In this document: piece after piece, positions 1-64,000 of the stretch | Position numbering within the stretch: the stretch's first letter is position 1 | How the letters are laid out: each line of letters begins with the position of its first letter | Assembly: GCA_964651965.1 (NCBI GenBank) | Contig: CAZYZS010000002.1 | Coordinates: 17,164 to 81,163, forward strand | Direction of reading: 5' to 3' | DNA length: 64,000 nucleotides | Source of the DNA: Candidatus Woesearchaeota archaeon | GTDB taxonomy: Archaea > Nanobdellota > Nanobdellia > Pacearchaeales > GW2011-AR1 | Position numbers and translations under genes: made by a program | The notes under the pieces: generated by a model | What the model saw: the letters and a program-made list of their open reading frames with translations, nothing else | What the model was told of the DNA's origin: nothing | Database searches by the model: none

Positions 1-393
1 TGAATCAGTAGGAAGCCCGGTAGCAGGAACTTTTCCTCCAAGCTTTTTGATAAATTCTGCCAAAATCCTATATTCAGTGTCAGAAACTTTCCTAAGCTTG
101 CAATTCAGATACTCTATCTTTAAACTAACTCCGCTGTTTTGCACTCTTTTCAAAAGTTCCTCTCTAACGTACTGCACCGATAGTGTTTTGCCGCAGCCAG
201 TTTTCCCATAAACAAACAGGTTGCTTGGCCTTTCTCCTTTTAACGCAGGTGCTAGAATTGCTGCTATCTGCTCTATCTCCTTATCTCTATGGGGTATTGT
301 TTGAGGAGTATAATTGGACTGGAGCATGGACTTGTCCTTGAAAATCGTATTCTTAGTTGCAGAATCAAAAATCTTGTCTAACTTTACTACCAT
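1..393 (-). CDS. cdc6: Orc1/Cdc6 replication initiator, N-terminal part only; the gene continues beyond the window start
   Basis: Reverse translation from the ATG at 393 reads MVVKLDKIFDSATKNTIFKDKSMLQSNYTPQTIPHRDKEIEQIAAILAPALKGERPSNLFVYGKTGCGKT.... This is the classic Orc1/Cdc6 N-terminus with a Walker A motif. It is absent from the ORF track because it runs off the window edge. Confidence 0.8.
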   Translation of the reverse strand, partial: MVVKLDKIFDSATKNTIFKDKSMLQSNYTPQTIPHRDKEIEQIAAILAPALKGERPSNLFVYGKTGCGKTLSVQYVREELLKRVQNSGVSLKIEYLNCKLRKVSDTEYRILAEFIKKLGGKVPATGLPTDS

Positions 394-969
394 CTTTTTG
401 CCACCTCTGTGAAAACAGAATTTTTAGAACACCTTCTTTTATAAACTTTCTTGTTCTCTATTATATACACACAACTTAAATTTTCTCTCGCCACACCTGA
501 CACGTATATTTCCTGTGCAACCAAAAAACTAAAAAAACGGGATATCATCGAGTTAGTAAAGAATATTGCCTTAAAAACAAGTGTAATCACCTAAAAATTA
601 GAACACCTTTATTTCCTATGCAAATTAGATTATTATTTATTATATTCTCTGTAAAAGCTGTTTTATATAATATCTTTCTTATTATTATATATTATATAAA
701 TATTAATATAATATATATAATATAATATAGAAAACTTTATAAATAAAAAATAGAAAAAAAGAAGCCGCTTTTGCCTTTTTAAACTTTTCTAATCTTTTCC
801 ATAAGAAACCTTAGGGTGAGGGTCTTTCTTTCCTCTTTTCCAGTCTTTCTTTTAAAAAAGGTTCGCACAAATATGTTATTCTGTAGTAGGTAAAAATCTT
901 AACAAAACCACATTTCAAAAAAGTTATAAAGTCGAATTAATTATAGAATTAACGGGCAAAATTAATCAG
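394..969. other. Candidate replication origin region next to orc1/cdc6, with an AT-rich unwinding element at about 640-760
   Basis: Long non-coding stretch beside orc1/cdc6. It contains a nearly pure A/T run (tattattatatattatataaatattaatataatatatataatataatatag) and a direct repeat TTAGAACACCTT at 424-435 and 598-609. Confidence 0.35.
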
Positions 970-1332
970 TTGTTAGGTATTGCGAATAATTTAGCTGATA
1001 GTTTTGTTAGTGTAACTAATCTTCGCTTCCTTAAGTACCTAGAACTTTTGCCCACTGAAAAAACAAAGTCATTTGAAATCGATCTATTAAAAGAAACTAT
1101 CCGACCCGAAGACTTGATGGATAAGACATTCAAGGACACTATAGATAAATATAGAGAGTGGTTTCTTTCCGAAATCGCTAGGCTAAAAATTGATTTAAAA
1201 GATATAGAAAAAGTAATTATCAAAATTTCGCACAAATCCGGAAAATCTTTTGGCAGCCATTATACTTGCGATGTAACTGTTACTGCGAGGGGCAAAGATT
1301 ATATCAAAAAAGTATTTTCTTCTTACTCTTAG
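970..1332 (+). CDS. hypothetical protein
   Basis: 120-aa ORF with no confident family match. Confidence 0.4.
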   Translation: MLGIANNLADSFVSVTNLRFLKYLELLPTEKTKSFEIDLLKETIRPEDLMDKTFKDTIDKYREWFLSEIARLKIDLKDIEKVIIKISHKSGKSFGSHYTCDVTVTARGKDYIKKVFSSYS

Positions 1333-1396
1333 CCCCCTTTTTCAATATCCTTTTCATCACAGAAAACTTTATAAATGAATTCCTTATACTTACTAT

Positions 1397-1657
1397 ATGG
1401 CGATAGACAAAAAACCGCTCAAAGATATAATTGCAAAATTGGTTGTGACAAAAGAGGGCAAGAGATTGGGCTTAGTGAAAGATATAACCTTCGAAACGCG
1501 AACTGGAGAGCTTATTCAAATAGCTCTTAAAGACCCTACTGCTTACACAAGAAACCTGAATTTGGAAAAGACAAAGCAAGGAGAGGTTCTTATTCCATAT
1601 TCGGCAATCGTTGCTATAGGGGACTTTGTTGTAGTAAGTGAAGAAGACTTGGTTTAA
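1397..1657 (+). CDS. PRC-barrel domain protein
   Basis: 86 aa with GxRLGxVxDITFETRTGEL, the typical archaeal PRC-barrel signature. Confidence 0.55.
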   Translation: MAIDKKPLKDIIAKLVVTKEGKRLGLVKDITFETRTGELIQIALKDPTAYTRNLNLEKTKQGEVLIPYSAIVAIGDFVVVSEEDLV

Positions 1658-1719
1658 ATCTTATTAAAAACTAATTCCTATATAATTTAAACAAACTACT
1701 TAAACAAAGCATTTTAAAA

Positions 1720-2145
1720 ATGAGAATAATTGGCTTTAATTTTAAAAAAATCAGTGCAGAGAGAAAAAGCGATTTAAAAGGAAAACTGCAAATAAAAACC
1801 CACATGGACCTAGAGAAAGTAGAAAAAGAAGATTTAGATATTGCAGGTGAAATCTTAAGATTTTCTTTTGTTTACACAATAAATTACGAGCCAAACCATG
1901 CAATAATCGCATTCGAAGGAAGCGTTTTGATAAAGCCAGACAAAGGTTACGATACCAAGCAGCTGCTCAAGGACTGGAAGAAAAAGAAGCTCCCAGAGGA
2001 AGTTCGTTTTTTGGTTTTTAACTTTGTTATGACCAAATGCAATTTAAGAGCTCTGCAGTTAGAAGAAGAATTTTCTCTTCCTCCGCACATTCCGCTCCCG
2101 AGAATCACCAAAGAGCAAGAAGGAAAAGTCAATTATACAGGATAA
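1720..2145 (+). CDS. hypothetical protein
   Basis: 141-aa ORF, not recognised. Confidence 0.4.
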   Translation: MRIIGFNFKKISAERKSDLKGKLQIKTHMDLEKVEKEDLDIAGEILRFSFVYTINYEPNHAIIAFEGSVLIKPDKGYDTKQLLKDWKKKKLPEEVRFLVFNFVMTKCNLRALQLEEEFSLPPHIPLPRITKEQEGKVNYTG

Positions 2146-2195
2146 AAGCATTCTTTATAAAACACATTCTCCATCGCAATAATAATTAAAAATAA

Positions 2196-2456
2196 TTGCG
2201 CGTGCTACACCTCATGCCAGAAAGCAGATATTCCTCAAAATTATGCGAATACATAGGAAAAGTCGAGCTAGAAGCCTTTCAGTCCAGAGATCAATTTAGG
2301 CGTTACACTCATTTTTGTGATGCTCCAAAGAGTTTGCCTAGCAGACTATCACCAGGAGAAATAGAATTAGCAAGAAAGTATTTCGCTTCAAGAGCAAGAG
2401 AAACACGCCCAGCAAATATTGGTAGTGCATCAAGCGACTCCAGCGAGGGAGACTAG
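2196..2456 (+). CDS. hypothetical protein in a GC-richer islet
   Basis: 86-aa ORF whose GC content is noticeably higher than its surroundings. Confidence 0.3.
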   Translation: MRVLHLMPESRYSSKLCEYIGKVELEAFQSRDQFRRYTHFCDAPKSLPSRLSPGEIELARKYFASRARETRPANIGSASSDSSEGD

Positions 2457-2518
2457 CACAAATTTTTCAACTTACAAATCCTATAATTTTATTAACCCTC
2501 TTATCTAAACTATTTTAT

Positions 2519-2614
2519 GCCCAGATGCGACAATGGTTTACTCGAGCGGTCTCGAATTGAAAACACGATAACCGCGTCCTTCGGGACTTCCAGGTTCGAA
2601 TCCTGGTCTGGGCG
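2519..2614 (+). tRNA. tRNA-Ser(CGA) with a putative 13-nt intron 3' of the anticodon
   Basis: Manual fold: acceptor GCCCAGA/TCTGGGC; anticodon stem GCGGT/ACCGC with loop CTCGAA[intron]A; class II variable hairpin GTCCTTCGGGAC; T-arm CCAGG-TTCGAAT-CCTGG. Confidence 0.6.
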
Positions 2615-2728
2615 TGCACTTCTTAGTTTCTTTATTATCTTATTAAGAGAAGCGCAGGCACAGCGGGCGTTACTATAACAACATCTATTTTAGAGGACAT
2701 AAATTCTTATAAGTCTCAGTTCTATTAT

Positions 2729-3160
2729 ATGGATATGTTAGTTTTGAGCAGGCAGAGAGACGAGTCTATAATGATTGGAGATGAAGTAGAAATAACTATT
2801 GTTGATGTTAGAGGAGATAAAGTCCGTCTTGGGATAACTTACCCTAAACGCATACCAGTTCATCGCAGAGAAATATACGATGCAATTCAGAGGGAAAAAG
2901 CCCAACAAGTTCAAGGAGATGCCCAAGTGCATGTTGAAGGTGCGCCTAGAGAGGCCGGGCTAGAAGAAAGAAATAAAGGAGGCTACTTTAATTGTTGTGG
3001 GGCTTATGGAGGAATGACAGCTACACAAGGAGCCCGCAGGAGAGTTTCTTCGACTGGAGTAGAAATATATTGTCAGAAAAGAGACAGCCAAGGTTATTGT
3101 GGATTTGAGCATACCGGCGATCCAAGCTTATGCCCTTTTAGTTTAGAAGGAGTGGTATAG
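2729..3160 (+). CDS. csrA: CsrA-family RNA-binding regulator homolog with a roughly 80-aa Cys-rich C-terminal extension; the likely start is the second Met at 2735
   Basis: MLVLSRQRDESIMIGDEVEITIVDVRGDKVRLGITYPKRIPVHRREIYDAIQREKAQQ aligns nearly position-for-position with E. coli CsrA ([58 protein letters not shown]). The extension contains CC...C...C...C. Confidence 0.75.
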   Translation: MDMLVLSRQRDESIMIGDEVEITIVDVRGDKVRLGITYPKRIPVHRREIYDAIQREKAQQVQGDAQVHVEGAPREAGLEERNKGGYFNCCGAYGGMTATQGARRRVSSTGVEIYCQKRDSQGYCGFEHTGDPSLCPFSLEGVV

Positions 3161-3173
3161 TCCTCCTAATAAT

Positions 3174-3929
3174 TTATACAAGCTCCCCAACTTTCCCAAA
3201 CTTATAGACTTCATCTCCAACAACATAAGCCTCAAACTCTCGTAGCTCTCTCTCAGGGATAAACATCCTGTTATCTTCAAGGTTTGCTACCTCGCTGCCC
3301 TCGACAAACGGGAAAAATGAAGGAAGGATTATTACTTTTTTATCTTTCCATTTCCCAACTAAGAAACATTTGTATTTTTCTTTTTTATAATCATCAGAGA
3401 GCACAACAGCAGGATGCCTGTGCCCCAACACCAACATTTTTATCCCTTTATCCAGGCATTCTGGAAATATTTTATCACCATGAACGAAACAAACCCCCTC
3501 TTCTACATAGTAGTCCACTACGCTCAGCTCTTTTCTCTCTGCAATTGGGCCCAAAACAGTATCATGATTTCCCTTAACAAGCACAACTTTTTCAGCTTTT
3601 TCTTTGAAAATATCCAAAATTCCTTTCACCTCTCTCCATTCCTGCTCAGAAATATCTCCAAATTCATGTTTTAAATCTCCAACAACAACTATTTCTTTTA
3701 TTTTTCCTTCATTTTCTTTTTTTATTTCTTCAAAAACCTTGTTCAAATCTTTTACAGTTTCTTCAAACTGATTTCTTGGAACAAAAATTCCCTGCTCATT
3801 CAGACTTTCTTCCCATCCCAGATGCAAATCTCCTAAAACCAGGATTTTCTGCACAGGAAAATACAGGGTTTTGCCTATAAACTTAAAATCATCCATAATA
3901 AACATGTAGCTTAAGAACTTTAAAAACAA
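3174..3929 (-). CDS. calcineurin-like metallophosphoesterase
   Basis: Motifs GDLHLG, VGDLKHEFG, GNHD, GHRH. Confidence 0.7.
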   Translation of the reverse strand: MFLKFLSYMFIMDDFKFIGKTLYFPVQKILVLGDLHLGWEESLNEQGIFVPRNQFEETVKDLNKVFEEIKKENEGKIKEIVVVGDLKHEFGDISEQEWREVKGILDIFKEKAEKVVLVKGNHDTVLGPIAERKELSVVDYYVEEGVCFVHGDKIFPECLDKGIKMLVLGHRHPAVVLSDDYKKEKYKCFLVGKWKDKKVIILPSFFPFVEGSEVANLEDNRMFIPERELREFEAYVVGDEVYKFGKVGELV

Positions 3930-3931
3930 TT

Positions 3932-4945
3932 CTAAATATCATAATTTCCTAAAGAATGCTGCCCGTGCTCGTGCACATTGTCAAACAAAACACTCAAAGA
4001 CTGCCCTGTTGCTGTCCTGTAAATAGCCTCTCCAAATAATTTTATCATGCTTACTACCTCTATGTTCTCTGCCTTTGGCGGATTTAAAGTATCAGAAACA
4101 AAAACCTTGTCAAAAATCTTGAATTTTTCAACACCTTCTGTAAATAATCCATGAGTCCCATAGGTAAAAATCTTCTTGGCCCCATTCTCTTTGAGCTTCT
4201 CCGCTGTTTTTATCATTGTATTTCCAGTATCAATAATATCATCCACAATCAAGCAGTTTTTTCCAGCAACGTCTCCAATGATTACTATTTTAGCCACCTC
4301 ATTGTCTTTTTCCCGTGTTTTATGCCCAAATGCAACTCCAGATTCTATACCCCTTTCTTTAAGCTTTTTGACAAAATAATCTGCTCTCTTTCCTCCTCCA
4401 AGGTCAGGCGAGACAATAATCAAGTCCTTTAGAAAATCCGAGTGATTTTTTTGAAGGTAATTAAGGAGGCTTGTTAAAGAATAAAGATTATCAAAGGGAA
4501 TCTTAAAATACTCCTGTATCTGCGGCGCATGCAAATCTACAGTCATTCCCCTGTCTGCGTAAAGCGAAACAGTATCTGCCAATGCCTTGGCATTAACACT
4601 TACTCTCGACTCATCTTTTCTGTCCTGTCTAGCAAACCGTGTGTAAGGCAAAACAATATTTACCTCTTTAGGAGAAGAAAAAGTAGTTGCTTCTAGCACA
4701 AAAATTAGTTCTGTGAACCATTCTGAAGGGTTTTTATTTGAATCATGGATTAAAAAGCATCTCTTCCCTCTTATGTTTTCAGCTATTTTTATCTTAAACT
4801 CTCCGTCTTTAAAGGTGCTTTTGTTCATATTAATAATGCTCACAGAAAAATCTTTGCTTTCTTTCATCTTTAAATAATCATAAATCCCCTTCGCGAAATC
4901 GTATCCTTTACTTTTAGGATCAACTATAAGGGCAACCTCTTCCAT
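3932..4945 (-). CDS. prs: ribose-phosphate pyrophosphokinase (PRPP synthetase)
   Basis: YTRFARQDRK, VDLHAPQIQEYF and the PRPP-binding loop VDDIIDTGNT. Confidence 0.85.
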   Translation of the reverse strand: MEEVALIVDPKSKGYDFAKGIYDYLKMKESKDFSVSIINMNKSTFKDGEFKIKIAENIRGKRCFLIHDSNKNPSEWFTELIFVLEATTFSSPKEVNIVLPYTRFARQDRKDESRVSVNAKALADTVSLYADRGMTVDLHAPQIQEYFKIPFDNLYSLTSLLNYLQKNHSDFLKDLIIVSPDLGGGKRADYFVKKLKERGIESGVAFGHKTREKDNEVAKIVIIGDVAGKNCLIVDDIIDTGNTMIKTAEKLKENGAKKIFTYGTHGLFTEGVEKFKIFDKVFVSDTLNPPKAENIEVVSMIKLFGEAIYRTATGQSLSVLFDNVHEHGQHSLGNYDI

Positions 4946-4999
4946 AATTTAACAGAAATTTCTGCCTTTATAACCTTTATCAATATGCAGGATATATAT

Positions 5000-7573
5000 T
5001 TATCTCTCACTAATCTCTTTCAAATGCTCTTGGTGCATTCTTTTCAAGAACTCTATCTTATCTTCCATTTTTAATAAATCAGTGTATCCTTCTAGAACAA
5101 TAGAAAGTGCAAAGGGTGAAGGCAATTTTACATTTATTTGCTCTATTTTTACTTTTCCTTCTTTAATCCAGTCTAAAACCACTCTTGTATTATTAATATC
5201 CATTAGATCTTCCATAACTTCTCTTCTCGCCTCTCTTAAGATAGGAAAATTATGCGAAATCCTTTTTACAGAAGCAAGTAAAAAATGGCTCTTCATCTGC
5301 TGCTTTCCAACGGTCTTCCTTCTTCCTTTATAGCTCCTTAGTATCATTAACGCCCTTGTTGCGCAGTGCCTGAATCTCCTGTTTAATACTTCTGTCTTGC
5401 TGATTGCCTCTTCCAGTATTTCTTCCACATTTTTGCTGTCTAAGAATTTAAGTGCTTTCTCTATCTCTAGCTTTTCTCCAACCAGATAAAATCCATTATC
5501 TCTTATCCCCACTTCAATATCTCTCCCTCCTGCTCTACCGACCAAAAATGCCATTGCTCTTGACAGTGCATCGTTCACTCTCCTTCCATAAAGCGAGTGA
5601 AATATAGCATAGTTCTTTTCTCCCTTGTAGCGTTCAATAACTATCTTTTTTTCGTGAGGTATTAAAGCATATTTGAATTGCTCGTAAAAATAATTGTAAA
5701 TAGCCTCGCTAGCCTCTTTTTCGCAACATAGATATTCTTGAACGAACCCCCTGATTTCCTCAGGAGAACTTTTTTGTCTGAACCTTTCTTCCACTAACTT
5801 TCTAAATCTATTGATTTCATTTGCAGAGTCAAAGCTTAACGGCAGCATCTCTGAAAACCAGGAAGGTATTGTCGGAGGTCTCCTAACAGAGGAATTGACA
5901 TAAACATTCATCCCTCGAGTATACATGTATTGGTATTTGTGCCCCCCCAAAACAAAAACATCCCCTTTTTTCATTCTTTCAAGAAAGGCCTCATCTATGA
6001 CCCCTATTTTTTCTCCCATTCCATCTCCAGCAGCCACTATCACGCTGACAAAACTCTCTTCAGGTATTGTCCCTATGTTAGTCATATAAATCATTCTAGC
6101 TAATTTTCCTTTTTTCCCTATTTGTTTGGTTTCCTTATCGTACCATATTTTTGCATAGACGTTTCTTGCTTCTAATTCGTATTCCCCAGAAAGATAACTT
6201 AGAACATTAAGAAAATCTTCTCTGCTTAAACTCCTGTAACAATAGCTTTTCCTTATAAGAGAAAACATTTCTTCTTCTTCCCATACCTTATAGATAGCCA
6301 TTCCAAATATCTGCTGGCTTAAAACATCCAGGCAGTTTTGAGGTATCTGAATTTTGTCTATTTTTCTCTCCATTGCTTCTTTCGCTAAAACGCAGCATTC
6401 CACTAAATCATCCCTGTCCATTGCAATGAATCTTCCCTTGGCAACATCATGCAGCTTATGTCCTGCCCTCCCAATTCGCTGCAAGCTTCTTGCCACGCTT
6501 TTCGGGCTTCCCAAAAGTATCACAAGGTCAATGTATCCAATATCAATTCCAAGCTCTAAAGAAGTGCTTGTAACAACTACTTTTAATTTTCCTTCTCTTA
6601 ATCTCTGTTCTACATTAAATCGATGCTCTTTGCTTAAAGAAGAGTGGTGCGCCCCTATATTTTCCATATATCTATCAGGGAACTTCTCCTTTAAATGATG
6701 AATAACTCTTTCTGTAGCACTTCTTGTATTTGTGAATATTACTGTTGTTTTATGTTCCTGAATTAATTTATCCAAAAGTTCATAAAGAGAAGAATGAAGG
6801 AATTGCCCTTCTACATCTATCAAATCGCGGACAGGGGTTATTACTTTTATGTCTGTTTTTTTGACAAACTGAACATCTGCAATAAGACAATCTCTTTTCT
6901 GTCCTACTAAAAAATTAGCAATTTCTTCCAAGGGAGCAACTGTAGCAGAAAGCCCGATTCTTACAGGAGTTATCTTGCTTATCTCTTCCAGCCTTTCCAG
7001 GCTTAAACTTAGATAAACCCCTCTTTTGTTAGCTAAAGAATGTATCTCATCCACTATAACAAACTCTGTGCCTTTTAGCAGCTCCACGAAGTTTCTTGTA
7101 GTCAGGACAATTGCCAAAGTTTCCGGAGTGGTAATAAGTATGTGCGGCGCTTTTTTAAGCATCTTGCTTCTCTCACTGGTAGAAGTGTCCCCTGTCCTTA
7201 ATCCTACCCTTATATCTAATTTCCTGCCCCTAATTTTTTCCATCTCTTTTAATGGGTTATTTAAATTGACTTCAATATCTCTTGATAGCGCTTTGAGGGG
7301 GCTGACATAAATACAATAAGTCTTATTTTCTAGCTCGCCTTTTTCTTCTAAGCTCATCAGGTAGTCTAGAATAGACGCAAAAGCGCATAAAGTTTTGCCG
7401 CTTCCAGTAGGCGAGCTTACAAGTATGTTCTTCCTGCCCTTTATTGGAATGACAGCATATTTCTGAGACTCTGTGAATCCCCCAAATTTCTCTTTAAACC
7501 ATCTTCCTACCAAAGGGGTGAGGGAATTGAGTATCTCCTTATCTGAATTAGGCTTATTTATACGCTCTATCAT
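5000..7573 (-). CDS. lhr: Lhr-family ATP-dependent helicase (DEAD/DEAH superfamily 2)
   Basis: 857 aa with SSPTGSGKT, VIVDEIHS, SAT, an arginine finger GRAGH and the length and architecture of Lhr-core. Confidence 0.85.
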   Translation of the reverse strand: MIERINKPNSDKEILNSLTPLVGRWFKEKFGGFTESQKYAVIPIKGRKNILVSSPTGSGKTLCAFASILDYLMSLEEKGELENKTYCIYVSPLKALSRDIEVNLNNPLKEMEKIRGRKLDIRVGLRTGDTSTSERSKMLKKAPHILITTPETLAIVLTTRNFVELLKGTEFVIVDEIHSLANKRGVYLSLSLERLEEISKITPVRIGLSATVAPLEEIANFLVGQKRDCLIADVQFVKKTDIKVITPVRDLIDVEGQFLHSSLYELLDKLIQEHKTTVIFTNTRSATERVIHHLKEKFPDRYMENIGAHHSSLSKEHRFNVEQRLREGKLKVVVTSTSLELGIDIGYIDLVILLGSPKSVARSLQRIGRAGHKLHDVAKGRFIAMDRDDLVECCVLAKEAMERKIDKIQIPQNCLDVLSQQIFGMAIYKVWEEEEMFSLIRKSYCYRSLSREDFLNVLSYLSGEYELEARNVYAKIWYDKETKQIGKKGKLARMIYMTNIGTIPEESFVSVIVAAGDGMGEKIGVIDEAFLERMKKGDVFVLGGHKYQYMYTRGMNVYVNSSVRRPPTIPSWFSEMLPLSFDSANEINRFRKLVEERFRQKSSPEEIRGFVQEYLCCEKEASEAIYNYFYEQFKYALIPHEKKIVIERYKGEKNYAIFHSLYGRRVNDALSRAMAFLVGRAGGRDIEVGIRDNGFYLVGEKLEIEKALKFLDSKNVEEILEEAISKTEVLNRRFRHCATRALMILRSYKGRRKTVGKQQMKSHFLLASVKRISHNFPILREARREVMEDLMDINNTRVVLDWIKEGKVKIEQINVKLPSPFALSIVLEGYTDLLKMEDKIEFLKRMHQEHLKEISER

Positions 7574-7680
7574 CTTTAAATCTCCTTTAATTTATTTCCC
7601 TAGAACACCATTAATTCTTATCCAAGTAGAATCTCTTTTATCTATTGAGTATTAACCTTTAAAAACCTATTCAATTTTAA

Positions 7681-8040
7681 TTAATTCTCTGGCCAACCCA
7701 TTCTTACTTTTCCTTGGAATTGTTCAATCAATTCAGAAAGAGGGCTGTCACTTAAAAAAGCTCTATAAAATTCACTGTTAATTAACCAAGAAGAAGGTTT
7801 ATCATAGGCCTTACTAACATCTAACATTCTAGGATTCAAAAAAGCATTGCTTTTGGGATTATTATAAGCACTTTCAGGTAAGTTCCCCTCCCCGTTTCTT
7901 AAATCTCTAATCCAAACTTTACTTGGATGGGGTGTAAAGGAGATTTGCATAAATCTATCTAATCCTAGCTCGGGTATTTCTTTAGTCAAAGATAAATAAT
8001 TTCGACAAATTACTAAAGCCTGTTGTCCGGGATAATACAT
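7681..8040 (-). CDS. hypothetical protein
   Basis: 119-aa ORF with no match. Confidence 0.3.
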   Translation of the reverse strand: MYYPGQQALVICRNYLSLTKEIPELGLDRFMQISFTPHPSKVWIRDLRNGEGNLPESAYNNPKSNAFLNPRMLDVSKAYDKPSSWLINSEFYRAFLSDSPLSELIEQFQGKVRMGWPEN

Positions 8041-8388
8041 CCCAAAATACCCTAATGTTTCAATCTTCCCCGCACCCCCCTTCTTTGTTGGAATGTTGCG
8101 CAGATTACTTCTCTTTTTAATAAAACAGCTCCTCCTTCTCCAGGGATATAGGATTTATCTGTTTGTCTGGTTATTTCCAATCCTTGTTCCAAATTCTTTT
8201 TTCTCTTAAGTAATCCGCTCAGCATAGTCTTTTTAGTTATTAGGATTTTATAAAGATTGTTTCATTTCAAAACATATATGAATACTTCCCTGTTATTTAC
8301 AGCAGAAATGGCAAGAAATGTGGCTTGATATTCTGTTAAACGAATAACAAAAATATTTATAAAGTGGAGACTCTTTGATTTATCTACA

Positions 8389-9330
8389 ATGAAAAAAGTA
8401 ATCCCAAAAGAGGTTAGAGAAAAGCTTTCTAAAATAATGAAGGAGAGGTGGAGTAATCCTCTTCTAAAACAAAGGATGTCTGAGTTGCATAAGGGAAAGA
8501 AACTTTCTGAAGAGCATAAACAAAAAATTCGTGAGTCTTGTTTAAGATGGAATAAAGAGGTGGGAATGCCCTCTGAAATAAGAAAAAGAATCGCCGAAAA
8601 ACAAAGAGGAAGAAGAGTTTCAGAAGAAACTAGGAGAAAAATTTCAAAAGCAAACAAAGGGCATAAAGCTTGGAACACAGGGCTTACAAAAGCGGACCCC
8701 CGAGTAAGAAAATACACCGAAAAGAAAGCAGAAACACAAAGAAGATTGTACAAAGAGGGCAAATTAGAGCCGGGGATGTTAGGAAAGTATCATACAGAAG
8801 AGACTAAGAGGAAACTTGCTACAAGATTAAAAGGCAAAACTTATGAAGAGATATTTGGGAAAGAAAAAGCTCTGAAATGCAAGAAAAAACTTTCAGAGCT
8901 AATGAAAAACAAGGTTCAAGGAGAAAAGAATCCTATGTATGGGAGATTTGGAGAAGAAAACCCCCATTTTGGAAAACTAGCAAGGCATGGGAAACACTCT
9001 TTCAGAAAAGACCTCGGGCACCATTGTCGTTCAAAATGGGAAGCCAACTATTGCAGGTTTCTTTTGTGGCTCAATAGGAAATATCAATATGAGCCAAAAA
9101 CATTCATTATAACTTTGCCCTCAGGGATCAAAGCCACTTATACTCCCGATTTTTTAGTTGATGGGAAAGAGTGGCACGAACTTAAGGGATGGGAAAACCG
9201 CTCAGAACTAAAAAAATGGAAATTTTTTCAAGAGCAATATCCTAATGAAAAATTTGTTTTTATAAACAAAGATAAATATAAAAACCTCAAAAATTTGTAC
9301 CAATATATCATCCCGAACTGGGAATTTTAA
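8389..9330 (+). CDS. Homing-endonuclease-like protein: NUMOD3 DNA-binding repeats plus a C-terminal PD-(D/E)XK nuclease-like domain
   Basis: Repeated (S/T)EE(H/T)(K/R)xKI motifs: LSEEHKQKIRES, VSEETRRKISKANKGHKAWNTG, HTEETKRKLATRLKGK. The C-terminus reads YTPDFLVDGKEWHELKGW, a PD...ELK pattern. Confidence 0.55.
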   Translation: MKKVIPKEVREKLSKIMKERWSNPLLKQRMSELHKGKKLSEEHKQKIRESCLRWNKEVGMPSEIRKRIAEKQRGRRVSEETRRKISKANKGHKAWNTGLTKADPRVRKYTEKKAETQRRLYKEGKLEPGMLGKYHTEETKRKLATRLKGKTYEEIFGKEKALKCKKKLSELMKNKVQGEKNPMYGRFGEENPHFGKLARHGKHSFRKDLGHHCRSKWEANYCRFLLWLNRKYQYEPKTFIITLPSGIKATYTPDFLVDGKEWHELKGWENRSELKKWKFFQEQYPNEKFVFINKDKYKNLKNLYQYIIPNWEF

Positions 9331-9332
9331 AA

Positions 9333-9602
9333 ATGGTGCGAATCTCTGAAGAAAAAAAGAATAGAATTAAATCTAACATTCTAGCACATCTCTACGGATG
9401 CTTTCCAAAAGCTCTATTTACTAGCGAAATCAGTAAATTAGAAGCCAGAGACGAAGAATTTACAAAAAACCTTCTCAAGGAATTATGGAAGAATAATCTG
9501 GTTGTAGCAATTAAGAAGAATTCTAATGGTGTCACTTTCAGCAGAAGGATTAAGTGGAGAATTGGCAATAAGGCCTATGAAGCCTACAAATCTCACCAGT
9601 AA
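9333..9602 (+). CDS. hypothetical protein
   Basis: 89-aa ORF tightly spaced after the nuclease gene. Confidence 0.35.
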   Translation: MVRISEEKKNRIKSNILAHLYGCFPKALFTSEISKLEARDEEFTKNLLKELWKNNLVVAIKKNSNGVTFSRRIKWRIGNKAYEAYKSHQ

Positions 9603-9655
9603 TATATGCTTTCTAATAAGTTAATATTTAAATAAACAGTGCCCCTTTGTAGGTT

Positions 9656-10549
9656 ATGGACGAAGTAAAGATAAAAGAAGCGTTTTTTAAGGTAAAAGAA
9701 GAGATCTTTAATCTAGGAAGCGAGTTATCTGAGATAAAAAAAGAGATGCAAGAAACAGCAAGATTGATAAGGCGGATGGATGAAGAGCTCACTCGGATAA
9801 AGATAGACCTTATGCTTAGGGAAGCTGAAAAATCCCCTAGTCAACTAACAGACAAACCAACAGTCAAACAGACAAGCACTCCAACACGCAGTCCAACAGA
9901 TAGCTTTCAAAATACGTCAAATTCTGTGACTCCAACATATAATCCGACACATGGACAGGAAATAGGGGGGTGGAATACCCAAAATTGGCAGACTTCCACA
10001 GGAAATGAAGGGGTTCCAACAGACAGACAGACAAACCAACAGACAGTCCAACAGACACATCTTTTACCTGAAATACCCCATTTAGCCACTACAAAATCAT
10101 CCACTTTAGATTCTTCCGCCTTAAATGTAGTTACTAATAAAAGTAGAGAAAATGCCCAGGAAAATACCCTTGTTTTTCCTCAAAAAATCTTCCAAGATTC
10201 CAAACCAATAAAGCAACAGATTTCAGAAGCCTCTGAAATCCTCGCATCCCTCGATAATATTAAGAGAGAAATAAGGAGGAAGTTTAAGTCCATAACTAAG
10301 CAGGAAATGCTCGTTTTTTCGACAATTTACACCCTAGAAGAGCAGAGCCCAGATGCAGACTATCAAAAAATAGCCTCTAAGCTTAGTTTAAGTGAATCTT
10401 CCATAAGAGACTATGTTCAAAGAATAGTAAAAAAAGGCATACCCATAGAGAAAGAAAAGCTAAATAATAAGAAAATTATCCTTCATATTTCTCCCGAACT
10501 CAAGAAAATTGCCACTTTAGACACTATAATTAGGCTTAGAAGCCTTTAA
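9656..10549 (+). CDS. coiled-coil protein with a Thr/Gln-rich low-complexity linker and a C-terminal winged-HTH-like domain
   Basis: N-terminal heptad-like region, a TSTPTRSPTDS...QQTVQQT low-complexity tract, and a C-terminal ...SESSIRDYVQRIVKKGIPIEK HTH-like segment. Confidence 0.45.
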   Translation: MDEVKIKEAFFKVKEEIFNLGSELSEIKKEMQETARLIRRMDEELTRIKIDLMLREAEKSPSQLTDKPTVKQTSTPTRSPTDSFQNTSNSVTPTYNPTHGQEIGGWNTQNWQTSTGNEGVPTDRQTNQQTVQQTHLLPEIPHLATTKSSTLDSSALNVVTNKSRENAQENTLVFPQKIFQDSKPIKQQISEASEILASLDNIKREIRRKFKSITKQEMLVFSTIYTLEEQSPDADYQKIASKLSLSESSIRDYVQRIVKKGIPIEKEKLNNKKIILHISPELKKIATLDTIIRLRSL

Positions 10550-11147
10550 ATTCTTCGCCAGCAGATAAATTTAACAAAGACCAATATTTTCGGTGTAACG
10601 AAATTAAAATGCGCTGCTAACTAAGATAAACCCCCTGCCTTCTCTGTTTTTTAGGGGTTTTAAGCCTTGTTGAGTTATTTTCTTTGCTTAAACAAGGCTC
10701 TCCTTATTTGAATATGCTATTTTTTGAATTCTCACTTTGTTATTATCAATAATTATTTCCTTTCCTTTTTTCCTCACTTTCGTCCCTTTGTTCTCCTTTT
10801 CCTGATTTTACTGGTTTTAAGCCGCAATTTCTCTTTATTTCAGCTTAAATTCTAAAGTTCCTCGGGCCAGTAAAACCCTCACTTTGGTCTATTTTTGCCC
10901 TTTTTCTTGGTTTTTATACTCCCTTTTCCCCTGTCCGTCCTTCTTTCTAAGTCCTTATTTCTCTCTTTTTCTGCAATACTTCTGTTTTCCCCAAAAGAGA
11001 CTTGTTTTTCCCTGTTTTTTAACTCTCACTTTTACCTTTTTTTCATAAAAAAGGTTCGTATAAGCTATAAAATAGTTCGGTTAAGGTTAATTCCCTATTC
11101 AAAACCTCCCTTTTCCCATTTTTAGCTTATTTTAACCCTATTTTAGC

Positions 11148-11858
11148 TTAGTTTAAGCTTTCTTCAGCCATTTCTGCTCTTTTTTCACTAAAACCCACAT
11201 CATTTCCCTTTCCATTCCTTTTTATCCTCACTTTGGCCTTTTTTAGCATCATTCCCTTTATCTGATCCGGTATGAAGAATCTTTTTTTGTTGTTTTTCCC
11301 CATTATCTCTTCTACCAAACCATCACTTTTCTGTTTTATGCTGTTTACTTGCCCCCTTATTGTTGCCCTTTCTTTTCCTAACATTGCGGCTAGGTCATCA
11401 TAGCTCAATTTCATTTCCGAATTTAACATGACCCACACTATTGCCCTTTCAGTCACAGACAAATTATCTAAAAAATTGTCCAAAAACGATGTTTGAACAG
11501 CTGTTTGAACAGGTGTTTGAACAGCTTCAACAGCTGTTTGTTTGTTAAACACTGTTTGTTGCTGTTTAAACAGCTTTTTGTTGCCGAGTATATCTATCAT
11601 ATTTTTTAGGTTTTCTATCTCAGATCTTATCGAGGACAATTCATCGTATATCTCAGAAATCTCTTCTTTTTGCTGGTCTCCCTTCTGGTTTAGGTGTTTA
11701 ATCCAGGTAGAGGTGTTTGAAAAATCCTGTTTAACATTGTTGAAGCCTGTTTGAACAGCATACCTTAATCTTTCAACATCATCAACATCTGCCTTTTTCT
11801 TAAACCAACCAAACATGAAATACCTAGAAAGACCCCCTTTAAATACCTTTCTGTCCAT
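11148..11858 (-). CDS. coiled-coil plus winged-HTH DNA-binding protein, a paralog-like partner of 9656..10549
   Basis: QTAVQT repeats and a C-terminal LSVTERAIVWVMLNSEMKLSYDDLAAMLGKERATIRGQV wHTH. Confidence 0.45.
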   Translation of the reverse strand: MDRKVFKGGLSRYFMFGWFKKKADVDDVERLRYAVQTGFNNVKQDFSNTSTWIKHLNQKGDQQKEEISEIYDELSSIRSEIENLKNMIDILGNKKLFKQQQTVFNKQTAVEAVQTPVQTAVQTSFLDNFLDNLSVTERAIVWVMLNSEMKLSYDDLAAMLGKERATIRGQVNSIKQKSDGLVEEIMGKNNKKRFFIPDQIKGMMLKKAKVRIKRNGKGNDVGFSEKRAEMAEESLN

Positions 11859-12782
11859 ACCTCTTAATTTTCTTGTTTTTATTTTTTATTTTTTGATTTT
11901 TTTTGTAAACAAACACTCTTAAACAGCTATAAACAGCTGTTTAAAGCATAAACAGCCCATATTTTTTCCGACGATAAAACAAAAAACAGCTGTTTAAACG
12001 GGGTTTTCCGCAAAATCCAACACATAATCCAACAGATCTCGACAAAATTTTAAGGGGTTAGCAGGATAGGGGCAAATTTTTTTACACTTTTTATAAAATC
12101 TCTTCAATTTTTTATATTTTTCGCATAAATTTTTTTCATCTTTTTTAAGTCTTTTAATATTTTTAACAAACAACTTGCAACTGCTTTTTTTATTGAATCA
12201 TTTGCAATTTTTTCTTTCATTTTTTGAATATCTGTTTTTTAATTTGCAAATTTTTTGCATTGCTCAATAATTTTTTGTTTTTTTTATGTCAAAAATTGCA
12301 AAAAAGCTTATCTTTTTTTCAATTTTCTGCGATTAAAAGTTTTTATCATTGCTTAAATGTTTAAATTGGAGAATAACCTGCATAAATTTGTTAAATTTTT
12401 AAAAAATAATAAAAAAATCGGATTAATTTTGTTAAAAGTCTGTTCAATTTTTATAAAAATTTTTAGTGAGTGCCCAAAAAGAACAAAAATTCTATCCAGC
12501 ACCCAAATTAATCAGTCTTGCTAGTAGAACCGGTCCGAAGTTTCTATTTTTATCCTTTTTGCCTTCTTTTTAGGCAAGCTTTGTTGTTTTAATCTTTAAT
12601 CAAGTCACTTTCTTGATAGTTTCTTTTTAGTCTAGCCCTAACCCGAGCTTATTTACCCTAAATAAAACCTCTTATCAAAGCTTAAAACTTCCTGCATGCC
12701 TAAAAATTTCAAAAACCCATAAATAGCTAAAATATATATTCAAAAACAGCAAACCTTAAATATTTGTGAGATATTTTTTCCT

Positions 12783-13052
12783 ATGGAGCAAAATCGCCAA
12801 AATAGTGTAAGTTTAGTTCATGAACTTAGAGAAAAGCTGTATGTTCTTCAAGTAGTAGAATATTATCCGGGCGAAAAGGATCCAAGGACCATGAACACTT
12901 TTTTTAAGTATGACTCTTCAAACCAGGAGTTTAATCCAGACCAGGTGCTTAATAAGGCCTATCAACATGGGCTTGCAAGAGCAAAAGCTTTAGGGGTAGA
13001 ATTGGTATTGGAGGACGAATTAGCCCAAAGAGCAAAAAAAAGAGAGAGTTAA
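12783..13052 (+). CDS. hypothetical small protein (cassette gene A)
   Basis: 89-aa ORF preceded by a conserved upstream module. Confidence 0.4.
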   Translation: MEQNRQNSVSLVHELREKLYVLQVVEYYPGEKDPRTMNTFFKYDSSNQEFNPDQVLNKAYQHGLARAKALGVELVLEDELAQRAKKRES

Positions 13053-13195
13053 ATATTTCAATCAATGCTTAAAACTTCTTGCAAGCCTAAATTTCCTAAA
13101 AACCATTGCTTTTTTGCAGTTTTCAACAGCTGTTTATTAAAAAACATTGTTTAAACAACATAAATGTTTAAAAACAAGAAGATTTTTAATGGGCT

Positions 13196-13585
13196 ATGAG
13201 AAAAGAGAAATACTTGGATGGGGAGGGTCATCCTCTTAAAGAAGGATGGTACATAGGCGTTTTTCCTGGAAGTTCAACAAGTGCTGCTGCAAATGCGGTG
13301 AGAAATCTGCATTTTATTAGGCGAGAAGGTGGCGGCTTTTTAGCCTATTACGAGAAGGTTCCAACTCGCTTAAATCCTGATTTCGCAAAGAACTTTTACC
13401 CATTAGATGTTAAGACCTACCTTGGGATGTTAAGAGATAGAATGGGTCGTGTTTTAGGGGTTGTTGAGAAAATGGTAGGAGAAGGAGTCTTGTCTGAAGA
13501 TTTGAAAGAGAGCCTTCGTCAAACCCTCGGCGCTTCTCCTTATATTTCAGGAAGAGGTTCTTGGAAGCGCCGCCCTTCCCGATAA
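13196..13585 (+). CDS. hypothetical small protein (cassette gene B)
   Basis: 129-aa ORF preceded by a conserved upstream module. Confidence 0.4.
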   Translation: MRKEKYLDGEGHPLKEGWYIGVFPGSSTSAAANAVRNLHFIRREGGGFLAYYEKVPTRLNPDFAKNFYPLDVKTYLGMLRDRMGRVLGVVEKMVGEGVLSEDLKESLRQTLGASPYISGRGSWKRRPSR

Positions 13586-13761
13586 ATCCTTGTTAATTCT
13601 TTTAATCATTGCTTAAAACTTTTAGCATAGTCAAAATTCATAAAAACCACTGCTTTTTTCGCATTTTTTTATGGTGTTTTTGTTGTTTTTCCAGTTGTTT
13701 ATACAAAAACATTGTTTAAACAACATAAATGCTTAAATAATTTGAATTTTTTAAACGAGTT

Positions 13762-14151
13762 ATGAGTAAAGCGAATTATGAAGTTTTTTTAATTCATCCA
13801 GGAGCGGAGTTCCACCTGAATGGTTACGAGAGGGATTCAAATCACCATTCAAATTGGGGTACAGTAATTAGAAAAAATAAGGGGGTATTTGATTCTATCT
13901 ATTCATTTGTATCTATTCCCTTTCATGAGCCCGAAGAATCGGGGAAACCCCCCAAGCATTATATCGTGATGCAGTATTCTCAATCGAATGGGAAAGCAGA
14001 AAAATCAAAATTAGTTTCTATAATCGATAATCCTGCTGAAGATACTGGAGAAGCTTTGGCAAGAGAGCGAGCAGAAAAACTCGCTAGAATGTATGCTCAA
14101 AAGAGAGCGGCTAAATACGGTGTAGAAACACAAGAGATTCTACCTATTTAA
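13762..14151 (+). CDS. hypothetical small protein (cassette gene C)
   Basis: 129-aa ORF preceded by a conserved upstream module. Confidence 0.4.
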   Translation: MSKANYEVFLIHPGAEFHLNGYERDSNHHSNWGTVIRKNKGVFDSIYSFVSIPFHEPEESGKPPKHYIVMQYSQSNGKAEKSKLVSIIDNPAEDTGEALARERAEKLARMYAQKRAAKYGVETQEILPI

Positions 14152-14320
14152 GCCTGTCAAATCTTCTTATCAAAGCTTAAAACTTCCTGCAAGCATGTTT
14201 TTTAGCATAAAATAGTGACTAAAACACCGTAAGATTTATATACTTAGGGCACCCTAAGTAATCGTGAACCGGCTTTTAAATACCCTAAGTTCACACCTAA
14301 ATCCACAAAAGAGGTAAAAA

Positions 14321-15091
14321 ATGACTGAAAATTTCGCAAAACCCTTAGCTGCAATCTATGTTCGAGTTTCCACCCAAGATCAAGCACAGCATGGATTTTC
14401 TCTTGATGCACAACAAGATTCTTTGATTAACTATTCAAAAGCATTAGGTTATGAGGTTTATAAAATTTATAGAGATGAGGGAAAATCTGCCAAGGACCTG
14501 AAACGGCCTGAAATGAGCCATTTACTTAGGGATGCAGAAGAAAGGAAGTTTCAGGCAATCTTTATTTATAAATTAGACCGGTTTTCAAGAAGCTTAAAAG
14601 ATTTAATCTTAACAATCGACAAACTAAAGGAATGGGGTATAGACTTTATTTCCTTGCAAGATAAAATAGAAACCGCTTCTGCTTCTGGAAAGCTTATGTT
14701 CCATATTATCTCGGCTTTTGCGGAATTTGAAAGAAATATAATAGGGGATAGGACTAAATTCGGTATGGAGAGAAAAGCCAAGGAAGGGGGTTTTATAACA
14801 AAGGCCCCCTGTGGATATAAGCTTGTTAATAAAGAACTAATAATAGACCGTGAAACAGCAGAGCAGGTTAAACAGATATACCAAGAATTTGCTGAAAAGG
14901 AGATTTCTTTAACAAGCCTAGCCAAAGCCCATGGATTTACTACCTCCGGAATTAAGAAGCTTCTTAAAAATACTACTTACCTTGGCAAGGTTAAATTTGC
15001 AGAGCAAGAGAGTGCAGGGAAACATGAGGCCTTACTCAGCGAAGATCTATTCCAGAAGGTTCAAGAGAAACTCGGCTCTTTAAAAAAATGA
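14321..15091 (+). mobile_element. small serine recombinase (resolvase/invertase family) with a C-terminal HTH
   Basis: N-terminal AAIYVRVSTQDQ with the catalytic Ser, then DRFSRS and a resolvase-like core of 256 aa. Confidence 0.8.
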
Positions 15092-15648
15092 AAATTCTTC
15101 CAAAAACAGAAAGAGAAGCACTAGATATAGTATATAGCGTACTAAATCAGGGTGATTCAAGGTATAATGATCCTCAAAGTGAAATAATTTTATCGAAGTT
15201 TTTGTTAAATGGGGCAATTTCTTTGGAAGAAAGGCACTTTCCAGAGATTAATAGCCCAGAAAAAAGTGAACTTGAAAGCATCAAAGGAGTACAAAGAGCA
15301 GATAAATATCTAGCAAAAATACTCTTGGAAAAAGAAGGGTTTAAAGATTCAGAAATCTTTTTTGAGAGAGCTTTTTTAGGCTCTCGCCCAGATGTTCTTG
15401 CAGAGTCTGAAAGTAAGATTATTGCAGTGGAATGTTGTTCATGCAGAATAGACAAGATAGTAAATTATCTTCCAGAAGTAGAGGCAGTCTGGATATTAAC
15501 GCTAGGAGAGTCGCCATGGGGAAATATCCATTACCTAAAGGAGAAAATGCATTGGTACATTTTCAGAAAAGGAGTAAATTGGAACAGAGTTCTAGACTTT
15601 CAAAAAAAGAAAATTGAAGAATTAAAGAAAGTTCCAAGTTTGTTATAA
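15088..15648 (+). CDS. hypothetical protein, start overlapping the recombinase stop; possible PD-(D/E)XK-like core
   Basis: 186-aa ORF containing RPDVLAESESKIIAVEC. Confidence 0.35.
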   Translation: MKILPKTEREALDIVYSVLNQGDSRYNDPQSEIILSKFLLNGAISLEERHFPEINSPEKSELESIKGVQRADKYLAKILLEKEGFKDSEIFFERAFLGSRPDVLAESESKIIAVECCSCRIDKIVNYLPEVEAVWILTLGESPWGNIHYLKEKMHWYIFRKGVNWNRVLDFQKKKIEELKKVPSLL

Positions 15649-15688
15649 CATCGATTAAAACTTTTAATCGCAGAAAAATCCAAAAAAT

Positions 15689-15841
15689 TTACCAAAGAAT
15701 AAAAGCAACCAAGATAAAAACGATCAGTATTGTAATCAAAATCGCCAGGAGTTTTTTAGTGATTGTGTAAGTAAAAGTTCCAGCAGCTACAACAACTACG
15801 CAAGCAATTATCAACCAGACTTTTTGTGATAGTTCATCCAT
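15689..15841 (-). CDS. 50-aa single-TM protein not in the ORF track; paralog of 16368..16520
   Basis: MDELSQKVWLIIACVVVVAAGTFTYTITKKLLAILITILIVFILVAFILW, flanked by ATTAAAACTTTTAAT inverted repeats. Confidence 0.4.
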   Translation of the reverse strand: MDELSQKVWLIIACVVVVAAGTFTYTITKKLLAILITILIVFILVAFILW

Positions 15842-15866
15842 TTTGATTAAAACTTTTAATTAGTTA

Positions 15867-16328
15867 TTACTCACATCCCCTACATTCACATCTGCATTTA
15901 TCCTCAACACAATATGGCTTAAATCCTTCTAATAACCCTGGTTGTTCATAATCTGAACAATTAATTACCTCACAATCAGAATTAAGGTTACAGGAGTCAT
16001 ATTCTCCAAAATACTCGCACCTGTTGTTTTTGCATATAACTTCCTTATTGCAAATCATCGAGCACATTTTTCCTGTATAGCCCAAGCATAGTAACCCTGC
16101 TTTATTTTCATATATCTTTAAATATTTTTTGTTTACAGCATCTCCACAATGGCAAGAACAATGGGTAGCTACATGAACGCAGTCTTCATCTGTCTCGCAT
16201 ATTTTATGTTCGGGCTCTATTTTAATAGAGTCAGGGATTAAAGCAAAAAATAAGATTACAGCCACAATTAATATAACAACTATAATCAAAACAATTTTCC
16301 ACTTCTTTTTCATTTGAACAGTAAACAA
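15867..16328 (-). CDS. secreted or anchored cysteine-rich protein
   Basis: N-terminal TM/signal anchor followed by about 24 Cys in 120 residues. Confidence 0.5.
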   Translation of the reverse strand: MFTVQMKKKWKIVLIIVVILIVAVILFFALIPDSIKIEPEHKICETDEDCVHVATHCSCHCGDAVNKKYLKIYENKAGLLCLGYTGKMCSMICNKEVICKNNRCEYFGEYDSCNLNSDCEVINCSDYEQPGLLEGFKPYCVEDKCRCECRGCE

Positions 16329-16367
16329 AAAGACTTAATAAAACTTCCCATTAAAACTTTTAATCGC

Positions 16368-16520
16368 CTAAACAAAAAACAAAATTATTGCAATTATCAA
16401 GACTATTGCTGCTAAAATCCAAAATAACTTTTTAGCAATCTTAAGTCCTATTATGAACAACAAAACAGCTACTACCAAGGTTACAATCGGATATGTTCTG
16501 GCTAATGCATATAAATCCAT
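16368..16520 (-). CDS. 50-aa single-TM protein not in the ORF track
   Basis: MDLYALARTYPIVTLVVAVLLFIIGLKIAKKLFWILAAIVLIIAIILFFV, the same 153-nt length as 15689..15841. Confidence 0.35.
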   Translation of the reverse strand: MDLYALARTYPIVTLVVAVLLFIIGLKIAKKLFWILAAIVLIIAIILFFV

Positions 16521-16541
16521 AGAAAACAATAGTCAACGTTC

Positions 16542-16970
16542 TTAATAAATTCTTCTATCTTTCCCTCTTTCGTCCAATGCTTTATTCACTAGTTTATCAG
16601 CCTCTTGCATATGTTCGTTTTCTCTTGGAACATTCTGATAAGAAACTTCTTCAAACTCTTTTTCTGCTTTTTCAACCTGTTCAAACAGCTCCTTCAGCTC
16701 TTTTTTCTTTATTTTATACTCCCCATTCAGTTGCCTGACAACAAGCTCAGAATCCGAATAAATATGCACTTTTTTAGCATATTTTTTGCACAGTTCTAAG
16801 GCCCTAATTATTGCCCTGTATTCAGCTTCATTGTTGGTTTTTATGCCAACAAACTCTTTATATTCTTCAATCATCTGGTCATTTTCATCTAAAATTATTA
16901 TGCCAATAGCGGCTTTTCCAGGATTTCCTCTTGCCCCACCATCTGTATAAACAAACAATCTTTTTTCCAT
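16542..16970 (-). CDS. rnhA: ribonuclease HI (type 1 RNase H)
   Basis: YTDGGARGNPG, NNEAEY, YSDSELVV and the C-terminal H...D motif. Confidence 0.75.
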   Translation of the reverse strand: MEKRLFVYTDGGARGNPGKAAIGIIILDENDQMIEEYKEFVGIKTNNEAEYRAIIRALELCKKYAKKVHIYSDSELVVRQLNGEYKIKKKELKELFEQVEKAEKEFEEVSYQNVPRENEHMQEADKLVNKALDERGKDRRIY

Positions 16971-17046
16971 GTAAAAATTTACTCGCTGTCTGTTAATAAA
17001 CCTGTTGTTTAAATAAGATTTATAAAGATATACTCTCTTTCATAAC

Positions 17047-17313
17047 ATGCAAATCCTAGGTTTAATCGCTTCTATCTTAACAATATTGCTAGTGTTTATC
17101 GGATTAGTTTCGCAAGTAATAATAAATTTTAAAAGAAAATCTTGCAGAGGGTTATCTCTAATCTATTTTATTATAATCTTTTTTGCATATTCTGCTTGGT
17201 CCATGTATGGGGTTTCGATATCTGACTGGTATTTGATAATTCCTCAAATCGCAGGAGCAATAATTTCTTTAATCCTTCTTTTCCAATTTTATCTTTATAG
17301 AAAAAGTATCTAA
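17047..17313 (+). CDS. small membrane protein
   Basis: 88 aa, mostly hydrophobic helices. Confidence 0.4.
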   Translation: MQILGLIASILTILLVFIGLVSQVIINFKRKSCRGLSLIYFIIIFFAYSAWSMYGVSISDWYLIIPQIAGAIISLILLFQFYLYRKSI

Positions 17314-17428
17314 AGTTACCCCCTTTCCTTTTTGTTTAACTTTTTGGCTGTTTAAACAGCTGTTTAAACGCCACAAACACTTTCAAAAAACAAATATTTT
17401 TATACTTTCCACCTTTAGATTTCCTATC

Positions 17429-18121
17429 ATGAAAACAATAGGGCTTCTTGGGGGCATGAGCTGGAAATCATCTCTAGAGTATTATAGGATAATAAACGAA
17501 ACCATCCAAAAGAGATTGGGCGGTTGGAATTCAGCAAAGATAATTCTTTATTCTGTAAACTTTGATGAAATAGACCTAGAACATCAAACAAAAGATTGGC
17601 AAAAATCCGACGGCATCTTAATAAATGCTGCAAAATCTCTAGAAAAAGGAGGAGCCGATCTTATCGTTATTTGCTGTAATACCGCGCATGTGCTTTATGA
17701 AGAGCTCCAAAAAAATGTTAAAATACCTATTTTGCATATTGCAGATGCAACAGCAGAAAAGATTAAAGCTGAAAAAATTAAGAAAGTAGGGCTTTTAGGA
17801 ACAAAACTTACCATGGATGAAGAATTTTATAAAGGGAGATTAGAGAAAAAGTACGGGCTTACTGTTATTGTTCCAACAGAAAAGGAAAAAGAGGCAGTTC
17901 ATACGGGGATAAACAGCATAATTCAAGGAAAAACAAACTTAGACATGAAAAGGCAATTTATTCAAATTATTAAAAATTTGGTTAAAAATGGTGCAGAGGC
18001 AGTAATCCTCGGCTGCACAGAAATCCCGCTGGTAGTCTCTCAAAAAGACGTAAACACGCGATTATTTGATACTGCGAGGATTCATGCCGAGAGTGCTGCA
18101 GAACATTCTTTAGAAAATTAA
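17429..18121 (+). CDS. aspartate/glutamate racemase family protein
   Basis: IGLLGGMSW, VICCNTAH and AVILGCTEIP with the two catalytic Cys. Confidence 0.75.
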   Translation: MKTIGLLGGMSWKSSLEYYRIINETIQKRLGGWNSAKIILYSVNFDEIDLEHQTKDWQKSDGILINAAKSLEKGGADLIVICCNTAHVLYEELQKNVKIPILHIADATAEKIKAEKIKKVGLLGTKLTMDEEFYKGRLEKKYGLTVIVPTEKEKEAVHTGINSIIQGKTNLDMKRQFIQIIKNLVKNGAEAVILGCTEIPLVVSQKDVNTRLFDTARIHAESAAEHSLEN

Positions 18122-18163
18122 ACAAACAGCAACACTTTTAAACCCCCAATTTCTAATTTAGCC

Positions 18164-18313
18164 ATGGTCATAAAAGTATGTAGAGACTGCAAAAAAGAAT
18201 TCGATGCCCCTAAGTCAAGGTATCCTCGCAAGTACTGTGATAAATGCTCGGCTCAGAGAAAAAAAGACTACGAGAATATTCACTTAGTGACTATTGACGA
18301 ATGTGAAGACTAA
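18164..18313 (+). CDS. 49-aa zinc-ribbon protein not in the ORF track
   Basis: MVIKVCRDCKKEF...KYCDKCSAQRKK, i.e. CxxC...CxxC. Confidence 0.35.
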   Translation: MVIKVCRDCKKEFDAPKSRYPRKYCDKCSAQRKKDYENIHLVTIDECED

Positions 18314-18323
18314 AACCTATTTC

Positions 18324-18788
18324 TTATAGAGAAAGGTAATTTAAAACAGAAGCAAATCCTACCCACAACAAGTAAGGAACTAAAAGATACGCCGCTTTTT
18401 TGCTTATTTTATGTGCAATTAAAATCATCGCAACAATAGAGGCTTCTAAAAGAATTATATCTGCAAATGCGAGCGCAGGATTCTTCAAGAAAAAATAAAA
18501 GTAACTCCAGGCAATATTAAGAATGAAATTTATTACAAAAACAAGTGCGACTTTCTTTTTACTCTTCCCCTCTGCGCTGTTCCACGCAAAATATAAGGAT
18601 AGTGCAATTAAGAAAAATAAAATGTTCCAGACAATTGGAAAGACCCGCCCAGGAGGGGTTATCGAAGGCTTTATAGATTCATACCATTCTCCGCTCGTAT
18701 TTCCGGCAGTAAAAATGCTTCCTGCTGCTGCAACAAGATAAACAATAATCAAACTTGCAATAAGAACCTTCCAATTTATTTTAGCCAT
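18324..18788 (-). CDS. tspO: TspO/MBR family tryptophan-rich sensory protein
   Basis: Five-TM protein of 154 aa with PPGRVFPIVWNILFFL and W/Y-rich helices. Confidence 0.7.
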   Translation of the reverse strand: MAKINWKVLIASLIIVYLVAAAGSIFTAGNTSGEWYESIKPSITPPGRVFPIVWNILFFLIALSLYFAWNSAEGKSKKKVALVFVINFILNIAWSYFYFFLKNPALAFADIILLEASIVAMILIAHKISKKAAYLLVPYLLWVGFASVLNYLSL

Positions 18789-18789
18789 T

Positions 18790-19062
18790 TTATTTTTTCC
18801 ATCTTTTTAAGTTAGGCAGAGTTGTTTCTGCCAAAGTTCTTGCCTGATTTTCAGTCATGCCCAGCTGCTCTACACTTATTTTAACTAATTTTTCAATCTT
18901 CTCGTTGAGAGTTATACCTTTGTCTGTGAATTCCCCTTGCCTGTAGCAGAAACAACAATAATTTTCACTTGGTTCCCCATTTTTCTCTCTGCCAAAATCC
19001 TCTTCTTTTTTCATCGGCATCCCACAACTCTGGCAAATAATTTTTCTATTTAATACTTCCAT
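18790..19062 (-). CDS. zinc-ribbon domain protein
   Basis: CQSCGMP...YCCFCY. Confidence 0.5.
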   Translation of the reverse strand: MEVLNRKIICQSCGMPMKKEEDFGREKNGEPSENYCCFCYRQGEFTDKGITLNEKIEKLVKISVEQLGMTENQARTLAETTLPNLKRWKK

Positions 19063-19063
19063 C

Positions 19064-19423
19064 TTAACCCAATTCCTTTATCTCATTTACTTCAATTACT
19101 ATCGCCCCTTTTGCAGGATAGCCTTTGTTTTCTTCTAACTCTTTAACAAATTCTACCCATTTTCCAGAATCAAAATATTCTGCTTTCCCATTAATCCTAT
19201 AACCTTTCTCTTCTCCTTCTTTTCCGTACCAGAAAACTAGAGAAACATTCGGATTTTTCTTTATATTCTCGACTGTTGACTTCATGTAGTTATCTGTTAA
19301 GATTATCTTATCGTCTTTTATTTTTACGCAAGCAACACTTATATTATGAGGTTGATTTTTTTCATCGACTGTTGCTACTGCAACTATTGCCTTTTCAATT
19401 TTTTTTATCTTCTGAATATCCAT
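19064..19423 (-). CDS. pyridoxamine 5'-phosphate oxidase-like FMN-binding split-barrel protein
   Basis: [24 protein letters not shown]...VSLVFWY pattern. Confidence 0.55.
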
Positions 19424-19632
19424 TTTCTCTTTTCCTTTTTTTCTTCGAATATAAACAATTCATCAATCGTTGTTTTTAAAACTTTTGCAACTTCATGCGC
19501 CAACTGTAAAGAAGGATTGTATTTCCCTTGCTCAAGAAAGACAATTGTCTCTCTTCTTACTCCTGCTTTTTTAGCTAGCTCTTCTTGAGTAAGGTTATAT
19601 TTCGCTCTAAATTCTTTAATTCGCGTTTTCAT
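19405..19632 (-). CDS. XRE-family HTH transcriptional regulator
   Basis: [34 protein letters not shown]. Confidence 0.7.
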
Positions 19633-19654
19633 CTTTTCCCTTAATCTTTTGGAT

Positions 19655-20089
19655 TTAAATCTCTTTTCTGTTATAATACAGCCAGAATATCAAAAATAAG
19701 AGAGCCATTCCTCCAACTCCAACGCCCGCTGCCTGACTTACATCTCTGAATCTTATTAGCCCATGTGAAAAGTAACCTATTGCCAGAAACAGATAAAGCG
19801 AAACGTAAAATGCAGTAGAGCTTGCTTTTTCAATTACTCTCCTGCTTCTCTCGTCCTTTATGGGATACCCTTCTCTTAAGTCTCTGTTTCCTCTAACAAA
19901 AACAAAGATGGCAAACACAAGTATAGTTATTGCAATAATTGCTCCCAGCACTGCCCCAGTAAAATCTCCATCCATAGAAGAGGTTATCACCCACAAAATT
20001 CCTGTTGCGATTACAAACAAGCTTACGATCATTATAGCTATCAGCCTTATCTTGTCTCTCCTTGCTGTTTTATTTGATTTTTGTTTCAT
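19655..20089 (-). CDS. membrane protein (four TM), probably co-transcribed with the XRE regulator
   Basis: Hydrophobic helices and adjacency to the HTH gene. Confidence 0.45.
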
Positions 20090-20183
20090 TTTTCTAACTT
20101 TATGTTATATTTAATTAACAATATGTTAGAAATAAATAACACTAGTATTTAAATCTTCCGTTTTTCCTTTTAAAACTTGTTTT

Positions 20184-22106
20184 TTACCTTTTCTGAAAAA
20201 CTCGTGAATCCGGAGAAAGAAGATAAACGTGGTCGTCTTTGCTTCTTAATCCTCGATATATTTTTTGAAGGAACTCTCTTCTCGCCTTGTCGATATAAAA
20301 GCTGTTGTAATGTTCTGGATTGGTTTTCTTTAAAACCCTCCAGAATAGAGAGCTTACATTTGGATAAGGATACTTTGTAAGTATTGTGCTGTTGCACATC
20401 TCTCCTGGAAAATCCGCCCCCCTACCACATTTGGTTGTGTAAAGTAGGTCTATTTCCCCCCTCTTGAACTTTTCTACCTCTTTTTCTGCATTTTTCTGCT
20501 CTTCAATTAATCTTTCTTGGGTCATTAGGTTTAGACTATACTTCCTCGCCTCTTCTTCAGTCGGTAAATCCTTAAACGCATTTACATGCACCAGAACTGG
20601 CCTTTTTGCCTGTGCGACGCATCTGGATAGTGCAAACAAGTATTGCCCCCTATTTACCCTTCCCCTTTTAAAATTCTCATAACTGCAGTCTCTTTCATAT
20701 CCTGTTTTGAACTCGCTTACTTTCCCAGGCATCTTGGTTTCTGCTTCAATGACCTTGAAGTTCGTTATACCGAATATATCTTTTAAAACTTCTTCGGAAT
20801 GCAATGTTCCTGACATTAGCACTAAAGCCTTGTTTTTTTCCTGCAGTTCGCGAAATCTTTTCTCCAAGTTAGTTGTAACTAATCTGACAAGAATATCTTT
20901 TTCCTCCTTGTAAAAAGAAACGTAAGTTTCATTAAAAAATCCAAAAAAAGTCTTAGCCACTTTATCGCAATGATAACAATAGTTCTCTTCATCGCACTCC
21001 ACTGAATTCATCAATCCTGAATCCAAAAACTGTTTTAATATAAGGTAAATTTTTGTCTCTTTTAGGGGAATTATTTTATCCTCGCGAATATATCTTGTTA
21101 TTTCCTCATCTTTCAGCGCTAGGCTCACTAGCCTTGTTACCTCGCTTATAGCTTCGCCTATCTCTGCGCCTTCAGGATAGAGTGAGCCCAGTGCAAAAAT
21201 TAGCCTGTTAAGATTAAGCTTTTCTTGATTTGACAAGCTGTCTAAAAATTCATCGCATTCGTCTATTATTTCCACGTCTGTTGCAGGCTTTCGGTCCATC
21301 AGGCTCTCTAGCTTGTATTTTTCGCTGTTAAATATTATAACATCAGAATCAGCATACGACTCAAACTGGTCGTAATATCCACATCCTTTTTTTCTTTTGT
21401 AGATAGTATACTCTTTGTTCTGCAGCCCTTTATAGTTTAGTTTGAAAGAATCTTCCAGCAGGCTTGTAACTATCTCGCTCGGCATTATTGGACTCCAATA
21501 AGGACATATAGGCGCTATTGATAGCCTTCTTACCATGTTGACGTTGTTGAAATTATAGAGCCTAACTTTAGGATTCTTGCTTAAATAGCCGGATATTTTT
21601 TTAAAGTTTTTTTCTTTGATTTCTATTGTGCAAGGAAGAAGGGGATTATCGCAAGATTCCTCTTTCTTGCTTTTAAATTCTGTAACAATAGAATTCTCAA
21701 AAATGCCCAATTCGCTCAGCTTCGCATTTTTTTCAGTCTTCTCTATCTTTAGGTTCTCTTCCTGCAAAAAAGGGCAGGAATAATTCTGTCTGCCAGTTAT
21801 TATTTTTATCTTTAATTTCTGTCCATTTTTCAGTAGATATTTCCTGTTGGTATAATCTTCTTCATATTGCCTCTGCAGAGCTCTTGCCGGAACAACAACG
21901 CTTGCTCTTCCGAGCTCTTTTGCTATGTTAAGTGCAATGCTTGATTTGCCTGTTCCGCATACCCCTCTTATAAATATGACTCTTGCTCCTTTTTTTATCT
22001 CTTCCACGATTTCCTTTACTATATCTTCCTGATTTTTTCCATTGGAAAAAGCCAGAGGCTCAAGAAACTTCTCTTCTTCTCCAGTTTTTTCATATAAGCT
22101 CCACAT
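20184..22106 (-). CDS. P-loop NTPase/helicase-like protein with a Cys-containing insertion between Walker A and Walker B, XPD/Rad3-like architecture
   Basis: GVCGTGKSS (Walker A); four or more Cys between (NYSCPF, SCDNPLLPC, APICPYW, KGCGYY); IIDECDEF (Walker B-like); SGTL; C-terminal TTKCGRGADFPGE. Confidence 0.45.
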   Translation of the reverse strand: MWSLYEKTGEEEKFLEPLAFSNGKNQEDIVKEIVEEIKKGARVIFIRGVCGTGKSSIALNIAKELGRASVVVPARALQRQYEEDYTNRKYLLKNGQKLKIKIITGRQNYSCPFLQEENLKIEKTEKNAKLSELGIFENSIVTEFKSKKEESCDNPLLPCTIEIKEKNFKKISGYLSKNPKVRLYNFNNVNMVRRLSIAPICPYWSPIMPSEIVTSLLEDSFKLNYKGLQNKEYTIYKRKKGCGYYDQFESYADSDVIIFNSEKYKLESLMDRKPATDVEIIDECDEFLDSLSNQEKLNLNRLIFALGSLYPEGAEIGEAISEVTRLVSLALKDEEITRYIREDKIIPLKETKIYLILKQFLDSGLMNSVECDEENYCYHCDKVAKTFFGFFNETYVSFYKEEKDILVRLVTTNLEKRFRELQEKNKALVLMSGTLHSEEVLKDIFGITNFKVIEAETKMPGKVSEFKTGYERDCSYENFKRGRVNRGQYLFALSRCVAQAKRPVLVHVNAFKDLPTEEEARKYSLNLMTQERLIEEQKNAEKEVEKFKRGEIDLLYTTKCGRGADFPGEMCNSTILTKYPYPNVSSLFWRVLKKTNPEHYNSFYIDKARREFLQKIYRGLRSKDDHVYLLSPDSRVFQKR

Positions 22107-22219
22107 TTTAAAAGAGGAATAAATAAGCAGATTAATAAAGATTGCTTTAAACTATATACTCGATTATATTTTTTCTAATATATAAATGGATTTATTATCA
22201 AATTGCCTTTTTTAAGTTT

Positions 22220-22852
22220 ATGGAAGGAGTTTGGACCGCCTTAGCAGTAGATGAGCGTTATAGGGGAAAAGGAAAGCATCAAGAAGTTTTATACTGCGGG
22301 GTAGGCCTTGATGGAGACCCGACTGAAGTGGAGATAGGGCAAGAACGCCTCCCTCAAAGATTAGGAGACAAAGAGGCCTTGGCGGCAAACTTGGAGAAGA
22401 GGGCTCATTCTTTTTGCCTTGTTAGTACAAGGGACTTAAATAGGATACATCCTAAAAAGAGAATCGCAGTTATATTGGCGGGACTCCTGTTCAGAGAACC
22501 CGTAGACCGGATTAATGGTATCAAAATTTATGTTGATGGAGAATTAAACGATCCTTCAAAAGGCATGATAAAAATCGCAGTAAATCGCGTAACGAGAATC
22601 CCTCGGAGATTAGTTCATGTTTATTGTGGGAGACATTTAGATTCTCATCAGCCTTTAACAAATTTAGCTCATAGGGCCGCTTCCTACTTATTAGGATTAC
22701 CAGAAGAGACACTCTACTCACACGAGAGAAGAAAACTTCTGCCTGTTTGGCAATTAGAGGACCCTCTTCATTTAGATCTGTCGGTGGACGAACTCAGAAG
22801 ATATCAAATAAAATCGCCAGTAAGAGCCTTACAAGCCCATCTCGGTTTATAA
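22220..22852 (+). CDS. hypothetical protein with atypically high GC
   Basis: 210-aa ORF whose GC is clearly above neighbouring genes. Confidence 0.35.
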   Translation: MEGVWTALAVDERYRGKGKHQEVLYCGVGLDGDPTEVEIGQERLPQRLGDKEALAANLEKRAHSFCLVSTRDLNRIHPKKRIAVILAGLLFREPVDRINGIKIYVDGELNDPSKGMIKIAVNRVTRIPRRLVHVYCGRHLDSHQPLTNLAHRAASYLLGLPEETLYSHERRKLLPVWQLEDPLHLDLSVDELRRYQIKSPVRALQAHLGL

Positions 22853-23119
22853 TCCGAAATTGTTAATAAAATTTTCAATGACTCTATACTCCTCGAGAAA
22901 ATTATTTCCTTTCGGGGTGAGTGAAAATGTTTTTTTATCATCTTTGTTCACATCCAATTTTATAAAATTTTTTCCAATTAATTCGTTTATGTATTCTTTA
23001 AACATCTGAGGAGAAAGGTTAGAGGCGTATAGCAGCCTTGTTGGTTTGATATTCCTGCTCTCTCTGATTGCCATTAGAATGTCCTTGATTACATCTAAAC
23101 GCTCCCTTTTCTTAGCCAT
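22847..23119 (-). CDS. small winged-helix DNA-binding protein
   Basis: 90 aa with a wHTH-like helix-turn-helix pattern. Confidence 0.4.
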   Translation of the reverse strand: MAKKRERLDVIKDILMAIRESRNIKPTRLLYASNLSPQMFKEYINELIGKNFIKLDVNKDDKKTFSLTPKGNNFLEEYRVIENFINNFGL

Positions 23120-23816
23120 TTTTTATTCTCTTTTGTTTTTTTGTTGCATTCATAACTCCATATAGAAATAAAAAGAAGATGAGGATATTTAAAATATAAA
23201 TTCCCACAACCCCGCCCTTATGCCAATTGAAAAATGTGGCGACTAAGAAATTAGCAAGCCAAGCAATAAGATTTAAGATAATGACTATAAGATATAGTCT
23301 GAGAAACCCGCTCTTCTTAGATTTTTTATAGTTCTCATAGCTTATTATCGAGGCAGAGAGGAATAAAATAATCTGCAATAAAAACATAAACAGATAAGTT
23401 GCCCACAAATAATCTAGTACAACAACAATTAAGGCGAGCAAATAAAATACAGCAAATCTCAAGTTGAATAAAGAGCTATGTATGCCTCTTTCTGGCTCGA
23501 ACTTCTTCCATATCAGGCTATATAAGAGAGAAAATCCAGCCATAATCAAGAAAAACTCAAATACCCCTCTTATAAGAAACTGGTATAACCAGTAGGGCTC
23601 ACCTAAAAAGTAAAAGATACTTAGAACGTATCTCATGATAAATGCCAAGCCGTAAAAAAAGAACGCGTTTCTAAAATACCTTATCCCCTGATGAGAACTT
23701 AGCTTAAATAGTCGGTGGGTTCTTAAGACTATCAAAAAGCAGATTAGGCCTATTATTAAGGTATAAACTAATTTGAATGTCTCTTTGTTTGCCCAAACAA
23801 AGTCGTATAAGTACAT
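23112..23816 (-). CDS. polytopic membrane protein
   Basis: 234 aa with about seven hydrophobic helices. Confidence 0.5.
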   Translation of the reverse strand: MYLYDFVWANKETFKLVYTLIIGLICFLIVLRTHRLFKLSSHQGIRYFRNAFFFYGLAFIMRYVLSIFYFLGEPYWLYQFLIRGVFEFFLIMAGFSLLYSLIWKKFEPERGIHSSLFNLRFAVFYLLALIVVVLDYLWATYLFMFLLQIILFLSASIISYENYKKSKKSGFLRLYLIVIILNLIAWLANFLVATFFNWHKGGVVGIYILNILIFFLFLYGVMNATKKQKRIKNG

Positions 23817-24129
23817 ACCTTTCTGTCACTTTTTATTTATTTAAAGTTTTATATAAGGAAATATAGATTATTGGTATATATCTTATTTATTTACTTTTTC
23901 TTCTGAGGCTTTATAAAGCAGATTTATTTTAAATAAGTATAAAATTCAAAGGGGAGCGGGTTTACACCACTCTTTATCCCGCTCCCTCCTTTCAATCAAG
24001 AAAAAATAACACCTCTGAATCAGGCCTGTGTAATTAAATTTAAGGCACTCCATTCTTTGCATGGGCCTGATAGTTTTCTTTTTATCTCGATAGTTGCCTT
24101 TAAAATAGCAAGTTTTCTGTAAGACTCGT

Positions 24130-24501
24130 TTAGGATTTTTTACCCTCTTTTAAGCGCGGGTCGTATCCTCCTTGTTCTATTTGGAGGGAAGGAGGGTTAT
24201 AGCCCCCTTCTTGAAAACACCTGGTCATTTTTATATGCCAAGCTACCAATGGAATCAATTCTTGGGGGAGCTCTATCATTGCCTGGCCCGCCCCTAAACT
24301 TTCTTCTACCTTCTCCCTATCATTCGGGTCTGCAGATTCTCCTACAACAAAATAACCCGTCCGTGCGCCCCCGTCCCTATTTTTTCCATCATGGTATACA
24401 GATACTCTATGTCCATGAGCTGTATAAGTCACTTTTCCTTTAAGCCCTTCTCTTGGAGAGATTGTTAATTCTCCTCTTATTTCTACCACATCTTCATCCA
24501 T
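24130..24501 (-). CDS. hypothetical protein with atypically high GC
   Basis: 123-aa ORF in a GC-richer patch. Confidence 0.35.
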   Translation of the reverse strand: MDEDVVEIRGELTISPREGLKGKVTYTAHGHRVSVYHDGKNRDGGARTGYFVVGESADPNDREKVEESLGAGQAMIELPQELIPLVAWHIKMTRCFQEGGYNPPSLQIEQGGYDPRLKEGKKS

Positions 24502-24591
24502 CTTTTTTCATGCCCTTTTCAGTTTATAAGCTTTTATGGAGTAAAAAGTATAATTCACAACCTATTTAAAGAGGTTCGCACAACTCTCTTT

Positions 24592-25428
24592 ATGAATAAA
24601 GAGGAATTTTTAAAAAAGATTGAAACCGAGCTAAAAATATCTAAAAATTCTGCTTACACCATTCGCAATTATGTTGCCTACAACGCCGCCCTTCTTGAAT
24701 TTTCTAAAAAAACTCCAGAAGAACTATCTTTAGATGACGTTAAACTTTACATAGCAGAACATTTGACAGAAAAATCTTCTTCTTCAGTTATACTTTTTCT
24801 TGCGGCAATTAAATATGCCCATTCTACAATATTTTCACGAGATATTACAGCAGGAATAAAACGCCCAAAAAAAGAAAAGAAAATACCAACAGTCCTCTCA
24901 AAAGAAGAGATAAAAGCGCTTCTATCTTCAATAACCAATTCAAAAAGTAAGCTGATGATAAGCCTATTGTATGCCTGCGGTTTTAGGGTTTCTGAGTTAG
25001 TTAACCTTAAAATACGAGATTTAGATTTCAACAATAAAGTAGGGCATGCAAGGCAGGCGAAAGGAAAAAAAGATAGGACTTTTAATATCCCAGAATTTCT
25101 TGTTTTGGTCTTGATGCAGCGAGCAGAAAAACAAAAATCACTCAATCAAGAGTATCTTTTCACAGGCCCAAAAGGCCGGTTATCTTCAAGAAACGTACAA
25201 AAAATTGTTAAAAAAGCAGCGAAAAAAGCAGGAATAGAAAAAGAAGTCCATCCCCATACCCTCAGACATTCTTTCGCCACTCACCTTCTTGAAAATGGAA
25301 CAGACATAAGGATGATACAGGAATTACTTGGACACAGCGACCTCAGCACAACACAAATATATACTCATATTTCTAATGAAGAACTAAAGAAAATAAAAAG
25401 CCCAATTGATAGTTTAATGAAAGAATAA
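24592..25428 (+). CDS. xerA: tyrosine recombinase, XerA/XerC/XerD-like
   Basis: C-terminal HTLRHSFATHLLENGTDIRMIQELLGHSDLSTTQIYTHI with R, HxxR and the catalytic Y. Confidence 0.8.
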   Translation: MNKEEFLKKIETELKISKNSAYTIRNYVAYNAALLEFSKKTPEELSLDDVKLYIAEHLTEKSSSSVILFLAAIKYAHSTIFSRDITAGIKRPKKEKKIPTVLSKEEIKALLSSITNSKSKLMISLLYACGFRVSELVNLKIRDLDFNNKVGHARQAKGKKDRTFNIPEFLVLVLMQRAEKQKSLNQEYLFTGPKGRLSSRNVQKIVKKAAKKAGIEKEVHPHTLRHSFATHLLENGTDIRMIQELLGHSDLSTTQIYTHISNEELKKIKSPIDSLMKE

Positions 25429-25430
25429 GC

Positions 25431-25631
25431 TTATTTCTTAAATATCTTAAATCCAACTATTGCGCAATTTACATAAAATAAACCCATTAAAACAGGTTCG
25501 ATAGTAAAAAGGTTTCCTTTTATTATTACCATTTGGAGCGCGTAATAGGCAACAACCAAGAGAAACGCGCTTATGATTATCTTTATAGAATAGTTAATTG
25601 CAATATCTCTGTCTGTATTTTTAGATTCCAT
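25431..25631 (-). CDS. small membrane protein
   Basis: 66 aa with two hydrophobic helices. Confidence 0.3.
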   Translation of the reverse strand: MESKNTDRDIAINYSIKIIISAFLLVVAYYALQMVIIKGNLFTIEPVLMGLFYVNCAIVGFKIFKK

Positions 25632-25665
25632 GTTCTTATTAAGTATTTGCCCATTTTAAATTTTT

Positions 25666-26055
25666 CTATGCTGCATGCGCCCAAAAATACGGAGAGTCCG
25701 CAGCCTTGTCTGTTTGGGTTTCATCATAGGATTTTTGCCATGAATGTATTGTCTCGTGTCTTTTAGTATGGCCTTTTAAGCCCCAAAAAGTATCCCATCC
25801 AACAGTCATTGAGTGTCTCAACCACTCGTATAATCCTAAAACTTGCCATCCATCTCCGTGCGGGAGATAAGATAGCGGTTTTTCATCTTCCAAGACTCCA
25901 TCGTACTCTCCAGAACGAGTATGCAGATAAGGATGAAGATAAATTATTTTAGGTTCTTCTCGCCTATAAGTTCCATCTAATCTCTCTTCTAACTTTTCTC
26001 TTTTTCTTTCTTTCTCCTGCTTTTCTTTTTCTGCTTGAAAATTAATGATCTTCAT
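25666..26055 (-). CDS. hypothetical protein (GC-richer)
   Basis: 129-aa ORF, not recognised. Confidence 0.35.
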   Translation of the reverse strand: MKIINFQAEKEKQEKERKREKLEERLDGTYRREEPKIIYLHPYLHTRSGEYDGVLEDEKPLSYLPHGDGWQVLGLYEWLRHSMTVGWDTFWGLKGHTKRHETIHSWQKSYDETQTDKAADSPYFWAHAA

Positions 26056-26169
26056 GTAGTTAATCTTAAATCTTCATTTATATTCTTTTTGCCAATATAG
26101 ACAAAATGTGGTTTTGGCTTTTTTTGTAGTTGTTTTAGTTCTTGCTAAACCTCTTGGCTAATTAAATAG

Positions 26170-26685
26170 CTAAATATAAACTTCATCCTCATCGACTACT
26201 GCTATATCTGCTAATAAATCTATACATGCCTGTGCGATCTCCTCTGGATTTCCATTTGGGTTAATACTTAAAAAATTTTTATAAGCGCTTTCTTCAGGCG
26301 GCTCGATAACTACGCCATGAAACTCTGGCCCCAATATATCTTCTGCATCTCCAACAACAATAGAAAGACCTTCTGGAATATATGGACCATACTCTTCTCT
26401 TAGTTCCCGTTGTCTTTGTCTTATAAAATTGGGCTTTCTTGAGTGCCCTGCATAGGCGATTACTAAACAGCTGCCCTCTAGATCGTCTCTTAGCCTATCT
26501 AGAAGTTCTCGACGCTCATTCCCAACTTCGTAGAATGCTACTGGTTTTGTAAAATGCGCGAAAAAATCAAAGGTCCTCCCCGCAGGAGTGCAACACGGCA
26601 CCCAAACAGTTTTACCTGTAGCTCTTCTGTCTTGCGGCCCTTGCCTTACTGTCATTTGGTTTATAGGCCTCCTTACGTCTAACAT
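26170..26685 (-). CDS. hypothetical protein (GC-richer); the annotated start overlaps the rps9 3' end, so the true start is probably internal at about 26655
   Basis: 171-aa ORF. MTVRQGPQ... offers an internal Met. Confidence 0.35.
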   Translation of the reverse strand: MLDVRRPINQMTVRQGPQDRRATGKTVWVPCCTPAGRTFDFFAHFTKPVAFYEVGNERRELLDRLRDDLEGSCLVIAYAGHSRKPNFIRQRQRELREEYGPYIPEGLSIVVGDAEDILGPEFHGVVIEPPEESAYKNFLSINPNGNPEEIAQACIDLLADIAVVDEDEVYI

Positions 26686-27055
26686 CTGCTATCAAAAGAT
26701 TCCTATCGTAATTGAGAAATGCTTTTCTTAATTCTACAGACTTTGTGAAATTGGCTATTGCCCTGGCTATTGCAAGCCTTGCAGCCTCTATTTGTCCTTG
26801 CTGTCCTCCGCCTTTAACTTTTACATCTATATCAAAATCAAATTTGCCTCGCGTGTTTTTAGTTATCTCGATAGGCTCCTGTATCATTAGCCTGTGGAAT
26901 TCATCTAAATTTTCGTATGGCCTCTTGTTGATTGTAACTCTCCCGCTTCCTTCTTGGATAAGCGCTTTGGCTACTGCAGTCTTTCTCTTCCCTACTACCA
27001 TAAGTTTTCCTTGTTTCTTTACCATTTTGTTATATTTTCTTTGAAACCTCTTCAA
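26612..27055 (-). CDS. rps9: 30S ribosomal protein S9 (uS9)
   Basis: GKRKTAVA...GGGQQGQIEAARLAIARA...RQKSYR. Confidence 0.85.
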   Translation of the reverse strand: MKRFQRKYNKMVKKQGKLMVVGKRKTAVAKALIQEGSGRVTINKRPYENLDEFHRLMIQEPIEITKNTRGKFDFDIDVKVKGGGQQGQIEAARLAIARAIANFTKSVELRKAFLNYDRNLLIADVRRKEAYKPNDSKARAARQKSYR

Positions 27056-27434
27056 CTGAAATATAAGCTGTATGTTTTTCTTTTCCAGCTTTTATTAGCT
27101 TTTCATTTTTGTACTCTTCTGGAATGCCTTTGTAGCATAATATTCTTCTAAACGCCTCTTTTCCTTTTCCTGTCCGATAATTTGGGAGCATCCCCCTTAT
27201 AGTCCTTTTTACTATTCTTTCAGCTGTCCCTGGAAAATTCGGCCCCCTCAAAGCAGTTCCTCCTTTGGACCTTTTTTCTTTGTATGTTTTGATTATGCCT
27301 ATCTTTTTGCCTGTTATTATCGCTTTTTCTGAATTGAGTACCACTACCTTCTTACCCTGCAATGCCTGTTTAGCTGCATAACTAGATAGCCTTCCCAAGG
27401 TTGCATTAGTAGCATCAATAATTATGGTCTTCAT
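27030..27434 (-). CDS. rpl13: 50S ribosomal protein L13 (uL13)
   Basis: IIIDATNATLGRLSSYAAKQ...MLP.N..G. Confidence 0.85.
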   Translation of the reverse strand: MKTIIIDATNATLGRLSSYAAKQALQGKKVVVLNSEKAIITGKKIGIIKTYKEKRSKGGTALRGPNFPGTAERIVKRTIRGMLPNYRTGKGKEAFRRILCYKGIPEEYKNEKLIKAGKEKHTAYISVEEVSKKI

Positions 27435-27793
27435 CTTAATATCTCTCCATTGACTTTGCTGTTTTTTCCAAGCTCTTCTTTAATAGTAGAGACAGGGATT
27501 TTAGATTTTTTCAATTTTTCCAGAGCAGAAGAAGAAAAGCTAAGAGCGACAATCTTTATTTTCTTGTCTATTTCTCCTTTCCCTAACACTTTTCCTGGAA
27601 CTATAACTGCTTCACCTTTTGCTTCTTTGTTAATTTCATAAAGGTTCTTTTTTATTCTTTTTCGTGTAGGTATAGATAATAAGCTTGCTATTTCCATCTG
27701 CCCTTTGTCTTTGGCTAGCTTTATAGTTTCAACTAATTCGCTGTCTGTTTTCTTCTTTATTCTTTCCTTTATTTTTGTTTTGCTTATTGTCAT
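27431..27793 (-). CDS. rpl18e: 50S ribosomal protein L18e
   Basis: Basic 120-aa protein in the conserved position upstream of L13. Confidence 0.75.
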   Translation of the reverse strand: MTISKTKIKERIKKKTDSELVETIKLAKDKGQMEIASLLSIPTRKRIKKNLYEINKEAKGEAVIVPGKVLGKGEIDKKIKIVALSFSSSALEKLKKSKIPVSTIKEELGKNSKVNGEILR

Positions 27794-27809
27794 GTTGAAA
27801 ATTATGGAG

Positions 27810-27905
27810 TGCGGGGAGAAGGGATCGAACCTTCGCAGGCACTAAGCCACATGGTTTCTACAAGCTGCCTTAGCCATGCCCGTTTGACCGCTCCGGCATC
27901 CCCGC
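27810..27905 (-). tRNA. class II tRNA (Leu-type) with a roughly 12-nt insertion (putative intron) in the anticodon arm; anticodon not resolved
   Basis: The reverse complement reads GCGGGGATGCCGGAGCGGTCAAACGGG-CATGG...CCATG-TGGCTTAGTGCCTGC-GAAGGTTCGATCCCTTC-TCCCCGCA. It shares its acceptor, D arm, variable arm and T arm with the gene at 34711. Confidence 0.6.
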
Positions 27906-27941
27906 GTACTTAAAAACAATACGCGAGGCTTTTAAAAAGCT

Positions 27942-28706
27942 TTACTTTAAGCTTTTAGATAACTCTTTTAAGCTATCGTTGAGCTGGTCAATAGCTTTGG
28001 TAAAGATTTCCTCTGCTTTAATCTGGCCCCATGATTCAATGAAGAACATCAATTCAGGAGCCTTCTCTACCTTTATTGCGTTGCGACTATTCTTTTTGCA
28101 AGCCTCAACACATGCTTCGCATAAATCGCATTTATAAACATCTTTTATTTTGGCCTTGCCTTTTTCTATTTCCAGTATTTTTTGCGGGCATGCTTCTACG
28201 CATTTTTTACATTCATCACACTGGCCATCTACTTCAACTTTAGCAAGGTTTCTGTAGTATACCAACCCAGGAGAGTATTTGCTGTGTTCAATTCCTTTCC
28301 CTAGTCGGGCAGTGGCAACCAATTCCAGTTCCTGGTATTTATTTAAGAGAGTTATCGGAATGTCTTCATAGACTACATCTGCCCCACCTTTTAAGTCTTT
28401 AGAATAAACTGTTGTAGGGCCTTTTATTTGCAGCTTCATATTAACGCTACACTTTCCGCATCCTTTTCCATTGCAGCTGCATTTTTCTTTTTCTTTGATT
28501 GTTTTTTCTGCTACCAATGGTACAAGGCCCAGCCTGTGAGCAAGGACTTCATCGTACAATGCAGAGTCGTTTTTGTAAATTTCTACTTCATCGATTGCTA
28601 GAACGGGTATTTCTAATGCAGATCTCCTTATGGTATTTGCTAGGCTTTCAGACATATCTGTAATCATGCTTACCTTTTCTTTGTTCTTTGATATTATCTT
28701 TATCAT
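27942..28706 (-). CDS. rpoD: DNA-directed RNA polymerase subunit D (Rpo3) with a ferredoxin-like 4Fe-4S domain
   Basis: HRLGLVPL dimerisation motif plus Cys clusters CSCNGKGCGKC and CDECKKCVEACP. Confidence 0.8.
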   Translation of the reverse strand: MIKIISKNKEKVSMITDMSESLANTIRRSALEIPVLAIDEVEIYKNDSALYDEVLAHRLGLVPLVAEKTIKEKEKCSCNGKGCGKCSVNMKLQIKGPTTVYSKDLKGGADVVYEDIPITLLNKYQELELVATARLGKGIEHSKYSPGLVYYRNLAKVEVDGQCDECKKCVEACPQKILEIEKGKAKIKDVYKCDLCEACVEACKKNSRNAIKVEKAPELMFFIESWGQIKAEEIFTKAIDQLNDSLKELSKSLK

Positions 28707-28747
28707 GTTTATTTAATGTCCTTGTTTATTTTTAAACTCTTCTACTT

Positions 28748-29224
28748 CTACACGCGCCTTCCTCTTCGCCCGCCTTTTACTTTTGGCCCTCCTCTTGGCG
28801 TTTTGGTTGTGTCTGCGATGCTGATTATCTTCATTCCTTCTCTAGAAAGACTTTTTACAGCTGCATGAGCTCCTGGACCCGGGGCGGGATTCCCTGTCTG
28901 AGCTTTTATTCTTACATATAAAGAGGTTATTCCTTGTTCCCTTGCTTTTTCTGCAGCTTGTTTTGCTATGAACATGGCGATTGTTGGATTCGCTTTTAGT
29001 CTGTCATGTTTAGTCACCATGCCTCCAGAAACCCTTGAAATGGTGTTACCAGCCATGTCAGTTATGTGAAGAATGGTATTATTAAAAGAAGTATATATGT
29101 GGGCTATTCCAACTCTTTCTTTCTTCTTTTCTTTTATCGATTTTTTCTCTTCTGCCCCCTCTTCTTTATCAACCTTCTTCTCCTCTGCAATTTCTTCTTT
29201 GGCTACGGTAGGTTCACTGCTCAT
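28748..29224 (-). CDS. rps11: 30S ribosomal protein S11 (uS11)
   Basis: GIAHIYTSFNNT...GPGAHAAVKSL. Confidence 0.85.
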   Translation of the reverse strand: MSSEPTVAKEEIAEEKKVDKEEGAEEKKSIKEKKKERVGIAHIYTSFNNTILHITDMAGNTISRVSGGMVTKHDRLKANPTIAMFIAKQAAEKAREQGITSLYVRIKAQTGNPAPGPGAHAAVKSLSREGMKIISIADTTKTPRGGPKVKGGRRGRRV

Positions 29225-29735
29225 TGTTCTTCTCCTCTGGAACAGCTTCTAGGGCTATTTTTGCTTCTTTTTCCTTTTTAATTTTTTTCACCAGTTCTAA
29301 TTTTATTTTGTCTTCTTCATCAACTGGGACGCGGTATGCAGGGACGTTTATTTTCTTCCCATCAATGCTTATGCTTTTATGAACAATGAACTGCCTTGCC
29401 TGGCGAGGAGTTGTAGCAATCTTTTTTTCAACCACGATGCTTTGCAACCTTCTTTTAAGATAATCTTCTTTGTCCAGTGCTAAGACATCTGCAATGCTGG
29501 CAACACTAAAACCCTGTTTCCTTAATCGGTCTACAAACTTGTCCTGTTCTATTTTGCTTTTTGTTAATAGAAGTTTTGCTTGGTTTCTCATTTTCTCTAT
29601 TGCGGAATCTGCTTTCCATATTTCCCTTTTATTTTTAAGGCCATATTTCTTAATAAGAACGTTCTCTTCCCGTATCCTTGTAGCGTCATAAAGCCTTTTT
29701 GGCCTGCTGTAGTTTTTATGTTTTCTTCTTGGCAT
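29214..29735 (-). CDS. rps4: 30S ribosomal protein S4 (uS4)
   Basis: MPRRKHKNYSRPKRLYD... with an S4 RNA-binding domain. Confidence 0.85.
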   Translation of the reverse strand: MPRRKHKNYSRPKRLYDATRIREENVLIKKYGLKNKREIWKADSAIEKMRNQAKLLLTKSKIEQDKFVDRLRKQGFSVASIADVLALDKEDYLKRRLQSIVVEKKIATTPRQARQFIVHKSISIDGKKINVPAYRVPVDEEDKIKLELVKKIKKEKEAKIALEAVPEEKNNEQ

Positions 29736-29736
29736 T

Positions 29737-30231
29737 TTAACTCTTCTTGCCTATCTTGGCTTTTTTAATAACCCCCATTGATTTGCCTTTCTGCCTGAAG
29801 TGGCTTTTTGTTCTCTGTCCTCTTGTAGGCTGCCCTGTCGCATGCCTTAATCCTCTGTAAGACCTTATCTTTTTAAGCCTTTTAATATCAAAGTCTTTTC
29901 TCAAATCAAGGTCGGTAGTAATGAAGTGTTTGTTTTCTCCGCTCTCTAAATCTTTCCTTCTGTTTAACAAAAATGCTGGGAGGGTTGGACTTTTGATGAA
30001 TTCCTCAATTTTTTTAATCTCTTCTGCGTTTAGATCAGAGATTTTCTTTTTTTTATCCATCTCCAGCTTATAGCATAAAGCATTTGCAAAGCTCCACGAC
30101 ACCCCCTTAATTTTTGTTAATCCAACATACACTTGTTTTTCTCCAGGGATGTCTGTTTGCATTATTCTCACTATCTTGGACGTTTCTTTTCCAGGTTTTC
30201 TCTCGACTTCCTTAGATTTCTTTTCTTGCAT
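29737..30231 (-). CDS. rps13: 30S ribosomal protein S13 (uS13)
   Basis: IRIMQTDIPGEK..., YRGLRHATGQPTRGQRTK. Confidence 0.85.
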   Translation of the reverse strand: MQEKKSKEVERKPGKETSKIVRIMQTDIPGEKQVYVGLTKIKGVSWSFANALCYKLEMDKKKKISDLNAEEIKKIEEFIKSPTLPAFLLNRRKDLESGENKHFITTDLDLRKDFDIKRLKKIRSYRGLRHATGQPTRGQRTKSHFRQKGKSMGVIKKAKIGKKS

Positions 30232-30291
30232 TTTTATATTAACTATTAACTTATGGTGAAAATGCCTTTTTTAAAGATTGCGTTTACAGAA

Positions 30292-30843
30292 TTATCCAAT
30301 AAAAAGGTTGTGCCTTTCCATGTTTTCTAATTCTTGCAGTAATCTTTTTTCAACCGCACGTTTAGGGTCTGGCAAGTTCGGGATTCTTTTTTTAATATCT
30401 TCAAAGTTTTCAAATTCTTTCTCCGCTCTTTCTGCCAATACAGCTTTCATGTGCTTTTTTCCGAAACCGGGCAACAGTTCAATTTGGTGCAATCTAGTAT
30501 TTATGGCCTCTGATTTATTGAAAAAATCCACGAATTTCCTTTCCTGTTCTTCTACCACTTTCGAAACAAATTCTTGGAGCTGAAGCTTTGCAGTTTCTGT
30601 AATTTTCTCTCTGGGTAACCTTCCAAGAATGTAATAAACTTTTTCTCGCTTTCCCTCGCCGATATAAACCTTCTCTTTTAGTTCCAGTTTGACTCCCCTC
30701 CTTGGAACCAGTTGTAGAAGTGTGAAATTATTAAGGCCTATGGCTTGGGCTATAGGCATCATCTTTTTTTCCAATGGATAGCCATAAGGCAAATAATCTA
30801 ACACAATCGCATATTCTTCTTTGTCTGTCATTTTTCTCCTCAC
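30292..30843 (-). CDS. DUF655-family OB-fold/HhH nucleic-acid-binding protein
   Basis: ELLPGFGKKHMKAVL helix-hairpin-helix, and the conserved archaeal neighbourhood with rpoF and rpl21e. Confidence 0.5.
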   Translation of the reverse strand: MRRKMTDKEEYAIVLDYLPYGYPLEKKMMPIAQAIGLNNFTLLQLVPRRGVKLELKEKVYIGEGKREKVYYILGRLPREKITETAKLQLQEFVSKVVEEQERKFVDFFNKSEAINTRLHQIELLPGFGKKHMKAVLAERAEKEFENFEDIKKRIPNLPDPKRAVEKRLLQELENMERHNLFIG

Positions 30844-31151
30844 CTGTATTTTTTAACAATGTCCAGTACCTTGTTTGTTTCATCTTCATCTAAGCCGACA
30901 TCAACAAAGATCTTATTTAAATCTGAGGCGTCTTCTGGCAAAATATCGATTATCTTCACAATATGCTCTGATTTTAGTTTTAGCAAATTTAGTTCTTGTA
31001 GCTCTTTTTTCAGCTCTTCAGATTTCTTTATCGGTATCTTTGAGAACTTTTTAATAAATACCTCTAACTGCTTTTTCTTTTCACTTTCTTCCACATCCCC
31101 AAGTGCCTTTTTAACCTCTGCCATATTTAGTGCGGTTGTTTCTTTTATCAT
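30840..31151 (-). CDS. rpoF: putative RNA polymerase subunit F (Rpo4)
   Basis: 103-aa acidic/basic helical protein in the conserved rpl21e-rpoF-DUF655 arrangement. Sequence similarity alone is weak. Confidence 0.45.
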   Translation of the reverse strand: MIKETTALNMAEVKKALGDVEESEKKKQLEVFIKKFSKIPIKKSEELKKELQELNLLKLKSEHIVKIIDILPEDASDLNKIFVDVGLDEDETNKVLDIVKKYR

Positions 31152-31152
31152 T

Positions 31153-31404
31153 TTACTCTAGCTTTTTTAGATGGACTGGGTGTACTATAAACTTTTTTTC
31201 TTTTCCAATCATCCTTAAATTTACTATGTACGAATTGCCTCTTTTGCCTTCTACGATTCCGGTTCTGCCCTGAATTGTCCTTGGAAAGCTGCCCTCTAAT
31301 GAAAGCTCCCTTACTATTGCTACCTTGTCCCCTTCTTTTAAATCTTTAAAGTACCTACTAAAGTTTAGCTTTCCCCGTTCTCGTATTTTCTTTCTTTTAA
31401 GCAT
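31153..31404 (-). CDS. rpl21e: 50S ribosomal protein L21e
   Basis: GRTGIVEGKRGNSYIVNL...HPVHLKKL. Confidence 0.8.
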   Translation of the reverse strand: MLKRKKIRERGKLNFSRYFKDLKEGDKVAIVRELSLEGSFPRTIQGRTGIVEGKRGNSYIVNLRMIGKEKKFIVHPVHLKKLE

Positions 31405-31413
31405 TTTTAATCC

Positions 31414-31767
31414 TCAACTTTTATGTAGAGCTTGATTATAGACTTTTTCCAAGGCATCTGACAGCCCGCTGTAGAGATTCTTATCTTCTGTACTCGAGGT
31501 TAAAATCCCGCCGCCCGTAAAAACATCAACGTCCAATTCATGTAGAAAGGACTTTGTTTTCTTTGATTGTCTTAACCTAACTTTTAACTCGCTGTAAGCT
31601 GTTTGCTCGCTAATCTTTTTTGCGTAGTGTCCAACTATTTTCTTAACAACAATCATCTCAGCCGGATCCAGAGAAAAACCCACAAGCACTATATTCCCAC
31701 CAAGCTTAAGCTCTTCGCCATTATTGTCACGACTATTTGGGTCTTTTCCCTTAGTCTCTACTTCCAT
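31414..31767 (-). CDS. hypothetical protein
   Basis: 117-aa ORF, not recognised. Confidence 0.35.
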   Translation of the reverse strand: MEVETKGKDPNSRDNNGEELKLGGNIVLVGFSLDPAEMIVVKKIVGHYAKKISEQTAYSELKVRLRQSKKTKSFLHELDVDVFTGGGILTSSTEDKNLYSGLSDALEKVYNQALHKS

Positions 31768-31822
31768 AAAATATATACAATTTTCCCTTTTATAAATCTT
31801 TCTCTAAGAAATTAAAAGCAGA

Positions 31823-31993
31823 TTAAAAAGAAACAGAACCTTGGTTCAAATCTCCTTTGTCTCTGGCCTCTTCCATGTTTTTGACTATGGCTTTGAACAT
31901 TTTCTCTCCCCACACACCTCTCCCGCATACCTCGCAGAAGTCTATAACACTGGAATCTTCAATATCGCGCCTGCAGTAGATACACTTTTTCAT
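31823..31993 (-). CDS. 56-aa zinc-ribbon protein not in the ORF track
   Basis: [56 protein letters not shown], with CxxC...CxxC. Confidence 0.35.
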
Positions 31994-32051
31994 TGTAAAC
32001 CTCTTTCTTTAATGAGAACTATTTTTTTAGGTTTTTAAAGATTTGTGTATT

Positions 32052-32933
32052 TCACTCTTCTTTTTCTTTCTTTCTTTTAATAGCTTTTCTGATCCTTCGG
32101 TATATAATGTAGATAACAATTAGAACTATAACAACAATAACATAAATGTAAGTGTTGTTTGTCTTTATTAAACCCAGTTGGATGGCCTGCTCTCGGCTGT
32201 ATACTCTTGCATCTAAATTAAAGGTTTCTTCACTCTTGTTATTCAAGGCATCCATGTACCGAAGAGTTATTGGCACGTTTAATGTGGAAGGAGCATTCAC
32301 TTTAAAATAAACATTAAATTCTGCAGAATCAAAGTCATCACTGTCCAAGTCCCCGATATAAACATTTTCTGGAGAGGTTATAGAATAATACGAGGACTTT
32401 CCAATTTCAATTTCCAAGAATTTCACATTGCTAAGGCCTTTATTTATTATTTTAACTGAAACAGCATTCTCGCTTCCTTTTAATAACAAGCCTTTCTCTA
32501 TGCTGGCATCAAGAATGGGCGGAGAGTTTATAATTAAGCTTATTAAAGAACTTGATTGTTTCACAGTGCCTTCTTCATTATAAGTAATTTTTATAGGGAT
32601 CTTATAAATCCCAGCTTGAGCGTCATTCAGCGCGCGGATTTTAAAAGTAGCGTATTCGATTCTTCCGTCTTTAATCTCATCAAAGTTAAATTCAGAAGAG
32701 GAAAGCTCAGGGGCAAAAGGAACATTCGCAAGATCGAGAGAGACAGAAACATCTGTAATTTTCTCTTCCCCATTATTCTCCAAACTCAGCTCGATTATAG
32801 AAACCCTTCCAGGAGCAATTTGTGAAGGATTTGTTAAAACAGAGTTTATCGTAAGCGCATAAGCCGAAGAAACACCCAATAAAACGCAAAACATCAATGT
32901 AAGAAATTTCAATTTCATGACAATATGCCTCAA
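32052..32933 (-). CDS. secreted surface (S-layer-like) protein with an N-terminal signal peptide and a C-terminal TM anchor
   Basis: Signal peptide MKLKFLTLMFCVLLGVSSAYA, a beta-rich body and a C-terminal IYVIVVIVLIVIYIIYRRIRK anchor. Confidence 0.5.
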   Translation of the reverse strand: MRHIVMKLKFLTLMFCVLLGVSSAYALTINSVLTNPSQIAPGRVSIIELSLENNGEEKITDVSVSLDLANVPFAPELSSSEFNFDEIKDGRIEYATFKIRALNDAQAGIYKIPIKITYNEEGTVKQSSSLISLIINSPPILDASIEKGLLLKGSENAVSVKIINKGLSNVKFLEIEIGKSSYYSITSPENVYIGDLDSDDFDSAEFNVYFKVNAPSTLNVPITLRYMDALNNKSEETFNLDARVYSREQAIQLGLIKTNNTYIYVIVVIVLIVIYIIYRRIRKAIKRKKEKEE

Positions 32934-33021
32934 AACTGGTTTTTAATGTTTTTTATATTAGATTATAGCTGTTGTACCGCTAATAACAAAGGTTTATAAA
33001 CCTCCTCTTTAATAAATATTT

Positions 33022-33219
33022 ATGATAATTCCGGTTAGATGTATGTCATGTGGGAAGCCAATAGCTCATTTATGGGAAGAGTTCAAGAAGAGGGTGGAAT
33101 CTGGGGAAAACGCAAAAAAAGTTTTAGACGCGCTGGGATTGGAAAGATATTGTTGCCGTGCCGTTTTCTTAGGGCATGTTGACCTGCTTCCTTTAACCTC
33201 TAAGTTTAACAAGTTCTAA
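33022..33219 (+). CDS. rpoN: DNA-directed RNA polymerase subunit N (Rpo10)
   Basis: [14 protein letters not shown]...YCCRAV. Confidence 0.8.
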
Positions 33220-33227
33220 AAATCTAT

Positions 33228-34166
33228 TTATCCAAACATAACCCCCAAGTCTTTAACAAGTTCATTCCACATTTTTTCACAATAGCCATGCTCGCATCCC
33301 TCTGCAATGTAAAATGATCTAGGTTCTTTTGCTTTGTTAAAGGTAATTTGCGCGTTTTTTATTGGAACAACCGTATCATTTGTTCCGTGAAGCATTGCTA
33401 AATAGCGGGGCGAAATTCCAGAAACATAGTGATCTGGGTCTATTGATAAGAGGTAATCATTTGCTTCTTGCATTGGATTTAATGGTACATTAAAGCCCGC
33501 TGAACTAATAACTATTGCGCCTTTACTTCTTTTCTCAATCGATGCGGCGATTAGAGCATATCTCCCCCCCATACTCTCGCCTGCAAATCCTATTTTCTTT
33601 TCATCAATCTCTTTAATTTCTCTTAAAACATCAAAACTCCTCAATGCATCATAAACAGCTAAATGTTGCACAGGTTCGTCTCCTTGTTTAAAAATTTGAT
33701 AATCTTGGTCAATCCATAAAAATGTTCCTCCAGTGTCTCCAACTCCTCTTTGGTCAATTGCCAGAGACGCATAGCCTTCTTTTGCCAGCTTTATCAGCAG
33801 TTTTTCCCTTGACTCCTTGGTAGCTTCTCCTGCAGGAAGGAAAACGAACCCAGGAACATTTTCCTTTCCTTTAGGAAGAAACAAGTATCCATAAATATAA
33901 GTTTCTTGGTTTTGAAAAGGCCTGCTTTTGAACTTTATTTCTCTTATCTCTACCGAATCATTTTCCCATTTTTTAATAACCTCATAGTTTGTTTTCCCTC
34001 TTTCTTCTGAATAAGCCAGAGTATTTCCTGTAACTTTGTAAATCTCTTGCTCTTTTGCCCTGAAAAAGAAAACGCCCACTAAAACAACTATCACAATAAA
34101 AATTACAACAGCCCATTTCATTTTCATTTTATCTTCCACCTGTTTATTGTTCCACAGCCCTCGCAC
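33228..34166 (-). CDS. alpha/beta hydrolase with an N-terminal TM anchor (dienelactone hydrolase or S9 peptidase-like)
   Basis: GESMGG nucleophile elbow and a C-terminal His. Confidence 0.55.
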   Translation of the reverse strand: MRGLWNNKQVEDKMKMKWAVVIFIVIVVLVGVFFFRAKEQEIYKVTGNTLAYSEERGKTNYEVIKKWENDSVEIREIKFKSRPFQNQETYIYGYLFLPKGKENVPGFVFLPAGEATKESREKLLIKLAKEGYASLAIDQRGVGDTGGTFLWIDQDYQIFKQGDEPVQHLAVYDALRSFDVLREIKEIDEKKIGFAGESMGGRYALIAASIEKRSKGAIVISSAGFNVPLNPMQEANDYLLSIDPDHYVSGISPRYLAMLHGTNDTVVPIKNAQITFNKAKEPRSFYIAEGCEHGYCEKMWNELVKDLGVMFG

Positions 34167-34378
34167 CTTGTTGTTTTTATCTTGTTTTTCACGCTTTTCA
34201 CCTTTAAATTAACAGAATAGCACCTTTTACAGAACTCTTTTCTTTTGTCTCCTAACTTTATATTGTAATGCATGGCTATTTTCTTGATTTTTCTTACTTC
34301 TTTAGGGCTCTTATTTTTAATATCCTTAAAAAATTCCTCAATTCTCTCTTTTGCTTCATTTTTAGATATCTTTTCCAT
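34124..34378 (-). CDS. rnp4: RNase P protein component 4 (Rpp21/Rpr2)
   Basis: N-terminal AKERIEEFF... and a zinc ribbon CKRCYS...CEGCG. Confidence 0.65.
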   Translation of the reverse strand: MEKISKNEAKERIEEFFKDIKNKSPKEVRKIKKIAMHYNIKLGDKRKEFCKRCYSVNLKVKSVKNKIKTTRCEGCGTINRWKIK

Positions 34379-34430
34379 TTAGGATTTTTAAGATAGTAAG
34401 GTTTAAAAACCTGAATATTCTGTGCTTTTT

Positions 34431-34545
34431 GAAGACGGCCATAGTAATCAGGAAACACCTGTTCCCATCTCGAACACAGCAGTTAAGCTGATTACGTTCA
34501 TGGAATACTCGATTAAGGGGAAACCATGAAGCTGTCCTCGCTATT
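34431..34545 (+). rRNA. rrf: 5S ribosomal RNA; ends approximate
   Basis: GACGGCCATAG...GGAAACACC...CCCATCTCGAACA...CAGTTAAGC, with a terminal helix GACGGC/GCTGTC. Confidence 0.65.
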
Positions 34546-34710
34546 TTTTAGAAACACTTATATACTCCAAATTCCCCAAGGTATAAAAGACAGGGGGAAT
34601 CAGTTTTTTTCAGTTCGACACTTAGGTGTTACCTGTTCGCTGACCTATTCTGTCTTTTTCTATTCTAGAAACAGTTACTTTTTTATACTGTCGTCTCTAA
34701 TTAATTCCAT

Positions 34711-34832
34711 GCGGGGATGCCGGAGCGGTCAAACGGGACAGACCATAAATTTAATATGGGTCCAAACTCAAGAAAACGTTTGAGCAATCTGTTGGCTTAG
34801 TGCCTGCGTAGGTTCAATTCCTACTCCCCGCA
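34711..34832 (+). tRNA. class II tRNA (Leu-type) with an unusually long (about 45-nt) insertion in the anticodon arm; anticodon not resolved (possibly CAA)
   Basis: GCGGGGATGCCGGAGCGGTCAAACGGG-ACAGA[45 nt]TCTGT-TGGCTTAGTGCCTGC-GTAGGTTCAATTCCTAC-TCCCCGCA. The insertion contains CTCAAGA. Confidence 0.5.
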
Positions 34833-34933
34833 CTTACTCTTTTAAATAATACAAAAGGACAGCAAAGCGTAAATGCGGGCCCCCGCATCTCTCTCTAGTA
34901 TAGATTTATAAATGGTAAAAATCAACCTTTAAC

Positions 34934-35503
34934 ATGACAATTAAAAAACCAAGAAAGAACAGGCTATTTCATAATGGGAATTCTCTTTCCAAAACTCAAG
35001 AAATTAAAAGCAAGGCAAGAAGGAACCTTAATGGAAAGGTAGACGGAAAAAAGAAGAATTATGTGGTTGATACTTCTGCAATAATTAATAAGTTTTTGCC
35101 GCGCCTGGCTGAAAAAGGCTTAAAAGGCAAGATTATAGTTCCAAATTCAGTCATGGCAGAGCTGGAAAATCTAGCAAACAAAGGTAACGAAGCAGGATTT
35201 GTAGGCTTGGACCAAGTGGCAAATCTGCATACCTTAAAGAAGAGGTATGGCTTCTCCTTGGAATTTCAAGGCCAAAGGCCCGAAATGAAGCATATAAGGT
35301 TTGCAAAGTCTGGAGAAATTGATGCTTTAATAAGAGATCTCGCTTTCAAGAATAGGGCAACATTAGTAACTGCCGACCTAGTTCAGGCTAAATCTGCGCA
35401 AGCTTATGGCCTAAGCGTCATTTTTATTCGCCCGCCAGTAATTGTTCCCCAGAAAAAGAGCTGGTTTCCTTTCTTAAAGAGAAAATCAAAAAATAGGAAT
35501 TAA
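34934..35503 (+). CDS. PIN-domain protein
   Basis: NYVVDTSAIIN...VTADL acidic PIN residues. Confidence 0.5.
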   Translation: MTIKKPRKNRLFHNGNSLSKTQEIKSKARRNLNGKVDGKKKNYVVDTSAIINKFLPRLAEKGLKGKIIVPNSVMAELENLANKGNEAGFVGLDQVANLHTLKKRYGFSLEFQGQRPEMKHIRFAKSGEIDALIRDLAFKNRATLVTADLVQAKSAQAYGLSVIFIRPPVIVPQKKSWFPFLKRKSKNRN

Positions 35504-35781
35504 GAAAGTAAGCTAAAAAGCCCTTTCTGCACAAGAAATAAAGCTACTAATACAATCATTACCAGTGGCACATTAACAGAAGTCGCAATTATAATAATTA
35601 TCGCGCAGACTATATCGATTATGCTCGCTATACTCAATCCTATTATAAAAATAACTCCCTTAACAAGTAGAATTATTCCTAAGATCATTATAAATTTTTC
35701 AGGCAGTATATGAAAAACCCCGAATATCCAAAAACATACGGCTATAAAAATATCCAAAATACCCAATAATTTGACTAGCAT
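35500..35781 (-). CDS. small membrane protein, start trimmed to an internal Met to avoid the tRNA-Arg overlap
   Basis: Hydrophobic helices. The track ORF's first 22 codons overlap the tRNA. Confidence 0.35.
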   Translation of the reverse strand: MLVKLLGILDIFIAVCFWIFGVFHILPEKFIMILGIILLVKGVIFIIGLSIASIIDIVCAIIIIIATSVNVPLVMIVLVALFLVQKGLFSLLS

Positions 35782-35817
35782 AGATTTTTTAAACAATCTT
35801 TTGCTTAAAAATGTATT

Positions 35818-35891
35818 GCCCGAGTAGCTCAGCTGGATAGAGCACAAGGTTCCTAACCTTGGGGTCGTGGGTTCAAATCCTACCTCGGGCG
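35818..35891 (+). tRNA. tRNA-Arg(CCT)
   Basis: Canonical cloverleaf of 74 nt: GCCCGAG...CAAGG-TTCCTAA-CCTTG...GTGGG-TTCAAAT-CCTAC-CTCGGGC-G. Confidence 0.8.
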
Positions 35892-35942
35892 TTTAATTTG
35901 AGGTGATAGGTTCACCTTAGATTATTTCTAAGGGCATTCAAA

Positions 35943-36749
35943 ATGAGAAACATACCAACAAAAGAAAATTATGATGGATTTGTTATGGAACTAGTTGGAG
36001 GACTGGGAAAGAAACATCCTGATATTTGTTTTTATGCTTATGGTTCATATATTGATGGGAACTGCAATTATGGCAGGAGCGATATTGATGGAGGTTTGAT
36101 ATTAAATTCAGGAATTGTCACACCTAAAGAAGAAGTATTGGATCTTGCAGCAGATCTTGCAAGCGCTTTAGGCAAAAATAGGGTAAAAACCCAGTTTAAT
36201 TTACTAGACAAGGGAACTTGTAGAGACGGAAGATTCTTGGCATATACCAAAGATTACACTGATTGGATTAGGAGAGTAGGCAAGGTACTTTCAGGTCCAA
36301 ATTATCTGGAAGATTTGAATGGATTGGACTTTAAATCAGGGGTTCTTCACAATGCCGCGTTTAATTTAAGGAAAGCAAGGAACAATCTCTTGTACTCTTT
36401 TGATACAATTAACACTGATCCGAACAGATTTCGGGAAAGAACCGAAAAAGTTTTAGAAACTTTAGCTAAACTTCCCAAATTCCTCATATGGCTAAGAAGA
36501 GGGGATATTGTTGTTCCGAGAGTCAGAGGTAGAGAAGAATTAAGAAAAATGCTGGGGGATGTAGACTTAAGCTTTCTTGAAGAATTAGAGGGCTTGCTGA
36601 CTCAACCTTCTAAGTTTTATTCTGAGCTCGAAGACACTGACAGAGCATTAAGCTTAATGGTTAAAGGCGTGGATACAATGGAACAGATGGTTCAAGCTTA
36701 TGTTCGAGAATTTCCAAAGGCTTCTGCAAGAGAGCTAAGGAAATTATGA
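35943..36749 (+). CDS. Pol-beta-superfamily nucleotidyltransferase (minimal NTase motif plus C-terminal helical domain)
   Basis: FYAYGSYIDGNCNYGRSDIDGGLIL, i.e. hG[GS]x9-13Dh[DE]h, followed by a roughly 170-aa alpha-helical region. Confidence 0.6.
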   Translation: MRNIPTKENYDGFVMELVGGLGKKHPDICFYAYGSYIDGNCNYGRSDIDGGLILNSGIVTPKEEVLDLAADLASALGKNRVKTQFNLLDKGTCRDGRFLAYTKDYTDWIRRVGKVLSGPNYLEDLNGLDFKSGVLHNAAFNLRKARNNLLYSFDTINTDPNRFRERTEKVLETLAKLPKFLIWLRRGDIVVPRVRGREELRKMLGDVDLSFLEELEGLLTQPSKFYSELEDTDRALSLMVKGVDTMEQMVQAYVREFPKASARELRKL

Positions 36750-36826
36750 TTTTCAAGAAGAATAATTTTTGAATATCTTCTGCCCTTTATCGTTAGATTT
36801 TTAAAGCGTTAGACATTAAGATACTT

Positions 36827-38002
36827 ATGGTAAAAAGAGGCATAGTAAAGGTAGTTTTTGGTGGATGGTACCAAAGGACGACCCTACATCTTTCAGAAGT
36901 GTTTCATTTTTTTTCTGAAGGAACTTCGCTTGAGAATTTCCCAAAAGACCAACTGCTCGCGTATAGAGATAGCCTTAATCTCGTCTCTGCCCAGAGGGAA
37001 TTTGGTAATCTAGAGAAAATAAAAGCAATAACGAAAGAAGGTATTAAGATAACTTATTATGAGGATGGGCTTTATCTTCTTGAGATAGCTTCTTCGGATG
37101 TGAAGAAATCTAAACAAATATTAAGCGAATATTACGAGAAAAGATTCGCACCGGCTATAAATTATATTTTTTCATTAGGTGCCCCAACTCCGAAAATCCT
37201 TTCAAATATCAGATATCCTCATTCAATAATAGTTGAAGTACTCCAAGAAAACTCCAAGAGTTATTCAGTTGATCCACGATTTGGAAGAGTTTACAGCAAG
37301 ATTTCTTATAGAGATTTTACAGTTTCCAAGACTAAAGATTATATTTTTATAGTTCTGCCTGAAAGAAAACAGGAATTTTTCGAGCCATTGAATGAAATGC
37401 AGATTTTCTTCAGGGAGTTTAAGCAGCAACTCTGGAAATATCTGAGGATACATCGAAAAGTCTGGGAAGAGATTGATAGGGTAATTGAAACTGGCAAGAT
37501 AAGAGGGAAAGAAATAAGCGAGAGATTGGGCAAGCTGCGAAGTTATCGAAGGACAGTAGGCCTGATACGTAATAGGATTAATCAGATGGACACTTATGTT
37601 AATACAAGATCTTCTCTTTCAAAATACCTTAAAGTTGATGAGCCCTTCAGAGTGCTGTTCGAATATCGCTTTGAAGACCTAACAAATACGCTAGGTTACA
37701 TTAAGGAACTATGGTCCGCAACAATAGATTATGTAGACTCTGCAATCTCTACTTTGCAGGATTTAGAAAACAGCGCAAGTGAAAGGAATCTAGAGTCAAT
37801 TAAAATCATCGCAAGCGTAGGTGTCATTTCTTTAGTTTTGGGATATCTCGCAGCAGAAAACTACCCAGCAGTCACTTTAGTGGGAGTTATCTCCCTTCTA
37901 GGATTTGCAGTTGCTGCATGGCTAATCGATTTTATAATAAAACTCTTTGCAGAAAACAGAAATTACGAAATAGTCTTTGACGAATTAGAGACAAGTTTAT
38001 AA
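36827..38002 (+). CDS. protein with a roughly 320-aa soluble N-domain and two C-terminal TM helices (CorA-like or 2TM-effector-like topology); function unknown
   Basis: TM1 SIKIIASVGVISLVLGYLAA and TM2 VTLVGVISLLGFAVAAWLIDFII. No GMN motif. Confidence 0.45.
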   Translation: MVKRGIVKVVFGGWYQRTTLHLSEVFHFFSEGTSLENFPKDQLLAYRDSLNLVSAQREFGNLEKIKAITKEGIKITYYEDGLYLLEIASSDVKKSKQILSEYYEKRFAPAINYIFSLGAPTPKILSNIRYPHSIIVEVLQENSKSYSVDPRFGRVYSKISYRDFTVSKTKDYIFIVLPERKQEFFEPLNEMQIFFREFKQQLWKYLRIHRKVWEEIDRVIETGKIRGKEISERLGKLRSYRRTVGLIRNRINQMDTYVNTRSSLSKYLKVDEPFRVLFEYRFEDLTNTLGYIKELWSATIDYVDSAISTLQDLENSASERNLESIKIIASVGVISLVLGYLAAENYPAVTLVGVISLLGFAVAAWLIDFIIKLFAENRNYEIVFDELETSL

Positions 38003-38056
38003 TTTTTCTAACGAATCCCAAACATTTAAAAAAGTCTAAAATGTACCTTTAATTAT

Positions 38057-38088
38057 GCGCTGGTAGTATAGTGGTTAGTAATAATAGC
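38057..38088 (+). pseudogene. orphan tRNA 5'-half-like fragment, a degenerate copy of tRNA-Gly positions 1-31
   Basis: GCGCTGGTAGTATAGTGGTTAGTAATAATAGC compared with the downstream GCGTGGGTAGTATAACGGCTCAGTACAATAGC. Confidence 0.35.
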
Positions 38089-38120
38089 AAGGTTTATAAA
38101 TAAAAAAGCTCTTAGAGATA

Positions 38121-38963
38121 ATGTCCTATTTTATAAAACTTGACGCTAAAGAGAGAAAAATCCTTATTCAGGAAGCAAAAGCTAACTCTTCTAAAAATTA
38201 TTGCGAATTTGCTAAAATTTTGGGGGTAAGCCGAGATATGGTTTTTAAATATTCCCGAGGAGATTACTTACTACCTAAAGAAATGTTCTATAAACTAATT
38301 GGGTTGTCTAAGCAGCATCCCAAAAGATATAAGATACTTAAAAAAGAGAAATATAATCGGAAGATTTTTACAATACCCAGTTTAAATGAAGACCTGGCAG
38401 AAATTTTTGGCGTTTTAAATGGAGATGGCCATCTAAGCAGGATAAATCACGAAATATCAGTAATCGGAAATGTTAAAACAGATGAGGTTTATTTTAGATA
38501 CCTCCAAAAGAAGTTTAAAAAAGTTTTTGGAATAGCATTTAAGGTAGAAAAATTTGAACGCTGTCTCAAGTTAAGGGCTTACTCTGTAGATTTAGTCAAC
38601 TGGCTTCACGAGGCCCATAATTTACCAAAAGGCAAGAAAAAAGGAAGTCTGACTATCCCCCCCGCTATTTTAGATAGTAACCTCCTTCTAACCTCTTATT
38701 TTAGAGGGCTATTTGATACAGATGGAACATTCTACACAAGGAGAATAAATGAGCCGGTTATTGAAATCTCAAGTGCAGACAAAAATTATCTGATGCAGAT
38801 TAAAGAAGGCCTTTCTTTTTTGGGATTCAACGTAGGTCTTGGAGAACATCGGGCGTTTATATACAACAGGAAAGAAATCAAAAAATTCTTTACTTATATA
38901 GAACCGGCCAATCCCAAACATTTAAAAAAGTTCATATTTTACAATAAAGATATGCGTGGGTAG
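38121..38963 (+). mobile_element. LAGLIDADG homing endonuclease (two-motif, single-chain) with an N-terminal HTH
   Basis: LAEIFGVLNGDGHL and YFRGLFDTDGTF motifs. The stop codon lies inside the tRNA-Gly acceptor stem. Confidence 0.75.
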
Positions 38964-39026
38964 TATAACGGCTCAGTACAATAGCCTTCCAAGCTATTTA
39001 TCCGGGTTCGAATCCCGGCCCGCGCA
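38954..39026 (+). tRNA. tRNA-Gly(TCC)
   Basis: GCGTGGG-TA-GTAT...ATAGC-CTTCCAA-GCTAT-...CCGGG-TTCGAAT-CCCGG-CCCGCGC-A. Confidence 0.8.
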
Positions 39027-39079
39027 TATAAAAAGCCTTATAAACCGATTATTTCTTGTTGAAATAACGAATATCCAAA

Positions 39080-39973
39080 ATGGAAGAAACACAAAAAACA
39101 GAAAAACAATCTTGGTATAATAAATGGTACAAGGTTTTATTTGTAATACCCATAATAATAATGGTTCTTTCTTTAATTTATTTGGGGATGTTTTATTCTA
39201 AACACAAGGATATTATGTATAGGGATGTTTCTCTTTCAGGAGGGACAACTATTACCTTAAAAGGAGATGTAGATTCGGCAGATTTTGAGAGCTCATTGAA
39301 ACAAAATTTTCCAGATGTTAGTTTTAGAAGATTAACTAACTTAAGGACAGGCGAGCCAATAGCTCTTATGATAGAAAGCTCATCTTCCCCAGAGGTGCTG
39401 AAGTCGGCAGTAGAATCTGAACTCGGCTATAATTTGACTTCTGATAATTCAAGCGTAGAGTTTACTGGAGCAACTTTAAGCCAGGGTTTTTATAAGCAGT
39501 TGATTTATGCTCTCATTGCCTCTTTTATACTAATGGCGATAGTTATCTTTATTCTCTTCAGGACTTTTATTCCAGGTGCAGCAGTTCTTTTTGCAGTATT
39601 TTCAGATTTAGTTATAACCCTTGCAGTAGTAGACTATTTTGGAATCAAGCTTTCAGCAGCAGGCATAGCCGCTTTTCTTATGCTAATAGGTTATGCTGTA
39701 GATGATAACATTCTGTTAACAACCCGCGCTCTTAAGAAAAAAGAAGGCCCACTCAACAAAAGACTTTATGGGGCATTTAAAACCGGTATTTTAATGACTG
39801 GAACTGCTTTAGCAGCAATCATTCCTGTTTTGCTCTTGATGGGCACCCTGCCAGACTCTTTCAAACAGATTTTTTTAATCCTCGCTCTTGGCTTGGTTGC
39901 GGACCTATTCAACACTTGGCTCACAAACGTGGGGATAATTAAATGGTATTGTGATAAAAAACACATAGATTAA
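39080..39973 (+). CDS. secF: protein-export membrane protein SecF
   Basis: Six-TM SecDF-family topology and position just upstream of secD. Confidence 0.75.
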   Translation: MEETQKTEKQSWYNKWYKVLFVIPIIIMVLSLIYLGMFYSKHKDIMYRDVSLSGGTTITLKGDVDSADFESSLKQNFPDVSFRRLTNLRTGEPIALMIESSSSPEVLKSAVESELGYNLTSDNSSVEFTGATLSQGFYKQLIYALIASFILMAIVIFILFRTFIPGAAVLFAVFSDLVITLAVVDYFGIKLSAAGIAAFLMLIGYAVDDNILLTTRALKKKEGPLNKRLYGAFKTGILMTGTALAAIIPVLLLMGTLPDSFKQIFLILALGLVADLFNTWLTNVGIIKWYCDKKHID

Positions 39974-39975
39974 AA

Positions 39976-41487
39976 ATGGCTAGATTTACAATAAGAATTT
40001 GGATTTTGATCGTTGCACTAGTCCTGGCCCTTCTAATAATAAAACCTAATTTTGAGTCAGGCCTTATTATAAAATCTGTGGATTCCAATTCAACTGCTTT
40101 TGAATCAGGCCTACGTTCTGGGCAGATAATAAAGTCCATAGATGGCCAGGAAATAAAATCCATGGAAGATTTTTCAAAAGCGCTTGAAAAGTTTCCAACA
40201 GAAGAGAAAACGAAACTGATAATCACCACCAAAGATCAAACTCATACTTTATTTACTAACGAAACCCCTCAAATAACCGTTGATAAAATACCTTCTACAA
40301 GCGTAAAATTTGGGCTGGACATTGCGGGAGGCTCTAGGGCCCTGGTAAAGCCAGAAGCGCAGCTCTCCACTTCCGAGCTCAACGACCTTATCGCAGTAAC
40401 CACTGAGCGCTTGAATGTCTACGGACTGACAGATATAATCATTAGACCTACTTCAGATTTATCAGGCAATAATTATATGTTGATTGAGATAGCTGGAGCA
40501 AATCCTTCAGAACTGGAGGAATTGGTTGCAAAACAGGGCAAGTTTGAAGCAAAGATAGGAAATGAAACAGTCTTTATTGGAGGAGAAAAAGACATAGCTT
40601 CAGTATGCAGAAACGACGCCTCTTGCTCGGGAATAGAAGCTTGTTATGCTGTTGAAGGGGGGCAATTATGCAGATTCCGATTCGTGGTGCACTTAAGTGA
40701 AGAAGCAGCTAAAAAGCATGCAGATATAACTTCTAAACTTGGAGTTAATGCTACAGGAGAAGGAAGATATCTTGATCAAAAGCTGGACCTTTATCTAGAT
40801 GACAAATTAGTAGATTCTCTTTTTATAAGCGAGGACTTAAAAGGCAGGGTCACTACCCAAATACAGATTCAGGGTTCAGGCACTGGTGCATCGCGAGAAG
40901 ATGCATTTAATGCTGCTCAAAAGAGTATGCAGAAACTGCAGACTGTTTTAATAACTGGCAGCTTGCCTTATAAATTAGAGATTGCCAAGTTGGATACAAT
41001 TTCTCCTTCTTTAGGCAAAGAATTCACAGGAAATATTTTAGTTCTAGGGTTAGTGGTTTTTATTGCAGTCTCTGTAGTGCTTTTCGTAAAATATAGAAGA
41101 ATAAAAATAACTTCTGCTGTAATTTTGACCATGTTTTCTGAAGCATTTTTAACCCTTGGCATAGCCGCATTAATAAGGTGGAATCTGGATGCTCCAAGCA
41201 TAGCAGGCATTATTGCGGGCATGGGAACAGGAGTGAATGACCAGATAGTTATAATTGATGAGTCTGTATCCGCAGGTTCTTCTAGCATTAAAGAAAGGAT
41301 AAAAAGAGCTTTGTTCATAATAGTTGGAGCTTTTTTTACAATAATTGCTGCAATGCTCCCATTATTCTGGGCAGGAGCAGGATTATTAAGGGGATTTGCC
41401 TTAACTACTATCATCTCGGTTTCAGTCGGCATCTTAATAACCCGTCCAGCTTTTGCAGATATGATAAAAAAAATACAGCAATCGTAA
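39976..41487 (+). CDS. secD: protein-export membrane protein SecD
   Basis: Large periplasmic-like domain plus a C-terminal six-TM SecD core (LFWAGAGLLRGFALTTII). Confidence 0.75.
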   Translation: MARFTIRIWILIVALVLALLIIKPNFESGLIIKSVDSNSTAFESGLRSGQIIKSIDGQEIKSMEDFSKALEKFPTEEKTKLIITTKDQTHTLFTNETPQITVDKIPSTSVKFGLDIAGGSRALVKPEAQLSTSELNDLIAVTTERLNVYGLTDIIIRPTSDLSGNNYMLIEIAGANPSELEELVAKQGKFEAKIGNETVFIGGEKDIASVCRNDASCSGIEACYAVEGGQLCRFRFVVHLSEEAAKKHADITSKLGVNATGEGRYLDQKLDLYLDDKLVDSLFISEDLKGRVTTQIQIQGSGTGASREDAFNAAQKSMQKLQTVLITGSLPYKLEIAKLDTISPSLGKEFTGNILVLGLVVFIAVSVVLFVKYRRIKITSAVILTMFSEAFLTLGIAALIRWNLDAPSIAGIIAGMGTGVNDQIVIIDESVSAGSSSIKERIKRALFIIVGAFFTIIAAMLPLFWAGAGLLRGFALTTIISVSVGILITRPAFADMIKKIQQS

Positions 41488-41503
41488 AATTTGAAAAAAG
41501 AGA

Positions 41504-41950
41504 ATGCTACCGCAAACCCATATCCTGCTGGGATTCTTATTTTCTGTAATTGTCTTGGCCGTCTTTGATGTGTCTTTGATTTCTGCCTTCTTGATTTTCT
41601 TATCCTCTTTTTTGATAGACCTTGATCACTATGCTTACGGCGTTTACAAGAAAAAAACTCTGAATTTTAGAAAGATATGCTCTTTTTTTATAGAGCATAG
41701 GGTGCAATGGCGAAAATTATCTCTTGCCGAAAAGAAGAAAAGCAAATTCCCTATATTGGTATTTCACGGTTTTGAGTTATTCTTAGTGATTCTTTTGTTA
41801 TCTTTTTGGTTCCATTTTTTTATATTTATCTTTCTGGGATGTCTCTTTCATATGTTTTTAGACTACATAGATATTTTTTTAAATAAAGACCCCCTTTATG
41901 TAAAATTATCTCCTGTTTACGTATATCTGAACAACAAGAATAAAAAATAA
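41504..41950 (+). CDS. membrane protein (DUF457-like putative metal-dependent hydrolase)
   Basis: TM helices with DLDHYAYG and HGFE motifs. Confidence 0.35.
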   Translation: MLPQTHILLGFLFSVIVLAVFDVSLISAFLIFLSSFLIDLDHYAYGVYKKKTLNFRKICSFFIEHRVQWRKLSLAEKKKSKFPILVFHGFELFLVILLLSFWFHFFIFIFLGCLFHMFLDYIDIFLNKDPLYVKLSPVYVYLNNKNKK

Positions 41951-41995
41951 TTAAGCTACGTAAACATTAAAAACAACAAAACAGGCATATTAGCT

Positions 41996-43507
41996 ATGAA
42001 AGCCGCCTTAAAAAAAAGTATAGTCAAAAATTCTTTTTGGAGTTTTTGGACTTCTTTTGTAAACAGAGTTGGAGCGTTAGTATTTACAATAATTCTTACG
42101 CGTTTTCTTTTGCCAGAGGGTTTTGGAATCTATTCTATTGTTCTTTCAATAGCAATGATCTTTTACACTTTTACAGAGCTCGGGACAAACAATGCTCTTA
42201 AACGATATGTTTCTTATGCCTTGTCAAGGGAACGTAAAAAAGTTTATTCTTATTATAGTTATCTATTAAGAATCAAATTAACTTTAGCCTTTATAACTTC
42301 CTGCTTTGTTTTTTTGTTGGCTTATCCCATTTCTTATTATATTTTCAAAAATACAGCCCTCTTTGTCCCTCTTTTAGTATCTTCTTTATACATCTTTATA
42401 ATGGCAATAGAGAGTTTTTATGCGAGTATTTTTTATTCAATAGAAAAAACAGAGTTCACCACCCTAAGATATGCCCTGGAACAGATACTCCGCATAGGCT
42501 TTGCCGTTGGAATTTTTATTTTTGTGGCGTCATCAAGCCAGGTAGCTGGCCTTTTTATCACTTTCACCCTTGTTTCATCAATCCTGCTTTTTATGAATCT
42601 TTTTTACCTGAAAAAACTTAGCCCGATAATTTTCATAAAGAACTCTGCAGAAATAGACAAAAGGAGGATAAGAAAATTCATAAATTTTCTTATAATCGCC
42701 TCGGTATCCGGGGTCTTTTTTACATATGTAGATTCTATCCTTCTGGGATTTTTTCTTGAGCCCCAATATGTAGGGTATTATCGTGCAGCTTATTCCCTTG
42801 TACTAGGAGTTGCAGGGATACTTTCATTTTCAACTCCGGTCTTACTTCCTTTTTTTACAAAAATAAACAAGAAAGGAGTTAAATTTCTATTTAATGAGTC
42901 TTTCAGGCTGCTTTCGATAATCCTAGTGCCTTCTGTGTTTGGCTTAATTATCCTTGGAAGATTTTTTGTACGAATGTTTTTCGGTTATCCATTCCTGCCT
43001 TCTGTTGTATCTTTGCACATCCTTTCTTTTTTGGTCTTCCCAGTTGTTTTCATAAATATGTTCTTATCTCTCTTTTCAGCCAAAGAAAAAACAAATATAT
43101 CGGCAAAGCTGATTATATGCACATCTGTCCTGAATGTTGTCTTAAACCTCGTATTTATCTTACTTTTTTTACGCATCTCCCCAATTTTTGCGACCGTAGG
43201 AGCCGCATTAGCAACCACCATAAGCTGGTTCTTTTATTTTATCGGTTTTGTATATGAGTCTAAGAGAAATATGGGCATAACTGTTCCATTTAAATCCCTG
43301 AGCAAGCCCTTCTTTTCTTCTATTATTATGTCTATATTTTTAATTATAGCGACTAGCCTGATAAAAGATATGAACCTTTTTCTGGGAATTTTCGTGGTCC
43401 TAGCCGCAGCAGCAGTTTATCTTATAGTCTTGATTATGCTTAAAGGAATTACAATAAAAGATTTAAACCTACTAAAAATCCTTGTTAGTAATGAAAAAAC
43501 TCGCTAA
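41996..43507 (+). CDS. polysaccharide biosynthesis protein / Wzx-like flippase (MOP superfamily)
   Basis: 503 aa with about 12-14 TM helices and a characteristic N-terminus. Confidence 0.7.
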   Translation: MKAALKKSIVKNSFWSFWTSFVNRVGALVFTIILTRFLLPEGFGIYSIVLSIAMIFYTFTELGTNNALKRYVSYALSRERKKVYSYYSYLLRIKLTLAFITSCFVFLLAYPISYYIFKNTALFVPLLVSSLYIFIMAIESFYASIFYSIEKTEFTTLRYALEQILRIGFAVGIFIFVASSSQVAGLFITFTLVSSILLFMNLFYLKKLSPIIFIKNSAEIDKRRIRKFINFLIIASVSGVFFTYVDSILLGFFLEPQYVGYYRAAYSLVLGVAGILSFSTPVLLPFFTKINKKGVKFLFNESFRLLSIILVPSVFGLIILGRFFVRMFFGYPFLPSVVSLHILSFLVFPVVFINMFLSLFSAKEKTNISAKLIICTSVLNVVLNLVFILLFLRISPIFATVGAALATTISWFFYFIGFVYESKRNMGITVPFKSLSKPFFSSIIMSIFLIIATSLIKDMNLFLGIFVVLAAAAVYLIVLIMLKGITIKDLNLLKILVSNEKTR

Positions 43508-43985
43508 GCTAAATCTAGGCTGCGGTAGGGACATTAAAAAGGATTTCATAAACGTAGATTACAAAAAATTCGATGGAGTAGACTTGGTTTATGATCTTAA
43601 TAAGATCCCTTATCCATTTAAAGACAATACTTTTGATGAGATACTACTAAGAAATATTTTAGAGCATCTTGAAAATCCATTAAGTATCTTGAAGGAAGTT
43701 CGCAGGATTTCAAAACCGCATGCAAAAATTTTTATTAAAGCGCCTCATTTTTCAAGCAACAATGCTTGGGGCGATATAGAGCATAAACGGCCCTTTTCTA
43801 GTCAGACCTTCAAAAACGAAAATATTTCTGGCTTTTTTCGTTTAATAAACCAGAGGATAACTTTTTCCCATTTTAGATTTTTTATGAGACCCATCGCAAA
43901 AATAAACCCCCTTTTTTATGAGAAACATCTGGCATTTATTTTCCCGGCAGTCGATGTAGAGGCAGAGCTCGAGGTTATAAAATGA
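43482..43985 (+). CDS. class I SAM-dependent methyltransferase
   Basis: LNLGCGRD...ILLRNILEHL. Confidence 0.65.
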   Translation: MLVMKKLAKLNLGCGRDIKKDFINVDYKKFDGVDLVYDLNKIPYPFKDNTFDEILLRNILEHLENPLSILKEVRRISKPHAKIFIKAPHFSSNNAWGDIEHKRPFSSQTFKNENISGFFRLINQRITFSHFRFFMRPIAKINPLFYEKHLAFIFPAVDVEAELEVIK

Positions 43986-45121
43986 AGCTAGGATACGGGT
44001 TAAGAAAAAACTTTATAGTAATAGAAAATCAGATAAAAAGAGCTTTTAGTTTGTGCCTATTTCTCTCTTGGCTTCTTTTCGACCCCAGCAAATTTAAAAA
44101 AATAAAACCAGAAAAAATAAAAAGTCTCCTCGTAGTTAATATGGGAAAAACAGTTGGCGACTTTTATCTGCTTCTTGGAATGTTAAATAAGCTTAATAAG
44201 AATTATCCAAGAGTAAGAATATATATGTTGTGTCTTGACAAAAATAAAAAATTTGTAAAAAATCCAAATATAAAAGTTTTATCCCTGTCAGAAGCAAAAA
44301 ACCTTATAAAAAAGAAAAAGATAGACTCTTTAATAAACTATACGGTTTTCTTGAAAAATATGCATTATACAAAAATTCCTTATAGAATGGGTCTTGATGA
44401 GGTAAACATCAAGGAAGTATTTAGAAAATGGCAGATGCCGGCTACAAGGAGAATATTCCCCTATAACAAAGGGATAATACGAATGTTCCTATCTTTCGAA
44501 AAACTAGGTTTCTACTTGAATAGGGAGCTTTATTTTTATTTCACAAAAGAATCAGAAAAATATGCAGAAGAATTTTATAAAAAATATAAAAAAGGTAAAG
44601 AAAAGATAATCTTTATTCACCCAGGGAGCGGAAAAGGGGCGAGATCTTCCCAAGAAAAGGGTATTTCTTCAGCTAGCTGGCCCTCTGAAAGATGGGCAAA
44701 GGTTGCAGATAGTTTAATAAAAAGATACAATTCAAAAATTGTTTTTACAGGAGTGGAAAATGAGAAACCCATAATTCAAGAGATTATCTCTAAAATAAAG
44801 AATAAGAAAAAGGCCTTAGATGCGCCTTCAAATTTATCAGTAGAGGAGGAAGCCTCTTTGCTTAAAAGAGGCGACTTATTGGTAACCATCGATACTGCAA
44901 CAGCCCATATAGGCGCCCAAGCAGGGATTCCTCTTATAGACCTATTTGGTCCCTACCAACCAATAATTGCCATGCCTTGGACAGATAAAAAGTCAATTCT
45001 TTTTCATTCAGAAGTCTGTAGCGGGTGCAAGAAAAATATATGCCCGGAAGGCTTTCCTCAATGCATGGAATCCATAACTGTAAAAGAGGTTCTAAGAGCG
45101 GCCTCTAATTATTTGAAATAA
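43982..45121 (+). CDS. glycosyltransferase family 9 (heptosyltransferase-like)
   Basis: IIFIHPGSGKGARS...WPSERWAKVADSL...TIDTATAHIGAQAGIPLIDLFGP. Confidence 0.7.
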   Translation: MKLGYGLRKNFIVIENQIKRAFSLCLFLSWLLFDPSKFKKIKPEKIKSLLVVNMGKTVGDFYLLLGMLNKLNKNYPRVRIYMLCLDKNKKFVKNPNIKVLSLSEAKNLIKKKKIDSLINYTVFLKNMHYTKIPYRMGLDEVNIKEVFRKWQMPATRRIFPYNKGIIRMFLSFEKLGFYLNRELYFYFTKESEKYAEEFYKKYKKGKEKIIFIHPGSGKGARSSQEKGISSASWPSERWAKVADSLIKRYNSKIVFTGVENEKPIIQEIISKIKNKKKALDAPSNLSVEEEASLLKRGDLLVTIDTATAHIGAQAGIPLIDLFGPYQPIIAMPWTDKKSILFHSEVCSGCKKNICPEGFPQCMESITVKEVLRAASNYLK

Positions 45122-45169
45122 TAATTTCTTGTACATAATCTTTAAAAATCCTAAAACAAAGAATATCTT

Positions 45170-46669
45170 ATGAGCCTAAAAATGGAGGAATTATCCCCCG
45201 ACTTAGCAGAAAAATATGCCTGTCAAGCAGGGGAAGAATTTGTACTGGCCATGAACGAAGGGAAGTTACTTTTTGATAGAATAGAACTTCTTTCAGAGTT
45301 AGCATTCCATCAAAATAAAAAAGTTTCTGACAAGGTGCTAGAACCTCTGTTTGGGACTCTTATACACGGATTAAGAAATAGCTTTAAAAAAAGAGAGGGA
45401 GACGCATATCTGAGAATTTTCCCTTATTTTGTTTTAGCCGCAAGGGAGCAGTCAGAAATAGTTAAAGATTGGTTTAAAAAAATGGAAATTTCAGAGTCAG
45501 ACCCCTTAGACGATCTCTACAAAAAGAGTCTCGAATTAAGGGCGCAGAAAAAACAGTTAACTCAGAGCGAAATCAACAAAATAAAAAAAATAATCATATT
45601 ATCAAGAGGCACCATCGGAGCAGAAATACTGGCGGCGGGAGTATTATTTCCTCCGCTAATAGAACATTTTAAGGAAGCAGAGCTAATATTTGTAGACTCT
45701 TGTGGGGCAGGTAATCAGATCTTTAACCATCCTAGAATAAAGCTAGTGGATAAATTTGTCAATAAAGATGGCGAGGAGTTAAGCTTGAAGTGGAGTAGAA
45801 AGAGCCTTCCAATTCTAGAGCGACTCGAATATCCTGCAATATTATCTGAGTTTATCTCTATCGAAACAAATAACCTTAGTCCAGAGGAATATATAATTAT
45901 AGATGCAGACACTCGCCTTTCGCAAACAGGCGCCATGCCGCTTTCAAAAAATAATCATTATTTTATAGATACGGTTGCAGAAAGGGATGATTATGAAGAT
46001 AATAGGAGTATCGCCACTATTTGCAGCGATTATATCGGTCAGCTCCTAAATGCTCCAAGTATTCATTATCCGCAAATTTATCTTTCAGAAGGGGATAAAA
46101 AAATTGCACAAGACACCTGGAACTGTTTGGGGTTTAATAGAAGAAAGATAGTACTGGTAAGCTTCACTTCGGGGTTTGAATCAAAGACGCTCTCACCTAA
46201 TTTTGAGAAGAGACTCATTAACAAATTAATCGAATTAGGGATTACACCTTTAATCGAAAGGTCTCCAGATATCAACGAGGACAAGAAAAATGTAGGGCTG
46301 GTTAATTACATGAAGGAAAATGGGAAAGAAGTAATTGAGATTGATTTGAACAAACCTTTAAATCTTTTAGACAACAAAACTGAAGCGGCTATTTATACTT
46401 TTCAATCAAAGGTAGGCCCTCTGGCTGCTCTAATCGAAAAAAGCAATCTGGTCATAAGCTATGACTCAAAAAATCAGCACATTTCAGCTGCACTTTCCAC
46501 CCCATTCATCACCATTTTCACCGGGCATATAAATAACCTTTTTTTAAAGCGCTGGACTCCTATCTCAAAAAATTTCTCCAGGATAGTTGAAGTACAGAAA
46601 AAAGGTAACTACGAAGATGAAGCACTAAAAAATACAGAGGCTTGCTTGAAAGAATTTTTTCGCCCCTAA
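45170..46669 (+). CDS. GT9-like C-terminal domain with a roughly 300-aa N-terminal extension
   Basis: The C-terminal part reads ...LAALIEKSNLVISYDSKNQHISAALSTPFITIFTGH. Confidence 0.45.
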   Translation: MSLKMEELSPDLAEKYACQAGEEFVLAMNEGKLLFDRIELLSELAFHQNKKVSDKVLEPLFGTLIHGLRNSFKKREGDAYLRIFPYFVLAAREQSEIVKDWFKKMEISESDPLDDLYKKSLELRAQKKQLTQSEINKIKKIIILSRGTIGAEILAAGVLFPPLIEHFKEAELIFVDSCGAGNQIFNHPRIKLVDKFVNKDGEELSLKWSRKSLPILERLEYPAILSEFISIETNNLSPEEYIIIDADTRLSQTGAMPLSKNNHYFIDTVAERDDYEDNRSIATICSDYIGQLLNAPSIHYPQIYLSEGDKKIAQDTWNCLGFNRRKIVLVSFTSGFESKTLSPNFEKRLINKLIELGITPLIERSPDINEDKKNVGLVNYMKENGKEVIEIDLNKPLNLLDNKTEAAIYTFQSKVGPLAALIEKSNLVISYDSKNQHISAALSTPFITIFTGHINNLFLKRWTPISKNFSRIVEVQKKGNYEDEALKNTEACLKEFFRP

Positions 46670-46720
46670 GACTGCCTTTTTAGAAAGGTTTTTATATTGT
46701 TTTAGGACTAACATATTAAA

Positions 46721-47431
46721 ATGGGCATTACTCCAATCACCTTTAAATTTGAGAGAGAACTTTTTGAGTCTTTAAATATTAATTATAAAGGTCTAGAGTT
46801 GTGCGAGTTAGGTAATCAGAGATTGGCATTTAAAAAAATGACTGGAAAGCAGTACTACACTTCGTTAGGTGTTAAACATACTTCTATAGATTTAAACAAT
46901 AAAGATGGCGCTTTACCATTAAACTTAGATTTGCCATTGCCTTCAAGTTTTCTTAATAAGTTTAAAGTAGTTACTGATTATGGAACGAGCGAACATGTAA
47001 ATAATCAGCACTCTGTTTTTAAAAATGTCCATGATATATGCAAAGATAAAGGAATTATGATACATGTTCTTCCTTCTATAAATTCGCCGCAAGGCAGAAG
47101 CGAGAGGTATTATTATTCAAAAGAGTTTATGAGAGAGCTGGCTAGAAAATGCAAATATGAAATACTTAACCTAGAAACCTATAAGGAAGCTCCCGAGTCT
47201 CAAAATTCAAGCGAGGCCATTCGCGCGGTTTTTATGAAGACAAGAGGGGGCCCTTTTATTTCCAAAAAGGAGTTTTATAGCATAAAAGGACTTAAAGACA
47301 GCGGCAACATGCTGTATACTGGGAATTACGAGAAGAAGCTCCTTCCATGGGTTATCTGGTATGTTAGAGTATTAAAAAATCCGCGGAACATAAAAAGAAA
47401 ACTTTCGAGTATATTTTTTAAGAATAAATAA
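46721..47431 (+). CDS. hypothetical protein
   Basis: 236-aa ORF inside the glycan locus. Confidence 0.35.
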   Translation: MGITPITFKFERELFESLNINYKGLELCELGNQRLAFKKMTGKQYYTSLGVKHTSIDLNNKDGALPLNLDLPLPSSFLNKFKVVTDYGTSEHVNNQHSVFKNVHDICKDKGIMIHVLPSINSPQGRSERYYYSKEFMRELARKCKYEILNLETYKEAPESQNSSEAIRAVFMKTRGGPFISKKEFYSIKGLKDSGNMLYTGNYEKKLLPWVIWYVRVLKNPRNIKRKLSSIFFKNK

Positions 47432-47434
47432 GCA

Positions 47435-47926
47435 CTATTTAATAACTCTTAATTGGGCGTCTACTTTGGATATAAGCCCCCCTATAAACAAGGATAATTT
47501 TTCCCTCATGCTTTTCGGCAGGAATTTTCCTATCTTGGTAGGTCTAAGAACAATCTTTACAACCTCAAATTTTCTTTTTTTATGTATCAAGTAAGGTTCT
47601 TTAGCAAAATTTATGAAAGCGACTTCTGAAAAATAATGCAAATGAGTCAGGTCATCGTACGCCCCTTTATTATTATAATGCGGAACAACTATCTGAATTA
47701 TTGCGTTTTTCTTGCATGCTTTCCATAATTCAAAAAGGACCCCTTCTGGTTTTTCCAAATGCTCTAGAACATTGTCTATATAAACAAAATCGTAGTAATT
47801 TTCTTTAAGGGGGTATGGGAATTTATTAAAGTCAAAATTTTTATTAATCTTCTCGCTTTTTTGTAGGTCTACATTATCCCATCCTTCCTTTATATCTTCT
47901 CCACATCCAAAATTAAGCTTGTTCAT
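47435..47926 (-). CDS. class I SAM-dependent methyltransferase, paralog of 43482..43985
   Basis: MNKLNFGCGEDIKEGWDNVD...IDNVLEHLEKP. Confidence 0.65.
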   Translation of the reverse strand: MNKLNFGCGEDIKEGWDNVDLQKSEKINKNFDFNKFPYPLKENYYDFVYIDNVLEHLEKPEGVLFELWKACKKNAIIQIVVPHYNNKGAYDDLTHLHYFSEVAFINFAKEPYLIHKKRKFEVVKIVLRPTKIGKFLPKSMREKLSLFIGGLISKVDAQLRVIK

Positions 47927-48068
47927 TAAAGTCCTTAAATTTAATCATTTTATAAAAATAGTTGTTTTAAGAAATAACTTTCATAGTTCCATTTAAAAGC
48001 TTTATGTAACTAAAATCAGTACAAGAATACAGAAATCTTTTTAAACAAATCTTTTTATTACTTTATTA

Positions 48069-48860
48069 ATGGCTCATAAAGTAAAAGTTAGTTTAATCTT
48101 GCCGCTGTATAACAGCGAGATATTCATAGACGAATGTCTAGAAGCAGTAGAAAGTCAGACTTTTAAGGATTTTGAACTTATTATAATTGATGACTGTTCC
48201 AAGGATAAAACCCTAGAAATTTTAGATAAAAAGGGATATAAATATCACAAGCACACAACCAATCAGGGATTCACAAAAACCGTAAATGAGGGGCTTAAAA
48301 TGGCGAAAGGCGAGTATATAGTGCTGGCAGACCATGATTTGATCTTAGAAAAAGACTATCTTGCAAAGTTACTGGAGGTAAATAGAGACATAGTCTCATC
48401 TCGCCTTTATTATTATAAGCAGAAAGACAAAATAAGAGCATTAAATATAAAGATAAATCTACTTACAGGAAAAACTGCAGTTCTTGGAAGAGACGAGATA
48501 GATAAAGGGCAGTTCAGCAATCTTGGGAAACTAGACTCCATGGGGGCTGCTTGTTTACTGGTCAAGAAGACCGTTTATGATAAAATCGGCTTGTTTGATG
48601 AGGGCTTTCTTCATTTTTATGTCGACACAGATTTTTGTTTCAGAGCAAAGAAAGCAGGTTATGAGATTTTCTCTTCTCAGGCAAAATCCTGGCATAAGAA
48701 AGAAGAGCACGAAGTTTTCAGCAAAAAACTATTGGATAAATATTATCACGATAAGAAATTATTCCTAAAAAAACACTCCCCCTATTACCCCATTTCTTTA
48801 ATTCCCACAGCTGCAAAACATTTATTGCAATCGCGTACAATAGGCCAACAAGCTATTTAA
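48069..48860 (+). CDS. glycosyltransferase family 2
   Basis: VSLILPLYNSE...IIIDDCSKDKT and a DxD-type motif. Confidence 0.75.
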   Translation: MAHKVKVSLILPLYNSEIFIDECLEAVESQTFKDFELIIIDDCSKDKTLEILDKKGYKYHKHTTNQGFTKTVNEGLKMAKGEYIVLADHDLILEKDYLAKLLEVNRDIVSSRLYYYKQKDKIRALNIKINLLTGKTAVLGRDEIDKGQFSNLGKLDSMGAACLLVKKTVYDKIGLFDEGFLHFYVDTDFCFRAKKAGYEIFSSQAKSWHKKEEHEVFSKKLLDKYYHDKKLFLKKHSPYYPISLIPTAAKHLLQSRTIGQQAI

Positions 48861-49936
48861 CCTTTCCAATTCTTAATTTTCTCGATGATATAATCGACTT
48901 CTTCATCAGTTAATGCATGATGGAGGGGAAGATTAACAAGAGTTTTGTCTAGCTTTTCTAGATTAACTAAATCTTTTTTAGGGCCGCCAAAAACAGAATA
49001 GGCATCATTTCTTCTGTTATGGACAGCAACCATTATCCCGTTAGCTTTCATATACTCTATAAATTTTTCTCTGTTTAGAACATGAACTGCAAACATCCAG
49101 TTTGAATTTATTCGGTCTTTTGCACTCTCTAAAAGAGTAACATTTTTGGCATTTTGTAAACCTGCACGATATCTTTCCACAATTTTCTTTCTTCTTTCAA
49201 ATACGCTATCAAAATATTTCAATTGTTCAATTCCGATAGTGGCTGCAATATCGTTCATATGGTACTTAAATCCGGCTTCAGTAATGTCTGCATCCCTTTT
49301 TTTTCTGTCTATTCCATACCATCTCCTCCGTATTGCTTCTTCATACTTTTCATTATTCGGTATAGCGAGCATGCCGCCGTCTCCGGTAGTTATATGTTTT
49401 ATAGCCTGGAATGAAAAGCAAGTGTACTCTGATATGTTTCCTATTTGTTTGCCTTTGTATTTAGCGCCCAGAGCTTCACAAGCATCTTCAATTACTGGAA
49501 TATTGTATTTTTCAGCTATTTCATGAATTTCATCCATGTCACAAGGATATCCTCCCCAATGAACACATACAATGCCCTTGGTTTTAGGGGTAATCTTTTT
49601 TTTGATACTTTCAGGGCTTATATTGGCTGTTTCGTATTGCACATCTGCAAATACAGGTTCTGCAAATTGTTCAAGTATGGCCGTATTTGTAGCTACTGCA
49701 GTATATGGAGTAGAGATAACCTCATCTCCAGGCTTCACTCCGCATAAAACCAAAGCTAATCTTAAAGCAGACGTACCTGTATTAAGCGAAACGACATTTT
49801 TTACATTAAATTTTTCAGAAAAATTATTTTCAAATTCATCAACTTTCTTGCCCTGCCCAATATAGCCCGAAAATAGAGTCTTTAATAGCTCATCTTTGAC
49901 AGAAGGGGGCATATGTACTTTAAATGTTTCTATCAT
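48857..49936 (-). CDS. DegT/DnrJ/EryC1/StrS-family PLP-dependent sugar aminotransferase
   Basis: NTGTSALRLAL, TCFSFQAIKHITTGDGGM with the PLP-binding Lys region. Confidence 0.8.
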   Translation of the reverse strand: MIETFKVHMPPSVKDELLKTLFSGYIGQGKKVDEFENNFSEKFNVKNVVSLNTGTSALRLALVLCGVKPGDEVISTPYTAVATNTAILEQFAEPVFADVQYETANISPESIKKKITPKTKGIVCVHWGGYPCDMDEIHEIAEKYNIPVIEDACEALGAKYKGKQIGNISEYTCFSFQAIKHITTGDGGMLAIPNNEKYEEAIRRRWYGIDRKKRDADITEAGFKYHMNDIAATIGIEQLKYFDSVFERRKKIVERYRAGLQNAKNVTLLESAKDRINSNWMFAVHVLNREKFIEYMKANGIMVAVHNRRNDAYSVFGGPKKDLVNLEKLDKTLVNLPLHHALTDEEVDYIIEKIKNWKG

Positions 49937-49939
49937 TCT

Positions 49940-50473
49940 TTATTTTGCCCCCTCTTCAATCCTAGCTTTGCCATACCATTCTTCGCGCAGCACAGACATC
50001 ACAATAGAGCCGATATATTTTCCTTTTTTCAAAACTTCTTCTCTCTTCACTCCTTCTTCTACAAATCCTAATTTTTTATACAGATGCATTGCCCTGGCGT
50101 TTGTTTCAAGGACCTCCAAAGTTATTTTATGCAGTTCGTATCTTTCAAATAGGAATGGGATAAATAATAGATATGCTCCATAGGCAAGCCCCTTTCCTCT
50201 CCAGTTTTTATGCAAGTCAGCTCCAACATAAATATTTCCATTTACCTTTGAATAATTGGAAAGCCTAAAATAGCCAATCATTTGGTCATTTAAGGTAATT
50301 GCCCAGAAATCAGGTTTAGTTGTTCTAAACCATTCTAAGCTTTGTTCAACAGTAAATGTTCTGGAATCATGTAAATACGCTTCTGCGCACTCGTTTCTAA
50401 TTTCATTTAATAAAGGTATATCTGATTCAGTTAAAGGTCTGAACCAAAGTTTTCCTTTTTCTGCATTTTTCAT
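49940..50473 (-). CDS. GNAT-family N-acetyltransferase
   Basis: NWRGKGLAYGAY...HLYKKLGF. Confidence 0.7.
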   Translation of the reverse strand: MKNAEKGKLWFRPLTESDIPLLNEIRNECAEAYLHDSRTFTVEQSLEWFRTTKPDFWAITLNDQMIGYFRLSNYSKVNGNIYVGADLHKNWRGKGLAYGAYLLFIPFLFERYELHKITLEVLETNARAMHLYKKLGFVEEGVKREEVLKKGKYIGSIVMSVLREEWYGKARIEEGAK

Positions 50474-50502
50474 TTTAAGTTAGTAATTAAATAGAGGTTT
50501 AA

Positions 50503-51513
50503 CTATAAAAATTCTTCGTGTTTAATAGCCTTAGAGTGATATTCAAGTTCTCTGTTAAGATCGTCATTCCTGCAGAAATATGGGCAGTCTTTAAAATCTA
50601 TGCTGTTGAATACCTCAATTATTCTTGAAGAATTCATTATCTCTTTTATTGAGTTTTTATTCAAATCTCCTATACAATATTTCGGGTTCTGTCTTTGATT
50701 AGCGCACGGATAAAACTTGAAATCCGCAGTTACGACTGCATTGAAGAACAGCCCCCAGCATTTTGTATAAGGTCTTTTATCCTCGTCTTTAAAATATTGG
50801 TACTTGTGATAAGAAGAAACCACCTTAAAATTTTCATCTTCGTACAATTCCTTGCCTTTCTGAAGTTCTTCACTAACATCTGTCTCATCGTATAAAAATG
50901 GTTTAAGTTGCCCATAGTCCAGTCCGCATTCTTTGCACAGCTTAAAAAAATTTAAAATATCTGGTTTTGTAATTTCGCCAGTAAGAAAACTGGCCCCGTA
51001 AGAAACATCTTTACCAGATTCCTTTTTAAGTCTTGAAAACATTCTCATATTTCCCATAACTTTTTCAAAAGCTTCTTTACTCATCCCATGAGTCTTCTTG
51101 TACCCTTCAGGGCTTCCTGCATCAAGGCTGATTCTAAAAAATGAGCAACAATCAATAATTGCTTTTGCTTTTTCTTCATTAAGGCTAAGACCATTTGAGT
51201 ATACACCTACCCTCAATCCTTTGCTTTTTATGTAGTACAATATCCCTATAAAATCTGGGTGAAGCAAGGGCTCTCCCCCTCCTGCAAGTATTATAGACTT
51301 GCCATCAGCCTCAACAAATTCGTCGATAAATTTTTTTAATTGTTCCATTGTGAGCGAAACAGGGTTTTCTCTCTTTCCAGTACATTTTGGGCAGTTGTTA
51401 TCGCAAACGTTTGTTAAATCAAGTTCAACAGAAACTAAAGTTTTATGCTTATTAAAAAAATAACCCAGTTTATGGTGATATTTCATTATCTTTTTAGAGC
51501 CTCTAAATTCCAT
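50503..51513 (-). CDS. radical SAM protein (possibly with a SPASM-type C-terminal Cys cluster)
   Basis: CDNNCPKC is Cx3Cx2C. Additional Cys near the C-terminus: CWG...CANQ...C. Confidence 0.7.
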   Translation of the reverse strand: MEFRGSKKIMKYHHKLGYFFNKHKTLVSVELDLTNVCDNNCPKCTGKRENPVSLTMEQLKKFIDEFVEADGKSIILAGGGEPLLHPDFIGILYYIKSKGLRVGVYSNGLSLNEEKAKAIIDCCSFFRISLDAGSPEGYKKTHGMSKEAFEKVMGNMRMFSRLKKESGKDVSYGASFLTGEITKPDILNFFKLCKECGLDYGQLKPFLYDETDVSEELQKGKELYEDENFKVVSSYHKYQYFKDEDKRPYTKCWGLFFNAVVTADFKFYPCANQRQNPKYCIGDLNKNSIKEIMNSSRIIEVFNSIDFKDCPYFCRNDDLNRELEYHSKAIKHEEFL

Positions 51514-51828
51514 TTTTTAAAACTTGGGGGTTATATCTCGCAATCTGTAGTTAAAGTCCAGATTCTTTTTAAGCAAGAAGCGACCTTTCCTTTTTTAATT
51601 TATGATTAATAAATAAATTTATTAACATTTTCTTTTCAGAAATATTTGGTATATAAACCTTATCTATCTCAGATATAGATTAATTAAAATATATTCTCAT
51701 AAAATAAGTATCCATCTTACAAAAAGTTTAAATAGGGCTTGCCTGCTCTAATAATATCGACTTAAATTGCGTCTAAAAAAAGATTGTTTGGCTAAAGAAT
51801 CAGTTATGGAGGGTGAATTAAAATCACA

Positions 51829-53511
51829 TATGTACTTGGAATAACGCCTATTTTGGGAGAAAATCCTGGAGCAGCATTGATAAAAGATGGAGTTCTTTTG
51901 GCTGCTGTCGAAGAAGAAAGATTTAATAGGGTTAAACATAGCAAGGGCTTTCCCTTTCCTGAGAAGAGTATAGAATATTGTCTCAGCTGTGCTAAAATAA
52001 CCTTAAATGAGGTCGATAGCATTGGCGTAGGCTGGGCTTCTCCAGCACAGCATTTTAAAAGGGAACTACTTTTAGCATTAAGAAGACCGATACTGTTGCC
52101 GAATTATAAAAATTGGACCAGCTCCTACAAAAAAGAAAAGCAGTGCCCCCTTTTTAAGGATAAGAGGATTTCCTATCATCTCCACCACCTCTCTCATGCG
52201 TCCTCTGCTTTTCATCTTTCCGGGTTTAAAGAAGCAAATATTATTACAATGGATGGAAGAGGAGAATCTAGTTCAACTTTGCTGGGGGCAGGACTAGGCG
52301 CCAAAGACATAACCGTATTTAAGGAATTTAGTTTGTTAAATAGTATCGGGGCGCTGTACGAGAGCTTTACAGATTATCTCGGTTTTACAAGACATTCTCA
52401 TGAAGGAAAGGTAATGGGGCTAGCTTCCTATGGAACCCCCCTCAAGTATAACAATATACTAATTATGAAAAAAAATGGATATTCTTTAGAAACTTTTCAG
52501 AGATATCTAAGCATGCTTAATGGGATAAAAAGAAAATTAATGGGCAAAAAAGTTGATTCTCTTAAAGAGCTTCTAAAGGCGAACTACGGCCCGCCAAGAG
52601 GGAAAGAGGACCAAATTTTAAAGAGACATCAGGATATTGCAGCAACTGTACAATTCATCCAGGAGAAAGTAGTCCAGCACCTTGCAGAAATACTCTATGA
52701 CAAGACAGGAGTAAAGAATTTCTGTTTAGCGGGGGGTTCTTCTTTAAATTGCGTGAGCAATGGAAAATTGCTCGAGAATGATTTTGTCCAGGATATTTTT
52801 GTCCAGCCAGCTTCTTCAGACTCGGGTACTGCTATTGGGGCAGCATATTTGGAATGGATAAAGCTTACAGGCGAGCCAAGCAGTTTTAAGATGGAGCATG
52901 CCTACTGGGGCCCGGAATTTTCTAACGAAGAGATACTGGCTGAGCTGAAGAAGACCAAGTTGAAATATAAGTTCTATAAAGACATTCCGGGGGTTGCTGC
53001 CGAGAAAGTGGCGAAAGGAAAGATAATTGGGTGGTTTCAAGGAAGGATGGAAATTGGTCCTAGGGCGTTAGGGAATCGCAGCATTTTAGCAAATCCTACT
53101 GATAAAAAAATGAAAGATAAGGTAAATCTGCAGGTTAAGCACAGAGAAAATTGGAGACCTTTTTGTCCAAGCTTGTTGAATGAATCAAGAAAAGATTACT
53201 TTGAGATGGACTACCCAAGTCCTTTTATGATTCTTAGCTTCAAAGTAAAAGAAGAAATGTGGGATGAAGTGCCTTCTGTGATACATGTAGATAAAACTGC
53301 TAGGCCGCAAACAGTTGAAAAAAAGCATAATCTAAGATATTACGATTTGATAAAGAACTTGGGTGGTTTGACCGGGCACCCCATAGTTTTAAACACCTCT
53401 TTTAACGATAAAGAAGAACCCTTAGTGTGTTCTCCTAAAGATGCTGTTAGCTGTTTTAAACGGACAAATCTTGATTATCTTGCAATCGGGAATTATTTAG
53501 TTGAAAATTAG
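51829..53511 (+). CDS. carbamoyltransferase (NodU/CmcH family); start extended to the in-frame ATG at 51829
   Basis: N-terminal ILGENPGAALIKDGVLLAAVEEERFNR and the HHLSHASSAF motif. Confidence 0.8.
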   Translation, partial: YVLGITPILGENPGAALIKDGVLLAAVEEERFNRVKHSKGFPFPEKSIEYCLSCAKITLNEVDSIGVGWASPAQHFKRELLLALRRPILLPNYKNWTSSYKKEKQCPLFKDKRISYHLHHLSHASSAFHLSGFKEANIITMDGRGESSSTLLGAGLGAKDITVFKEFSLLNSIGALYESFTDYLGFTRHSHEGKVMGLASYGTPLKYNNILIMKKNGYSLETFQRYLSMLNGIKRKLMGKKVDSLKELLKANYGPPRGKEDQILKRHQDIAATVQFIQEKVVQHLAEILYDKTGVKNFCLAGGSSLNCVSNGKLLENDFVQDIFVQPASSDSGTAIGAAYLEWIKLTGEPSSFKMEHAYWGPEFSNEEILAELKKTKLKYKFYKDIPGVAAEKVAKGKIIGWFQGRMEIGPRALGNRSILANPTDKKMKDKVNLQVKHRENWRPFCPSLLNESRKDYFEMDYPSPFMILSFKVKEEMWDEVPSVIHVDKTARPQTVEKKHNLRYYDLIKNLGGLTGHPIVLNTSFNDKEEPLVCSPKDAVSCFKRTNLDYLAIGNYLVEN

Positions 53512-53525
53512 TTTAGAGTTTAATA

Positions 53526-54164
53526 ATGGAAAAAAAACATGACGATATTGTTATGCGGAACGTAGCTAAAGAAATAAGTAGATTAAAAGGAGAGCTTTCT
53601 TTATTGGATGTTGGCAGCGATGAGGAACACCTAAGAGAATTATTGCCAAAAAATATAAACTATTTTAGTTTAGATTACAAAGGCGATAGGGATTATATAA
53701 GAGATCTTGACAAATTGCCTCTAAAAATAAATAAAAAATTTGATATCATAGTAGCTTTAGAGGTTTTGGAACATACTCTAAGGCCCAATGAAGTTATGAA
53801 GGAGCTTTTGAAACTTTCTAAGCCAAACACTCTTTTTTTCTTGTCTATGCCTAATGAGTATAATTTTTATTGTAGACTCAATTTCTTAATGGGCAGGAAG
53901 ACTTCGGTTCAGGAGCCTTTTAAGCTAGTAGAAAAGCATTTGCATCTGCATCAACCAAGGGCAAAGGACGTGACAATTTTTTTCTCTCAATATATAGATA
54001 TCCAAAAGGTTTTTTACTGTTGGTATTCAAGAAAATCTGAACATGGTAAGGGGATAAAGAAAAGCTTATTTATAAATTTGGACAAGGTTATTAATAAATT
54101 ATCAGAATTAAAGCCGTCTTTATTTACTCGCAATGTAATGGTCATGGGTACAAGGAAACTTTAG
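53526..54164 (+). CDS. SAM-dependent methyltransferase-like protein
   Basis: LLDVGSD...ALEVLEHT. Confidence 0.5.
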   Translation: MEKKHDDIVMRNVAKEISRLKGELSLLDVGSDEEHLRELLPKNINYFSLDYKGDRDYIRDLDKLPLKINKKFDIIVALEVLEHTLRPNEVMKELLKLSKPNTLFFLSMPNEYNFYCRLNFLMGRKTSVQEPFKLVEKHLHLHQPRAKDVTIFFSQYIDIQKVFYCWYSRKSEHGKGIKKSLFINLDKVINKLSELKPSLFTRNVMVMGTRKL

Positions 54165-54171
54165 AACCAAA

Positions 54172-55260
54172 ATGAAAGTGAGTATTGTTAAATGCAGCTC
54201 CTATGAAAATAAGGAATTAAAAGAAGCACTTGAAAAAAGCCTGAAAAATCTTAATTTTATTTTTAAAAAGAATATGAAGGTTTTAATAAAACCGAACATT
54301 TTAGCTCCGTACCCCCCAGAAAAAGCAATAACAACTAATCCTTTAGTAATAGAGGAGTTATGTAAAATATTAAAAAAATATAATGCGGATATTTACATTG
54401 GAGAAAGCTCTAGTTACGAGACCAAAAAAGGTTTTGAAGTTTCTGGTATTGGGAAACTCGAAAAATATGCTAAGATAATAAATTTTGAGACTCAAGACAA
54501 GCGGTTATTCAAGTTTAAAAGTGTCAAGGAAGTGTCTCTTCCGAAAATTATTTTTGAGATGGATTTAATAATTAATGTTTCAAAATTAAAGACCCATGCA
54601 TTTACAGGAGCTACGTTATGTGTAAAAAACTTATACGGTTGCATTCCGGGAATGGCTAAATCTTATTATCATAGAGTCTTTCCTTCTTTAGAATCATTTT
54701 CAAAATTTCTTCTTGAGCTACATGAAAAAATCAAACCCGGGTTGAATATTATAGATGGGGTTATTGGGATGGAGGGGATGGGGCCCGCACTACAAGGAAA
54801 GCCCATCAGAAGCAATATAATTATGGCAGGAGATAATGCAATAGCAACAGATATAATCGGATCAGAGATTATGGGTTTCGAAACAGATAGTATCTACACA
54901 AACAGGTTCTCAGGAATAAAAAGGAATGAGATAAATGTTATAGGTAAAGTCCCTTTACTTAATTTTAAGAAGCCTCCGATGTCTCTATTTTTTAAATCCC
55001 CTATTCTTCACTCTCTAGAAAAATTATTCCCTAAATCAAGAATAATCTTTGACTATAATAAGTGTAAGAAATGTCATTTGTGCGAGAAAAAATGCCCAGT
55101 ACAAGCAATAAAACTCAGCCCATTTCCTAAATGCGACTATAACAGATGCATAAGATGTGCCTGCTGTATCGAAGTATGCCCCCAAAAAGCAATAACTCTT
55201 AAAGAACACTGGACTAAAGCTTGTTCTAGAAAAATATTTAGAAAATTCTTTAAATCATAG
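54172..55260 (+). CDS. DUF362-domain protein with two C-terminal 4Fe-4S ferredoxin motifs
   Basis: CKKCHLCEKKCP and CIRCACCIEVCP. Confidence 0.6.
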   Translation: MKVSIVKCSSYENKELKEALEKSLKNLNFIFKKNMKVLIKPNILAPYPPEKAITTNPLVIEELCKILKKYNADIYIGESSSYETKKGFEVSGIGKLEKYAKIINFETQDKRLFKFKSVKEVSLPKIIFEMDLIINVSKLKTHAFTGATLCVKNLYGCIPGMAKSYYHRVFPSLESFSKFLLELHEKIKPGLNIIDGVIGMEGMGPALQGKPIRSNIIMAGDNAIATDIIGSEIMGFETDSIYTNRFSGIKRNEINVIGKVPLLNFKKPPMSLFFKSPILHSLEKLFPKSRIIFDYNKCKKCHLCEKKCPVQAIKLSPFPKCDYNRCIRCACCIEVCPQKAITLKEHWTKACSRKIFRKFFKS

Positions 55261-56181
55261 ACTGCCTTTTTCTATTAATACTTTCTTTGCATAATCTGCC
55301 TTTTTATTTTGATAGTCTACTTTAAGATTTTTTTTAAAAGTGTGGATTATTCTCTTCTTGAACCCTTTTGGGATTTTCCTGTCTGGATAAGCGTAATTAG
55401 GCGGATAAACATGAAAAAGATGCTTATGGTTTATGAAATATTTGTTTAAGTAAGACTCATCAAATATCTTGGATACTACGTTATTTTTTAAATCACTTTC
55501 TATGTTCCTGTACATCTCCTTAGCCATTTTTATTACGTAATCTGTTTTGCCCCCCCAAAAGCAGCATTGGATGTATTCAGATAAATCTTCTCCAGGGATT
55601 ACTGCCGCTTTCGAATTGGGATTGGTTTCAAAAGAGCCTTGTTTGCTTAAAAAATTAGGGTGCCTGACTCCAAATAATGGTTTATCGTGATAAAAAAAAT
55701 CTTCTGAATTTAGCTGTTGTGGCACAACAATGTCCGCATCTATTTTCATTACATAGTCGAAATTTTTTAAATCTTTTATATTGGGGATATCTTTTAGATA
55801 CTTGAGTAACGCATAGAGCTTCTCATCAGGTATCTTTACCCGTTCAGTATCCTTGCCCAATTTAAATTCCTTATCTGTAAATATAAAGAATTTTTTAGGT
55901 ATCTCTGGAAGAAAGTTCTTTTTTATGTTATTATAGAAGTCTTCAAAATAATTAAAATAAATCCCGGTCCCTACAAAGAGTATCGCTATTGATTTTGGAA
56001 ACTGCACCTGCCTTTTTTTTATTTTTTTATCTTTTTTTAGAATTATTATCATAGCCCTTCGGTTTTCAAGATACTTGATGTGCTGCTTAATCCAGTGAGG
56101 AAAAGGCCGCTTGCTGGTTTTATTAATTGCTTCAATCCTGAGAAGCTTTTCCTTTAACCTTTTAAAAGTCATTTTAATCAA
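55255..56181 (-). CDS. putative GT-A-fold glycosyltransferase
   Basis: YVMKIDADIVV DxD-like motif, in a glycan-locus context. Weak call. Confidence 0.3.
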   Translation of the reverse strand: MIKMTFKRLKEKLLRIEAINKTSKRPFPHWIKQHIKYLENRRAMIIILKKDKKIKKRQVQFPKSIAILFVGTGIYFNYFEDFYNNIKKNFLPEIPKKFFIFTDKEFKLGKDTERVKIPDEKLYALLKYLKDIPNIKDLKNFDYVMKIDADIVVPQQLNSEDFFYHDKPLFGVRHPNFLSKQGSFETNPNSKAAVIPGEDLSEYIQCCFWGGKTDYVIKMAKEMYRNIESDLKNNVVSKIFDESYLNKYFINHKHLFHVYPPNYAYPDRKIPKGFKKRIIHTFKKNLKVDYQNKKADYAKKVLIEKGSL

Positions 56182-56818
56182 TCCTTTTAGCTCTTATAAT
56201 TATCTGTCTCCCAATCCTGTGCTTTAAAAATCTTATTTTTTCTATTTTAAAACCTTCTTGTCCGAGTATTCTTTTTAACTCTCGAAGAGAGTATTGGTAT
56301 ATTTTATATCCAGTAATCCTTGTTATCCTTTGATAAAAATAAGCAACTATCTTCCTTATCAGATTCTTCTCTTCAGCATCAAAAATAAGATAGCCCTGTT
56401 TTTTGAGAACTCTTCTTGCTTGTCTTATCGCTCTTCTTAAGTCTTTTTCCTGAAGATGATTCCATACCCTCATCGTTACAACTTTATCAAAGCTTTCAGG
56501 CTTAGACTTAAGGTTGAACATATCTCCAGGTATGCATTTAGCTTTTGGATTTTTCTTGCTCGCTATTTCAAGCATGCCTTCAGAGGTATCTATTGCAGTA
56601 ACTTCCCCAAGGTACTCTGTTAAAAAGCCGCTGCTGCATCCTAGCTCAAGAACCTTTTCTTTGTCTTTTTTATCAATAAGTTCTAGAAAATACTTTAATT
56701 CCAATACCCTTTTTCTTCTTCTATATTCACTTTTTTGCCTCTGTGCGTCGTAGGTGCCCGTTACTCGCTTTTGTTGATAGTACTCCTTAAATTTATCAGT
56801 ATCGCTTTTAACATTCAT
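56174..56818 (-). CDS. class I SAM-dependent methyltransferase
   Basis: VLELGCSSGF...AIDTSEGML. Confidence 0.65.
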   Translation of the reverse strand: MNVKSDTDKFKEYYQQKRVTGTYDAQRQKSEYRRRKRVLELKYFLELIDKKDKEKVLELGCSSGFLTEYLGEVTAIDTSEGMLEIASKKNPKAKCIPGDMFNLKSKPESFDKVVTMRVWNHLQEKDLRRAIRQARRVLKKQGYLIFDAEEKNLIRKIVAYFYQRITRITGYKIYQYSLRELKRILGQEGFKIEKIRFLKHRIGRQIIIRAKRID

Positions 56819-56919
56819 AATTTCTAGTGTACTAAACTGCTTTTAAAGATTTATGTATTAAGAGTATATAAAAATCCTGAAAATAGAGTATAAAAGTCTT
56901 TATAAACAGCCAAGATATC

Positions 56920-58080
56920 TTGTTTTTTATGAAAATCGTGCATATAAACATGTTTTATTATCCAACCATTGGGGGGGTGGAGCAAGTAATGAAGGAACTC
57001 GCCGAAAGGCAGGTTAGGGCTGGGCATGAGGTGCATGTTTTTTGCTGCGATTCAGATAAAAATTCTAGAATAGAAAAAAAAGAAGAAACTATCAATGGAG
57101 TTCATGTTCACAGGCTGCCATACTGGTTTCGTTTGTCTTTAAACACTTTTGTCTGGCCTTCTTTATTATGGAGATTCGAAGGAAAATTTGACGTAATACA
57201 CAGCCATGTTTCAGGTCACGATTATGTATTATTTGCAGGACATCTTGCCAAAAAAACAGGAGCAAAACATATTCACACAACTCACTGCCCCTGGACAGAT
57301 GCCTCTTTTCGTCCCCTAATCCTAAGGCCTTTTATGTTTCTAAACAACCTGTTTGTTAACAAGATGATTTTTAAAGGAGTAGACAGGGTTGTGGCAATTA
57401 CCCCTTGGGAAGTTTCAATTTTAGAAGAGTTCATAAAAGAACGAGAAAAAATAACTGTTATTCCAAATGGGGCAGATGAAATTTTATACGAGAAAGTGAA
57501 GAAAAATAGCTTTAAGAAAAAATATAAAATTAAGGAAAAGAAAATTGTTTTGTTTTTTGGAAGGTTGAATCCAACTAAAGGACCTGAAAAACTTGCACTG
57601 GCTGCACTTGAGATAAGCAAGAAAAGAAAAGATATTGCTTTTGTATGGGTGGGGCCAGATGAGGGGAAGCTAGAAGAAGTTCAACAGCTGATTAAAGGGC
57701 ACAGAAATATGTATTATATAGAACCAATCAGAGATAAGAAAAAGATAGCTGAAATGTATCAGGCGTCTGATGTTTATGTTCTTCCAAGCTATCGCGAGGG
57801 CCTTCCGCTAACATTATTTGAGGCAATGGCGTCTCATCTTCCGATCGTAGCAAGTCCGGTCAATGGAGTTCCATACGAGATGAAATCTCCAAACAATGGA
57901 TTTTTTGCAGATTATGGAGACATAGAAAAACTAAAAGAAAACATTTTAAAGCTAGTAGACAATAAGAAATTAGCCAAACAAATTGGAGAAACCAATTATA
58001 AAAAATCCCAAAACTATCGATGGGATAATATAGCTAAAAAATACGAAAATGAATATAAAAAATTATTAGGAAAAAAATGA
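56920..58080 (+). CDS. glycosyltransferase family 4
   Basis: YYPTIGGVEQ at the N-terminus and EGLPLTLFEAMASHLPIVAS. Confidence 0.75.
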   Translation: MFFMKIVHINMFYYPTIGGVEQVMKELAERQVRAGHEVHVFCCDSDKNSRIEKKEETINGVHVHRLPYWFRLSLNTFVWPSLLWRFEGKFDVIHSHVSGHDYVLFAGHLAKKTGAKHIHTTHCPWTDASFRPLILRPFMFLNNLFVNKMIFKGVDRVVAITPWEVSILEEFIKEREKITVIPNGADEILYEKVKKNSFKKKYKIKEKKIVLFFGRLNPTKGPEKLALAALEISKKRKDIAFVWVGPDEGKLEEVQQLIKGHRNMYYIEPIRDKKKIAEMYQASDVYVLPSYREGLPLTLFEAMASHLPIVASPVNGVPYEMKSPNNGFFADYGDIEKLKENILKLVDNKKLAKQIGETNYKKSQNYRWDNIAKKYENEYKKLLGKK

Positions 58081-59606
58081 AAATAACTTTAATTTCTACC
58101 TCTACCTTTCCTTCTGATCAAGGAATAAGGACAATTTCAGCTGTTTTAAAAAAAGCAGGGCATAAAGTTAATCTGGTTTTTATGGCCTTGAGTGAAGATT
58201 ACTCCAAAAACTACACAGAATACGAGTTGCAGCAACTTGAGAAAATAGCAGAAGGAAGCAGGCTTATCGGCATAGCTTCTTATGCTTCAACTGCAAAAAG
58301 GGCAGAAAGAATAATAACCTATCTCAAAAGATTAAATGTTCCTATTGTTTATGGAGGGGTACATCCAACAATCTCGCCAGAACAAGCAATAACTATTTCA
58401 GATATAGCTTGTGTCGGAGAGGGAGAAGAAGCAATTATAGAACTGGCTTTTTCAATAGAAAAAAACAAGCCCTTCGATAAAATAAAAAACCTCTGGATCA
58501 AAAAAGGGGATAAAATTATAAAAAATCCTATAAGGAATTTAATAGAGAACGTTGATTCTTTACCTTTTCCTGATTTTGATATTGAAGACCATTACATTCT
58601 TGAAAAAGGGAATCTAAGAAAGTTCAGAGAAGAAGATTTGGGCGGAGGGATTTTCTTTCTTACAGGAAGGGGCTGCCCTTACGGATGCGATTATTGCTCC
58701 AATTCTTTTTTTAATCAGCTTTATAAAGGAAAGTGCAAAAAAATCTTAAGGCTTCATTCTCCAGAATACATCATAAAGGGAATCTTATATATGAAGAATA
58801 AATTTCCTAGCTTAAGTTATTTTGATATCAGAGACGATACTTTTTCAATGAGGCCGTTAGAGGAGATTAAGAAATTCTGTGAAATGTACAAAAAACAGGT
58901 CCATCTCCGATTTAAGTGTTTGGGAGACCCTAAAACAATAACAGATGAAAAAATTAAGCTGCTTGTTGATGCTGGGTGCACAGACATTATTATTGGGATA
59001 CAGGGAAGCGAATCTACTAACCATTTAATTTATCATAGGAATCAGACAGACGAGGGAGTTTTAAACGCTGCCAAAATTCTAAATAAATACAGGCAATTAG
59101 CAGTAATGTACGATGTTATAACTTCTAATCCTTATGAAACTCCAGAACAGATAATAAGCCTTATCCGTTTGCTACAGAAGATTCCAAGGCCCTATTATCT
59201 TTCTGTAAATAATCTTGTCTTCTTTCCAGGAACTCAATTATACAGGAGAGCAATGCAGGACGGAACAATCAAGACAGAAAAAGATACTGCCCAATATCTA
59301 AATTATTGGGACAGAAGCAAGCACATCCTTCTCAAAGGAAAAAACATCTATCTCAATCTTATCCTCAATATTATGAGAGGCCCAGCAACCGATAAAAGAT
59401 TTGGATTAATGCCAAGTTTCTTACTAAACTGGCTTTTAGAAGAAGAAAGAGTTAAAAGAAATCTGAAAAACCAGTTTCCCGCTATAACAGCAACGCGCCT
59501 CCTTTATATTTTTGACTTAATAAGAGAAAGAATTTTAAAACCTGCTTTTAGAAGCATGCCTCTTTCCTTTAAAGTCTGGTATGATAAAGTTAGGTATCAT
59601 GTGTAA
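58077..59606 (+). CDS. B12-binding radical SAM protein (class B)
   Basis: N-terminal B12-binding Rossmann-like domain, then GRGCPYGCDYCS (Cx3Cx2C-like). Confidence 0.75.
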   Translation: MKITLISTSTFPSDQGIRTISAVLKKAGHKVNLVFMALSEDYSKNYTEYELQQLEKIAEGSRLIGIASYASTAKRAERIITYLKRLNVPIVYGGVHPTISPEQAITISDIACVGEGEEAIIELAFSIEKNKPFDKIKNLWIKKGDKIIKNPIRNLIENVDSLPFPDFDIEDHYILEKGNLRKFREEDLGGGIFFLTGRGCPYGCDYCSNSFFNQLYKGKCKKILRLHSPEYIIKGILYMKNKFPSLSYFDIRDDTFSMRPLEEIKKFCEMYKKQVHLRFKCLGDPKTITDEKIKLLVDAGCTDIIIGIQGSESTNHLIYHRNQTDEGVLNAAKILNKYRQLAVMYDVITSNPYETPEQIISLIRLLQKIPRPYYLSVNNLVFFPGTQLYRRAMQDGTIKTEKDTAQYLNYWDRSKHILLKGKNIYLNLILNIMRGPATDKRFGLMPSFLLNWLLEEERVKRNLKNQFPAITATRLLYIFDLIRERILKPAFRSMPLSFKVWYDKVRYHV

Positions 59607-59642
59607 CTAGTTTTATAAATTTCAATATCCTTTAATAATAGA

Positions 59643-60404
59643 ATGGTAAAGTCTTATGAAAAGTTTAATAAACGGCTAGGAGAAGAATATTGGGGGAAGT
59701 TTGTAAAAAGAGATATCCAACTTTATGATTGTATTAAAAAAATATTAAGTAAGTACTTATCCGGCAAAAACAATGTTAAGGGACTGGATATCGGCGCAGG
59801 TCCAGGAATTGGAGCATGGATCCTCGGTCAATTAGGGATTTCTGGAGAATTATACAGTGTAGAGCCTTCTGATAATTATAAGGAAGGAGAAAAACTGGCC
59901 GAGAAATTAAAGCTGTCAGGAAGCAAAACCCTTTACTATCCCAAAAAAGGGGAGATGTCCGATGCAATTGCTTTATTTGATTTAAAAGAAGAAAGCTTAG
60001 ATTATATATTATTTTTGAGATCAGTTCATGAAATTATGCTTTCATATAAGGATTACAAAGATTTCGTTAAAGACTTTAAAATAATTTGTAGTTTAATTAA
60101 GAAAGAGGGTTTTATAGTTATAGCAGACCCCCAATATTCAGAATTTATCTATTCTGCCCCCCATAAATATGCTAAAATTATACAAGCAATAAGAAAATAT
60201 AAAGAAGAAACATTAGGGCACTCTCATGCCCTAGGAGATTATCTTACTCTTAAAAAGCTGAAAAAAATAATGCCCGAAGATTTTATACTCTCTGAAAAAG
60301 TAGAGATAGAGAATAACAAAGATTTCGAATTTATAAAAAGCAAGGGTTTTAATCTAAAAGAGAGCCCAACTGAATTCTATGTTGTTTGTTATAAGAGAAG
60401 ATGA
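59643..60404 (+). CDS. SAM-dependent methyltransferase
   Basis: GLDIGAGPGIGAW. Confidence 0.6.
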   Translation: MVKSYEKFNKRLGEEYWGKFVKRDIQLYDCIKKILSKYLSGKNNVKGLDIGAGPGIGAWILGQLGISGELYSVEPSDNYKEGEKLAEKLKLSGSKTLYYPKKGEMSDAIALFDLKEESLDYILFLRSVHEIMLSYKDYKDFVKDFKIICSLIKKEGFIVIADPQYSEFIYSAPHKYAKIIQAIRKYKEETLGHSHALGDYLTLKKLKKIMPEDFILSEKVEIENNKDFEFIKSKGFNLKESPTEFYVVCYKRR

Positions 60405-60455
60405 TTCTTCAAAAACTTCCCACAAATTTATAAATTTCAATATCCTTTTATTTTC

Positions 60456-60923
60456 ATGAAATGGAAACTTCCTCCAAAAATAAAGATTTATGAGGCTCTT
60501 GGCTGTATTGGGGATAAAAGAATAGAAATTTCAGGAAATGAAGCGAAAGTTTTCTCCTCTTCAAAAGGAAAATTTTATTCTGTAAGGTATAATGAAAGCA
60601 TGAATGCGATTATGTGCAATGATAATGGCTCTTTCTGGCAAGGCTATTTGGGGTATCCTTCAATTGCTTTCTTGATGTTAAAAGGCAGAATAAAGTTCAA
60701 TCAGGAATCTGCAGAGGCATTTAAAGACATAAAATGGAAGGATTTAAACACCAAGTTCAAGAGGGATTATTGGAAAACAGAAGAGTTTGCCCTGGAAAAA
60801 GCCAAGGAAAAAGGTGCTGATATAAGTAAATTATTAGAAGATATAAACAACATTTTTGAACAAATTAAAAAATTAGATATGAATTTATTTGGAGAAAAAA
60901 CCAAGCCGCCAGAAGAATATTAA
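60456..60923 (+). CDS. hypothetical protein
   Basis: 155-aa ORF, not recognised. Confidence 0.35.
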   Translation: MKWKLPPKIKIYEALGCIGDKRIEISGNEAKVFSSSKGKFYSVRYNESMNAIMCNDNGSFWQGYLGYPSIAFLMLKGRIKFNQESAEAFKDIKWKDLNTKFKRDYWKTEEFALEKAKEKGADISKLLEDINNIFEQIKKLDMNLFGEKTKPPEEY

Positions 60924-61645
60924 GCTTTTCTATAATCTTTCATTTTTTCTTTGTATTTTGTTTTGTCTTTTATGTTTGCCCAATAAAATGCCTCTTGCCG
61001 CAGGCGGCATGCAAGGCAAGTTCCGCAATGCTCTCTTTTGTTCTTTGTTCCAATATAACAACTATAAGTATCTTCCATTTTAACTCCTAATTTTTTTCCC
61101 AATACAGCAATATCCTCTTTATCTTTTTTTATCAATGGAGCAATGATTTTTCCTTTAATTCCCGTGGCTGTTTTTTTAAGTTTGTTTATCTCTTTTACAA
61201 ACTCAAGTGTTGTGTCTGGATATGCTTCTCTTCCCTCGCATTTAAATCCAGTAAAAATATCAAAGATTTCTTTGTTTTTTATCTGTAAGGACTCTGCTAA
61301 AGCCAAGGCATAGGTTAAAAAAACAATGTTTCTGCACGGAACATAATACTTTAGAGACTCTTTTTCTGTATCTTTCAGCTCTTTTCTTTTTATTTTTCTC
61401 ACTTTCTCACTTTTATTTATTAAAGAAGTTGAAATTTTTGCAATTTCATTTAGTTTTATTTCTTTAAACTCTGCTCCGAGCTTTTTTGCTATATTTTTGC
61501 TTGCTTTTCTTTCTTGTTTTAGTGTTCTCTGCTTATAATCAAAGAACAAAATAATCATTTTTTTGTACTTCAGCTTTTTTTTAACATAGTAAGCAGTTGC
61601 ACTGCTATCCAATCCCCCAGAGCACAAAACAATTGCATTTTTCAT
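60920..61645 (-). CDS. queC: 7-cyano-7-deazaguanine synthase QueC-family PP-loop ATPase
   Basis: AIVLCSGGLDSS PP-loop, VPCRN, and a C-terminal CYIGTKNKREHCGTCLACRLR zinc motif. Confidence 0.75.
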   Translation of the reverse strand: MKNAIVLCSGGLDSSATAYYVKKKLKYKKMIILFFDYKQRTLKQERKASKNIAKKLGAEFKEIKLNEIAKISTSLINKSEKVRKIKRKELKDTEKESLKYYVPCRNIVFLTYALALAESLQIKNKEIFDIFTGFKCEGREAYPDTTLEFVKEINKLKKTATGIKGKIIAPLIKKDKEDIAVLGKKLGVKMEDTYSCYIGTKNKREHCGTCLACRLRQEAFYWANIKDKTKYKEKMKDYRKA

Positions 61646-61695
61646 AGGTATTTTAATTCAATAATGTTTTTAAACCCCTCCTTGCTCTCTCATCT

Positions 61696-61890
61696 ATGAA
61701 AAAACAAGCAAAAGACCTAACCAAGGGTGAAAAAATTATACTGGCAGGTCAAACGTGTGTAGTCCAGGATATTGAGATTTCTGAGATAGGAAAACAAGGA
61801 AAAAGAAAAGTAAGAATAGAAGCTTTAACAGAAAAGGGAGAGAAGATTGTTATAATAAGGCCGGAAGATTTTCCTTTTGACATTCCATGA
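61696..61890 (+). CDS. small protein resembling the aIF5A N-terminal SH3-like barrel, lacking the hypusination motif
   Basis: LTKGEKIILAGQTCVVQDIEISEIGKQGKRKVRIEA versus the aIF5A pattern ...G.PC.IVD...SKPGKHGHAKARV. Confidence 0.3.
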   Translation: MKKQAKDLTKGEKIILAGQTCVVQDIEISEIGKQGKRKVRIEALTEKGEKIVIIRPEDFPFDIP

Positions 61891-62803
61891 TTCTTTTAAA
61901 ATGATAGACATAATTATAACTTCGTATAACGAGCCAAAGTCAACTTTAAGAGCAGTAAACACGTTTCTTAAGCAAGAAATTCCAGGAGAGTTTAGAATAG
62001 TCGTATGTGACCCATTTCCAGAAGTTAAAACTTTTCTTAAAGAAAACATCAAAGATAAAAGAGTAGGTTTTTTCCTTGACCCTGGAGAAGGAAAGAGTTA
62101 TGCGTTAAATTTGCTTTTCGAAAAGCTTGCTGGAACAACAAATGATTTTTTCATTTTAACTGACGGAGATGTTTATGTTTCTGATAACACAGTTAAAGAA
62201 ATTCTAAAGGTTTTTGAGGATAAGGAAATAGGGTGTGTTACAGGCCATCCAGCCACAATTGATTCTAGAGAAAATAAATTTGGATATTGGAGTCATTTGT
62301 TATTCTCAGGAGTGCACAGAGCAAGGAAAAAGTATGCAGAAAAAAAAGAATTTTTTGAATGTTCTGGATATTTATTTGCAGTGAGAAAAGGAGTAATTAC
62401 TAGTTTCCCCACAGATGCTTCAGAAGACTCTGTAATCCCTTACTTGTTCTGGCAAAAAGGCTATAAAATAGGTTATGCAGAAAATGCAGAAGTTTACGTT
62501 AAAAATCCAGATAATCTAGAGGACTGGAAAAAACAAAAAATAAGGAATATAAAAGGCCATGAGAATCTTTCCAAATTGTATCCAGATATGCCAAGAACAA
62601 AATCTTTTTGGAACGAAGTAAAACATGGAGCATTTTTTGCTTTATTCTACCCAAGAAAACCAAAAGAGTTTGTCTGGACGATGCAGCTATACAAGGCAAG
62701 ATTAGATATTTACAAAGAAGCTTTTAAAGAGCTAAACCAAAAAGAAGTTTATTCAGATGGCTGGAGAGAAACAGAAATAAATTCAACAAAGCCATTAGAC
62801 TAG
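61877..62803 (+). CDS. glycosyltransferase family 2
   Basis: IIITSYNEPKST...LTDGDVYVSDN. Confidence 0.7.
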   Translation: MTFHDSFKMIDIIITSYNEPKSTLRAVNTFLKQEIPGEFRIVVCDPFPEVKTFLKENIKDKRVGFFLDPGEGKSYALNLLFEKLAGTTNDFFILTDGDVYVSDNTVKEILKVFEDKEIGCVTGHPATIDSRENKFGYWSHLLFSGVHRARKKYAEKKEFFECSGYLFAVRKGVITSFPTDASEDSVIPYLFWQKGYKIGYAENAEVYVKNPDNLEDWKKQKIRNIKGHENLSKLYPDMPRTKSFWNEVKHGAFFALFYPRKPKEFVWTMQLYKARLDIYKEAFKELNQKEVYSDGWRETEINSTKPLD

Positions 62804-63286
62804 TTTTTTTAATTCTTTTTCCAGCTCTTCCAAGCTTGTTACAATTTTTGTTGGACAGATAATTATGGCGCTTAAATACTCTAAGGCATCTTTTACTGGC
62901 TCATCTGTTTTTATGCCTATGGCAGGAATCCCTTTTGCATAAGCATATCCGAGCTCCCAGGCAGTTCCTGCTCCAACATGCAAACCATTTAAGTCAGCAA
63001 TAATCAAGTTACAATCTTTAAATCCCTTAGTAATGTCTCCTTCAAATACTCTTTTAACGTCTTTCATTCCTTTGCACGGCCCAACATCTCTATGGGGAAG
63101 AAAAGTTTCTATACCTAATTTTTCACAAATCTTGTCTATTTTCTCCAAAAACTCCACTTCCGATGCAGTGCATAACTTGCCGGCAATATAGGCTTTCATT
63201 TTATTAGTATATCCTTGTTTAATAAAGCTTAAATAATGTTTATTATAAACTTTACTAAAGATAACTATGGAAATTTTAATAATCAA
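62795..63286 (-). CDS. nucleoside 2-deoxyribosyltransferase-like protein
   Basis: AYIAG......DLNG...DVGTAWELGYAYAKGIPAIGI, a family-typical pattern. Confidence 0.5.
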   Translation of the reverse strand: MIIKISIVIFSKVYNKHYLSFIKQGYTNKMKAYIAGKLCTASEVEFLEKIDKICEKLGIETFLPHRDVGPCKGMKDVKRVFEGDITKGFKDCNLIIADLNGLHVGAGTAWELGYAYAKGIPAIGIKTDEPVKDALEYLSAIIICPTKIVTSLEELEKELKKLV

Positions 63287-64000
63287 GTTAGGGGCAAAAG
63301 GCGATATTGTTAGGACTCTTCCTATAGCTTTAGCTTTAAAGAAAAAATATCCCGATGCAAAAATTTCCTGGTTGACAAAGAGTTCTAATAGGGAGTTTGT
63401 TGAAAACAGCCCTTGTGTAGATTCTGTTTTTGTTTTGCCTTATAATGATAATAAAAAATTTGATGTCCTTTATAATTTTGATATTGACGAAGAAGCTACT
63501 TTATTGGCAAATAAAATTCAAGCAGGAAAAAAATACGGCTTCTATTTCGAGGGGGGATTTGCTGCTGCATTTAATTTAGGAGCAGAGTATTATCTTAACA
63601 CTTTATTTGATGACGAAACTAAAAAAACCAACAAAAAAACTTATCAGGAAATGATGTTTATGGCTGCTGAACTGCCTTACAATAAAGAATTTCATCCAAT
63701 TATCTTAAAAGAAAAAGATAAAAAATATGCTTCTGAGTTTATAAAGAGGAATAGTCTAAAGACCGAGAAACTTGTTGGTATTCATATAGGTTCTTCTCCA
63801 AGATGGCCTTCAAAATTCTGGCCAGTAGAGAAAATTAAAGAATTTGTTTTAAAATCAAAGGAAAATGGATATGAAATCCTGCTTTTTGCAGGTCCTGATG
63901 ATATAGATAAACAGAAGAAAATTGTTTATGATTTAGAGAACCAATTTAAAGTTTATTCCAATGATCCGAAAAATACAGATATGGAATTCGCTTCTTTAGT
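63267..64000 (+). CDS. glycosyltransferase family 9 (heptosyltransferase-like), 3'-truncated by the window end
   Basis: ILIIKLGAKGDIVRTLPIALALKKKYPDAKISWLT, the classic GT9 N-terminus. Confidence 0.65.
   Translation, partial: MEILIIKLGAKGDIVRTLPIALALKKKYPDAKISWLTKSSNREFVENSPCVDSVFVLPYNDNKKFDVLYNFDIDEEATLLANKIQAGKKYGFYFEGGFAAAFNLGAEYYLNTLFDDETKKTNKKTYQEMMFMAAELPYNKEFHPIILKEKDKKYASEFIKRNSLKTEKLVGIHIGSSPRWPSKFWPVEKIKEFVLKSKENGYEILLFAGPDDIDKQKKIVYDLENQFKVYSNDPKNTDMEFASL

What the first reader, a model, noticed from the sequence alone, without database searches (positions are those of the whole stretch)
2196..3160. Bacterial-type CsrA homolog with a Cys-rich C-terminal extension, in a GC-richer islet next to tRNA-Ser in an archaeon
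Residues 3-60 align almost position-for-position with the E. coli CsrA dimer fold, including the GxxG and VHRxE RNA-binding positions. CsrA is an essentially bacterial post-transcriptional regulator, usually paired with FliW or small RNAs carrying GGA motifs, and none of that is evident here. Its GC content (about 45-48%) is far above the flanking genes, and it abuts an intron-containing tRNA-Ser. This fits a horizontally acquired islet integrated at the tRNA. The extra roughly 80 aa carry CC/C/C/C residues, suggesting a novel metal-binding fusion.
Basis: partly seen in the sequence, partly recalled or inferred. Interest (0 to 1): 0.7.

Follow-up and report, generated by a model that had tools for sequence, protein, structure and literature searches.

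The report
Archaeal CsrA with new cysteine domain
A small DPANN-type archaeon (Woesearchaeota-like) stably carries a bacterial-type RNA-binding regulator, CsrA, fused to a previously undescribed four-cysteine domain; this matters because CsrA has been regarded as exclusively bacterial.

Summary
Window 2735-3160 (+) encodes a 141-aa protein (143 aa from ATG 2729). Its first 58 residues are a full CsrA domain (PF02599, E=1.6e-22) and align without gaps to E. coli CsrA. A variable linker and a ~60-aa domain with four invariant Cys follow. That domain has no Pfam or PDB relative. Among 1.84 billion representative proteins it occurs only fused to CsrA.

A tRNA-Ser(CGA) with a 13-nt intron lies 113 nt upstream. 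The contig is archaeal (Cdc6/Orc1, RpoD, L18e, intron tRNAs), and its closest labelled relatives are Woesearchaeota MAGs.

The "recent islet" reading is not supported:
- Third-codon-position GC is host-like (29%).
- There is no integrase or att repeat.
- The locus assembles in four samples.
- The same gene order (orf141, tRNA-Ser, csrA-Cys, convergent metallophosphoesterase) recurs in five diverged lineages.
- Both domains are under purifying selection.
- An invariant archaeal TATA-type promoter box sits upstream in all eight loci.

The closest CsrA domains are Phycisphaerae-type (up to 96%). The best reading is an old bacterium-to-archaeon transfer that was domesticated and fused to a new, probably metal-binding, module. 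RNA binding, metal binding and targets are all untested, and structure prediction failed.

The parts
2735..3160 (+). csrA-Cys coding sequence, 141 aa plus stop (an alternative upstream ATG at 2729 gives 143 aa)
   Evidence: ORF. The identical protein is called in four independent assemblies. Homologues all start MLVLSR. Purifying selection acts on both halves.
2735..2908 (+). CsrA domain, residues 1-58
   Evidence: PF02599 E=1.6e-22. Ungapped alignment to E. coli CsrA 1Y00, E=5.7e-16, with L4 and R44 present. 95-96% identical to the Phycisphaerae-type bacterial consensus.
2909..2977 (+). Variable linker, residues 59-81, rich in Q/E/G/A
   Evidence: Its length varies widely and it is poorly conserved among the 10-12 family members.
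2978..3157 (+). Novel C-terminal four-Cys domain, residues 82-141. Invariant residues: C87, G89, Y91, C113, G120, Y121, C122, C133, E138.
   Evidence: Alignments A1 and A5. Its profile finds only 5 clusters among 1.84 billion representatives, all CsrA fusions of 119-146 aa. No Pfam or PDB match. dN/dS about 0.2 against the closest orthologue.
2700..2712 (+). Conserved promoter box TAAATTCTTATAA (archaeal BRE/TATA type), 23-35 nt upstream of ATG 2735. It implies a leaderless or near-leaderless mRNA.
   Evidence: TAAAT[TC][CT]TTATAA is invariant at the same distance in six aligned loci and is also seen in L074 and L076. It occurs once in the window.
2518..2615 (+). tRNA-Ser(CGA) with a 13-nt anticodon-loop intron, directly upstream of csrA-Cys
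   Evidence: ARAGORN -i. An orthologous tRNA-Ser lies upstream of csrA-Cys in L001/L073, L037 and L076, and the GGA isoacceptor does so in L035.
2196..2456 (+). Small conserved ORF (86 aa) of unknown function in the same slot. It is a neighbour and not shown to be functionally linked.
   Evidence: 76% identical ORF in L037. Called as an 84-aa gene in independent assemblies. No Pfam hit. Absent in L001.
3174..3929 (-). Convergent metallophosphoesterase gene, the conserved syntenic neighbour of csrA-Cys (gene callers use 3174-3905, 243 aa)
   Evidence: PF00149. Adjacent and convergent in the window, L001/L073, L036, L037 and L076.

Best explanation
The gene is a resident, functional gene of a Woesearchaeota-like (DPANN) archaeal lineage. 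An ancestor acquired a Phycisphaerae-type bacterial csrA next to a tRNA-Ser gene. The gene then came under an archaeal TATA-type promoter as a leaderless transcript. It gained, by C-terminal extension, a new ~60-residue domain with four invariant cysteines joined through a flexible linker.

Inferred mechanism:
- The CsrA part dimerises and binds single-stranded GGA motifs in RNA, as bacterial CsrA does. Its RNA-contact residues are intact.
- The two tethered Cys domains per dimer probably bind a metal (Zn or an Fe-S cluster). They would act as a built-in regulatory or partner-docking module, at the position where Bacillus CsrA carries its FliW-binding extension. This would replace the missing FliW or sRNA antagonists.
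- Most genes here look leaderless and poor in Shine-Dalgarno (SD) sequences. Targets are therefore more likely GGA sites at 5' ends, inside coding regions or on internal cistrons than classical SD-occluding leader sites.

Shown: family membership by sequence, archaeal residency, age, selection, promoter conservation and domain novelty. Inferred: RNA binding, metal binding, regulatory role and targets.
For: CsrA identity. L4 and R44, named as critical for RNA binding in PMC7652899, are present, and R44 is invariant in the family.

Not an artefact: the same locus appears in two JGI and two Logan assemblies.

Archaeal genome. Intron-bearing tRNAs. The closest labelled genome contigs are Candidatus Woesearchaeota MAGs. 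One of them, L011, shares the Lhr, PRPP synthase, metallophosphoesterase, orf141, PRC and Cdc6 genes, though the order is not fully preserved.

Old and vertically kept: the order orf141, (tRNA-Ser), csrA-Cys, convergent metallophosphoesterase recurs in the window, L037, L001/L073, L036 and L076. Metallophosphoesterase identity ranges from 43 to 87% and Lhr from 70 to 82%.

Host-like GC3.

Selection: window against L037 gives CsrA-domain dN 0.058 with dS saturated, and Cys-domain dN 0.136 against dS 0.67.

Promoter: an invariant TATA-type box at a fixed distance in all loci, including those with a different context.

Domain novelty and restriction to CsrA fusions.

Bacterial source type: up to 96% identity to sequences labelled Phycisphaerae, Phycisphaerales or Sedimentisphaerales.

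Leaderless, SD-poor setting: 51% of genes have a TATA-like hexamer at -36..-19 against 11% at random positions. SD-like tetramers occur in 13% against 10%.

C-terminal helices and extensions of CsrA are known partner-binding sites, for example for FliW (PMC13443453).
Against: - No experiment or usable structure model supports RNA or metal binding. AlphaFold2 gave pLDDT 44 for the full length and 48 for the Cys domain.
- The Cys spacing (C-x25-C-x8-C-x10-C) lacks the CxxC knuckles typical of zinc ribbons.
- The usual CsrA target layout, a 5' leader with SD, is largely absent in the window. Canonical action therefore cannot simply be assumed.
- No antagonist RNA or protein and no target was identified. 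GGA-dense stretches are explained by base composition.
- Only about 12 distinct family members exist, most on short contigs.
- The CsrA domains do not form a clade on 56 residues, so a single transfer is inferred from the shared Cys domain, promoter and synteny rather than from a tree.
- The phylum label rests on the titles of related MAG records.
Confidence: 0.6

Rival explanations
1. A recently acquired genomic islet, integrated at the tRNA-Ser gene and still compositionally foreign.
For: The region is the GC-richest ~1 kb of the window (z=2.6). It abuts a tRNA. The related genome L011 lacks both the tRNA-Ser and csrA at this site. In L037 and L035 extra genes sit exactly between tRNA-Ser and csrA-Cys, so the tRNA flank accepts insertions.
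Against: GC3 is 29.2%, below the gene mean, so the excess GC is at codon positions 1 and 2. There is no integrase, and no direct repeat of the tRNA end. Synteny is conserved across lineages with 43-87% identical neighbours. Synonymous sites are saturated between orthologues. An archaeal promoter is conserved upstream.
Confidence: 0.07
2. An assembly chimera or bacterial contamination: the csrA piece does not belong to the archaeal chromosome.
For: The CsrA domain is 95-96% identical to bacterial sequences.
Against: An identical junction appears on both sides in four independent assemblies, on contigs up to 109 kb. An orthologous locus with 54% identical protein lies in the same gene order in other samples. 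GC3 is host-like. An archaeal TATA box and leaderless layout are present. The Cys domain is never found in labelled bacterial proteins.
Confidence: 0.01
3. A domesticated CsrA fold that no longer acts as a GGA-binding translational regulator. It could instead be a protein-binding adaptor or an RNA chaperone or stability factor for structured RNAs such as tRNA-Ser, with the Cys domain providing the main activity.
For: Canonical SD-containing leaders are rare here. No FliW or decoy RNA was seen. There is a repeated physical link to tRNA-Ser genes, including the GGA-anticodon isoacceptor in L035. The archaeal CsrA domains diverge faster than the bacterial type.
Against: The RNA-contact residues and the whole beta1/beta5 surface are nearly unchanged from bacterial CsrA. 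The CsrA half is under strong purifying selection. The gene neighbourhood gives no direct functional clue.
Confidence: 0.2
4. A small mobile cassette (promoter plus csrA-Cys) spread among DPANN genomes by viruses or other mobile elements, and serving conflict or host manipulation rather than housekeeping regulation.
For: The promoter travels with the gene into different contexts: L034 next to FtsZ, L035 after MazE-PIN, and L074. Plain CsrA genes occur on 35 IMG/VR viral contigs. The family is rare and patchy.
Against: None of the viral CsrA loci inspected carries the Cys domain. Five of eight contexts share one chromosomal synteny. No recombinase is adjacent.
Confidence: 0.1

Closest known systems
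CsrA/RsmA of Gammaproteobacteria (E. coli CsrA, PDB 1Y00; RsmE-hcnA complex 2JPP)
   Same: The whole 58-residue domain aligns without gaps (E=5.7e-16) and keeps L4, R44 and the VHR.E stretch. It is expected to dimerise and bind GGA in the same way (inference from PMC7652899).
   Different: It adds an 83-residue extension (linker plus four-Cys domain). The host is archaeal. The mRNA is leaderless. No CsrB/C-like decoy RNA was detected in the window, and the setting is SD-poor.
Phycisphaerae/Planctomycetota CsrA (e.g. MBP7050299.1 cluster, P0093, P0106, P0024)
   Same: The closest sequences, with up to 96% identity over the 56-residue core. This is the probable donor type.
   Different: The bacterial proteins are 83-96 aa with low-complexity, Cys-free tails. 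None has the four-Cys domain.
Bacillus/Geobacillus CsrA with the FliW-binding C-terminal extension (PDB 5DMB)
   Same: An extension follows the C-terminal helix, the site used for regulation by a protein partner (PMC13443453). PDB chain 5DMB_D matches at E=4.4e-14.
   Different: The extension here is a folded-domain-sized Cys module unrelated in sequence. No FliW or flagellin gene is in the window.
Single-chain tandem CsrA-CsrA proteins from metagenomes (P0004-P0012 and others)
   Same: They are also architectural variants of the same Phycisphaerae-like CsrA core, and rank among the top hits.
   Different: They duplicate the CsrA domain rather than adding a Cys domain. Their hosts are unknown.
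Virus-encoded CsrA homologues (IMG/VR contigs)
   Same: They carry a CsrA core.
   Different: Only the core matches (query residues 1-50/60), with no Cys domain.

Membership tests
CsrA/RsmA family (Pfam PF02599) | Significant full-length match to the family profile | tested here: met
   E=1.6e-22, 79.7 bits against a cutoff of 27, profile positions 1-52 of 53. Nine PDB CsrA sequences match at E<=1e-9.
CsrA/RsmA family (Pfam PF02599) | RNA-contact residues on beta1 and beta5 (L4, R44 and neighbours) | tested here: met
   MLVLSR...VHRRE aligns position for position with E. coli CsrA. R44 is invariant in 10 family members. The importance of these residues is taken from PMC7652899.
CsrA/RsmA family (Pfam PF02599) | Interlocked homodimer fold | tested here: inconclusive
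   A monomer AlphaFold2 run gave pLDDT 44. No multimer prediction was available.
CsrA/RsmA family (Pfam PF02599) | Binding of GGA motifs and post-transcriptional regulation | not testable with these tools
   This needs EMSA, SELEX or reporter assays.
Csr/Rsm system (regulator plus antagonist) | A cognate antagonist: a multi-GGA decoy sRNA or FliW | tested here: inconclusive
   No FliW family hit among window ORFs of at least 110 aa. No Rfam CsrB/Rsm match. The GGA-dense stretch at 10550-11147 is explained by purine-rich composition. Only 64 kb of the genome was visible.
tRNA-targeted genomic island | Integrase or recombinase at the island border | tested here: not met
   The slot 2146-3173 holds only ORF86, tRNA-Ser and csrA-Cys. 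The nearest recombinases are at 14.3 kb and 24.6 kb.
tRNA-targeted genomic island | Direct repeat of the tRNA 3' end (att) at the far border | tested here: not met
   Only short chance-level repeats occur in 1900-4200.
tRNA-targeted genomic island | Foreign composition at synonymous sites | tested here: not met
   GC3 is 29.2% against 32.6 +/- 3.6% (z=-1.0).
tRNA-targeted genomic island | Presence/absence polymorphism among relatives | tested here: met
   The L011 Woesearchaeota MAG has an unrelated 117-aa ORF in place of tRNA-Ser plus csrA-Cys.
Zinc ribbon / classical Cys4 zinc fingers | Two CxxC (or CxxH) knuckles, or a match to a known Zn-binding profile | tested here: not met
   The invariant Cys are spaced x25, x8 and x10. 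No Pfam family matches more than 1 of 12 members, with a best E-value of 0.12. No PDB hit at E<=10.

The most novel reading that the evidence does not exclude
This is the first Csr-type post-transcriptional regulator native to archaea. A DPANN lineage captured a bacterial CsrA and turned it into a self-contained one-protein switch. A new metal- or redox-sensing four-Cys domain, tethered to the RNA-binding dimer, would gate GGA-RNA binding in place of FliW or decoy sRNAs. The protein would act on leaderless archaeal mRNAs by a mechanism other than Shine-Dalgarno occlusion.
Probability: 0.3. Interest if true: 0.8.

Novelty: new variant of a known kind. Interest (0 to 1): 0.62.

Why it matters
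A comparative-genomics study states that CsrA is found exclusively in bacteria, and it anticipated that archaeal homologues might turn up in metagenomes (PMC7366521). My full-text searches found no paper on an archaeal CsrA.

Here a complete CsrA has been kept under selection in an archaeal lineage, with an archaeal promoter and a new fused domain. This gives:
- a concrete case of cross-domain transfer of a global RNA regulator;
- a natural experiment on how CsrA works where mRNAs are leaderless and lack Shine-Dalgarno sites;
- a new small Cys domain whose ligand and role can be tested with a 141-residue recombinant protein.

It is also a reminder that raised GC can come from amino-acid composition rather than from foreign DNA.

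Tried and rejected
1. Structure. AlphaFold2 on the full length with a 10-sequence alignment gave pLDDT 44. On the Cys domain with 12 sequences it gave pLDDT 48. Neither model was usable, so no fold search was run, and both prediction jobs are spent.

2. The search for homologous proteins with the Cys-domain alignment returned nothing, although members are in the database. The exhaustive representative search was used instead.

A narrower alignment in metagenome contigs found only one locus, identical to P0015.

4. The search for a decoy sRNA found GGA-dense windows that lie in coding regions or in a purine-rich spacer. The spacer's count is about what its base composition predicts. Rejected as evidence.

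5. Looked for att repeats of the tRNA end and found none.

6. No notable RNA structure in the 5' coding region of the transcript (z=+1.5).

7. An NJ tree of the 56-residue core did not resolve an archaeal clade, so no phylogenetic claim is made from it.

8. The groundwater multi-omics paper that lists csrA among highly expressed genes of ultra-small prokaryotes does not say whether DPANN were the source. Its held supplements do not mention csrA.

9. The exact look-up of P0001 (141 aa) failed, while the 143-aa form is on record.

Full report
**What is there**

Window 2729-3160 (+) is a 143-codon ORF. Pfam gives one hit, CsrA PF02599, at E=1.6e-22 and 79.7 bits (cutoff 27). It covers profile positions 1-52 of 53.

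Against PDB sequences, residues 1-58 (numbered from the second ATG at 2735) align without a gap to E. coli CsrA 1Y00 at E=5.7e-16. Eight further solved CsrA/Rsm sequences also match. L4 and R44 are both present; the review PMC7652899 singles these two out as critical for RNA binding.

Nothing in PDB or Pfam matches the remaining 83 residues. Those residues contain Cys at 89, 90, 115, 124 and 135 in 143-aa numbering.

ARAGORN run with introns allowed finds tRNA-Ser(CGA) at 2518-2615 with a 13-nt intron. The default run and Rfam at gathering score missed it.

Only the GC figures are somewhat high:
- region 2196-3160: 41.9% against 35.3 +/- 2.5% for 965-bp windows (z=2.6);
- csrA ORF: 43.1%;
- C-terminal half of the ORF: 45.9%.

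**Host and reality of the locus**

The window is archaeal. It carries the following:
- Cdc6/Orc1 at the left end;
- an S13-S4-S11-RpoD(Fe-S)-L18e-L13 cluster and DUF655;
- an Lhr helicase and a PRC-barrel protein;
- intron-bearing tRNAs.

The exact protein, with identical flanks, is present in two JGI assemblies and two Logan assemblies, on contigs up to 109 kb. This excludes a chimera.

The adjacent metallophosphoesterase finds its best relatives on genome contigs titled Candidatus Woesearchaeota archaeon. One of these, L011 (65% identity), shares the Lhr, PRPP synthase, metallophosphoesterase, orf141, PRC and Cdc6 genes.

**A conserved family, not a one-off**

The homology search returned thousands of bacterial CsrAs. 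It also returned a small set of 119-146-aa proteins that match the query over its full length. Their alignment shows three parts:
- the CsrA core;
- a linker of variable length;
- a C-terminal module with invariant C87, G89, Y91, C113, G120, Y121, C122, C133 and E138.

A profile of this module was scored against all 1.84 billion representative proteins. It found five clusters, all CsrA fusions of this size, plus two long Cys-repeat proteins that look like noise. A metagenome scan added only one further locus. No viral CsrA carries the module.

The module is thus a rare orphan domain known only in this fusion.

**Age and selection**

Eight contexts were recovered.
- In the window, L037, L001/L073, L036 and L076 the gene is followed by the same convergent metallophosphoesterase. 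Where sequence is available it is preceded by the orf141 orthologue.
- Neighbour identities to the window range from 43 to 87% for the metallophosphoesterase and from 70 to 82% for Lhr.
- L011 is about as distant as L036 by Lhr identity. It lacks both tRNA-Ser and csrA-Cys and has an unrelated 117-aa ORF there. This looks like a loss or replacement.

Between orthologues the synonymous sites are saturated, while the CsrA half has dN of 0.06-0.18. For the closest pair the Cys half has dN 0.136 against dS 0.67.

GC3 of the gene is 29.2% (z=-1.0). The raised GC lies at codon positions 1 and 2 and comes from Gly/Ala/Arg-rich protein composition. There is no integrase in the slot and no att-like repeat.

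The "recent, compositionally foreign islet" reading is therefore rejected. An old insertion beside tRNA-Ser remains possible:
- tRNA-Ser precedes the gene in five of eight contexts;
- in L037 (TrmB, methyltransferase, membrane protein) and in L035 (MazE-PIN) other cargo lies exactly between the tRNA and the gene.

**Origin**

The window's CsrA core is 95-96% identical to a bacterial sequence type. The labelled members of that type are Phycisphaerae, Phycisphaerales and Sedimentisphaerales.

Every archaeal member is closer to that bacterial consensus (66-95%) than to its archaeal relatives (63-81% on average). This fits one transfer from a slowly evolving donor type followed by faster divergence in archaea. 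However, 56 residues cannot prove a single event. The shared Cys domain, promoter and synteny are the stronger arguments for it.

**Expression signals**

All loci, including those in different contexts, carry the box TAAAT[TC][CT]TTATAA. It sits 17-33 nt upstream of the ATG that begins MLVLSR. The box occurs once in the window, at 2700-2712.

This is an archaeal TATA-type promoter placed for a leaderless transcript, and it fixes the start at 2735.

Across the window, 35 of 68 genes have a TATA-like hexamer at -36..-19, against 11% at random positions. Only 9 of 68 have a Shine-Dalgarno-like tetramer, against 10% at random.

**How it most likely works**

Shown: a complete CsrA core with intact RNA-contact residues, under strong purifying selection, fused through a flexible linker to a conserved four-Cys domain that is itself under selection.

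Inferred:
- The core dimerises and binds GGA-containing single-stranded RNA as in bacteria.
- The Cys domains, two per dimer, bind a metal (Zn or Fe-S).
- They act as a built-in regulatory or docking module at the position used by FliW on Bacillus CsrA (PMC13443453).

Leaders with SD sites are rare here. The classical mechanism, occlusion of the SD in a 5' leader, can therefore apply at most to some internal cistrons. Binding at 5' ends, within coding regions or to non-coding RNAs is more likely.

No FliW, flagellin or archaellin gene and no Rfam Csr/Rsm RNA occurs in the 64 kb. GGA-dense stretches are compositional.

Structure prediction failed twice. The fold and ligand of the Cys domain are therefore open. 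Its Cys spacing (x25, x8, x10) does not fit zinc ribbons.

**Comparison with what is known**

By sequence it is a member of the CsrA family. By architecture and host it is a new variant. A comparative study states that CsrA has been detected exclusively in bacteria and foresaw possible archaeal homologues from metagenomes (PMC7366521). A 2026 survey of more than 20,000 homologues is confined to bacteria (PMC13443453). My searches found no paper on archaeal CsrA. One groundwater study lists csrA among highly expressed genes of ultra-small prokaryotes without attributing it to DPANN.

**Verdict**

- Observation: confirmed.
- Interpretation: partly supported. Bacterial origin and a novel Cys-rich fusion hold; a recent tRNA-integrated, GC-foreign islet does not.
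- Novelty: new variant of a known kind.
- Interest: 0.62. The case is surprising for CsrA and archaeal RNA-biology specialists and can be tested directly with a small recombinant protein. It is tempered by the rarity of the family, frequent bacterial gene uptake in DPANN archaea (general knowledge), and the absence of functional data.

Noticed in passing
window 1-393 (-) and 600-760: The N-terminal part of a Cdc6/Orc1 gene is followed by a 22% GC stretch full of AT palindromes. This is a candidate replication origin about 2 kb from csrA-Cys. L011 also keeps Cdc6 beside the PRC-barrel gene.
   Followed up: partly
proteins P0004-P0012, P0014, P0016, P0018, P0033 (metagenomic): These are single-chain tandem CsrA-CsrA proteins of 118-230 aa, among the best hits. 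Four of them (P0005, P0006, P0007, P0011) share a further C-terminal domain. They could be covalent pseudo-dimers.
   Followed up: no
L037:791-2663 and L035:266-855: Extra cargo is inserted exactly between tRNA-Ser and csrA-Cys. In L037 it is a TrmB-like regulator, a methyltransferase and a 105-aa membrane protein. In L035 it is a MazE-PIN toxin-antitoxin pair behind a tRNA-Ser(GGA). The tRNA flank looks like an insertion hot spot.
   Followed up: partly
window 2196-2456 (+): An 86-aa ORF with no Pfam match is conserved at 76% identity in L037 and called as a gene in independent assemblies, but it is absent in L001. It is a real small gene of unknown function.
   Followed up: partly
window 8389-16970 and 24592-25428: A mobile-element-like stretch holds a NUMOD3 protein, an HTH protein, a serine recombinase (14321-15091) and an RNase H-like protein (16542-16970). 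A separate tyrosine integrase lies at 24592-25428.
   Followed up: no
window 10550-11147 (- strand): A ~600-nt ORF-free, purine-rich spacer has 11 GGA per 200 nt. The count is about what its A/G composition predicts, so it is not taken as a CsrB-like decoy.
   Followed up: partly
whole window (68 predicted genes): About half of the genes have a TATA-like hexamer 19-36 nt upstream of the start codon, and Shine-Dalgarno-like motifs are not enriched. This suggests predominantly leaderless mRNAs.
   Followed up: yes
window 27809-27905 (-) and 34711-34833 (+): With introns allowed, ARAGORN calls two more intron-bearing tRNAs of doubtful identity. One lies between RpoD and L18e, the other just after the 5S rRNA (34431-34540). 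Rfam does not report them at gathering score.
   Followed up: no
L038-L072 (IMG/VR viral contigs): Thirty-five viral contigs encode plain CsrA homologues with 29-83% identity to the query core. None of those inspected has the Cys domain.
   Followed up: partly
window 41996-62803: A large cluster of glycosyltransferases, methyltransferases, radical SAM enzymes, an aminotransferase and a carbamoyltransferase looks like a surface-glycan biosynthesis island.
   Followed up: no

Follow-up and report, generated by a model that had tools for sequence, protein, structure and literature searches.

Is the block of about 8 kb at positions 9333-17400 of this archaeal DNA a plasmid or virus integrated in one piece, as a sequence-only reading had proposed, or does it belong to the host? 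The window (i.e., the whole 64 kb stretch analyzed here) is part of the chromosome of a Pacearchaeota (DPANN) archaeon, and the open reading frames (ORFs) listed for the block were all found in their places. Both ORFs and repeats are real, apart from a Cys count and the paralogy of two membrane proteins, but the boundaries, the unity and the plasmid/virus label of the block are all unsupported. What we describe is probably a composite of host DNA, made up of a regulator module, the start of a gene-turnover hotspot and a swappable recombinase, rather than a single integrated element.

Results

Related loci were retrieved with Lhr, cc236 and recombinase queries (80 of them with Lhr alone), so that the sample is biased to genomes having the arrangement. 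The main close relatives are L004 and L085, whose Lhr is 93% and 91% identical in amino acids, respectively. Compared to both, the segment at about 12350-16335 is replaced, whilst the flanking 9279-12349 and the RNase HI gene are kept (blastn). Comparison with related genomes, suggested earlier as a check, finds about 12350-16350 strain-variable, and synteny for RNase HI and the first 3 kb on the left; the description as non-core, recombinase-linked DNA suits roughly half of the block (about 12350-16350).

The window begins within cdc6/orc1, the 5′ part of which runs off its edge (1-393, minus strand; tblastn with L086 Cdc6, 79% over residues 1-131), which makes the locus origin-proximal. Between cdc6 and a PRC-barrel gene lies an ORF-free 1 kb (394-1396), a candidate oriC by virtue of its position, with an AT-only tract (683-743) flanked by 30-nt inverted repeats and with repeated TTTCCTnTGCAA boxes. 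Synteny is anchored on the left by a Lhr-type helicase (5000-7573, minus strand; Pfam DEAD, Helicase_C, WH_Lhr and DEAD_assoc), and on the right by the S9-L13-L18e-RpoD-S11-S4-S13 cluster (26615-30177, minus strand; tblastn with L091 proteins, 45-58% identity), likewise found after the variable region of L091 and L092. The layout of these two loci runs from cdc6 through PRC, a 142-aa gene, w89, two coiled-coil (CC) genes, small genes and a recombinase to, further on, the ribosomal cluster, and cdc6, PRC, the 142-aa gene and the ribosomal cluster of the window keep the same order. Close to where the variable region ends on the far side, a XerA-type tyrosine recombinase (24592-25428, plus strand) scores 238.8 bits with NCBIfam recomb_XerA_Arch (cut-off 220); it shares only 43% identity with the tyrosine recombinase that L004 has at this locus. 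A separate 1.6 kb indel (7681-9282), absent in L004 and present in L085, L088 and L089, holds two ORF fragments (7681-8040 and 8052-8225, minus strand) and most of a NUMOD3/PD-(D/E)xK endonuclease gene (8389-9330, plus strand; Pfam NUMOD3 1e-13) that matches endonuclease and homing-endonuclease families of PHROGs; it is flanked by an imperfect direct repeat of about 27 bp (7652-7680 and 9283-9310), represented in L004 by one hybrid copy.

The left part of the block, 9333-12349, is a core, vertically inherited module found Pacearchaeota-wide. Nucleotide identity over 9279-12349 is 80-82% to the closest GTDB relative and about 79% to the second, and 33 loci share w89, cc297 and cc236 in synteny, with identities broadly parallel to those of Lhr; the ancestral position of the module is a few kb from cdc6/orc1. 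The first gene encodes a small conserved protein, w89 (9333-9602, plus strand), 94% identical in L004 and about 45-65% in more distant loci, for which Pfam and NCBIfam give no family match. Next to it is cc297 (9656-10549, plus strand; orthologs in the 33 loci), with a coiled-coil, a Q/T-rich linker and a C-terminal winged helix (wHTH) matching Pfam HTH_11 at 9e-5, followed on the opposite strand by cc236 (11148-11858; 33 orthologs aligned), with a coiled-coil, QTxVQT repeats and a C-terminal wHTH, its true start being likely the MFGWFKKK at 11798. The AF2 model of cc236 shows a helix at 3-72 and the wHTH at 104-185, which Foldseek groups with MarR/Lrs14/SmtB, AbfR2 being matched as well, and the winged helices of both proteins are homologous (hhalign probability 96.8%, E 2.6e-10). 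The two coiled-coil/wHTH proteins read from the sequence are confirmed, and they are distant paralogs of DNA-binding type, each with a long N-terminal helix, a Q/T-rich linker and a MarR/Lrs14-like winged helix. The cc236 family comprises at least 2955 clusters at 90% identity; source names of the best 120 clusters are all DPANN archaeal, none of them functional, and IMG/VR yielded no relatives.

The spacer between the convergent CC genes (10550-11147) has stops in all frames, is about 80% identical to L004 and L085 and is purine-rich on the sense strand of cc236; its counterparts in 32 of 32 loci are 114-815 nt long and 55-78% purine. On the other side of cc236, a conserved divergent promoter region (11859-12349) can be aligned to L004 and L085 as far as about 12350 and carries AAACAGCTGTTT palindromes at 11931 and 11984; 17 of the 32 loci have such a palindrome in the 225 nt that precede cc236. 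Credible ORFs are indeed absent from the long tracts (10560-11147 and 11860-12780) that had been contrasted with the core genome as non-coding, but the tracts are conserved and part of that core.

The segment at about 12350-16350 differs between close relatives and opens a hotspot of about 14 kb, which extends up to the S9-S13 ribosomal operon (about 26.6 kb) and is occupied elsewhere by HEPN, Fic, GmrSD, restriction-modification, ParE, HAD, radical-SAM and similar genes. Its small genes are as unrecognizable as was claimed, Pfam, NCBIfam, PHROGs and PADLOC being all blank. The first, p89 (12783-13052, plus strand), has no family match and, judging by 33-35% sequence identity, has diverged from its orthologs L4_79 and L85_79, the genes of 79 aa that come first in L004 and L085. 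Neither p129a (13196-13585) nor p129b (13762-14151), both on the plus strand, has any match in Pfam, NCBIfam, PHROGs, PADLOC or IMG/VR, and no ortholog of p129a was found in L004 or L085. Past the recombinase gene, whose stop is overlapped by its start, p186 (15088-15648, plus strand) belongs to a family of 39 clusters, with the few source names being Nanoarchaeota or ‘hypothetical’; it lies downstream of the serine recombinase in L016 and L094, and of a XerA-type tyrosine recombinase in L093.

Towards the right end, on the minus strand, come tm50 (15689-15841), a small transmembrane (TM) protein with a 58% ortholog adjoining RNase HI in L085, cys153 (15867-16328), tm53 (16368-16529; small TM protein, 72% ortholog in L085) and RNase HI (16542-16970; Pfam). 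The Cys-rich signal-anchor protein exists, with 18 Cys in 153 aa and not 24; it has no family match and no IMG/VR relatives, and in L085 a FKBP-type gene replaces it between tm50 and tm53. Both TM proteins exist too, but their paralogy is weak (28% identity over 43 aa). RNase HI is where it was placed but is not cargo, as it is conserved in close relatives (85% identity in L004, 83% in L085), the closest of which have tm50 and tm53 in common with the window as well. Beyond it, a SemiSWEET-type transporter gene (17047-17313, plus strand; Pfam MtN3_slv 2e-10) sits inside a strain-specific insertion of about 370 bp (17014-17385), absent from L085 and L004.

The dense locus-specific repeats are above chance, with seven copies of AAACAGCTGTTT (0.47 expected), all between 11495 and 17365, three of which lie inside cc236 and encode its conserved QTAVQ repeats, and nine matches to ATTAAAACTTTTAAT (2.5 expected). 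In addition, an intergenic unit of about 70 nt, cassette M, is present four times on the plus strand. It has two direct TAAAACTTyTnnGCA half-sites plus TAAAAAT; the half-sites are those of the palindrome GCTTAAAAsTTTTAAGC, and a TATA box comes after them. Every small gene at the start of the hotspot has a copy in front of it. Copy 1 is at 12662-12728 (nhmmer E 3e-12); copy 2 (13047-13111), with a D8 unit (13127-13189), is upstream of p129a; copy 3 (13590-13655), with another D8 unit (13692-13754), is upstream of p129b; and copy 4 (14154-14218; E 5e-11) precedes the recombinase gene, as the cassette also does in L016 (serine) and L035 (tyrosine). A search of 1.5 Mb of loci gave 37 nhmmer hits in 22 loci. 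All of them lie to the side of cc236 where the small genes are, on the other strand from it, and 29 have an ORF that starts no more than about 330 nt further down (20-180 nt for most). In the window, L004 and L085 alike, the units stand between genes that are not homologous, with 70-91% identity for those of L004 and L085, where they lie between different genes. Such placement suggests that cassette M may be the promoter/operator of the small genes.

Palindrome copies also occur at 12331-12347 (GATTAAAAGTTTTTATC), just after which alignment with L004 and L085 ends, at 15653-15669 (GATTAAAACTTTTAATC), between the convergent p186 and tm50, at 15845-15861, between tm50 and cys153, and at 16349-16365, between cys153 and tm53, the point from which L085 is homologous again. 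A 35-nt inverted repeat (12313-12347 and 15653-15687, 89% complementary) brackets the variable segment, and homology with relatives breaks right at the bracketing palindromes; both observations would also suit a discrete recombinase-bounded unit.

The serine recombinase claimed for the block is at 14321-15091 (plus strand), a short protein of 256 aa with Pfam Resolvase (1e-42) and Recombinase (6e-9) domains. It has the catalytic and recombinase domains without zinc ribbon or coiled-coil domain, matches the N-terminal domain of the TP901-1 integrase (3.6e-32), and is 36% identical to the first 250 or so aa of phage large serine integrases; its AF2 model matches large-serine-recombinase complexes and the recombinase domain of 4kis in Foldseek. 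Although called unusual for archaeal integrative elements, it belongs to a large and abundant DPANN family (986 clusters of about 250 aa), the best 120 clusters of which are 246-275 aa long and 75-83% identical to the query. Copies at this locus were seen in nine of nine cases examined (window, L016, L021, L037, L090-L092, L094 and a 4231-bp NCBI contig, the last counted by inference from two proteins). Other relatives have a XerA-type tyrosine recombinase in the same slot, which marks the recombinase as a swappable component of the locus. Its identity is discordant with the host module (96% against 63% for cc236 between L021 and L037, 80% against 88% between L091 and L092), meaning that the gene moves horizontally, like a mobile element. 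This horizontal movement counts against the composite reading.

Upstream of the gene lies a recombinase-linked site (14235-14294, plus strand), conserved in relatives, with a TATA box (14235-14242), a perfect palindrome whose centre, CA, is not itself palindromic (CTTAGGG-CA-CCCTAAG, 14243-14258) in the recombinase promoter, GTGAAC (14264-14269) and a half-site CCCTAAGTTCAC (14283-14294). The palindrome is conserved in five genomes (the window, L016, L090, L091 and L092), the site is absent upstream of the gene in L021 and L037, and a single full copy exists in the 64 kb window.

Direct tests gave no sign of an integrated element. The longest exact match among possible att-like direct repeats joining the proposed ends is 11 nt (null mean 10.7). 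Searches of virus and plasmid databases with the gene set found neither hallmark genes nor IMG/VR relatives (six scans, zero); PHROGs matched significantly only the recombinase and, outside the block, the NUMOD3 gene, the CC proteins being marginal (E 0.002-0.009). Blastn found nothing in phages and a single 98 nt match in plasmids, within a resolvase gene, and in GC the block (0.29-0.36) does not stand out from the window (about 0.35).

Discussion

If not the whole block, could part of it be mobile? A smaller unit of about 3.3-4.0 kb (about 12331-15669, or to 16365), holding p89, p129a, p129b, the serine recombinase and p186 between inverted copies of GCGATTAAAAGTTTTwATC, would be moved, inverted or exchanged by the recombinase at these palindromes. 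The inverted repeat brackets exactly these genes, homology to L004/L085 ends only a few bases from the left palindrome and that to L085 resumes at the right one, three tandem copies mark gene junctions (15653, 15845 and 16349), and the discordant identity of the recombinase fits as well. Even so, we find this unlikely. The palindrome doubles as half-site of the promoter cassette, and its retention in loci with a tyrosine or no nearby recombinase makes a specific link to the serine enzyme unlikely; the latter has its own conserved palindrome (CTTAGGGCACCCTAAG), distinct from this AT-rich one. In addition, L093 and L094 lack the copy after p186, all 18 recombinase genes seen point the same way with respect to cc236, which speaks against an inverting segment, and p89 has its diverged ortholog as first gene in L004 and L085.

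Rather improbable, too, is the descent of the whole locus, from w89 through the CC and small genes to the recombinase and p186, from an ancient extrachromosomal element captured beside oriC and later fixed, with the recombinase, whether serine or XerA type, and its adjacent palindrome resolving multimers of the small chromosome in a res/dif-like manner. Resolvase genes of gamma-delta and Tn3 have the res site in their own promoter, and here too one full site per 64 kb sits in the promoter of a very conserved 250-aa recombinase, at an origin-proximal locus; a functional analogue of different type can stand in the same place ahead of p186, and a conserved inverted repeat, TCTAAT-N4-5-ATTAGA, precedes the gene of the tyrosine recombinase at the locus in L004, L085 and L093. 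Dimer-resolution sites, however, are expected near the terminus and not the origin, the window already has another XerA-type gene (24592-25428), L021 and L037 do without the palindrome, many loci have no recombinase within 10 kb, and the discordance of the recombinase with the host speaks against this descent as well.

As for a single integrated plasmid or virus of about 8 kb, with winged-helix regulators, a serine recombinase as integrase, and RNase HI and the Cys-rich protein as cargo, the joint presence of recombinase, DNA-binding proteins, ORFans and dense local repeats is outweighed by a left 3 kb and RNase HI that are syntenic and diverge along with the host, and by the absence of boundary repeats, of replication, packaging and capsid hallmarks, of IMG/VR, phage or plasmid relatives, of significant PHROGs matches beyond the recombinase and of any GC anomaly, which leaves it hardly credible.

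Returning to the composite of host DNA, position and conservation suggest how its parts might work together. The winged-helix proteins of the module would bind the cassette sites and thereby co-regulate the small-gene array, and the serine recombinase may bind the palindrome in its promoter (14243-14258) and autoregulate, this palindrome being possibly its crossover site as well. With a single site per chromosome, the enzyme would find its partner site on a sister or dimer copy, or on an incoming circle that has it too. Genes of the hotspot, in turn, would be gained, lost and swapped singly, as repeated cassettes and conserved flanks recombine with one another.

A composite locus, not a single element

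The stretch 9333-17400 combines an uncharacterised DPANN locus that appears to be lineage-wide with an adjoining variable island, in which a new, short form of serine recombinase is encoded. The sequence-only reading had taken the whole block for one integrated plasmid or virus of about 8 kb. This found no support: comparison with related genomes splits the block, which is composite and has neither att sites nor viral or plasmid signals. The Lhr helicase on its left (5000-7573), used as query, retrieved 80 loci in MAGs of Pacearchaeota, Woesearchaeota and Nanoarchaeota, among which that of Pacearchaeota RBG_13_36_9 is closest (L004; Lhr 93% identical in amino acids), and a metagenome scan found a second close relative, L085 (Lhr 91%). 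Compared with L004, the window is collinear at 3933-7686, has a segment missing from the relative at 7687-9278, is collinear again at 9279-12349 (80-82%, both so-called non-coding tracts included), has 12350-16564 exchanged for a different 5.5 kb with the intergenic repeat units alone in common, is once more collinear over the RNase HI gene (16565-17013), and continues with 17014-18117, missing from L004. Both the NUMOD3 endonuclease and the Asp racemase are encoded in L085; in it a tyrosine recombinase and an HNH gene replace the serine recombinase and p186 (the gene that follows it), tm50, tm53 and RNase HI are kept, and an FKBP-type gene replaces the Cys-rich gene between these two TM genes. 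The pattern of differences among the three genomes therefore reflects several independent gene-sized indels and replacements. Nor does the block come and go as one unit, since its left 3 kb and RNase HI are kept in both relatives and only about 12350-16350 differs, gene by gene. The window belongs to a Pacearchaeota (DPANN) genome, and its recombinase protein was further found on contigs from three metagenomes, with identical gene order.

Other marks of an integrated element were looked for with the same outcome. Between the two proposed ends the longest exact repeat measures 11 nt, no more than chance would give (null mean 10.7). A tRNA or ncRNA integration target was rejected as well: ARAGORN called no tRNA within the block, and no Rfam family rises above noise in 7-19 kb. 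Pfam, PHROGs and PADLOC returned nothing significant among replication, partition, capsid and packaging hallmark genes except the recombinase. The viral and plasmid database search of the gene set gave no relatives, generic resolvase similarity aside, and the same exception applies to otherwise negative blastn searches against phages and against plasmids; six IMG/VR scans were empty. GC content is unremarkable, and a scan for bacterial-type promoters and terminators gave counts equal to the shuffled expectation. The gene-level description fared better: the ORFs and family assignments are correct, with the serine recombinase (14321-15091, the one site-specific integrase), RNase HI and two coiled-coil/wHTH proteins all present, the small genes match nothing in Pfam, NCBIfam, PHROGs or PADLOC, and local repeats are denser than chance. 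The secreted protein credited with 24 cysteines, however, has 18, and the two 50-aa TM ‘paralogs’, tm50 and tm53, show weak similarity. A false provirus or plasmid annotation is removed by this analysis.

Several smaller indels were observed around the block. On its left, 7652-9310 is a 1.6 kb indel with a homing-endonuclease-type gene (NUMOD3 plus PD-(D/E)xK, T7 endonuclease I-like) and two ORF fragments, flanked by an imperfect direct repeat of ~27 bp, of which L004 has one hybrid copy and no gene; L085 has the NUMOD3 gene together with a duplicated fragment of the w89 N-terminus (L085 10690-10791). At its right end, a SemiSWEET gene lies within an insertion of ~370 bp (17014-17385) missing from both close relatives, with a tandem AAACAGCTGTTTAAAC palindrome (17343-17369) on its 3′ side, and the Asp racemase gene that follows (17386-18117) is present in L085 and absent from L004.

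The regulator module

The conserved part of the locus is a trio of genes, w89 (9333..9602 +), cc297 (9656..10549 +) and cc236 (11148..11858 -), found at the protein level in constant order and orientation in 33 loci. Identities to the window copies (w89/cc297/cc236) are 94/78/93% in L004, 65/54/70% in L005 and 44/34/42% in the more distant L008. In two loci, L091 and L092, the trio directly follows the genes for cdc6, the PRC-barrel protein and the 142-aa protein, and after it come two small genes, then the serine recombinase with a few accessory genes, and finally the ribosomal cluster. This synteny and cdc6-adjacent layout make the module core, with its ancestral place beside the origin; it is vertically inherited.

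Orthologs of cc236 share an N-terminal MFGWFKKK, a long helix, QTxVQT repeats and a highly conserved C-terminal domain. In the AlphaFold model, predicted with database homologs, residues 3-72 form a helix, from which a disordered linker leads to a winged helix modelled with confidence at 104-185; the predicted fold of this winged helix matches MarR, AbfR2/Lrs14 and SmtB. The paralogy of cc297 and cc236 was established by profile-profile comparison of their wHTH domains (hhalign 96.8%, E 2.6e-10), because direct BLAST between them is not significant (E 0.055). The cc236 family has at least 2955 clusters at 90% identity; the source names of its best 120 matches are all DPANN archaeal, none of the match names is functional, and IMG/VR holds no relatives. 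In fold, the C-terminal domain is that of MarR, Lrs14 (AbfR2) and ArsR-SmtB regulators. Unlike in these, a helix of ~70 residues and a disordered linker of QTxVQT type come before the winged helix, the coiled-coil family has no model in Pfam or NCBIfam, and the paralogs are always convergent around a purine-rich spacer.

That spacer (10550-11147 and its equivalents in 32 loci) is always free of ORFs, measures 114-815 nt, is 55-78% purine on the cc236 sense strand and is ~80% conserved with close relatives. Whatever the frame, it resembles K/E/R-rich coding sequence that has decayed. It may represent an RNA, an element of DNA structure, or the debris of a variable C-terminal tail.

A palindrome, AAACAGCTGTTT, lies upstream of cc236 in 17 of the 32 loci and occurs in the window at 11495-11579, 11931, 11984, 13124 and 17354. 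Three copies fall inside cc236, where they are the coding sequence of the conserved QTAVQ repeats. It was rejected as an element-specific att or terminal repeat because of these coding copies and because the upstream copies are kept in related loci. That the palindrome and the QTAVQ codons are the same sequence may be fortuitous, or else the gene of the regulator itself contains an operator.

The origin side and the variable interval

The window starts inside cdc6/orc1 (393 to 1, minus strand), which is separated from the PRC-barrel gene and then the 142-aa gene by 1 kb of ORF-free, AT-rich DNA (394-1396). This stretch has an AT-only tract (683-743) with 30-nt inverted repeats on either side (438-467 and 714-743) as well as recurring TTAGAACACCTT and ATTTCCTnTGCAA boxes, and is likely oriC. 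A motif, (G/T)TTCGCACAA, lies shortly upstream of the start codons of unrelated genes in several loci (852-872, 1217-1237 and ~24570 here) as well as in the intergenic region on the oriC side, and may serve these archaea generally as a promoter-proximal element.

On the other side of the locus is the ribosomal S9-L13-L18e-RpoD-S11-S4-S13 cluster (26.6-30.2 kb). Between its L18e and RpoD genes ARAGORN reports a 97-nt ‘tRNA-???’ with a 4-base anticodon (27809-27905); the corresponding gap of L091 and L092 has an 84-nt stretch with 96% identity (L091 13411-13494). The feature is probably a tRNA that contains an intron or is atypical in another way.

The interval from module to ribosomal cluster varies from about 4 kb in L091 to 8 kb in L092 and 14 kb in the window. 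Its cargo in other genomes includes HEPN, Fic, GmrSD, restriction-modification, ParE, HAD, M23 peptidase, radical-SAM and HNH genes, along with many small membrane proteins (e.g., DUF5654). The interval is a hotspot between two conserved anchors, and it resembles gene-flux hotspots and defence islands in having conserved flanks (the coiled-coil module and the ribosomal operon), gene-by-gene replacement of content between close relatives, recombinase genes, and restriction-modification, HEPN, Fic, ParE and GmrSD among the relatives' cargo. It differs from them in that a promoter/operator cassette, specific to the locus and conserved across genera, is common to its proximal genes, in that these genes adjoin dedicated, lineage-specific regulators, and in that it has no tRNA or att marker. 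In one relative, L016, a HAD-hydrolase gene sits right after the p186 homolog, flanked by a direct repeat of ~25 bp, TGATGAGCTATAAAATGAAAAA, at 3420-3445 and 4085-4110; it looks like a recent single-gene insertion.

The shared cassette of the small-gene array

A unit of ~70 nt (the M unit) lies upstream of each small ORFan (p89, p129a, p129b) and likewise of the recombinase gene. Searching 1.5 Mb of fetched DNA with a profile of the units gave 37 copies in 22 loci, every one of them opposite in strand to cc236 and on the side of it where the small genes lie; the cassette is restricted to this locus. For 29 of the 37 an ORF starts within about 330 nt downstream, mostly at 20-180 nt. The consensus, nTAAAACTTTTAAGCAAnGCTnAAAACTTTTnGCATGnnTAAAAAT, consists of two direct half-sites in succession followed by a TATA-like box. 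Each half-site is the palindrome GCTTAAAAsTTTTAAGC. Single copies of it are found at 12331, 15653, 15845 and 16349, and many related loci have it too, almost exclusively in this region. Between close relatives, the genes that separate the units are unrelated or very diverged, and the units stay 70-91% identical. As the units are conserved whether the recombinase within reach is of serine type, of tyrosine type or absent, we read them as the probable operator/promoter of the conserved winged-helix proteins.

A short serine recombinase tied to the locus

The recombinase has 256 aa, made up of a resolvase catalytic domain (PF00239, 1e-42; 3bvp, 3.6e-32), with VRVSTQDQ and KLDRFSRS invariant in 32 homologs, and the recombinase domain of large serine recombinases (PF07508, 6e-9, residues 182-251). 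It is 36% identical over 242 aa to the TP901-1 integrase, the similarity covering the first ~250 residues of that enzyme and its relatives. The predicted structure superposes on those of the Bxb1, phiC31 and Listeria-phage integrases over the catalytic and recombinase domains only, with a Foldseek match of the model to 4kis over 124 columns (rmsd 3.1, 32% identity). Scores are far under the NCBIfam cut-offs for CcrB, CcrC and XisF. With 986 clusters, whose best 120 are 246-275 aa long and 75-83% identical to the query, this is an abundant, strongly conserved and undescribed family of ~250 aa that has the two domains alone. It is also tied to one chromosomal locus, as all nine copies examined are found there; the ninth is on a 4231-bp NCBI contig that probably carries both a cc236 homolog (P0016) and a recombinase homolog (P0122), since each reports a contig of that length. 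We found no literature on this locus or on DPANN serine recombinases.

Like the large serine recombinases (TP901-1, Bxb1, phiC31; CcrA/B; XisF), the enzyme has a catalytic N-terminal domain with YxRVSTxxQ and DRxxR, a long alpha-E helix and PF07508, and its predicted fold matches 9dxd, 9iu2, 4bqq and 4kis. Unlike them, it stops well before ~400-700 aa, lacks both a zinc-ribbon domain and a coiled-coil motif, and has no attL/attR on its flanks. The protein p186 was considered as the missing zinc-ribbon half of a split enzyme and rejected: no model matches it, and its place behind the serine enzyme (in the window, L016 and L094) becomes one behind a tyrosine enzyme in L093. Separately, L091 (11433-11852) and L092 (11007-11411) encode stand-alone proteins of 134-139 aa, a short coiled coil plus recombinase domain, 40% identical to residues ~148-254 of the window enzyme and located one or two genes downstream of the full recombinase.

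Upstream of the gene (14235-14294), five genomes share a layout of TTTATATA, CTTAGGG-CA-CCCTAAG, GTGrAC, ~15 nt, CCCTAAGTTCAC and a Shine-Dalgarno-like AAGAGG, with TG in gene orientation at the palindrome centre in L016. It is missing from L021 and L037, and the full palindrome occurs once in the 64 kb of the window. The layout resembles that of a resolvase gene with the site in its own promoter, and CTTAGGGnnCCCTAAG, the candidate recombinase site, may be an operator, a crossover site or both. As in resolvase/res and invertase systems (gamma-delta/Tn3, Sin, Hin/Gin, beta recombinase), a dyad-symmetric site with a non-palindromic central dinucleotide and an extra half-site downstream overlaps the gene's promoter. 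The DNA-binding domain, however, is of the large-serine-recombinase type instead of a small C-terminal HTH, there is no transposase, and no second site, direct or inverted (res or hix/gix), exists in the 64 kb.

Pairwise identities among the recombinases are discordant with those of cc236 and w89; the gene was therefore exchanged horizontally. In relatives without the serine enzyme its place is often taken, with orientation unchanged, by a XerA-type tyrosine recombinase (NCBIfam XerA scores of 244-250 bits, cut-off 220, in L004, L085, L093 and L028). About 70 nt upstream of these genes lies an inverted repeat, AAGAACTTC-nn-CTAAT-N4-5-ATTAGA-like (L004 ~4385-4405, L085 ~3657-3677, L093 ~8089-8109), which is a predicted candidate for their binding or crossover site. 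In the window the block enzyme is a serine recombinase, so no XerA-type enzyme lies within the block; one is found at 24592-25428 (238.8 bits against 220), ~1.2 kb upstream of the ribosomal-protein cluster and 43% identical to the close relatives' XerA-type enzyme of the locus.

What the locus may do

It is possible that a smaller, recombinase-bounded unit, 12331-15669, is mobile. A 35-nt inverted repeat bounds it in this genome and homology breaks down at palindromes, but the AT-rich palindrome (12331-12347, 15653-15669, 15845-15861, 16349-16365) is generic to the locus, L093 and L094 lack the right arm of the inverted repeat, the genes have one orientation throughout 18 loci, and the recombinase has a different site of its own. 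This palindrome is itself disfavoured as the serine recombinase site, being conserved with tyrosine recombinases and part of the promoter cassette. Inversion of the whole segment is likewise disfavoured, as the recombinase has one orientation relative to cc236 in all 18 loci that have one. The 35-nt inverted repeat, which would supply its crossover sites, is that same generic operator palindrome.

An integron was rejected, there being no IntI and no attC-type units. There is a likeness in the array of small, mostly unknown genes between repeated units, with a site-specific recombinase at the locus. The recombinase, however, is serine or XerA-type (the relatives' XerA-type enzymes reach 205-207 bits against an integron-integrase cut-off of 265) and sits at the distal end of the array, and the repeats are promoter-like cassettes of two direct half-sites and a TATA-like box upstream of ORFs, instead of 3′ attC hairpins behind promoterless genes. 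No R''/R' pair was found on reading the 3′ region of p89. Archaeal integrons have been described from 75 genomes, with 6 IntI genes and 539 attC sites as their basis (PMC9668308).

What binds the cassette, how genes turn over in the array and which reaction the recombinase performs are all inferred. The locus might be a regulator-controlled platform for gene capture and diversification, dedicated, origin-adjacent and apparently universal in Pacearchaeota, where promoter-bearing cassettes (M unit plus small gene) would be exchanged within and between genomes. The locus-bound enzyme, short serine or interchangeable XerA-type, would act at the palindrome beside its own gene and bring in or resolve circular DNA, in a logic that would be integron-like with parts unrelated to integrons. 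Alternatively, recombinase and site might form an origin-proximal chromosome resolution system for multimers, in which the serine enzyme displaced XerA. We consider it rather improbable that the locus works in either way, and these two possible roles, integron-like capture and multimer resolution, are nonetheless the most interesting ones.

DPANN archaea have tiny genomes, and their gene regulation and exchange are almost unstudied. The locus appears to be conserved across Pacearchaeota, with paired coiled-coil winged-helix proteins and a shared operator/promoter cassette that offers them a predicted, directly testable binding site. A minimal serine recombinase with a compact palindromic site, interchangeable with a XerA-type enzyme at one locus, is of interest for recombinase mechanism and for tool development. 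Together with the hypervariable array of small, often membrane, proteins next to the likely oriC, the locus gives a handle on gene flux in episymbiotic archaea.

Follow-up and report, generated by a model that had tools for sequence, protein, structure and literature searches.

A LAGLIDADG homing-endonuclease cassette that probably resides in the tRNA-Gly(UCC) gene of a DPANN archaeon

We analyzed a stretch of 64,000 nucleotides (hereafter, the window) from the genome of a DPANN archaeon of the Woese-, Pace- or Nanoarchaeota kind, where an insert of ~930 bp with a LAGLIDADG open reading frame as its sole coding content lies at a tRNA-Gly(UCC) gene. The features of this locus are collected in Table 1, and their order is a tRNA-type TATA box, tRNA positions 1–24, an A-rich cassette end with a second TATA box, the homing endonuclease gene (HEG), a third TATA box within the KHLKK codons of the HEG, a spacer of ~20 nt, and a complete tRNA-Gly(UCC). 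An initial annotation had described a freestanding two-motif LAGLIDADG ORF between a tRNA fragment and an intact tRNA-Gly, with the fragment about 65 nt upstream of the start codon, and we find every one of these parts in its place, the fragment beginning at 38057, 64 nt before the ATG.

Table 1. Features of the tRNA-Gly(UCC) locus, in window coordinates
Feature	Position	Strand	Basis or remark
Insertion segment, without counterpart in the closest relative found (L088)	38002..38933	+	blastn
Putative TATA-type promoter of the fragment (AATCCCAAACATTTAAAAAAGT)	38014..38035	+	~29 nt before fragment +1; consensus and position
Presumed displaced 5′ part of tRNA-Gly(UCC), positions 1–24: acceptor 5′ strand and D-arm	38057..38080	+	
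Cassette left end: A-rich, BRE-like stretch and the HEG's own putative TATA box	38081..38102	+	
Putative HEG TATA box (TTTATAAATA)	38093–38102	+	TTTATAA box with the same placement in every aligned occupied locus
Monomeric free-standing LAGLIDADG homing endonuclease, 280 aa	38121..38963	+	Pfam PF14528
LAGLIDADG motif 1 (LAEIFGVLNGDGHL), aa 92–105, candidate catalytic D102	38394..38435	+	
LAGLIDADG motif 2 (LTSYFRGLFDTDGTF), aa 190–204, candidate catalytic D201	38688..38732	+	
Codons NPKHLKKF, DNA AAACATTTAAAAAAG: TATA box of the downstream tRNA and mosaic crossover point	38910..38933	+	
Intron-less tRNA-Gly(UCC)	38954..39026	+	Rfam tRNA model, 66.4 bits

The resident tRNA-Gly(UCC), which ARAGORN calls at 38953–39027, is to all appearances functional. 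Its allele, with an acceptor stem of GCGTGGG/CCCGCGC and a 9-nt D-loop (AACGGCTCA), is unlike that of the upstream fragment. The last codons of the HEG run into this tRNA such that the sense codons ATG-CGT-GGG span the acceptor 5′ strand (tRNA positions 1–7) and the TAG stop at 38961–38963 occupies positions 8–10. The stop is therefore inside the tRNA gene, as had been annotated, but it lies just past the acceptor stem and not in it.

The product of the HEG matches LAGLIDADG_3 (PF14528) above the Pfam cut-off (E=4e-8), and 161 homologues of ~280 aa are present in DPANN metagenomes. A sequence search of the PDB returned weak matches to intein endonucleases alone, so a fold search was required. 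The AF2 model (pLDDT 92.4) contains the pseudo-symmetric alpha-beta-beta-alpha-beta-beta-alpha fold of two-domain LAGLIDADG proteins twice, preceded by a helical, HTH-like domain that takes up aa 1–~75 at the N terminus, and its best Foldseek matches are the TliVMA intein endonuclease, I-Tsp061I, I-AniI, and I-DmoI (E values of 1e-9 to 1e-6). Both LAGLIDADG motifs end in a conserved acidic residue: among 23 homologues, D102 is invariant and the D201 position is acidic in at least 90%. With two such motifs and a confidently predicted endonuclease fold, the enzyme is probably active. The HEG TATA box, which is 76–100% identical across the aligned occupied loci, would serve its transcription, and because this box ends 18 nt before the ATG, a near-leaderless mRNA is expected.

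The fragment upstream of the HEG is identical in 24/24 positions to positions 1–24 of the tRNA-Gly(UCC) at the empty site of locus L096, and it is also identical to the fragments of L008 and L009. Its 18-mer GTAGTATAGTGGTTAGTA occurs once in the window versus 0.03 occurrences expected. Among 32 loci, the right boundary falls at about tRNA position 24–25, so that the fragment comprises positions 1–24, and in 6 of these loci the fragment is a 24/24 match to real tRNA-Gly genes. What sets the fragment apart from the neighboring tRNA is its origin in another tRNA-Gly allele, and not decay. It had been annotated as a degenerate duplicate of tRNA-Gly positions 1–31; its assignment to the 5′ part of a tRNA-Gly stands, whereas it is not a degraded copy of its neighbor (38054–38088 and 38951–38985 share 71% identity), and it ends near position 24/25 rather than 31. 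The similarity past position 24 (AATAGC) is probably not tRNA-derived, and an AAATAG motif is found past position 24 in many loci, whatever the local anticodon stem.

A second repeat pair, 38014–38046 and 38910–38942, is 85% identical, and its first 22 nt are exact matches, of which the copy at 38910 encodes NPKHLKK at the 3′ end of the HEG. We considered a recent duplication as the source of this 22-nt repeat and rejected it, with 16 of the 22 nt nearly invariant family-wide and the other six common; the DNA of the NPKHLKKF codons as a whole is nearly invariant across the HEG family. A promoter that arose from a HEG tail is the better reading of the repeat, as in four empty loci (L098, L114, L136, and L145) whose promoter resembles the HEG tail. 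The element at 38014–38035 would then be the promoter of the fragment, and it differs from the native promoter of the L088 type.

The initial annotation had left two origins open for this arrangement, namely the footprint of a homing or insertion event and the remnant of a tRNA intron that once carried the endonuclease. If the locus were a giant intron, a split tRNA, or the remnant of a BHB intron, then a second tRNA-Gly would be produced by joining a 5′ exon that ends in GGTTAGTA to a 3′ part, whether in trans or in cis over the ~900-nt ORF. A conserved promoter does precede the fragment at the expected spacing, the acceptor strand of the fragment fits the resident 3′ strand in L001, L003, L009, and L104, and split and tri-split tRNAs, tRNA-Gly included, are known in archaea. 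The alternative tRNA that had been suggested from the fragment and the downstream 3′ part is still called as a tRNA-Gly by ARAGORN in the window, but in folds of native and chimeric tRNAs and of a junction mini-construct, this chimera has U5·C68 and G10·A25 mismatches, and the BHB motif for which folding of the region had been suggested is absent from the MFE fold of the mini-construct. The acceptor strand of the fragment likewise mismatches the resident 3′ strand at one or more positions in L007, L012, L013, L014, L026, L108, and L152, and in ~16 loci, about half of the occupied ones, the acceptor strand of the fragment is wholly gone while the D-arm is kept. It is this comparative loss of the acceptor strand that is decisive against an archaeal BHB intron in the tRNA gene or an alternative chimeric tRNA.

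A complete tRNA of the same anticodon always lies downstream, so any product of splicing or of joining in trans would be redundant. A split tRNA of the Nanoarchaeum type is consistent with the promoter, but there is no complementary leader or trailer, no orphan 3′ half within the window, and no conservation of acceptor pairing across loci; a T-loop pattern search of the window gave two further sites, both of which are complete intron-containing tRNAs with non-matching acceptor stems. No group I intron (Intron_gpI) was detected by Rfam at the gathering threshold in the whole window or at E≤10 in 37900–39200, and these same scans found tRNA alone. An intact second tRNA in place of the fragment, which had been named as the observation that would count against a homing footprint, is never seen in about 45 occupied loci. 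Taken together, we regard an intron or split-tRNA origin as very improbable and no longer retain the intron remnant that had been proposed.

The neighborhood of two upstream ORFs, tRNA-Gly, SecF, and SecD is common to the window and L088, the closest relative found. By blastn, window 35672–38001 aligns with L088 11–2327 and window 38934–42000 aligns with L088 2345–5417, both at 81% identity, and in L088 only 17 bp separate the two aligned blocks, with neither the fragment nor the HEG. The comparison of empty and occupied relatives that had been suggested for this locus thus yields an empty site in L088 and in 36 other loci: among 43 classifiable SecF-syntenic metagenome loci (37 further loci were unclassifiable and left out of this count), 6 have the HEG and 37 are empty (~14% occupied). 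Degraded copies of the HEG are found in L016, L114, and L131. The identities of HEG and SecF are weakly correlated (Spearman 0.35, 351 pairs), such that the window and L089 share 77% identity in SecF and 45% in the HEG while the window and L007 share 44% in SecF and 57% in the HEG. The existence of occupied and empty alleles and a HEG tree at odds with that of the host are the marks of a mobile HEG, and they uphold the homing or insertion footprint at the tRNA gene that had been proposed; these comparisons show a mobile cassette and not a decaying accident. The HEG–tRNA-Gly–SecF synteny is found across very divergent genomes, and hence much of the inheritance is vertical and long-term. L005, a candidate for a second genomic context, was rejected as an assembly chimera that is joined inside a tRNA T-arm and has bacterial genes upstream.

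Partial tRNA copies beside tRNA genes are also the classic signature of site-specific integration, and extra remnants of tRNA 3′ ends are found near L001. We nonetheless give almost no credence to a scar of an integrase-type element or virus at a tRNA attachment site, or to a local tandem duplication around an unrelated ORF. The 930-bp insert encodes the LAGLIDADG protein alone, with no tyrosine or serine recombinase gene, which excludes it from the integrase-type elements. In addition, what has been duplicated is the 5′ end, promoter included, and its allele is not that of the resident; members of one ORF family are present wherever the arrangement occurs.

The window locus itself appears to be more tangled than one insertion. 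Amino acids 1–270 of the HEG are of the L001/L003 type (60–93% identity), and aa 271–280 together with the spacer match L089 (100% of residues, 39/41 nt), as does the 3′ half of the resident tRNA, which is identical to that of this occupied relative. Relative to the empty site of L088, the window tRNA has compensatory changes in the acceptor stem. With a body that is L001/L003-like, and with the last ten codons, spacer, and tRNA L089-like (i.e., host-related), the crossover falls at the KHLKK/TATA segment, and this pattern would indicate a cassette swap at a site that was already occupied or scarred.

A single layout recurs in >30 to ~45 occupied loci from independent assemblies, and in every occupied locus with this shared layout the left junction is near tRNA position 24/25. 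A paralogous family of 331–336 aa has the same organization at tRNA-Arg(CCU), with a fragment of positions 1–~24, a TATA box, the HEG, and a complete tRNA. The loci in which fragment and resident can be assigned to allele types are informative about which piece is native. When L108 is compared with the empty locus L101, homology extends from the upstream flank through the native promoter to tRNA position ~20 and picks up again ~30 nt past the tRNA, and L152 has a fragment whose allele type is that of the empty loci L136 and L145, its relatives; in both L108 and L152, the fragment is host-type and the resident tRNA is foreign-type. In L001, the fragment is type-D positions 1–24, and the resident tRNA consists of a new D-arm joined to the native type-D 3′ two-thirds, in which a rare variable-arm intron is shared with the empty loci L143 and L090. 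L001 is the only locus that cleanly shows a native 3′ part with a cassette 5′ part. Both in the window and in L108 the tRNA as a whole is unlike that of relatives, so the right-hand boundary of the mobile unit is either variable or blurred by co-conversion.

We next consider the D-loop, where positions 14–15 are AG in 24–25 of 32 displaced fragments, in 16 of 33 empty-site tRNAs, and, uninterrupted, in 5 of 30 HEG-linked resident tRNAs; four more HEG-linked residents have an intron directly after AG. The difference in AG between fragments and residents gives p = 1e-6 by Fisher's test, a value that is uncorrected for relatedness among what are related sequences. The constant junction near 24/25 and this G15/A15 allele bias point only indirectly to cleavage by the HEG, and they suggest both where its target site may lie and that the resident copy may be resistant.

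We consider it probable that the tRNA-Gly(UCC) gene of the window hosts a homing-endonuclease cassette. In such a scheme, the enzyme would cut sensitive tRNA-Gly alleles around the boundary between the D-arm and the anticodon stem, and repair of the break from an occupied allele would copy the cassette in after position ~24. The cassette would bring with it a promoter and a substitute tRNA 5′ third, or possibly a whole tRNA by co-conversion, and because it does so the tRNA gene would be restored without an intron or intein. The native 5′ piece would be displaced and would stay upstream with its own promoter. The D-loop of the resident tRNA would differ from that of the target by having A15 for G15, an extra base, or an intron exactly there, a difference that would confer resistance to cleavage.

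The displaced piece is conserved to an extent that calls for explanation. In 15/15 aligned loci, a TATA box lies upstream of the fragment at the same distance, and within related clades the fragment and its upstream TATA box are 86–96% identical versus 28–62% for adjacent spacers. A neutral relic would not stay so conserved, so something must keep the fragment and its TATA box, and candidates are a homology arm, an operator, or a leader. An operator would also suit a protein of a different kind, a domesticated WhiA-like LAGLIDADG DNA-binding protein that is stable and immobile and regulates either the tRNA-Gly/SecDF neighborhood or itself, with the fragment by the TATA box as its binding site. 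The fragment and both TATA boxes are indeed conserved like functional sites, the protein combines an N-terminal HTH-like helical domain with structural similarity to WhiA, homologues are named 'WhiA' in some sources, and the SecF/SecD synteny is held across deep divergence. I-TevI, a homing endonuclease that represses its own promoter via a target-like site, is a precedent for such an operator. We hold domestication to be unlikely, in that only ~14% of the classifiable related loci have the HEG and the closest relative found is without it, the HEG tree conflicts with SecF, the window ORF is mosaic, degraded HEG copies exist, and the acidic residues that are lost in WhiA are conserved in the HEG. 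Autoregulation via a half-site fits the homing cassette as well and need not be a rival to it.

Among known systems, the closest analogues of the homing cassette are intronless homing in phage T4 and, in architecture, the mobile endonuclease ORFs (mORFs) of fungal mitochondria. In Allomyces macrogynus atp6 and in Glomus atp6, atp9, cox2, and nad3, LAGLIDADG or GIY-YIG ORFs insert together with a substitute gene terminus, the native part staying behind as a duplicate that is orphaned or not expressed and the part brought in deriving from another lineage (PMC3630166). Loci L001, L108, and L152 likewise combine a free-standing endonuclease ORF, a foreign replacement part, and a retained, displaced native part, an analogy that is architectural only. 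The fungal hosts are protein-coding genes whose 3′ (C-terminal) end is replaced in frame and whose own promoter is used, whereas here the host is an archaeal chromosomal tRNA gene, the 5′ end is replaced, and the displaced piece has the original promoter. Because it is the 5′ end that is replaced, the cassette must supply a promoter, and this sits within the HEG's own last codons.

Intronless homing by the T4 enzymes SegB, SegF, and SegG is a second point of comparison; these enzymes are reportedly described (by Belle et al. in 2002 and by Brok-Volchanskaya et al. in 2008) as cutting the locus of a relative with co-conversion of flanking markers. The genome that encodes a T4 Seg enzyme carries a resistant variant of the target, and SegB acts in a tRNA gene region. 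As with these enzymes, and with SegB in a tRNA gene cluster in particular, the endonuclease gene here is outside any intron or intein. PMC13096335 mentions both SegB and tRNA. Seg enzymes differ in being GIY-YIG proteins of phages, encoded between genes, that leave the target gene uninterrupted and no gene fragment behind, whereas the present locus is on a cellular archaeal chromosome.

The protein shares its fold and its two-domain monomeric form with I-DmoI, I-Tsp061I, I-PorI, and the LAGLIDADG genes of archaeal group I introns. DPANN archaea host LAGLIDADG genes, and all 39 of 39 surveyed archaeal group I introns are in rRNA genes (PMC6125680). Unlike those enzymes, which are encoded in spliced-out rRNA introns, the HEG here has no intron, a tRNA host gene, and an extra N-terminal helical domain of ~75 aa. 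The locus also has in common with integrase-left tRNA fragments and with the split tRNAs of Nanoarchaeum and Caldivirga that a promoter-bearing or orphan tRNA piece stands apart, but no integrase and no trans-splicing signals were found in it, and the fragment is dispensable next to an intact, functional tRNA. Chan et al. suggested that split tRNA genes could arise from a mobile element whose target is a single exact position in a single tRNA (PMC3218864).

A more far-reaching possibility, which we put forward tentatively and regard as rather less than probable, is that these cassettes are an unrecognized class of archaeal mobile element, i.e., HEGs specialized on single tRNA genes that bypass the need for an intron by means of a promoter and a resistant substitute tRNA 5′ third. 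The fragment would then be under selection and kept as the left homology arm of the element, as a half-site operator for the enzyme, or as both. In the literature that we searched, LAGLIDADG cassettes in archaeal tRNA genes are not described. To our knowledge, HEGs are thought to persist in essential genes only by way of self-splicing introns or inteins and otherwise to sit harmlessly between genes, and the cassette would amount to a third solution in cellular archaea, in which an element invades a tRNA gene and makes good the damage by supplying a promoter of its own and a spare 5′ segment. If a class of this kind exists, its members would drive rapid turnover of tRNA D-arm alleles, which would explain the strikingly different tRNA-Gly D-arms and acceptor stems among close DPANN relatives. 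Such a class would also be precisely what has been invoked to account for archaeal split tRNA genes, a mobile element specific to one position. A site-specific element of this kind, which leaves a 5′ tRNA piece open to transcription and always at one position, offers a test case for the origins of split tRNAs. The family would further be a source of candidate natural meganucleases, each with what seems to be a defined target of ~20 bp in a tRNA gene.

Two further observations were made in passing. Standard tRNA finders miss or mis-call the 5′ fragments and multi-intron tRNAs of these loci, and in CPR bacteria related enzymes adjoin tRNA-Ser.

The endonuclease gene of the window stands between a 5′ piece of tRNA-Gly and an intact tRNA-Gly(UCC), as the initial annotation had it, and Rfam, ARAGORN, Pfam and a repeat search of the window recovered every element. 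The final sense codons of the ORF, ATG-CGT-GGG, coincide with the 5′ strand of the tRNA acceptor stem, and tRNA positions 8–10 are its TAG stop. The stop is therefore inside the tRNA as claimed but past the acceptor strand rather than in the acceptor stem, and this is the sole amendment to that observation.

Coordinates of the features discussed, in the window unless a locus of a relative (L number) is named
Feature	Position	Remarks
tRNA-Gly fragment GCGCTGGTAGTATAGTGGTTAGTA	38057-38080	starts 64 nt before the ORF ATG
Endonuclease ORF, 280 aa	38121-38963	Pfam LAGLIDADG_3 match
tRNA-Gly(UCC)	38954-39026	Rfam tRNA model, 66.4 bits; also called by ARAGORN
Repeat of tRNA start	38054-38088	71% identity
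Repeat pair	38014-38046 and 38910-38942	85% identity, first 22 nt identical
Two-ORF block between tRNA-Arg(CCU) and tRNA-Gly	35943-38002; L088 287-2328	window and L088 only
tRNA-Leu(CAA)-like gene with intron	34711-34833 (+)	between 5S rRNA and tRNA-Arg; standard scans miss or mis-call it
Further intron-bearing tRNA	2519-2615 (+)	missed or mis-called by standard scans
Class-II tRNA	27809-27905 (-)	ARAGORN gives a 4-base anticodon
tRNA-Gly(UCC) with non-canonical introns	L001 1683-1822; L003 4833-4932; L104 925-1024	also L009, L090, L091, L096, L143
Repeated tRNA-Arg 3′ end	L001 ~590-780	upstream of the fragment
Orphan tRNA-Gly 3′ remnant (…CCGGGTAGGCTGGCGCA)	L001 ~1830-1880	just past the resident tRNA-Gly
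Two nested tRNA-Gly 5′ fragments	L031 ~2870-2975	upstream of one endonuclease gene
Bacterial genes joined to archaeal locus	L005 ~3800-3900	join point inside a tRNA T-arm

The comparison of related loci proposed in the initial annotation found both empty and occupied sites. A metagenome scan with the neighbouring SecF protein as bait collected 80 syntenic loci, where the usual gene order is tRNA-Leu(CAA), tRNA-Arg(CCU), tRNA-Gly(UCC), SecF, SecD, and the endonuclease is present in 6 of the 43 that could be classified and absent from 37. L088, the nearest relative recovered, matches the window at 81% identity on either side and shares its two upstream ORFs and its downstream tRNA-Gly, SecF and SecD; it is empty, with 17 bp replacing window 38002-38933. 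The insert carries no recombinase gene, which argues against an integrase scar at the tRNA gene, a reading that is not supported. The two upstream ORFs encode a 268-aa protein with a weak nucleotidyltransferase (Pol-beta-like) match and a 391-aa protein with a C-terminal membrane segment and no family match; their block may be a separate insertion, since the two flanking tRNAs are 40–120 nt apart in most relatives.

The locus is real and not a decaying accident. Homologues of ~280 aa number 161 in DPANN metagenomes and MAGs, and a survey of contigs of close homologues plus ~40 full-length homologues, in named Woese-, Pace- and Nanoarchaeota genomes, found a single layout in nearly all loci: a TATA box, a tRNA-like piece, ~10 A-rich nt, a second TATA box (TTTATAA), ~20–25 nt and then the endonuclease ATG, and, where the ORF ends, an entire and frequently intron-bearing tRNA-Gly(UCC). 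Within the ORF, AAACATTTAAAAAAG is the DNA encoding a conserved C-terminal protein motif, N-x-K-H-L-K-K, and it resembles an archaeal TATA box, correctly spaced from the tRNA for a promoter. By consensus and position, the TATA-like elements of the layout are putative promoters. In L031, the outer of the two fragments matches the start of the resident tRNA exactly for 18 nt, which suggests two successive invasions. The L005 contig, where bacterial PheRS with an FDX-ACB domain, HU, MerR and a bacterial-type tRNA 5′ half adjoin the archaeal locus, is probably an assembly chimera.

At 32 occupied loci we aligned the upstream element with every tRNA-Gly gene that had been collected. The fragment matches tRNA positions 1–24, with its right boundary at ~24–25 in almost all loci, and in six (the window, L001, L008, L009, L014 and L152) it is identical at 24/24 positions to real tRNA-Gly genes. 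Between occupied L108 and empty L101, homology runs from the upstream flank via the native promoter to about position 20 of the tRNA, stops, and restarts ~30 nt beyond the tRNA; L136 and L145, empty relatives of L152, share the allele type of its fragment. These alignments show the fragment to be host-derived. The clearest case is L001: its fragment is type-D positions 1–24, and in its resident tRNA a new D-arm that contains a D-loop intron is fused to the type-D 3′ two-thirds, including a rare variable-arm intron common to empty L143 and L090. The cassette, that is, the proposed mobile unit, would therefore supply a substitute 5′ third together with a promoter. At other loci the whole tRNA has been exchanged, as co-conversion would predict. 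The tRNA-Arg repeat and tRNA-Gly remnant of L001 seem to be additional scars of recombination or integration in the tRNA cluster.

The alternative that the fragment is an exon or half of a second tRNA, and with it the earlier proposals of a former tRNA intron or of an intron-containing tRNA formed with the downstream 3′ part, is not supported. No BHB motif appeared in the fold of the junction construct, the chimeric tRNA of the window has mismatches, and the acceptor strand is lost in ~16 loci. An Rfam scan of the window detected no group I intron, and a T-loop search of it found no orphan tRNA 3′ half; two extra T-loop matches tried as such halves were both complete intron-containing tRNAs.

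The D-loop gives a hint of the target and of immunity to cutting. AG occupies positions 14–15 in 24–25 of 32 displaced fragments, in 16 of 33 empty-site tRNAs and, uninterrupted, in 5 of 30 endonuclease-linked residents, 4 more of which have an intron directly after it. Fisher's test of fragments against residents gives p = 1e-6, a contrast that is suggestive only because the counts are uncorrected for relatedness. The pattern would be consistent with cutting of G15 alleles and a resistant tRNA copy that moves along with the cassette. The D-loop intron (~27 nt, directly after A14-G15) occurs only in endonuclease-linked copies and a variable-arm-region intron (~40 nt) in several empty-site copies; ARAGORN fails on intron-bearing tRNA-Gly(UCC) genes or mislabels them (e.g., Lys, Cys, Phe, Trp).

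Endonuclease and SecF identities correlate weakly (Spearman 0.35, 351 pairs): the window shares 77% with L089 in SecF and 45% in the endonuclease, and 44% and 57%, respectively, with L007. The window ORF is a mosaic, with residues 1–270 resembling L001/L003 (60–93% identity per 30-residue bin) and the last ten residues 100% identical to L089, as are 39/41 positions of the spacer, and this places a crossover at the KHLKK/TATA motif. Endonuclease copies are degraded in L016, L114 and L131. In endonuclease-free L098, L114, L136 and L145, the tRNA-Gly promoter and spacer can be aligned to the final ~35 nt of the ORF plus the spacer of occupied relatives (~30/32 nt for L136 against L152, as judged by eye) and may be scars left where cassettes were deleted. 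All of this points to horizontal movement and fits cycles of gain, decay and loss.

The protein is likely an active endonuclease, as predicted from its alignment and model. Its two LAGLIDADG motifs retain their acidic residues, with D102 invariant and D201 acidic in 90% or more of the sequences. An AlphaFold model from 23 homologues (mean pLDDT 92) begins with a domain of four helices and continues with two alpha-beta-beta-alpha-beta-beta-alpha domains; in Foldseek it matches archaeal endonucleases of inteins and introns and, less strongly, WhiA. The most serious rival is that this endonuclease-family protein has become a regulator, given that conservation is 86–96% in the fragment and its promoter against 28–62% in neighbouring spacers. 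A regulator is hard to reconcile with an occupancy of 14%, incongruent trees and catalytic residues that are intact, and we favour selection on the element itself, with the fragment as a putative homology arm or half-site operator for the enzyme.

Overall, we think it probable that the locus is a homing-endonuclease element carrying a substitute gene end. To our knowledge, rRNA introns and inteins are where archaeal LAGLIDADG genes have so far been found. Intronless homing, the nearest mechanistic analogue, is known from free-standing endonucleases of phages, for example T4 SegB in a tRNA cluster. In architecture the nearest analogue is the mobile ORF of fungal mitochondria, which provides atp6, atp9, cox2 or nad3 with a substitute C-terminus, the native end staying behind (PMC3630166). 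New here are the archaeal tRNA gene as host, the replacement of a 5′ end and the putative promoter inside the ORF. Archaeal group I introns surveyed were all (39/39) in rRNA genes (PMC6125680). Chan et al. proposed a mobile element striking one exact position of one tRNA as a possible source of split tRNA genes (PMC3218864), for which this cassette is a concrete candidate. The literature searched, with partial coverage that does not prove absence, gave no description of the arrangement.

Other tRNAs have similar neighbours. A paralogous LAGLIDADG family (331–336 aa, 25–32% identical to the window enzyme) lies immediately upstream of tRNA-Arg(CCU) in the order tRNA-Arg positions 1–~24, TATA box, ORF and complete tRNA-Arg overlapping the ORF end; it is intact in L111, L125, L156 and L162, degraded in L114 and L131, and also found in L046. 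More distant relatives directly precede other tRNAs, including tRNA-Ser(CGA) in CPR bacteria. In L049 and L050 (Paceibacterota/Saccharibacteria MAGs), with no obvious tRNA-Ser fragment upstream, related LAGLIDADG genes lie ~20 nt before tRNA-Ser(CGA) and have the same SSNxKH motif at the C-terminus.
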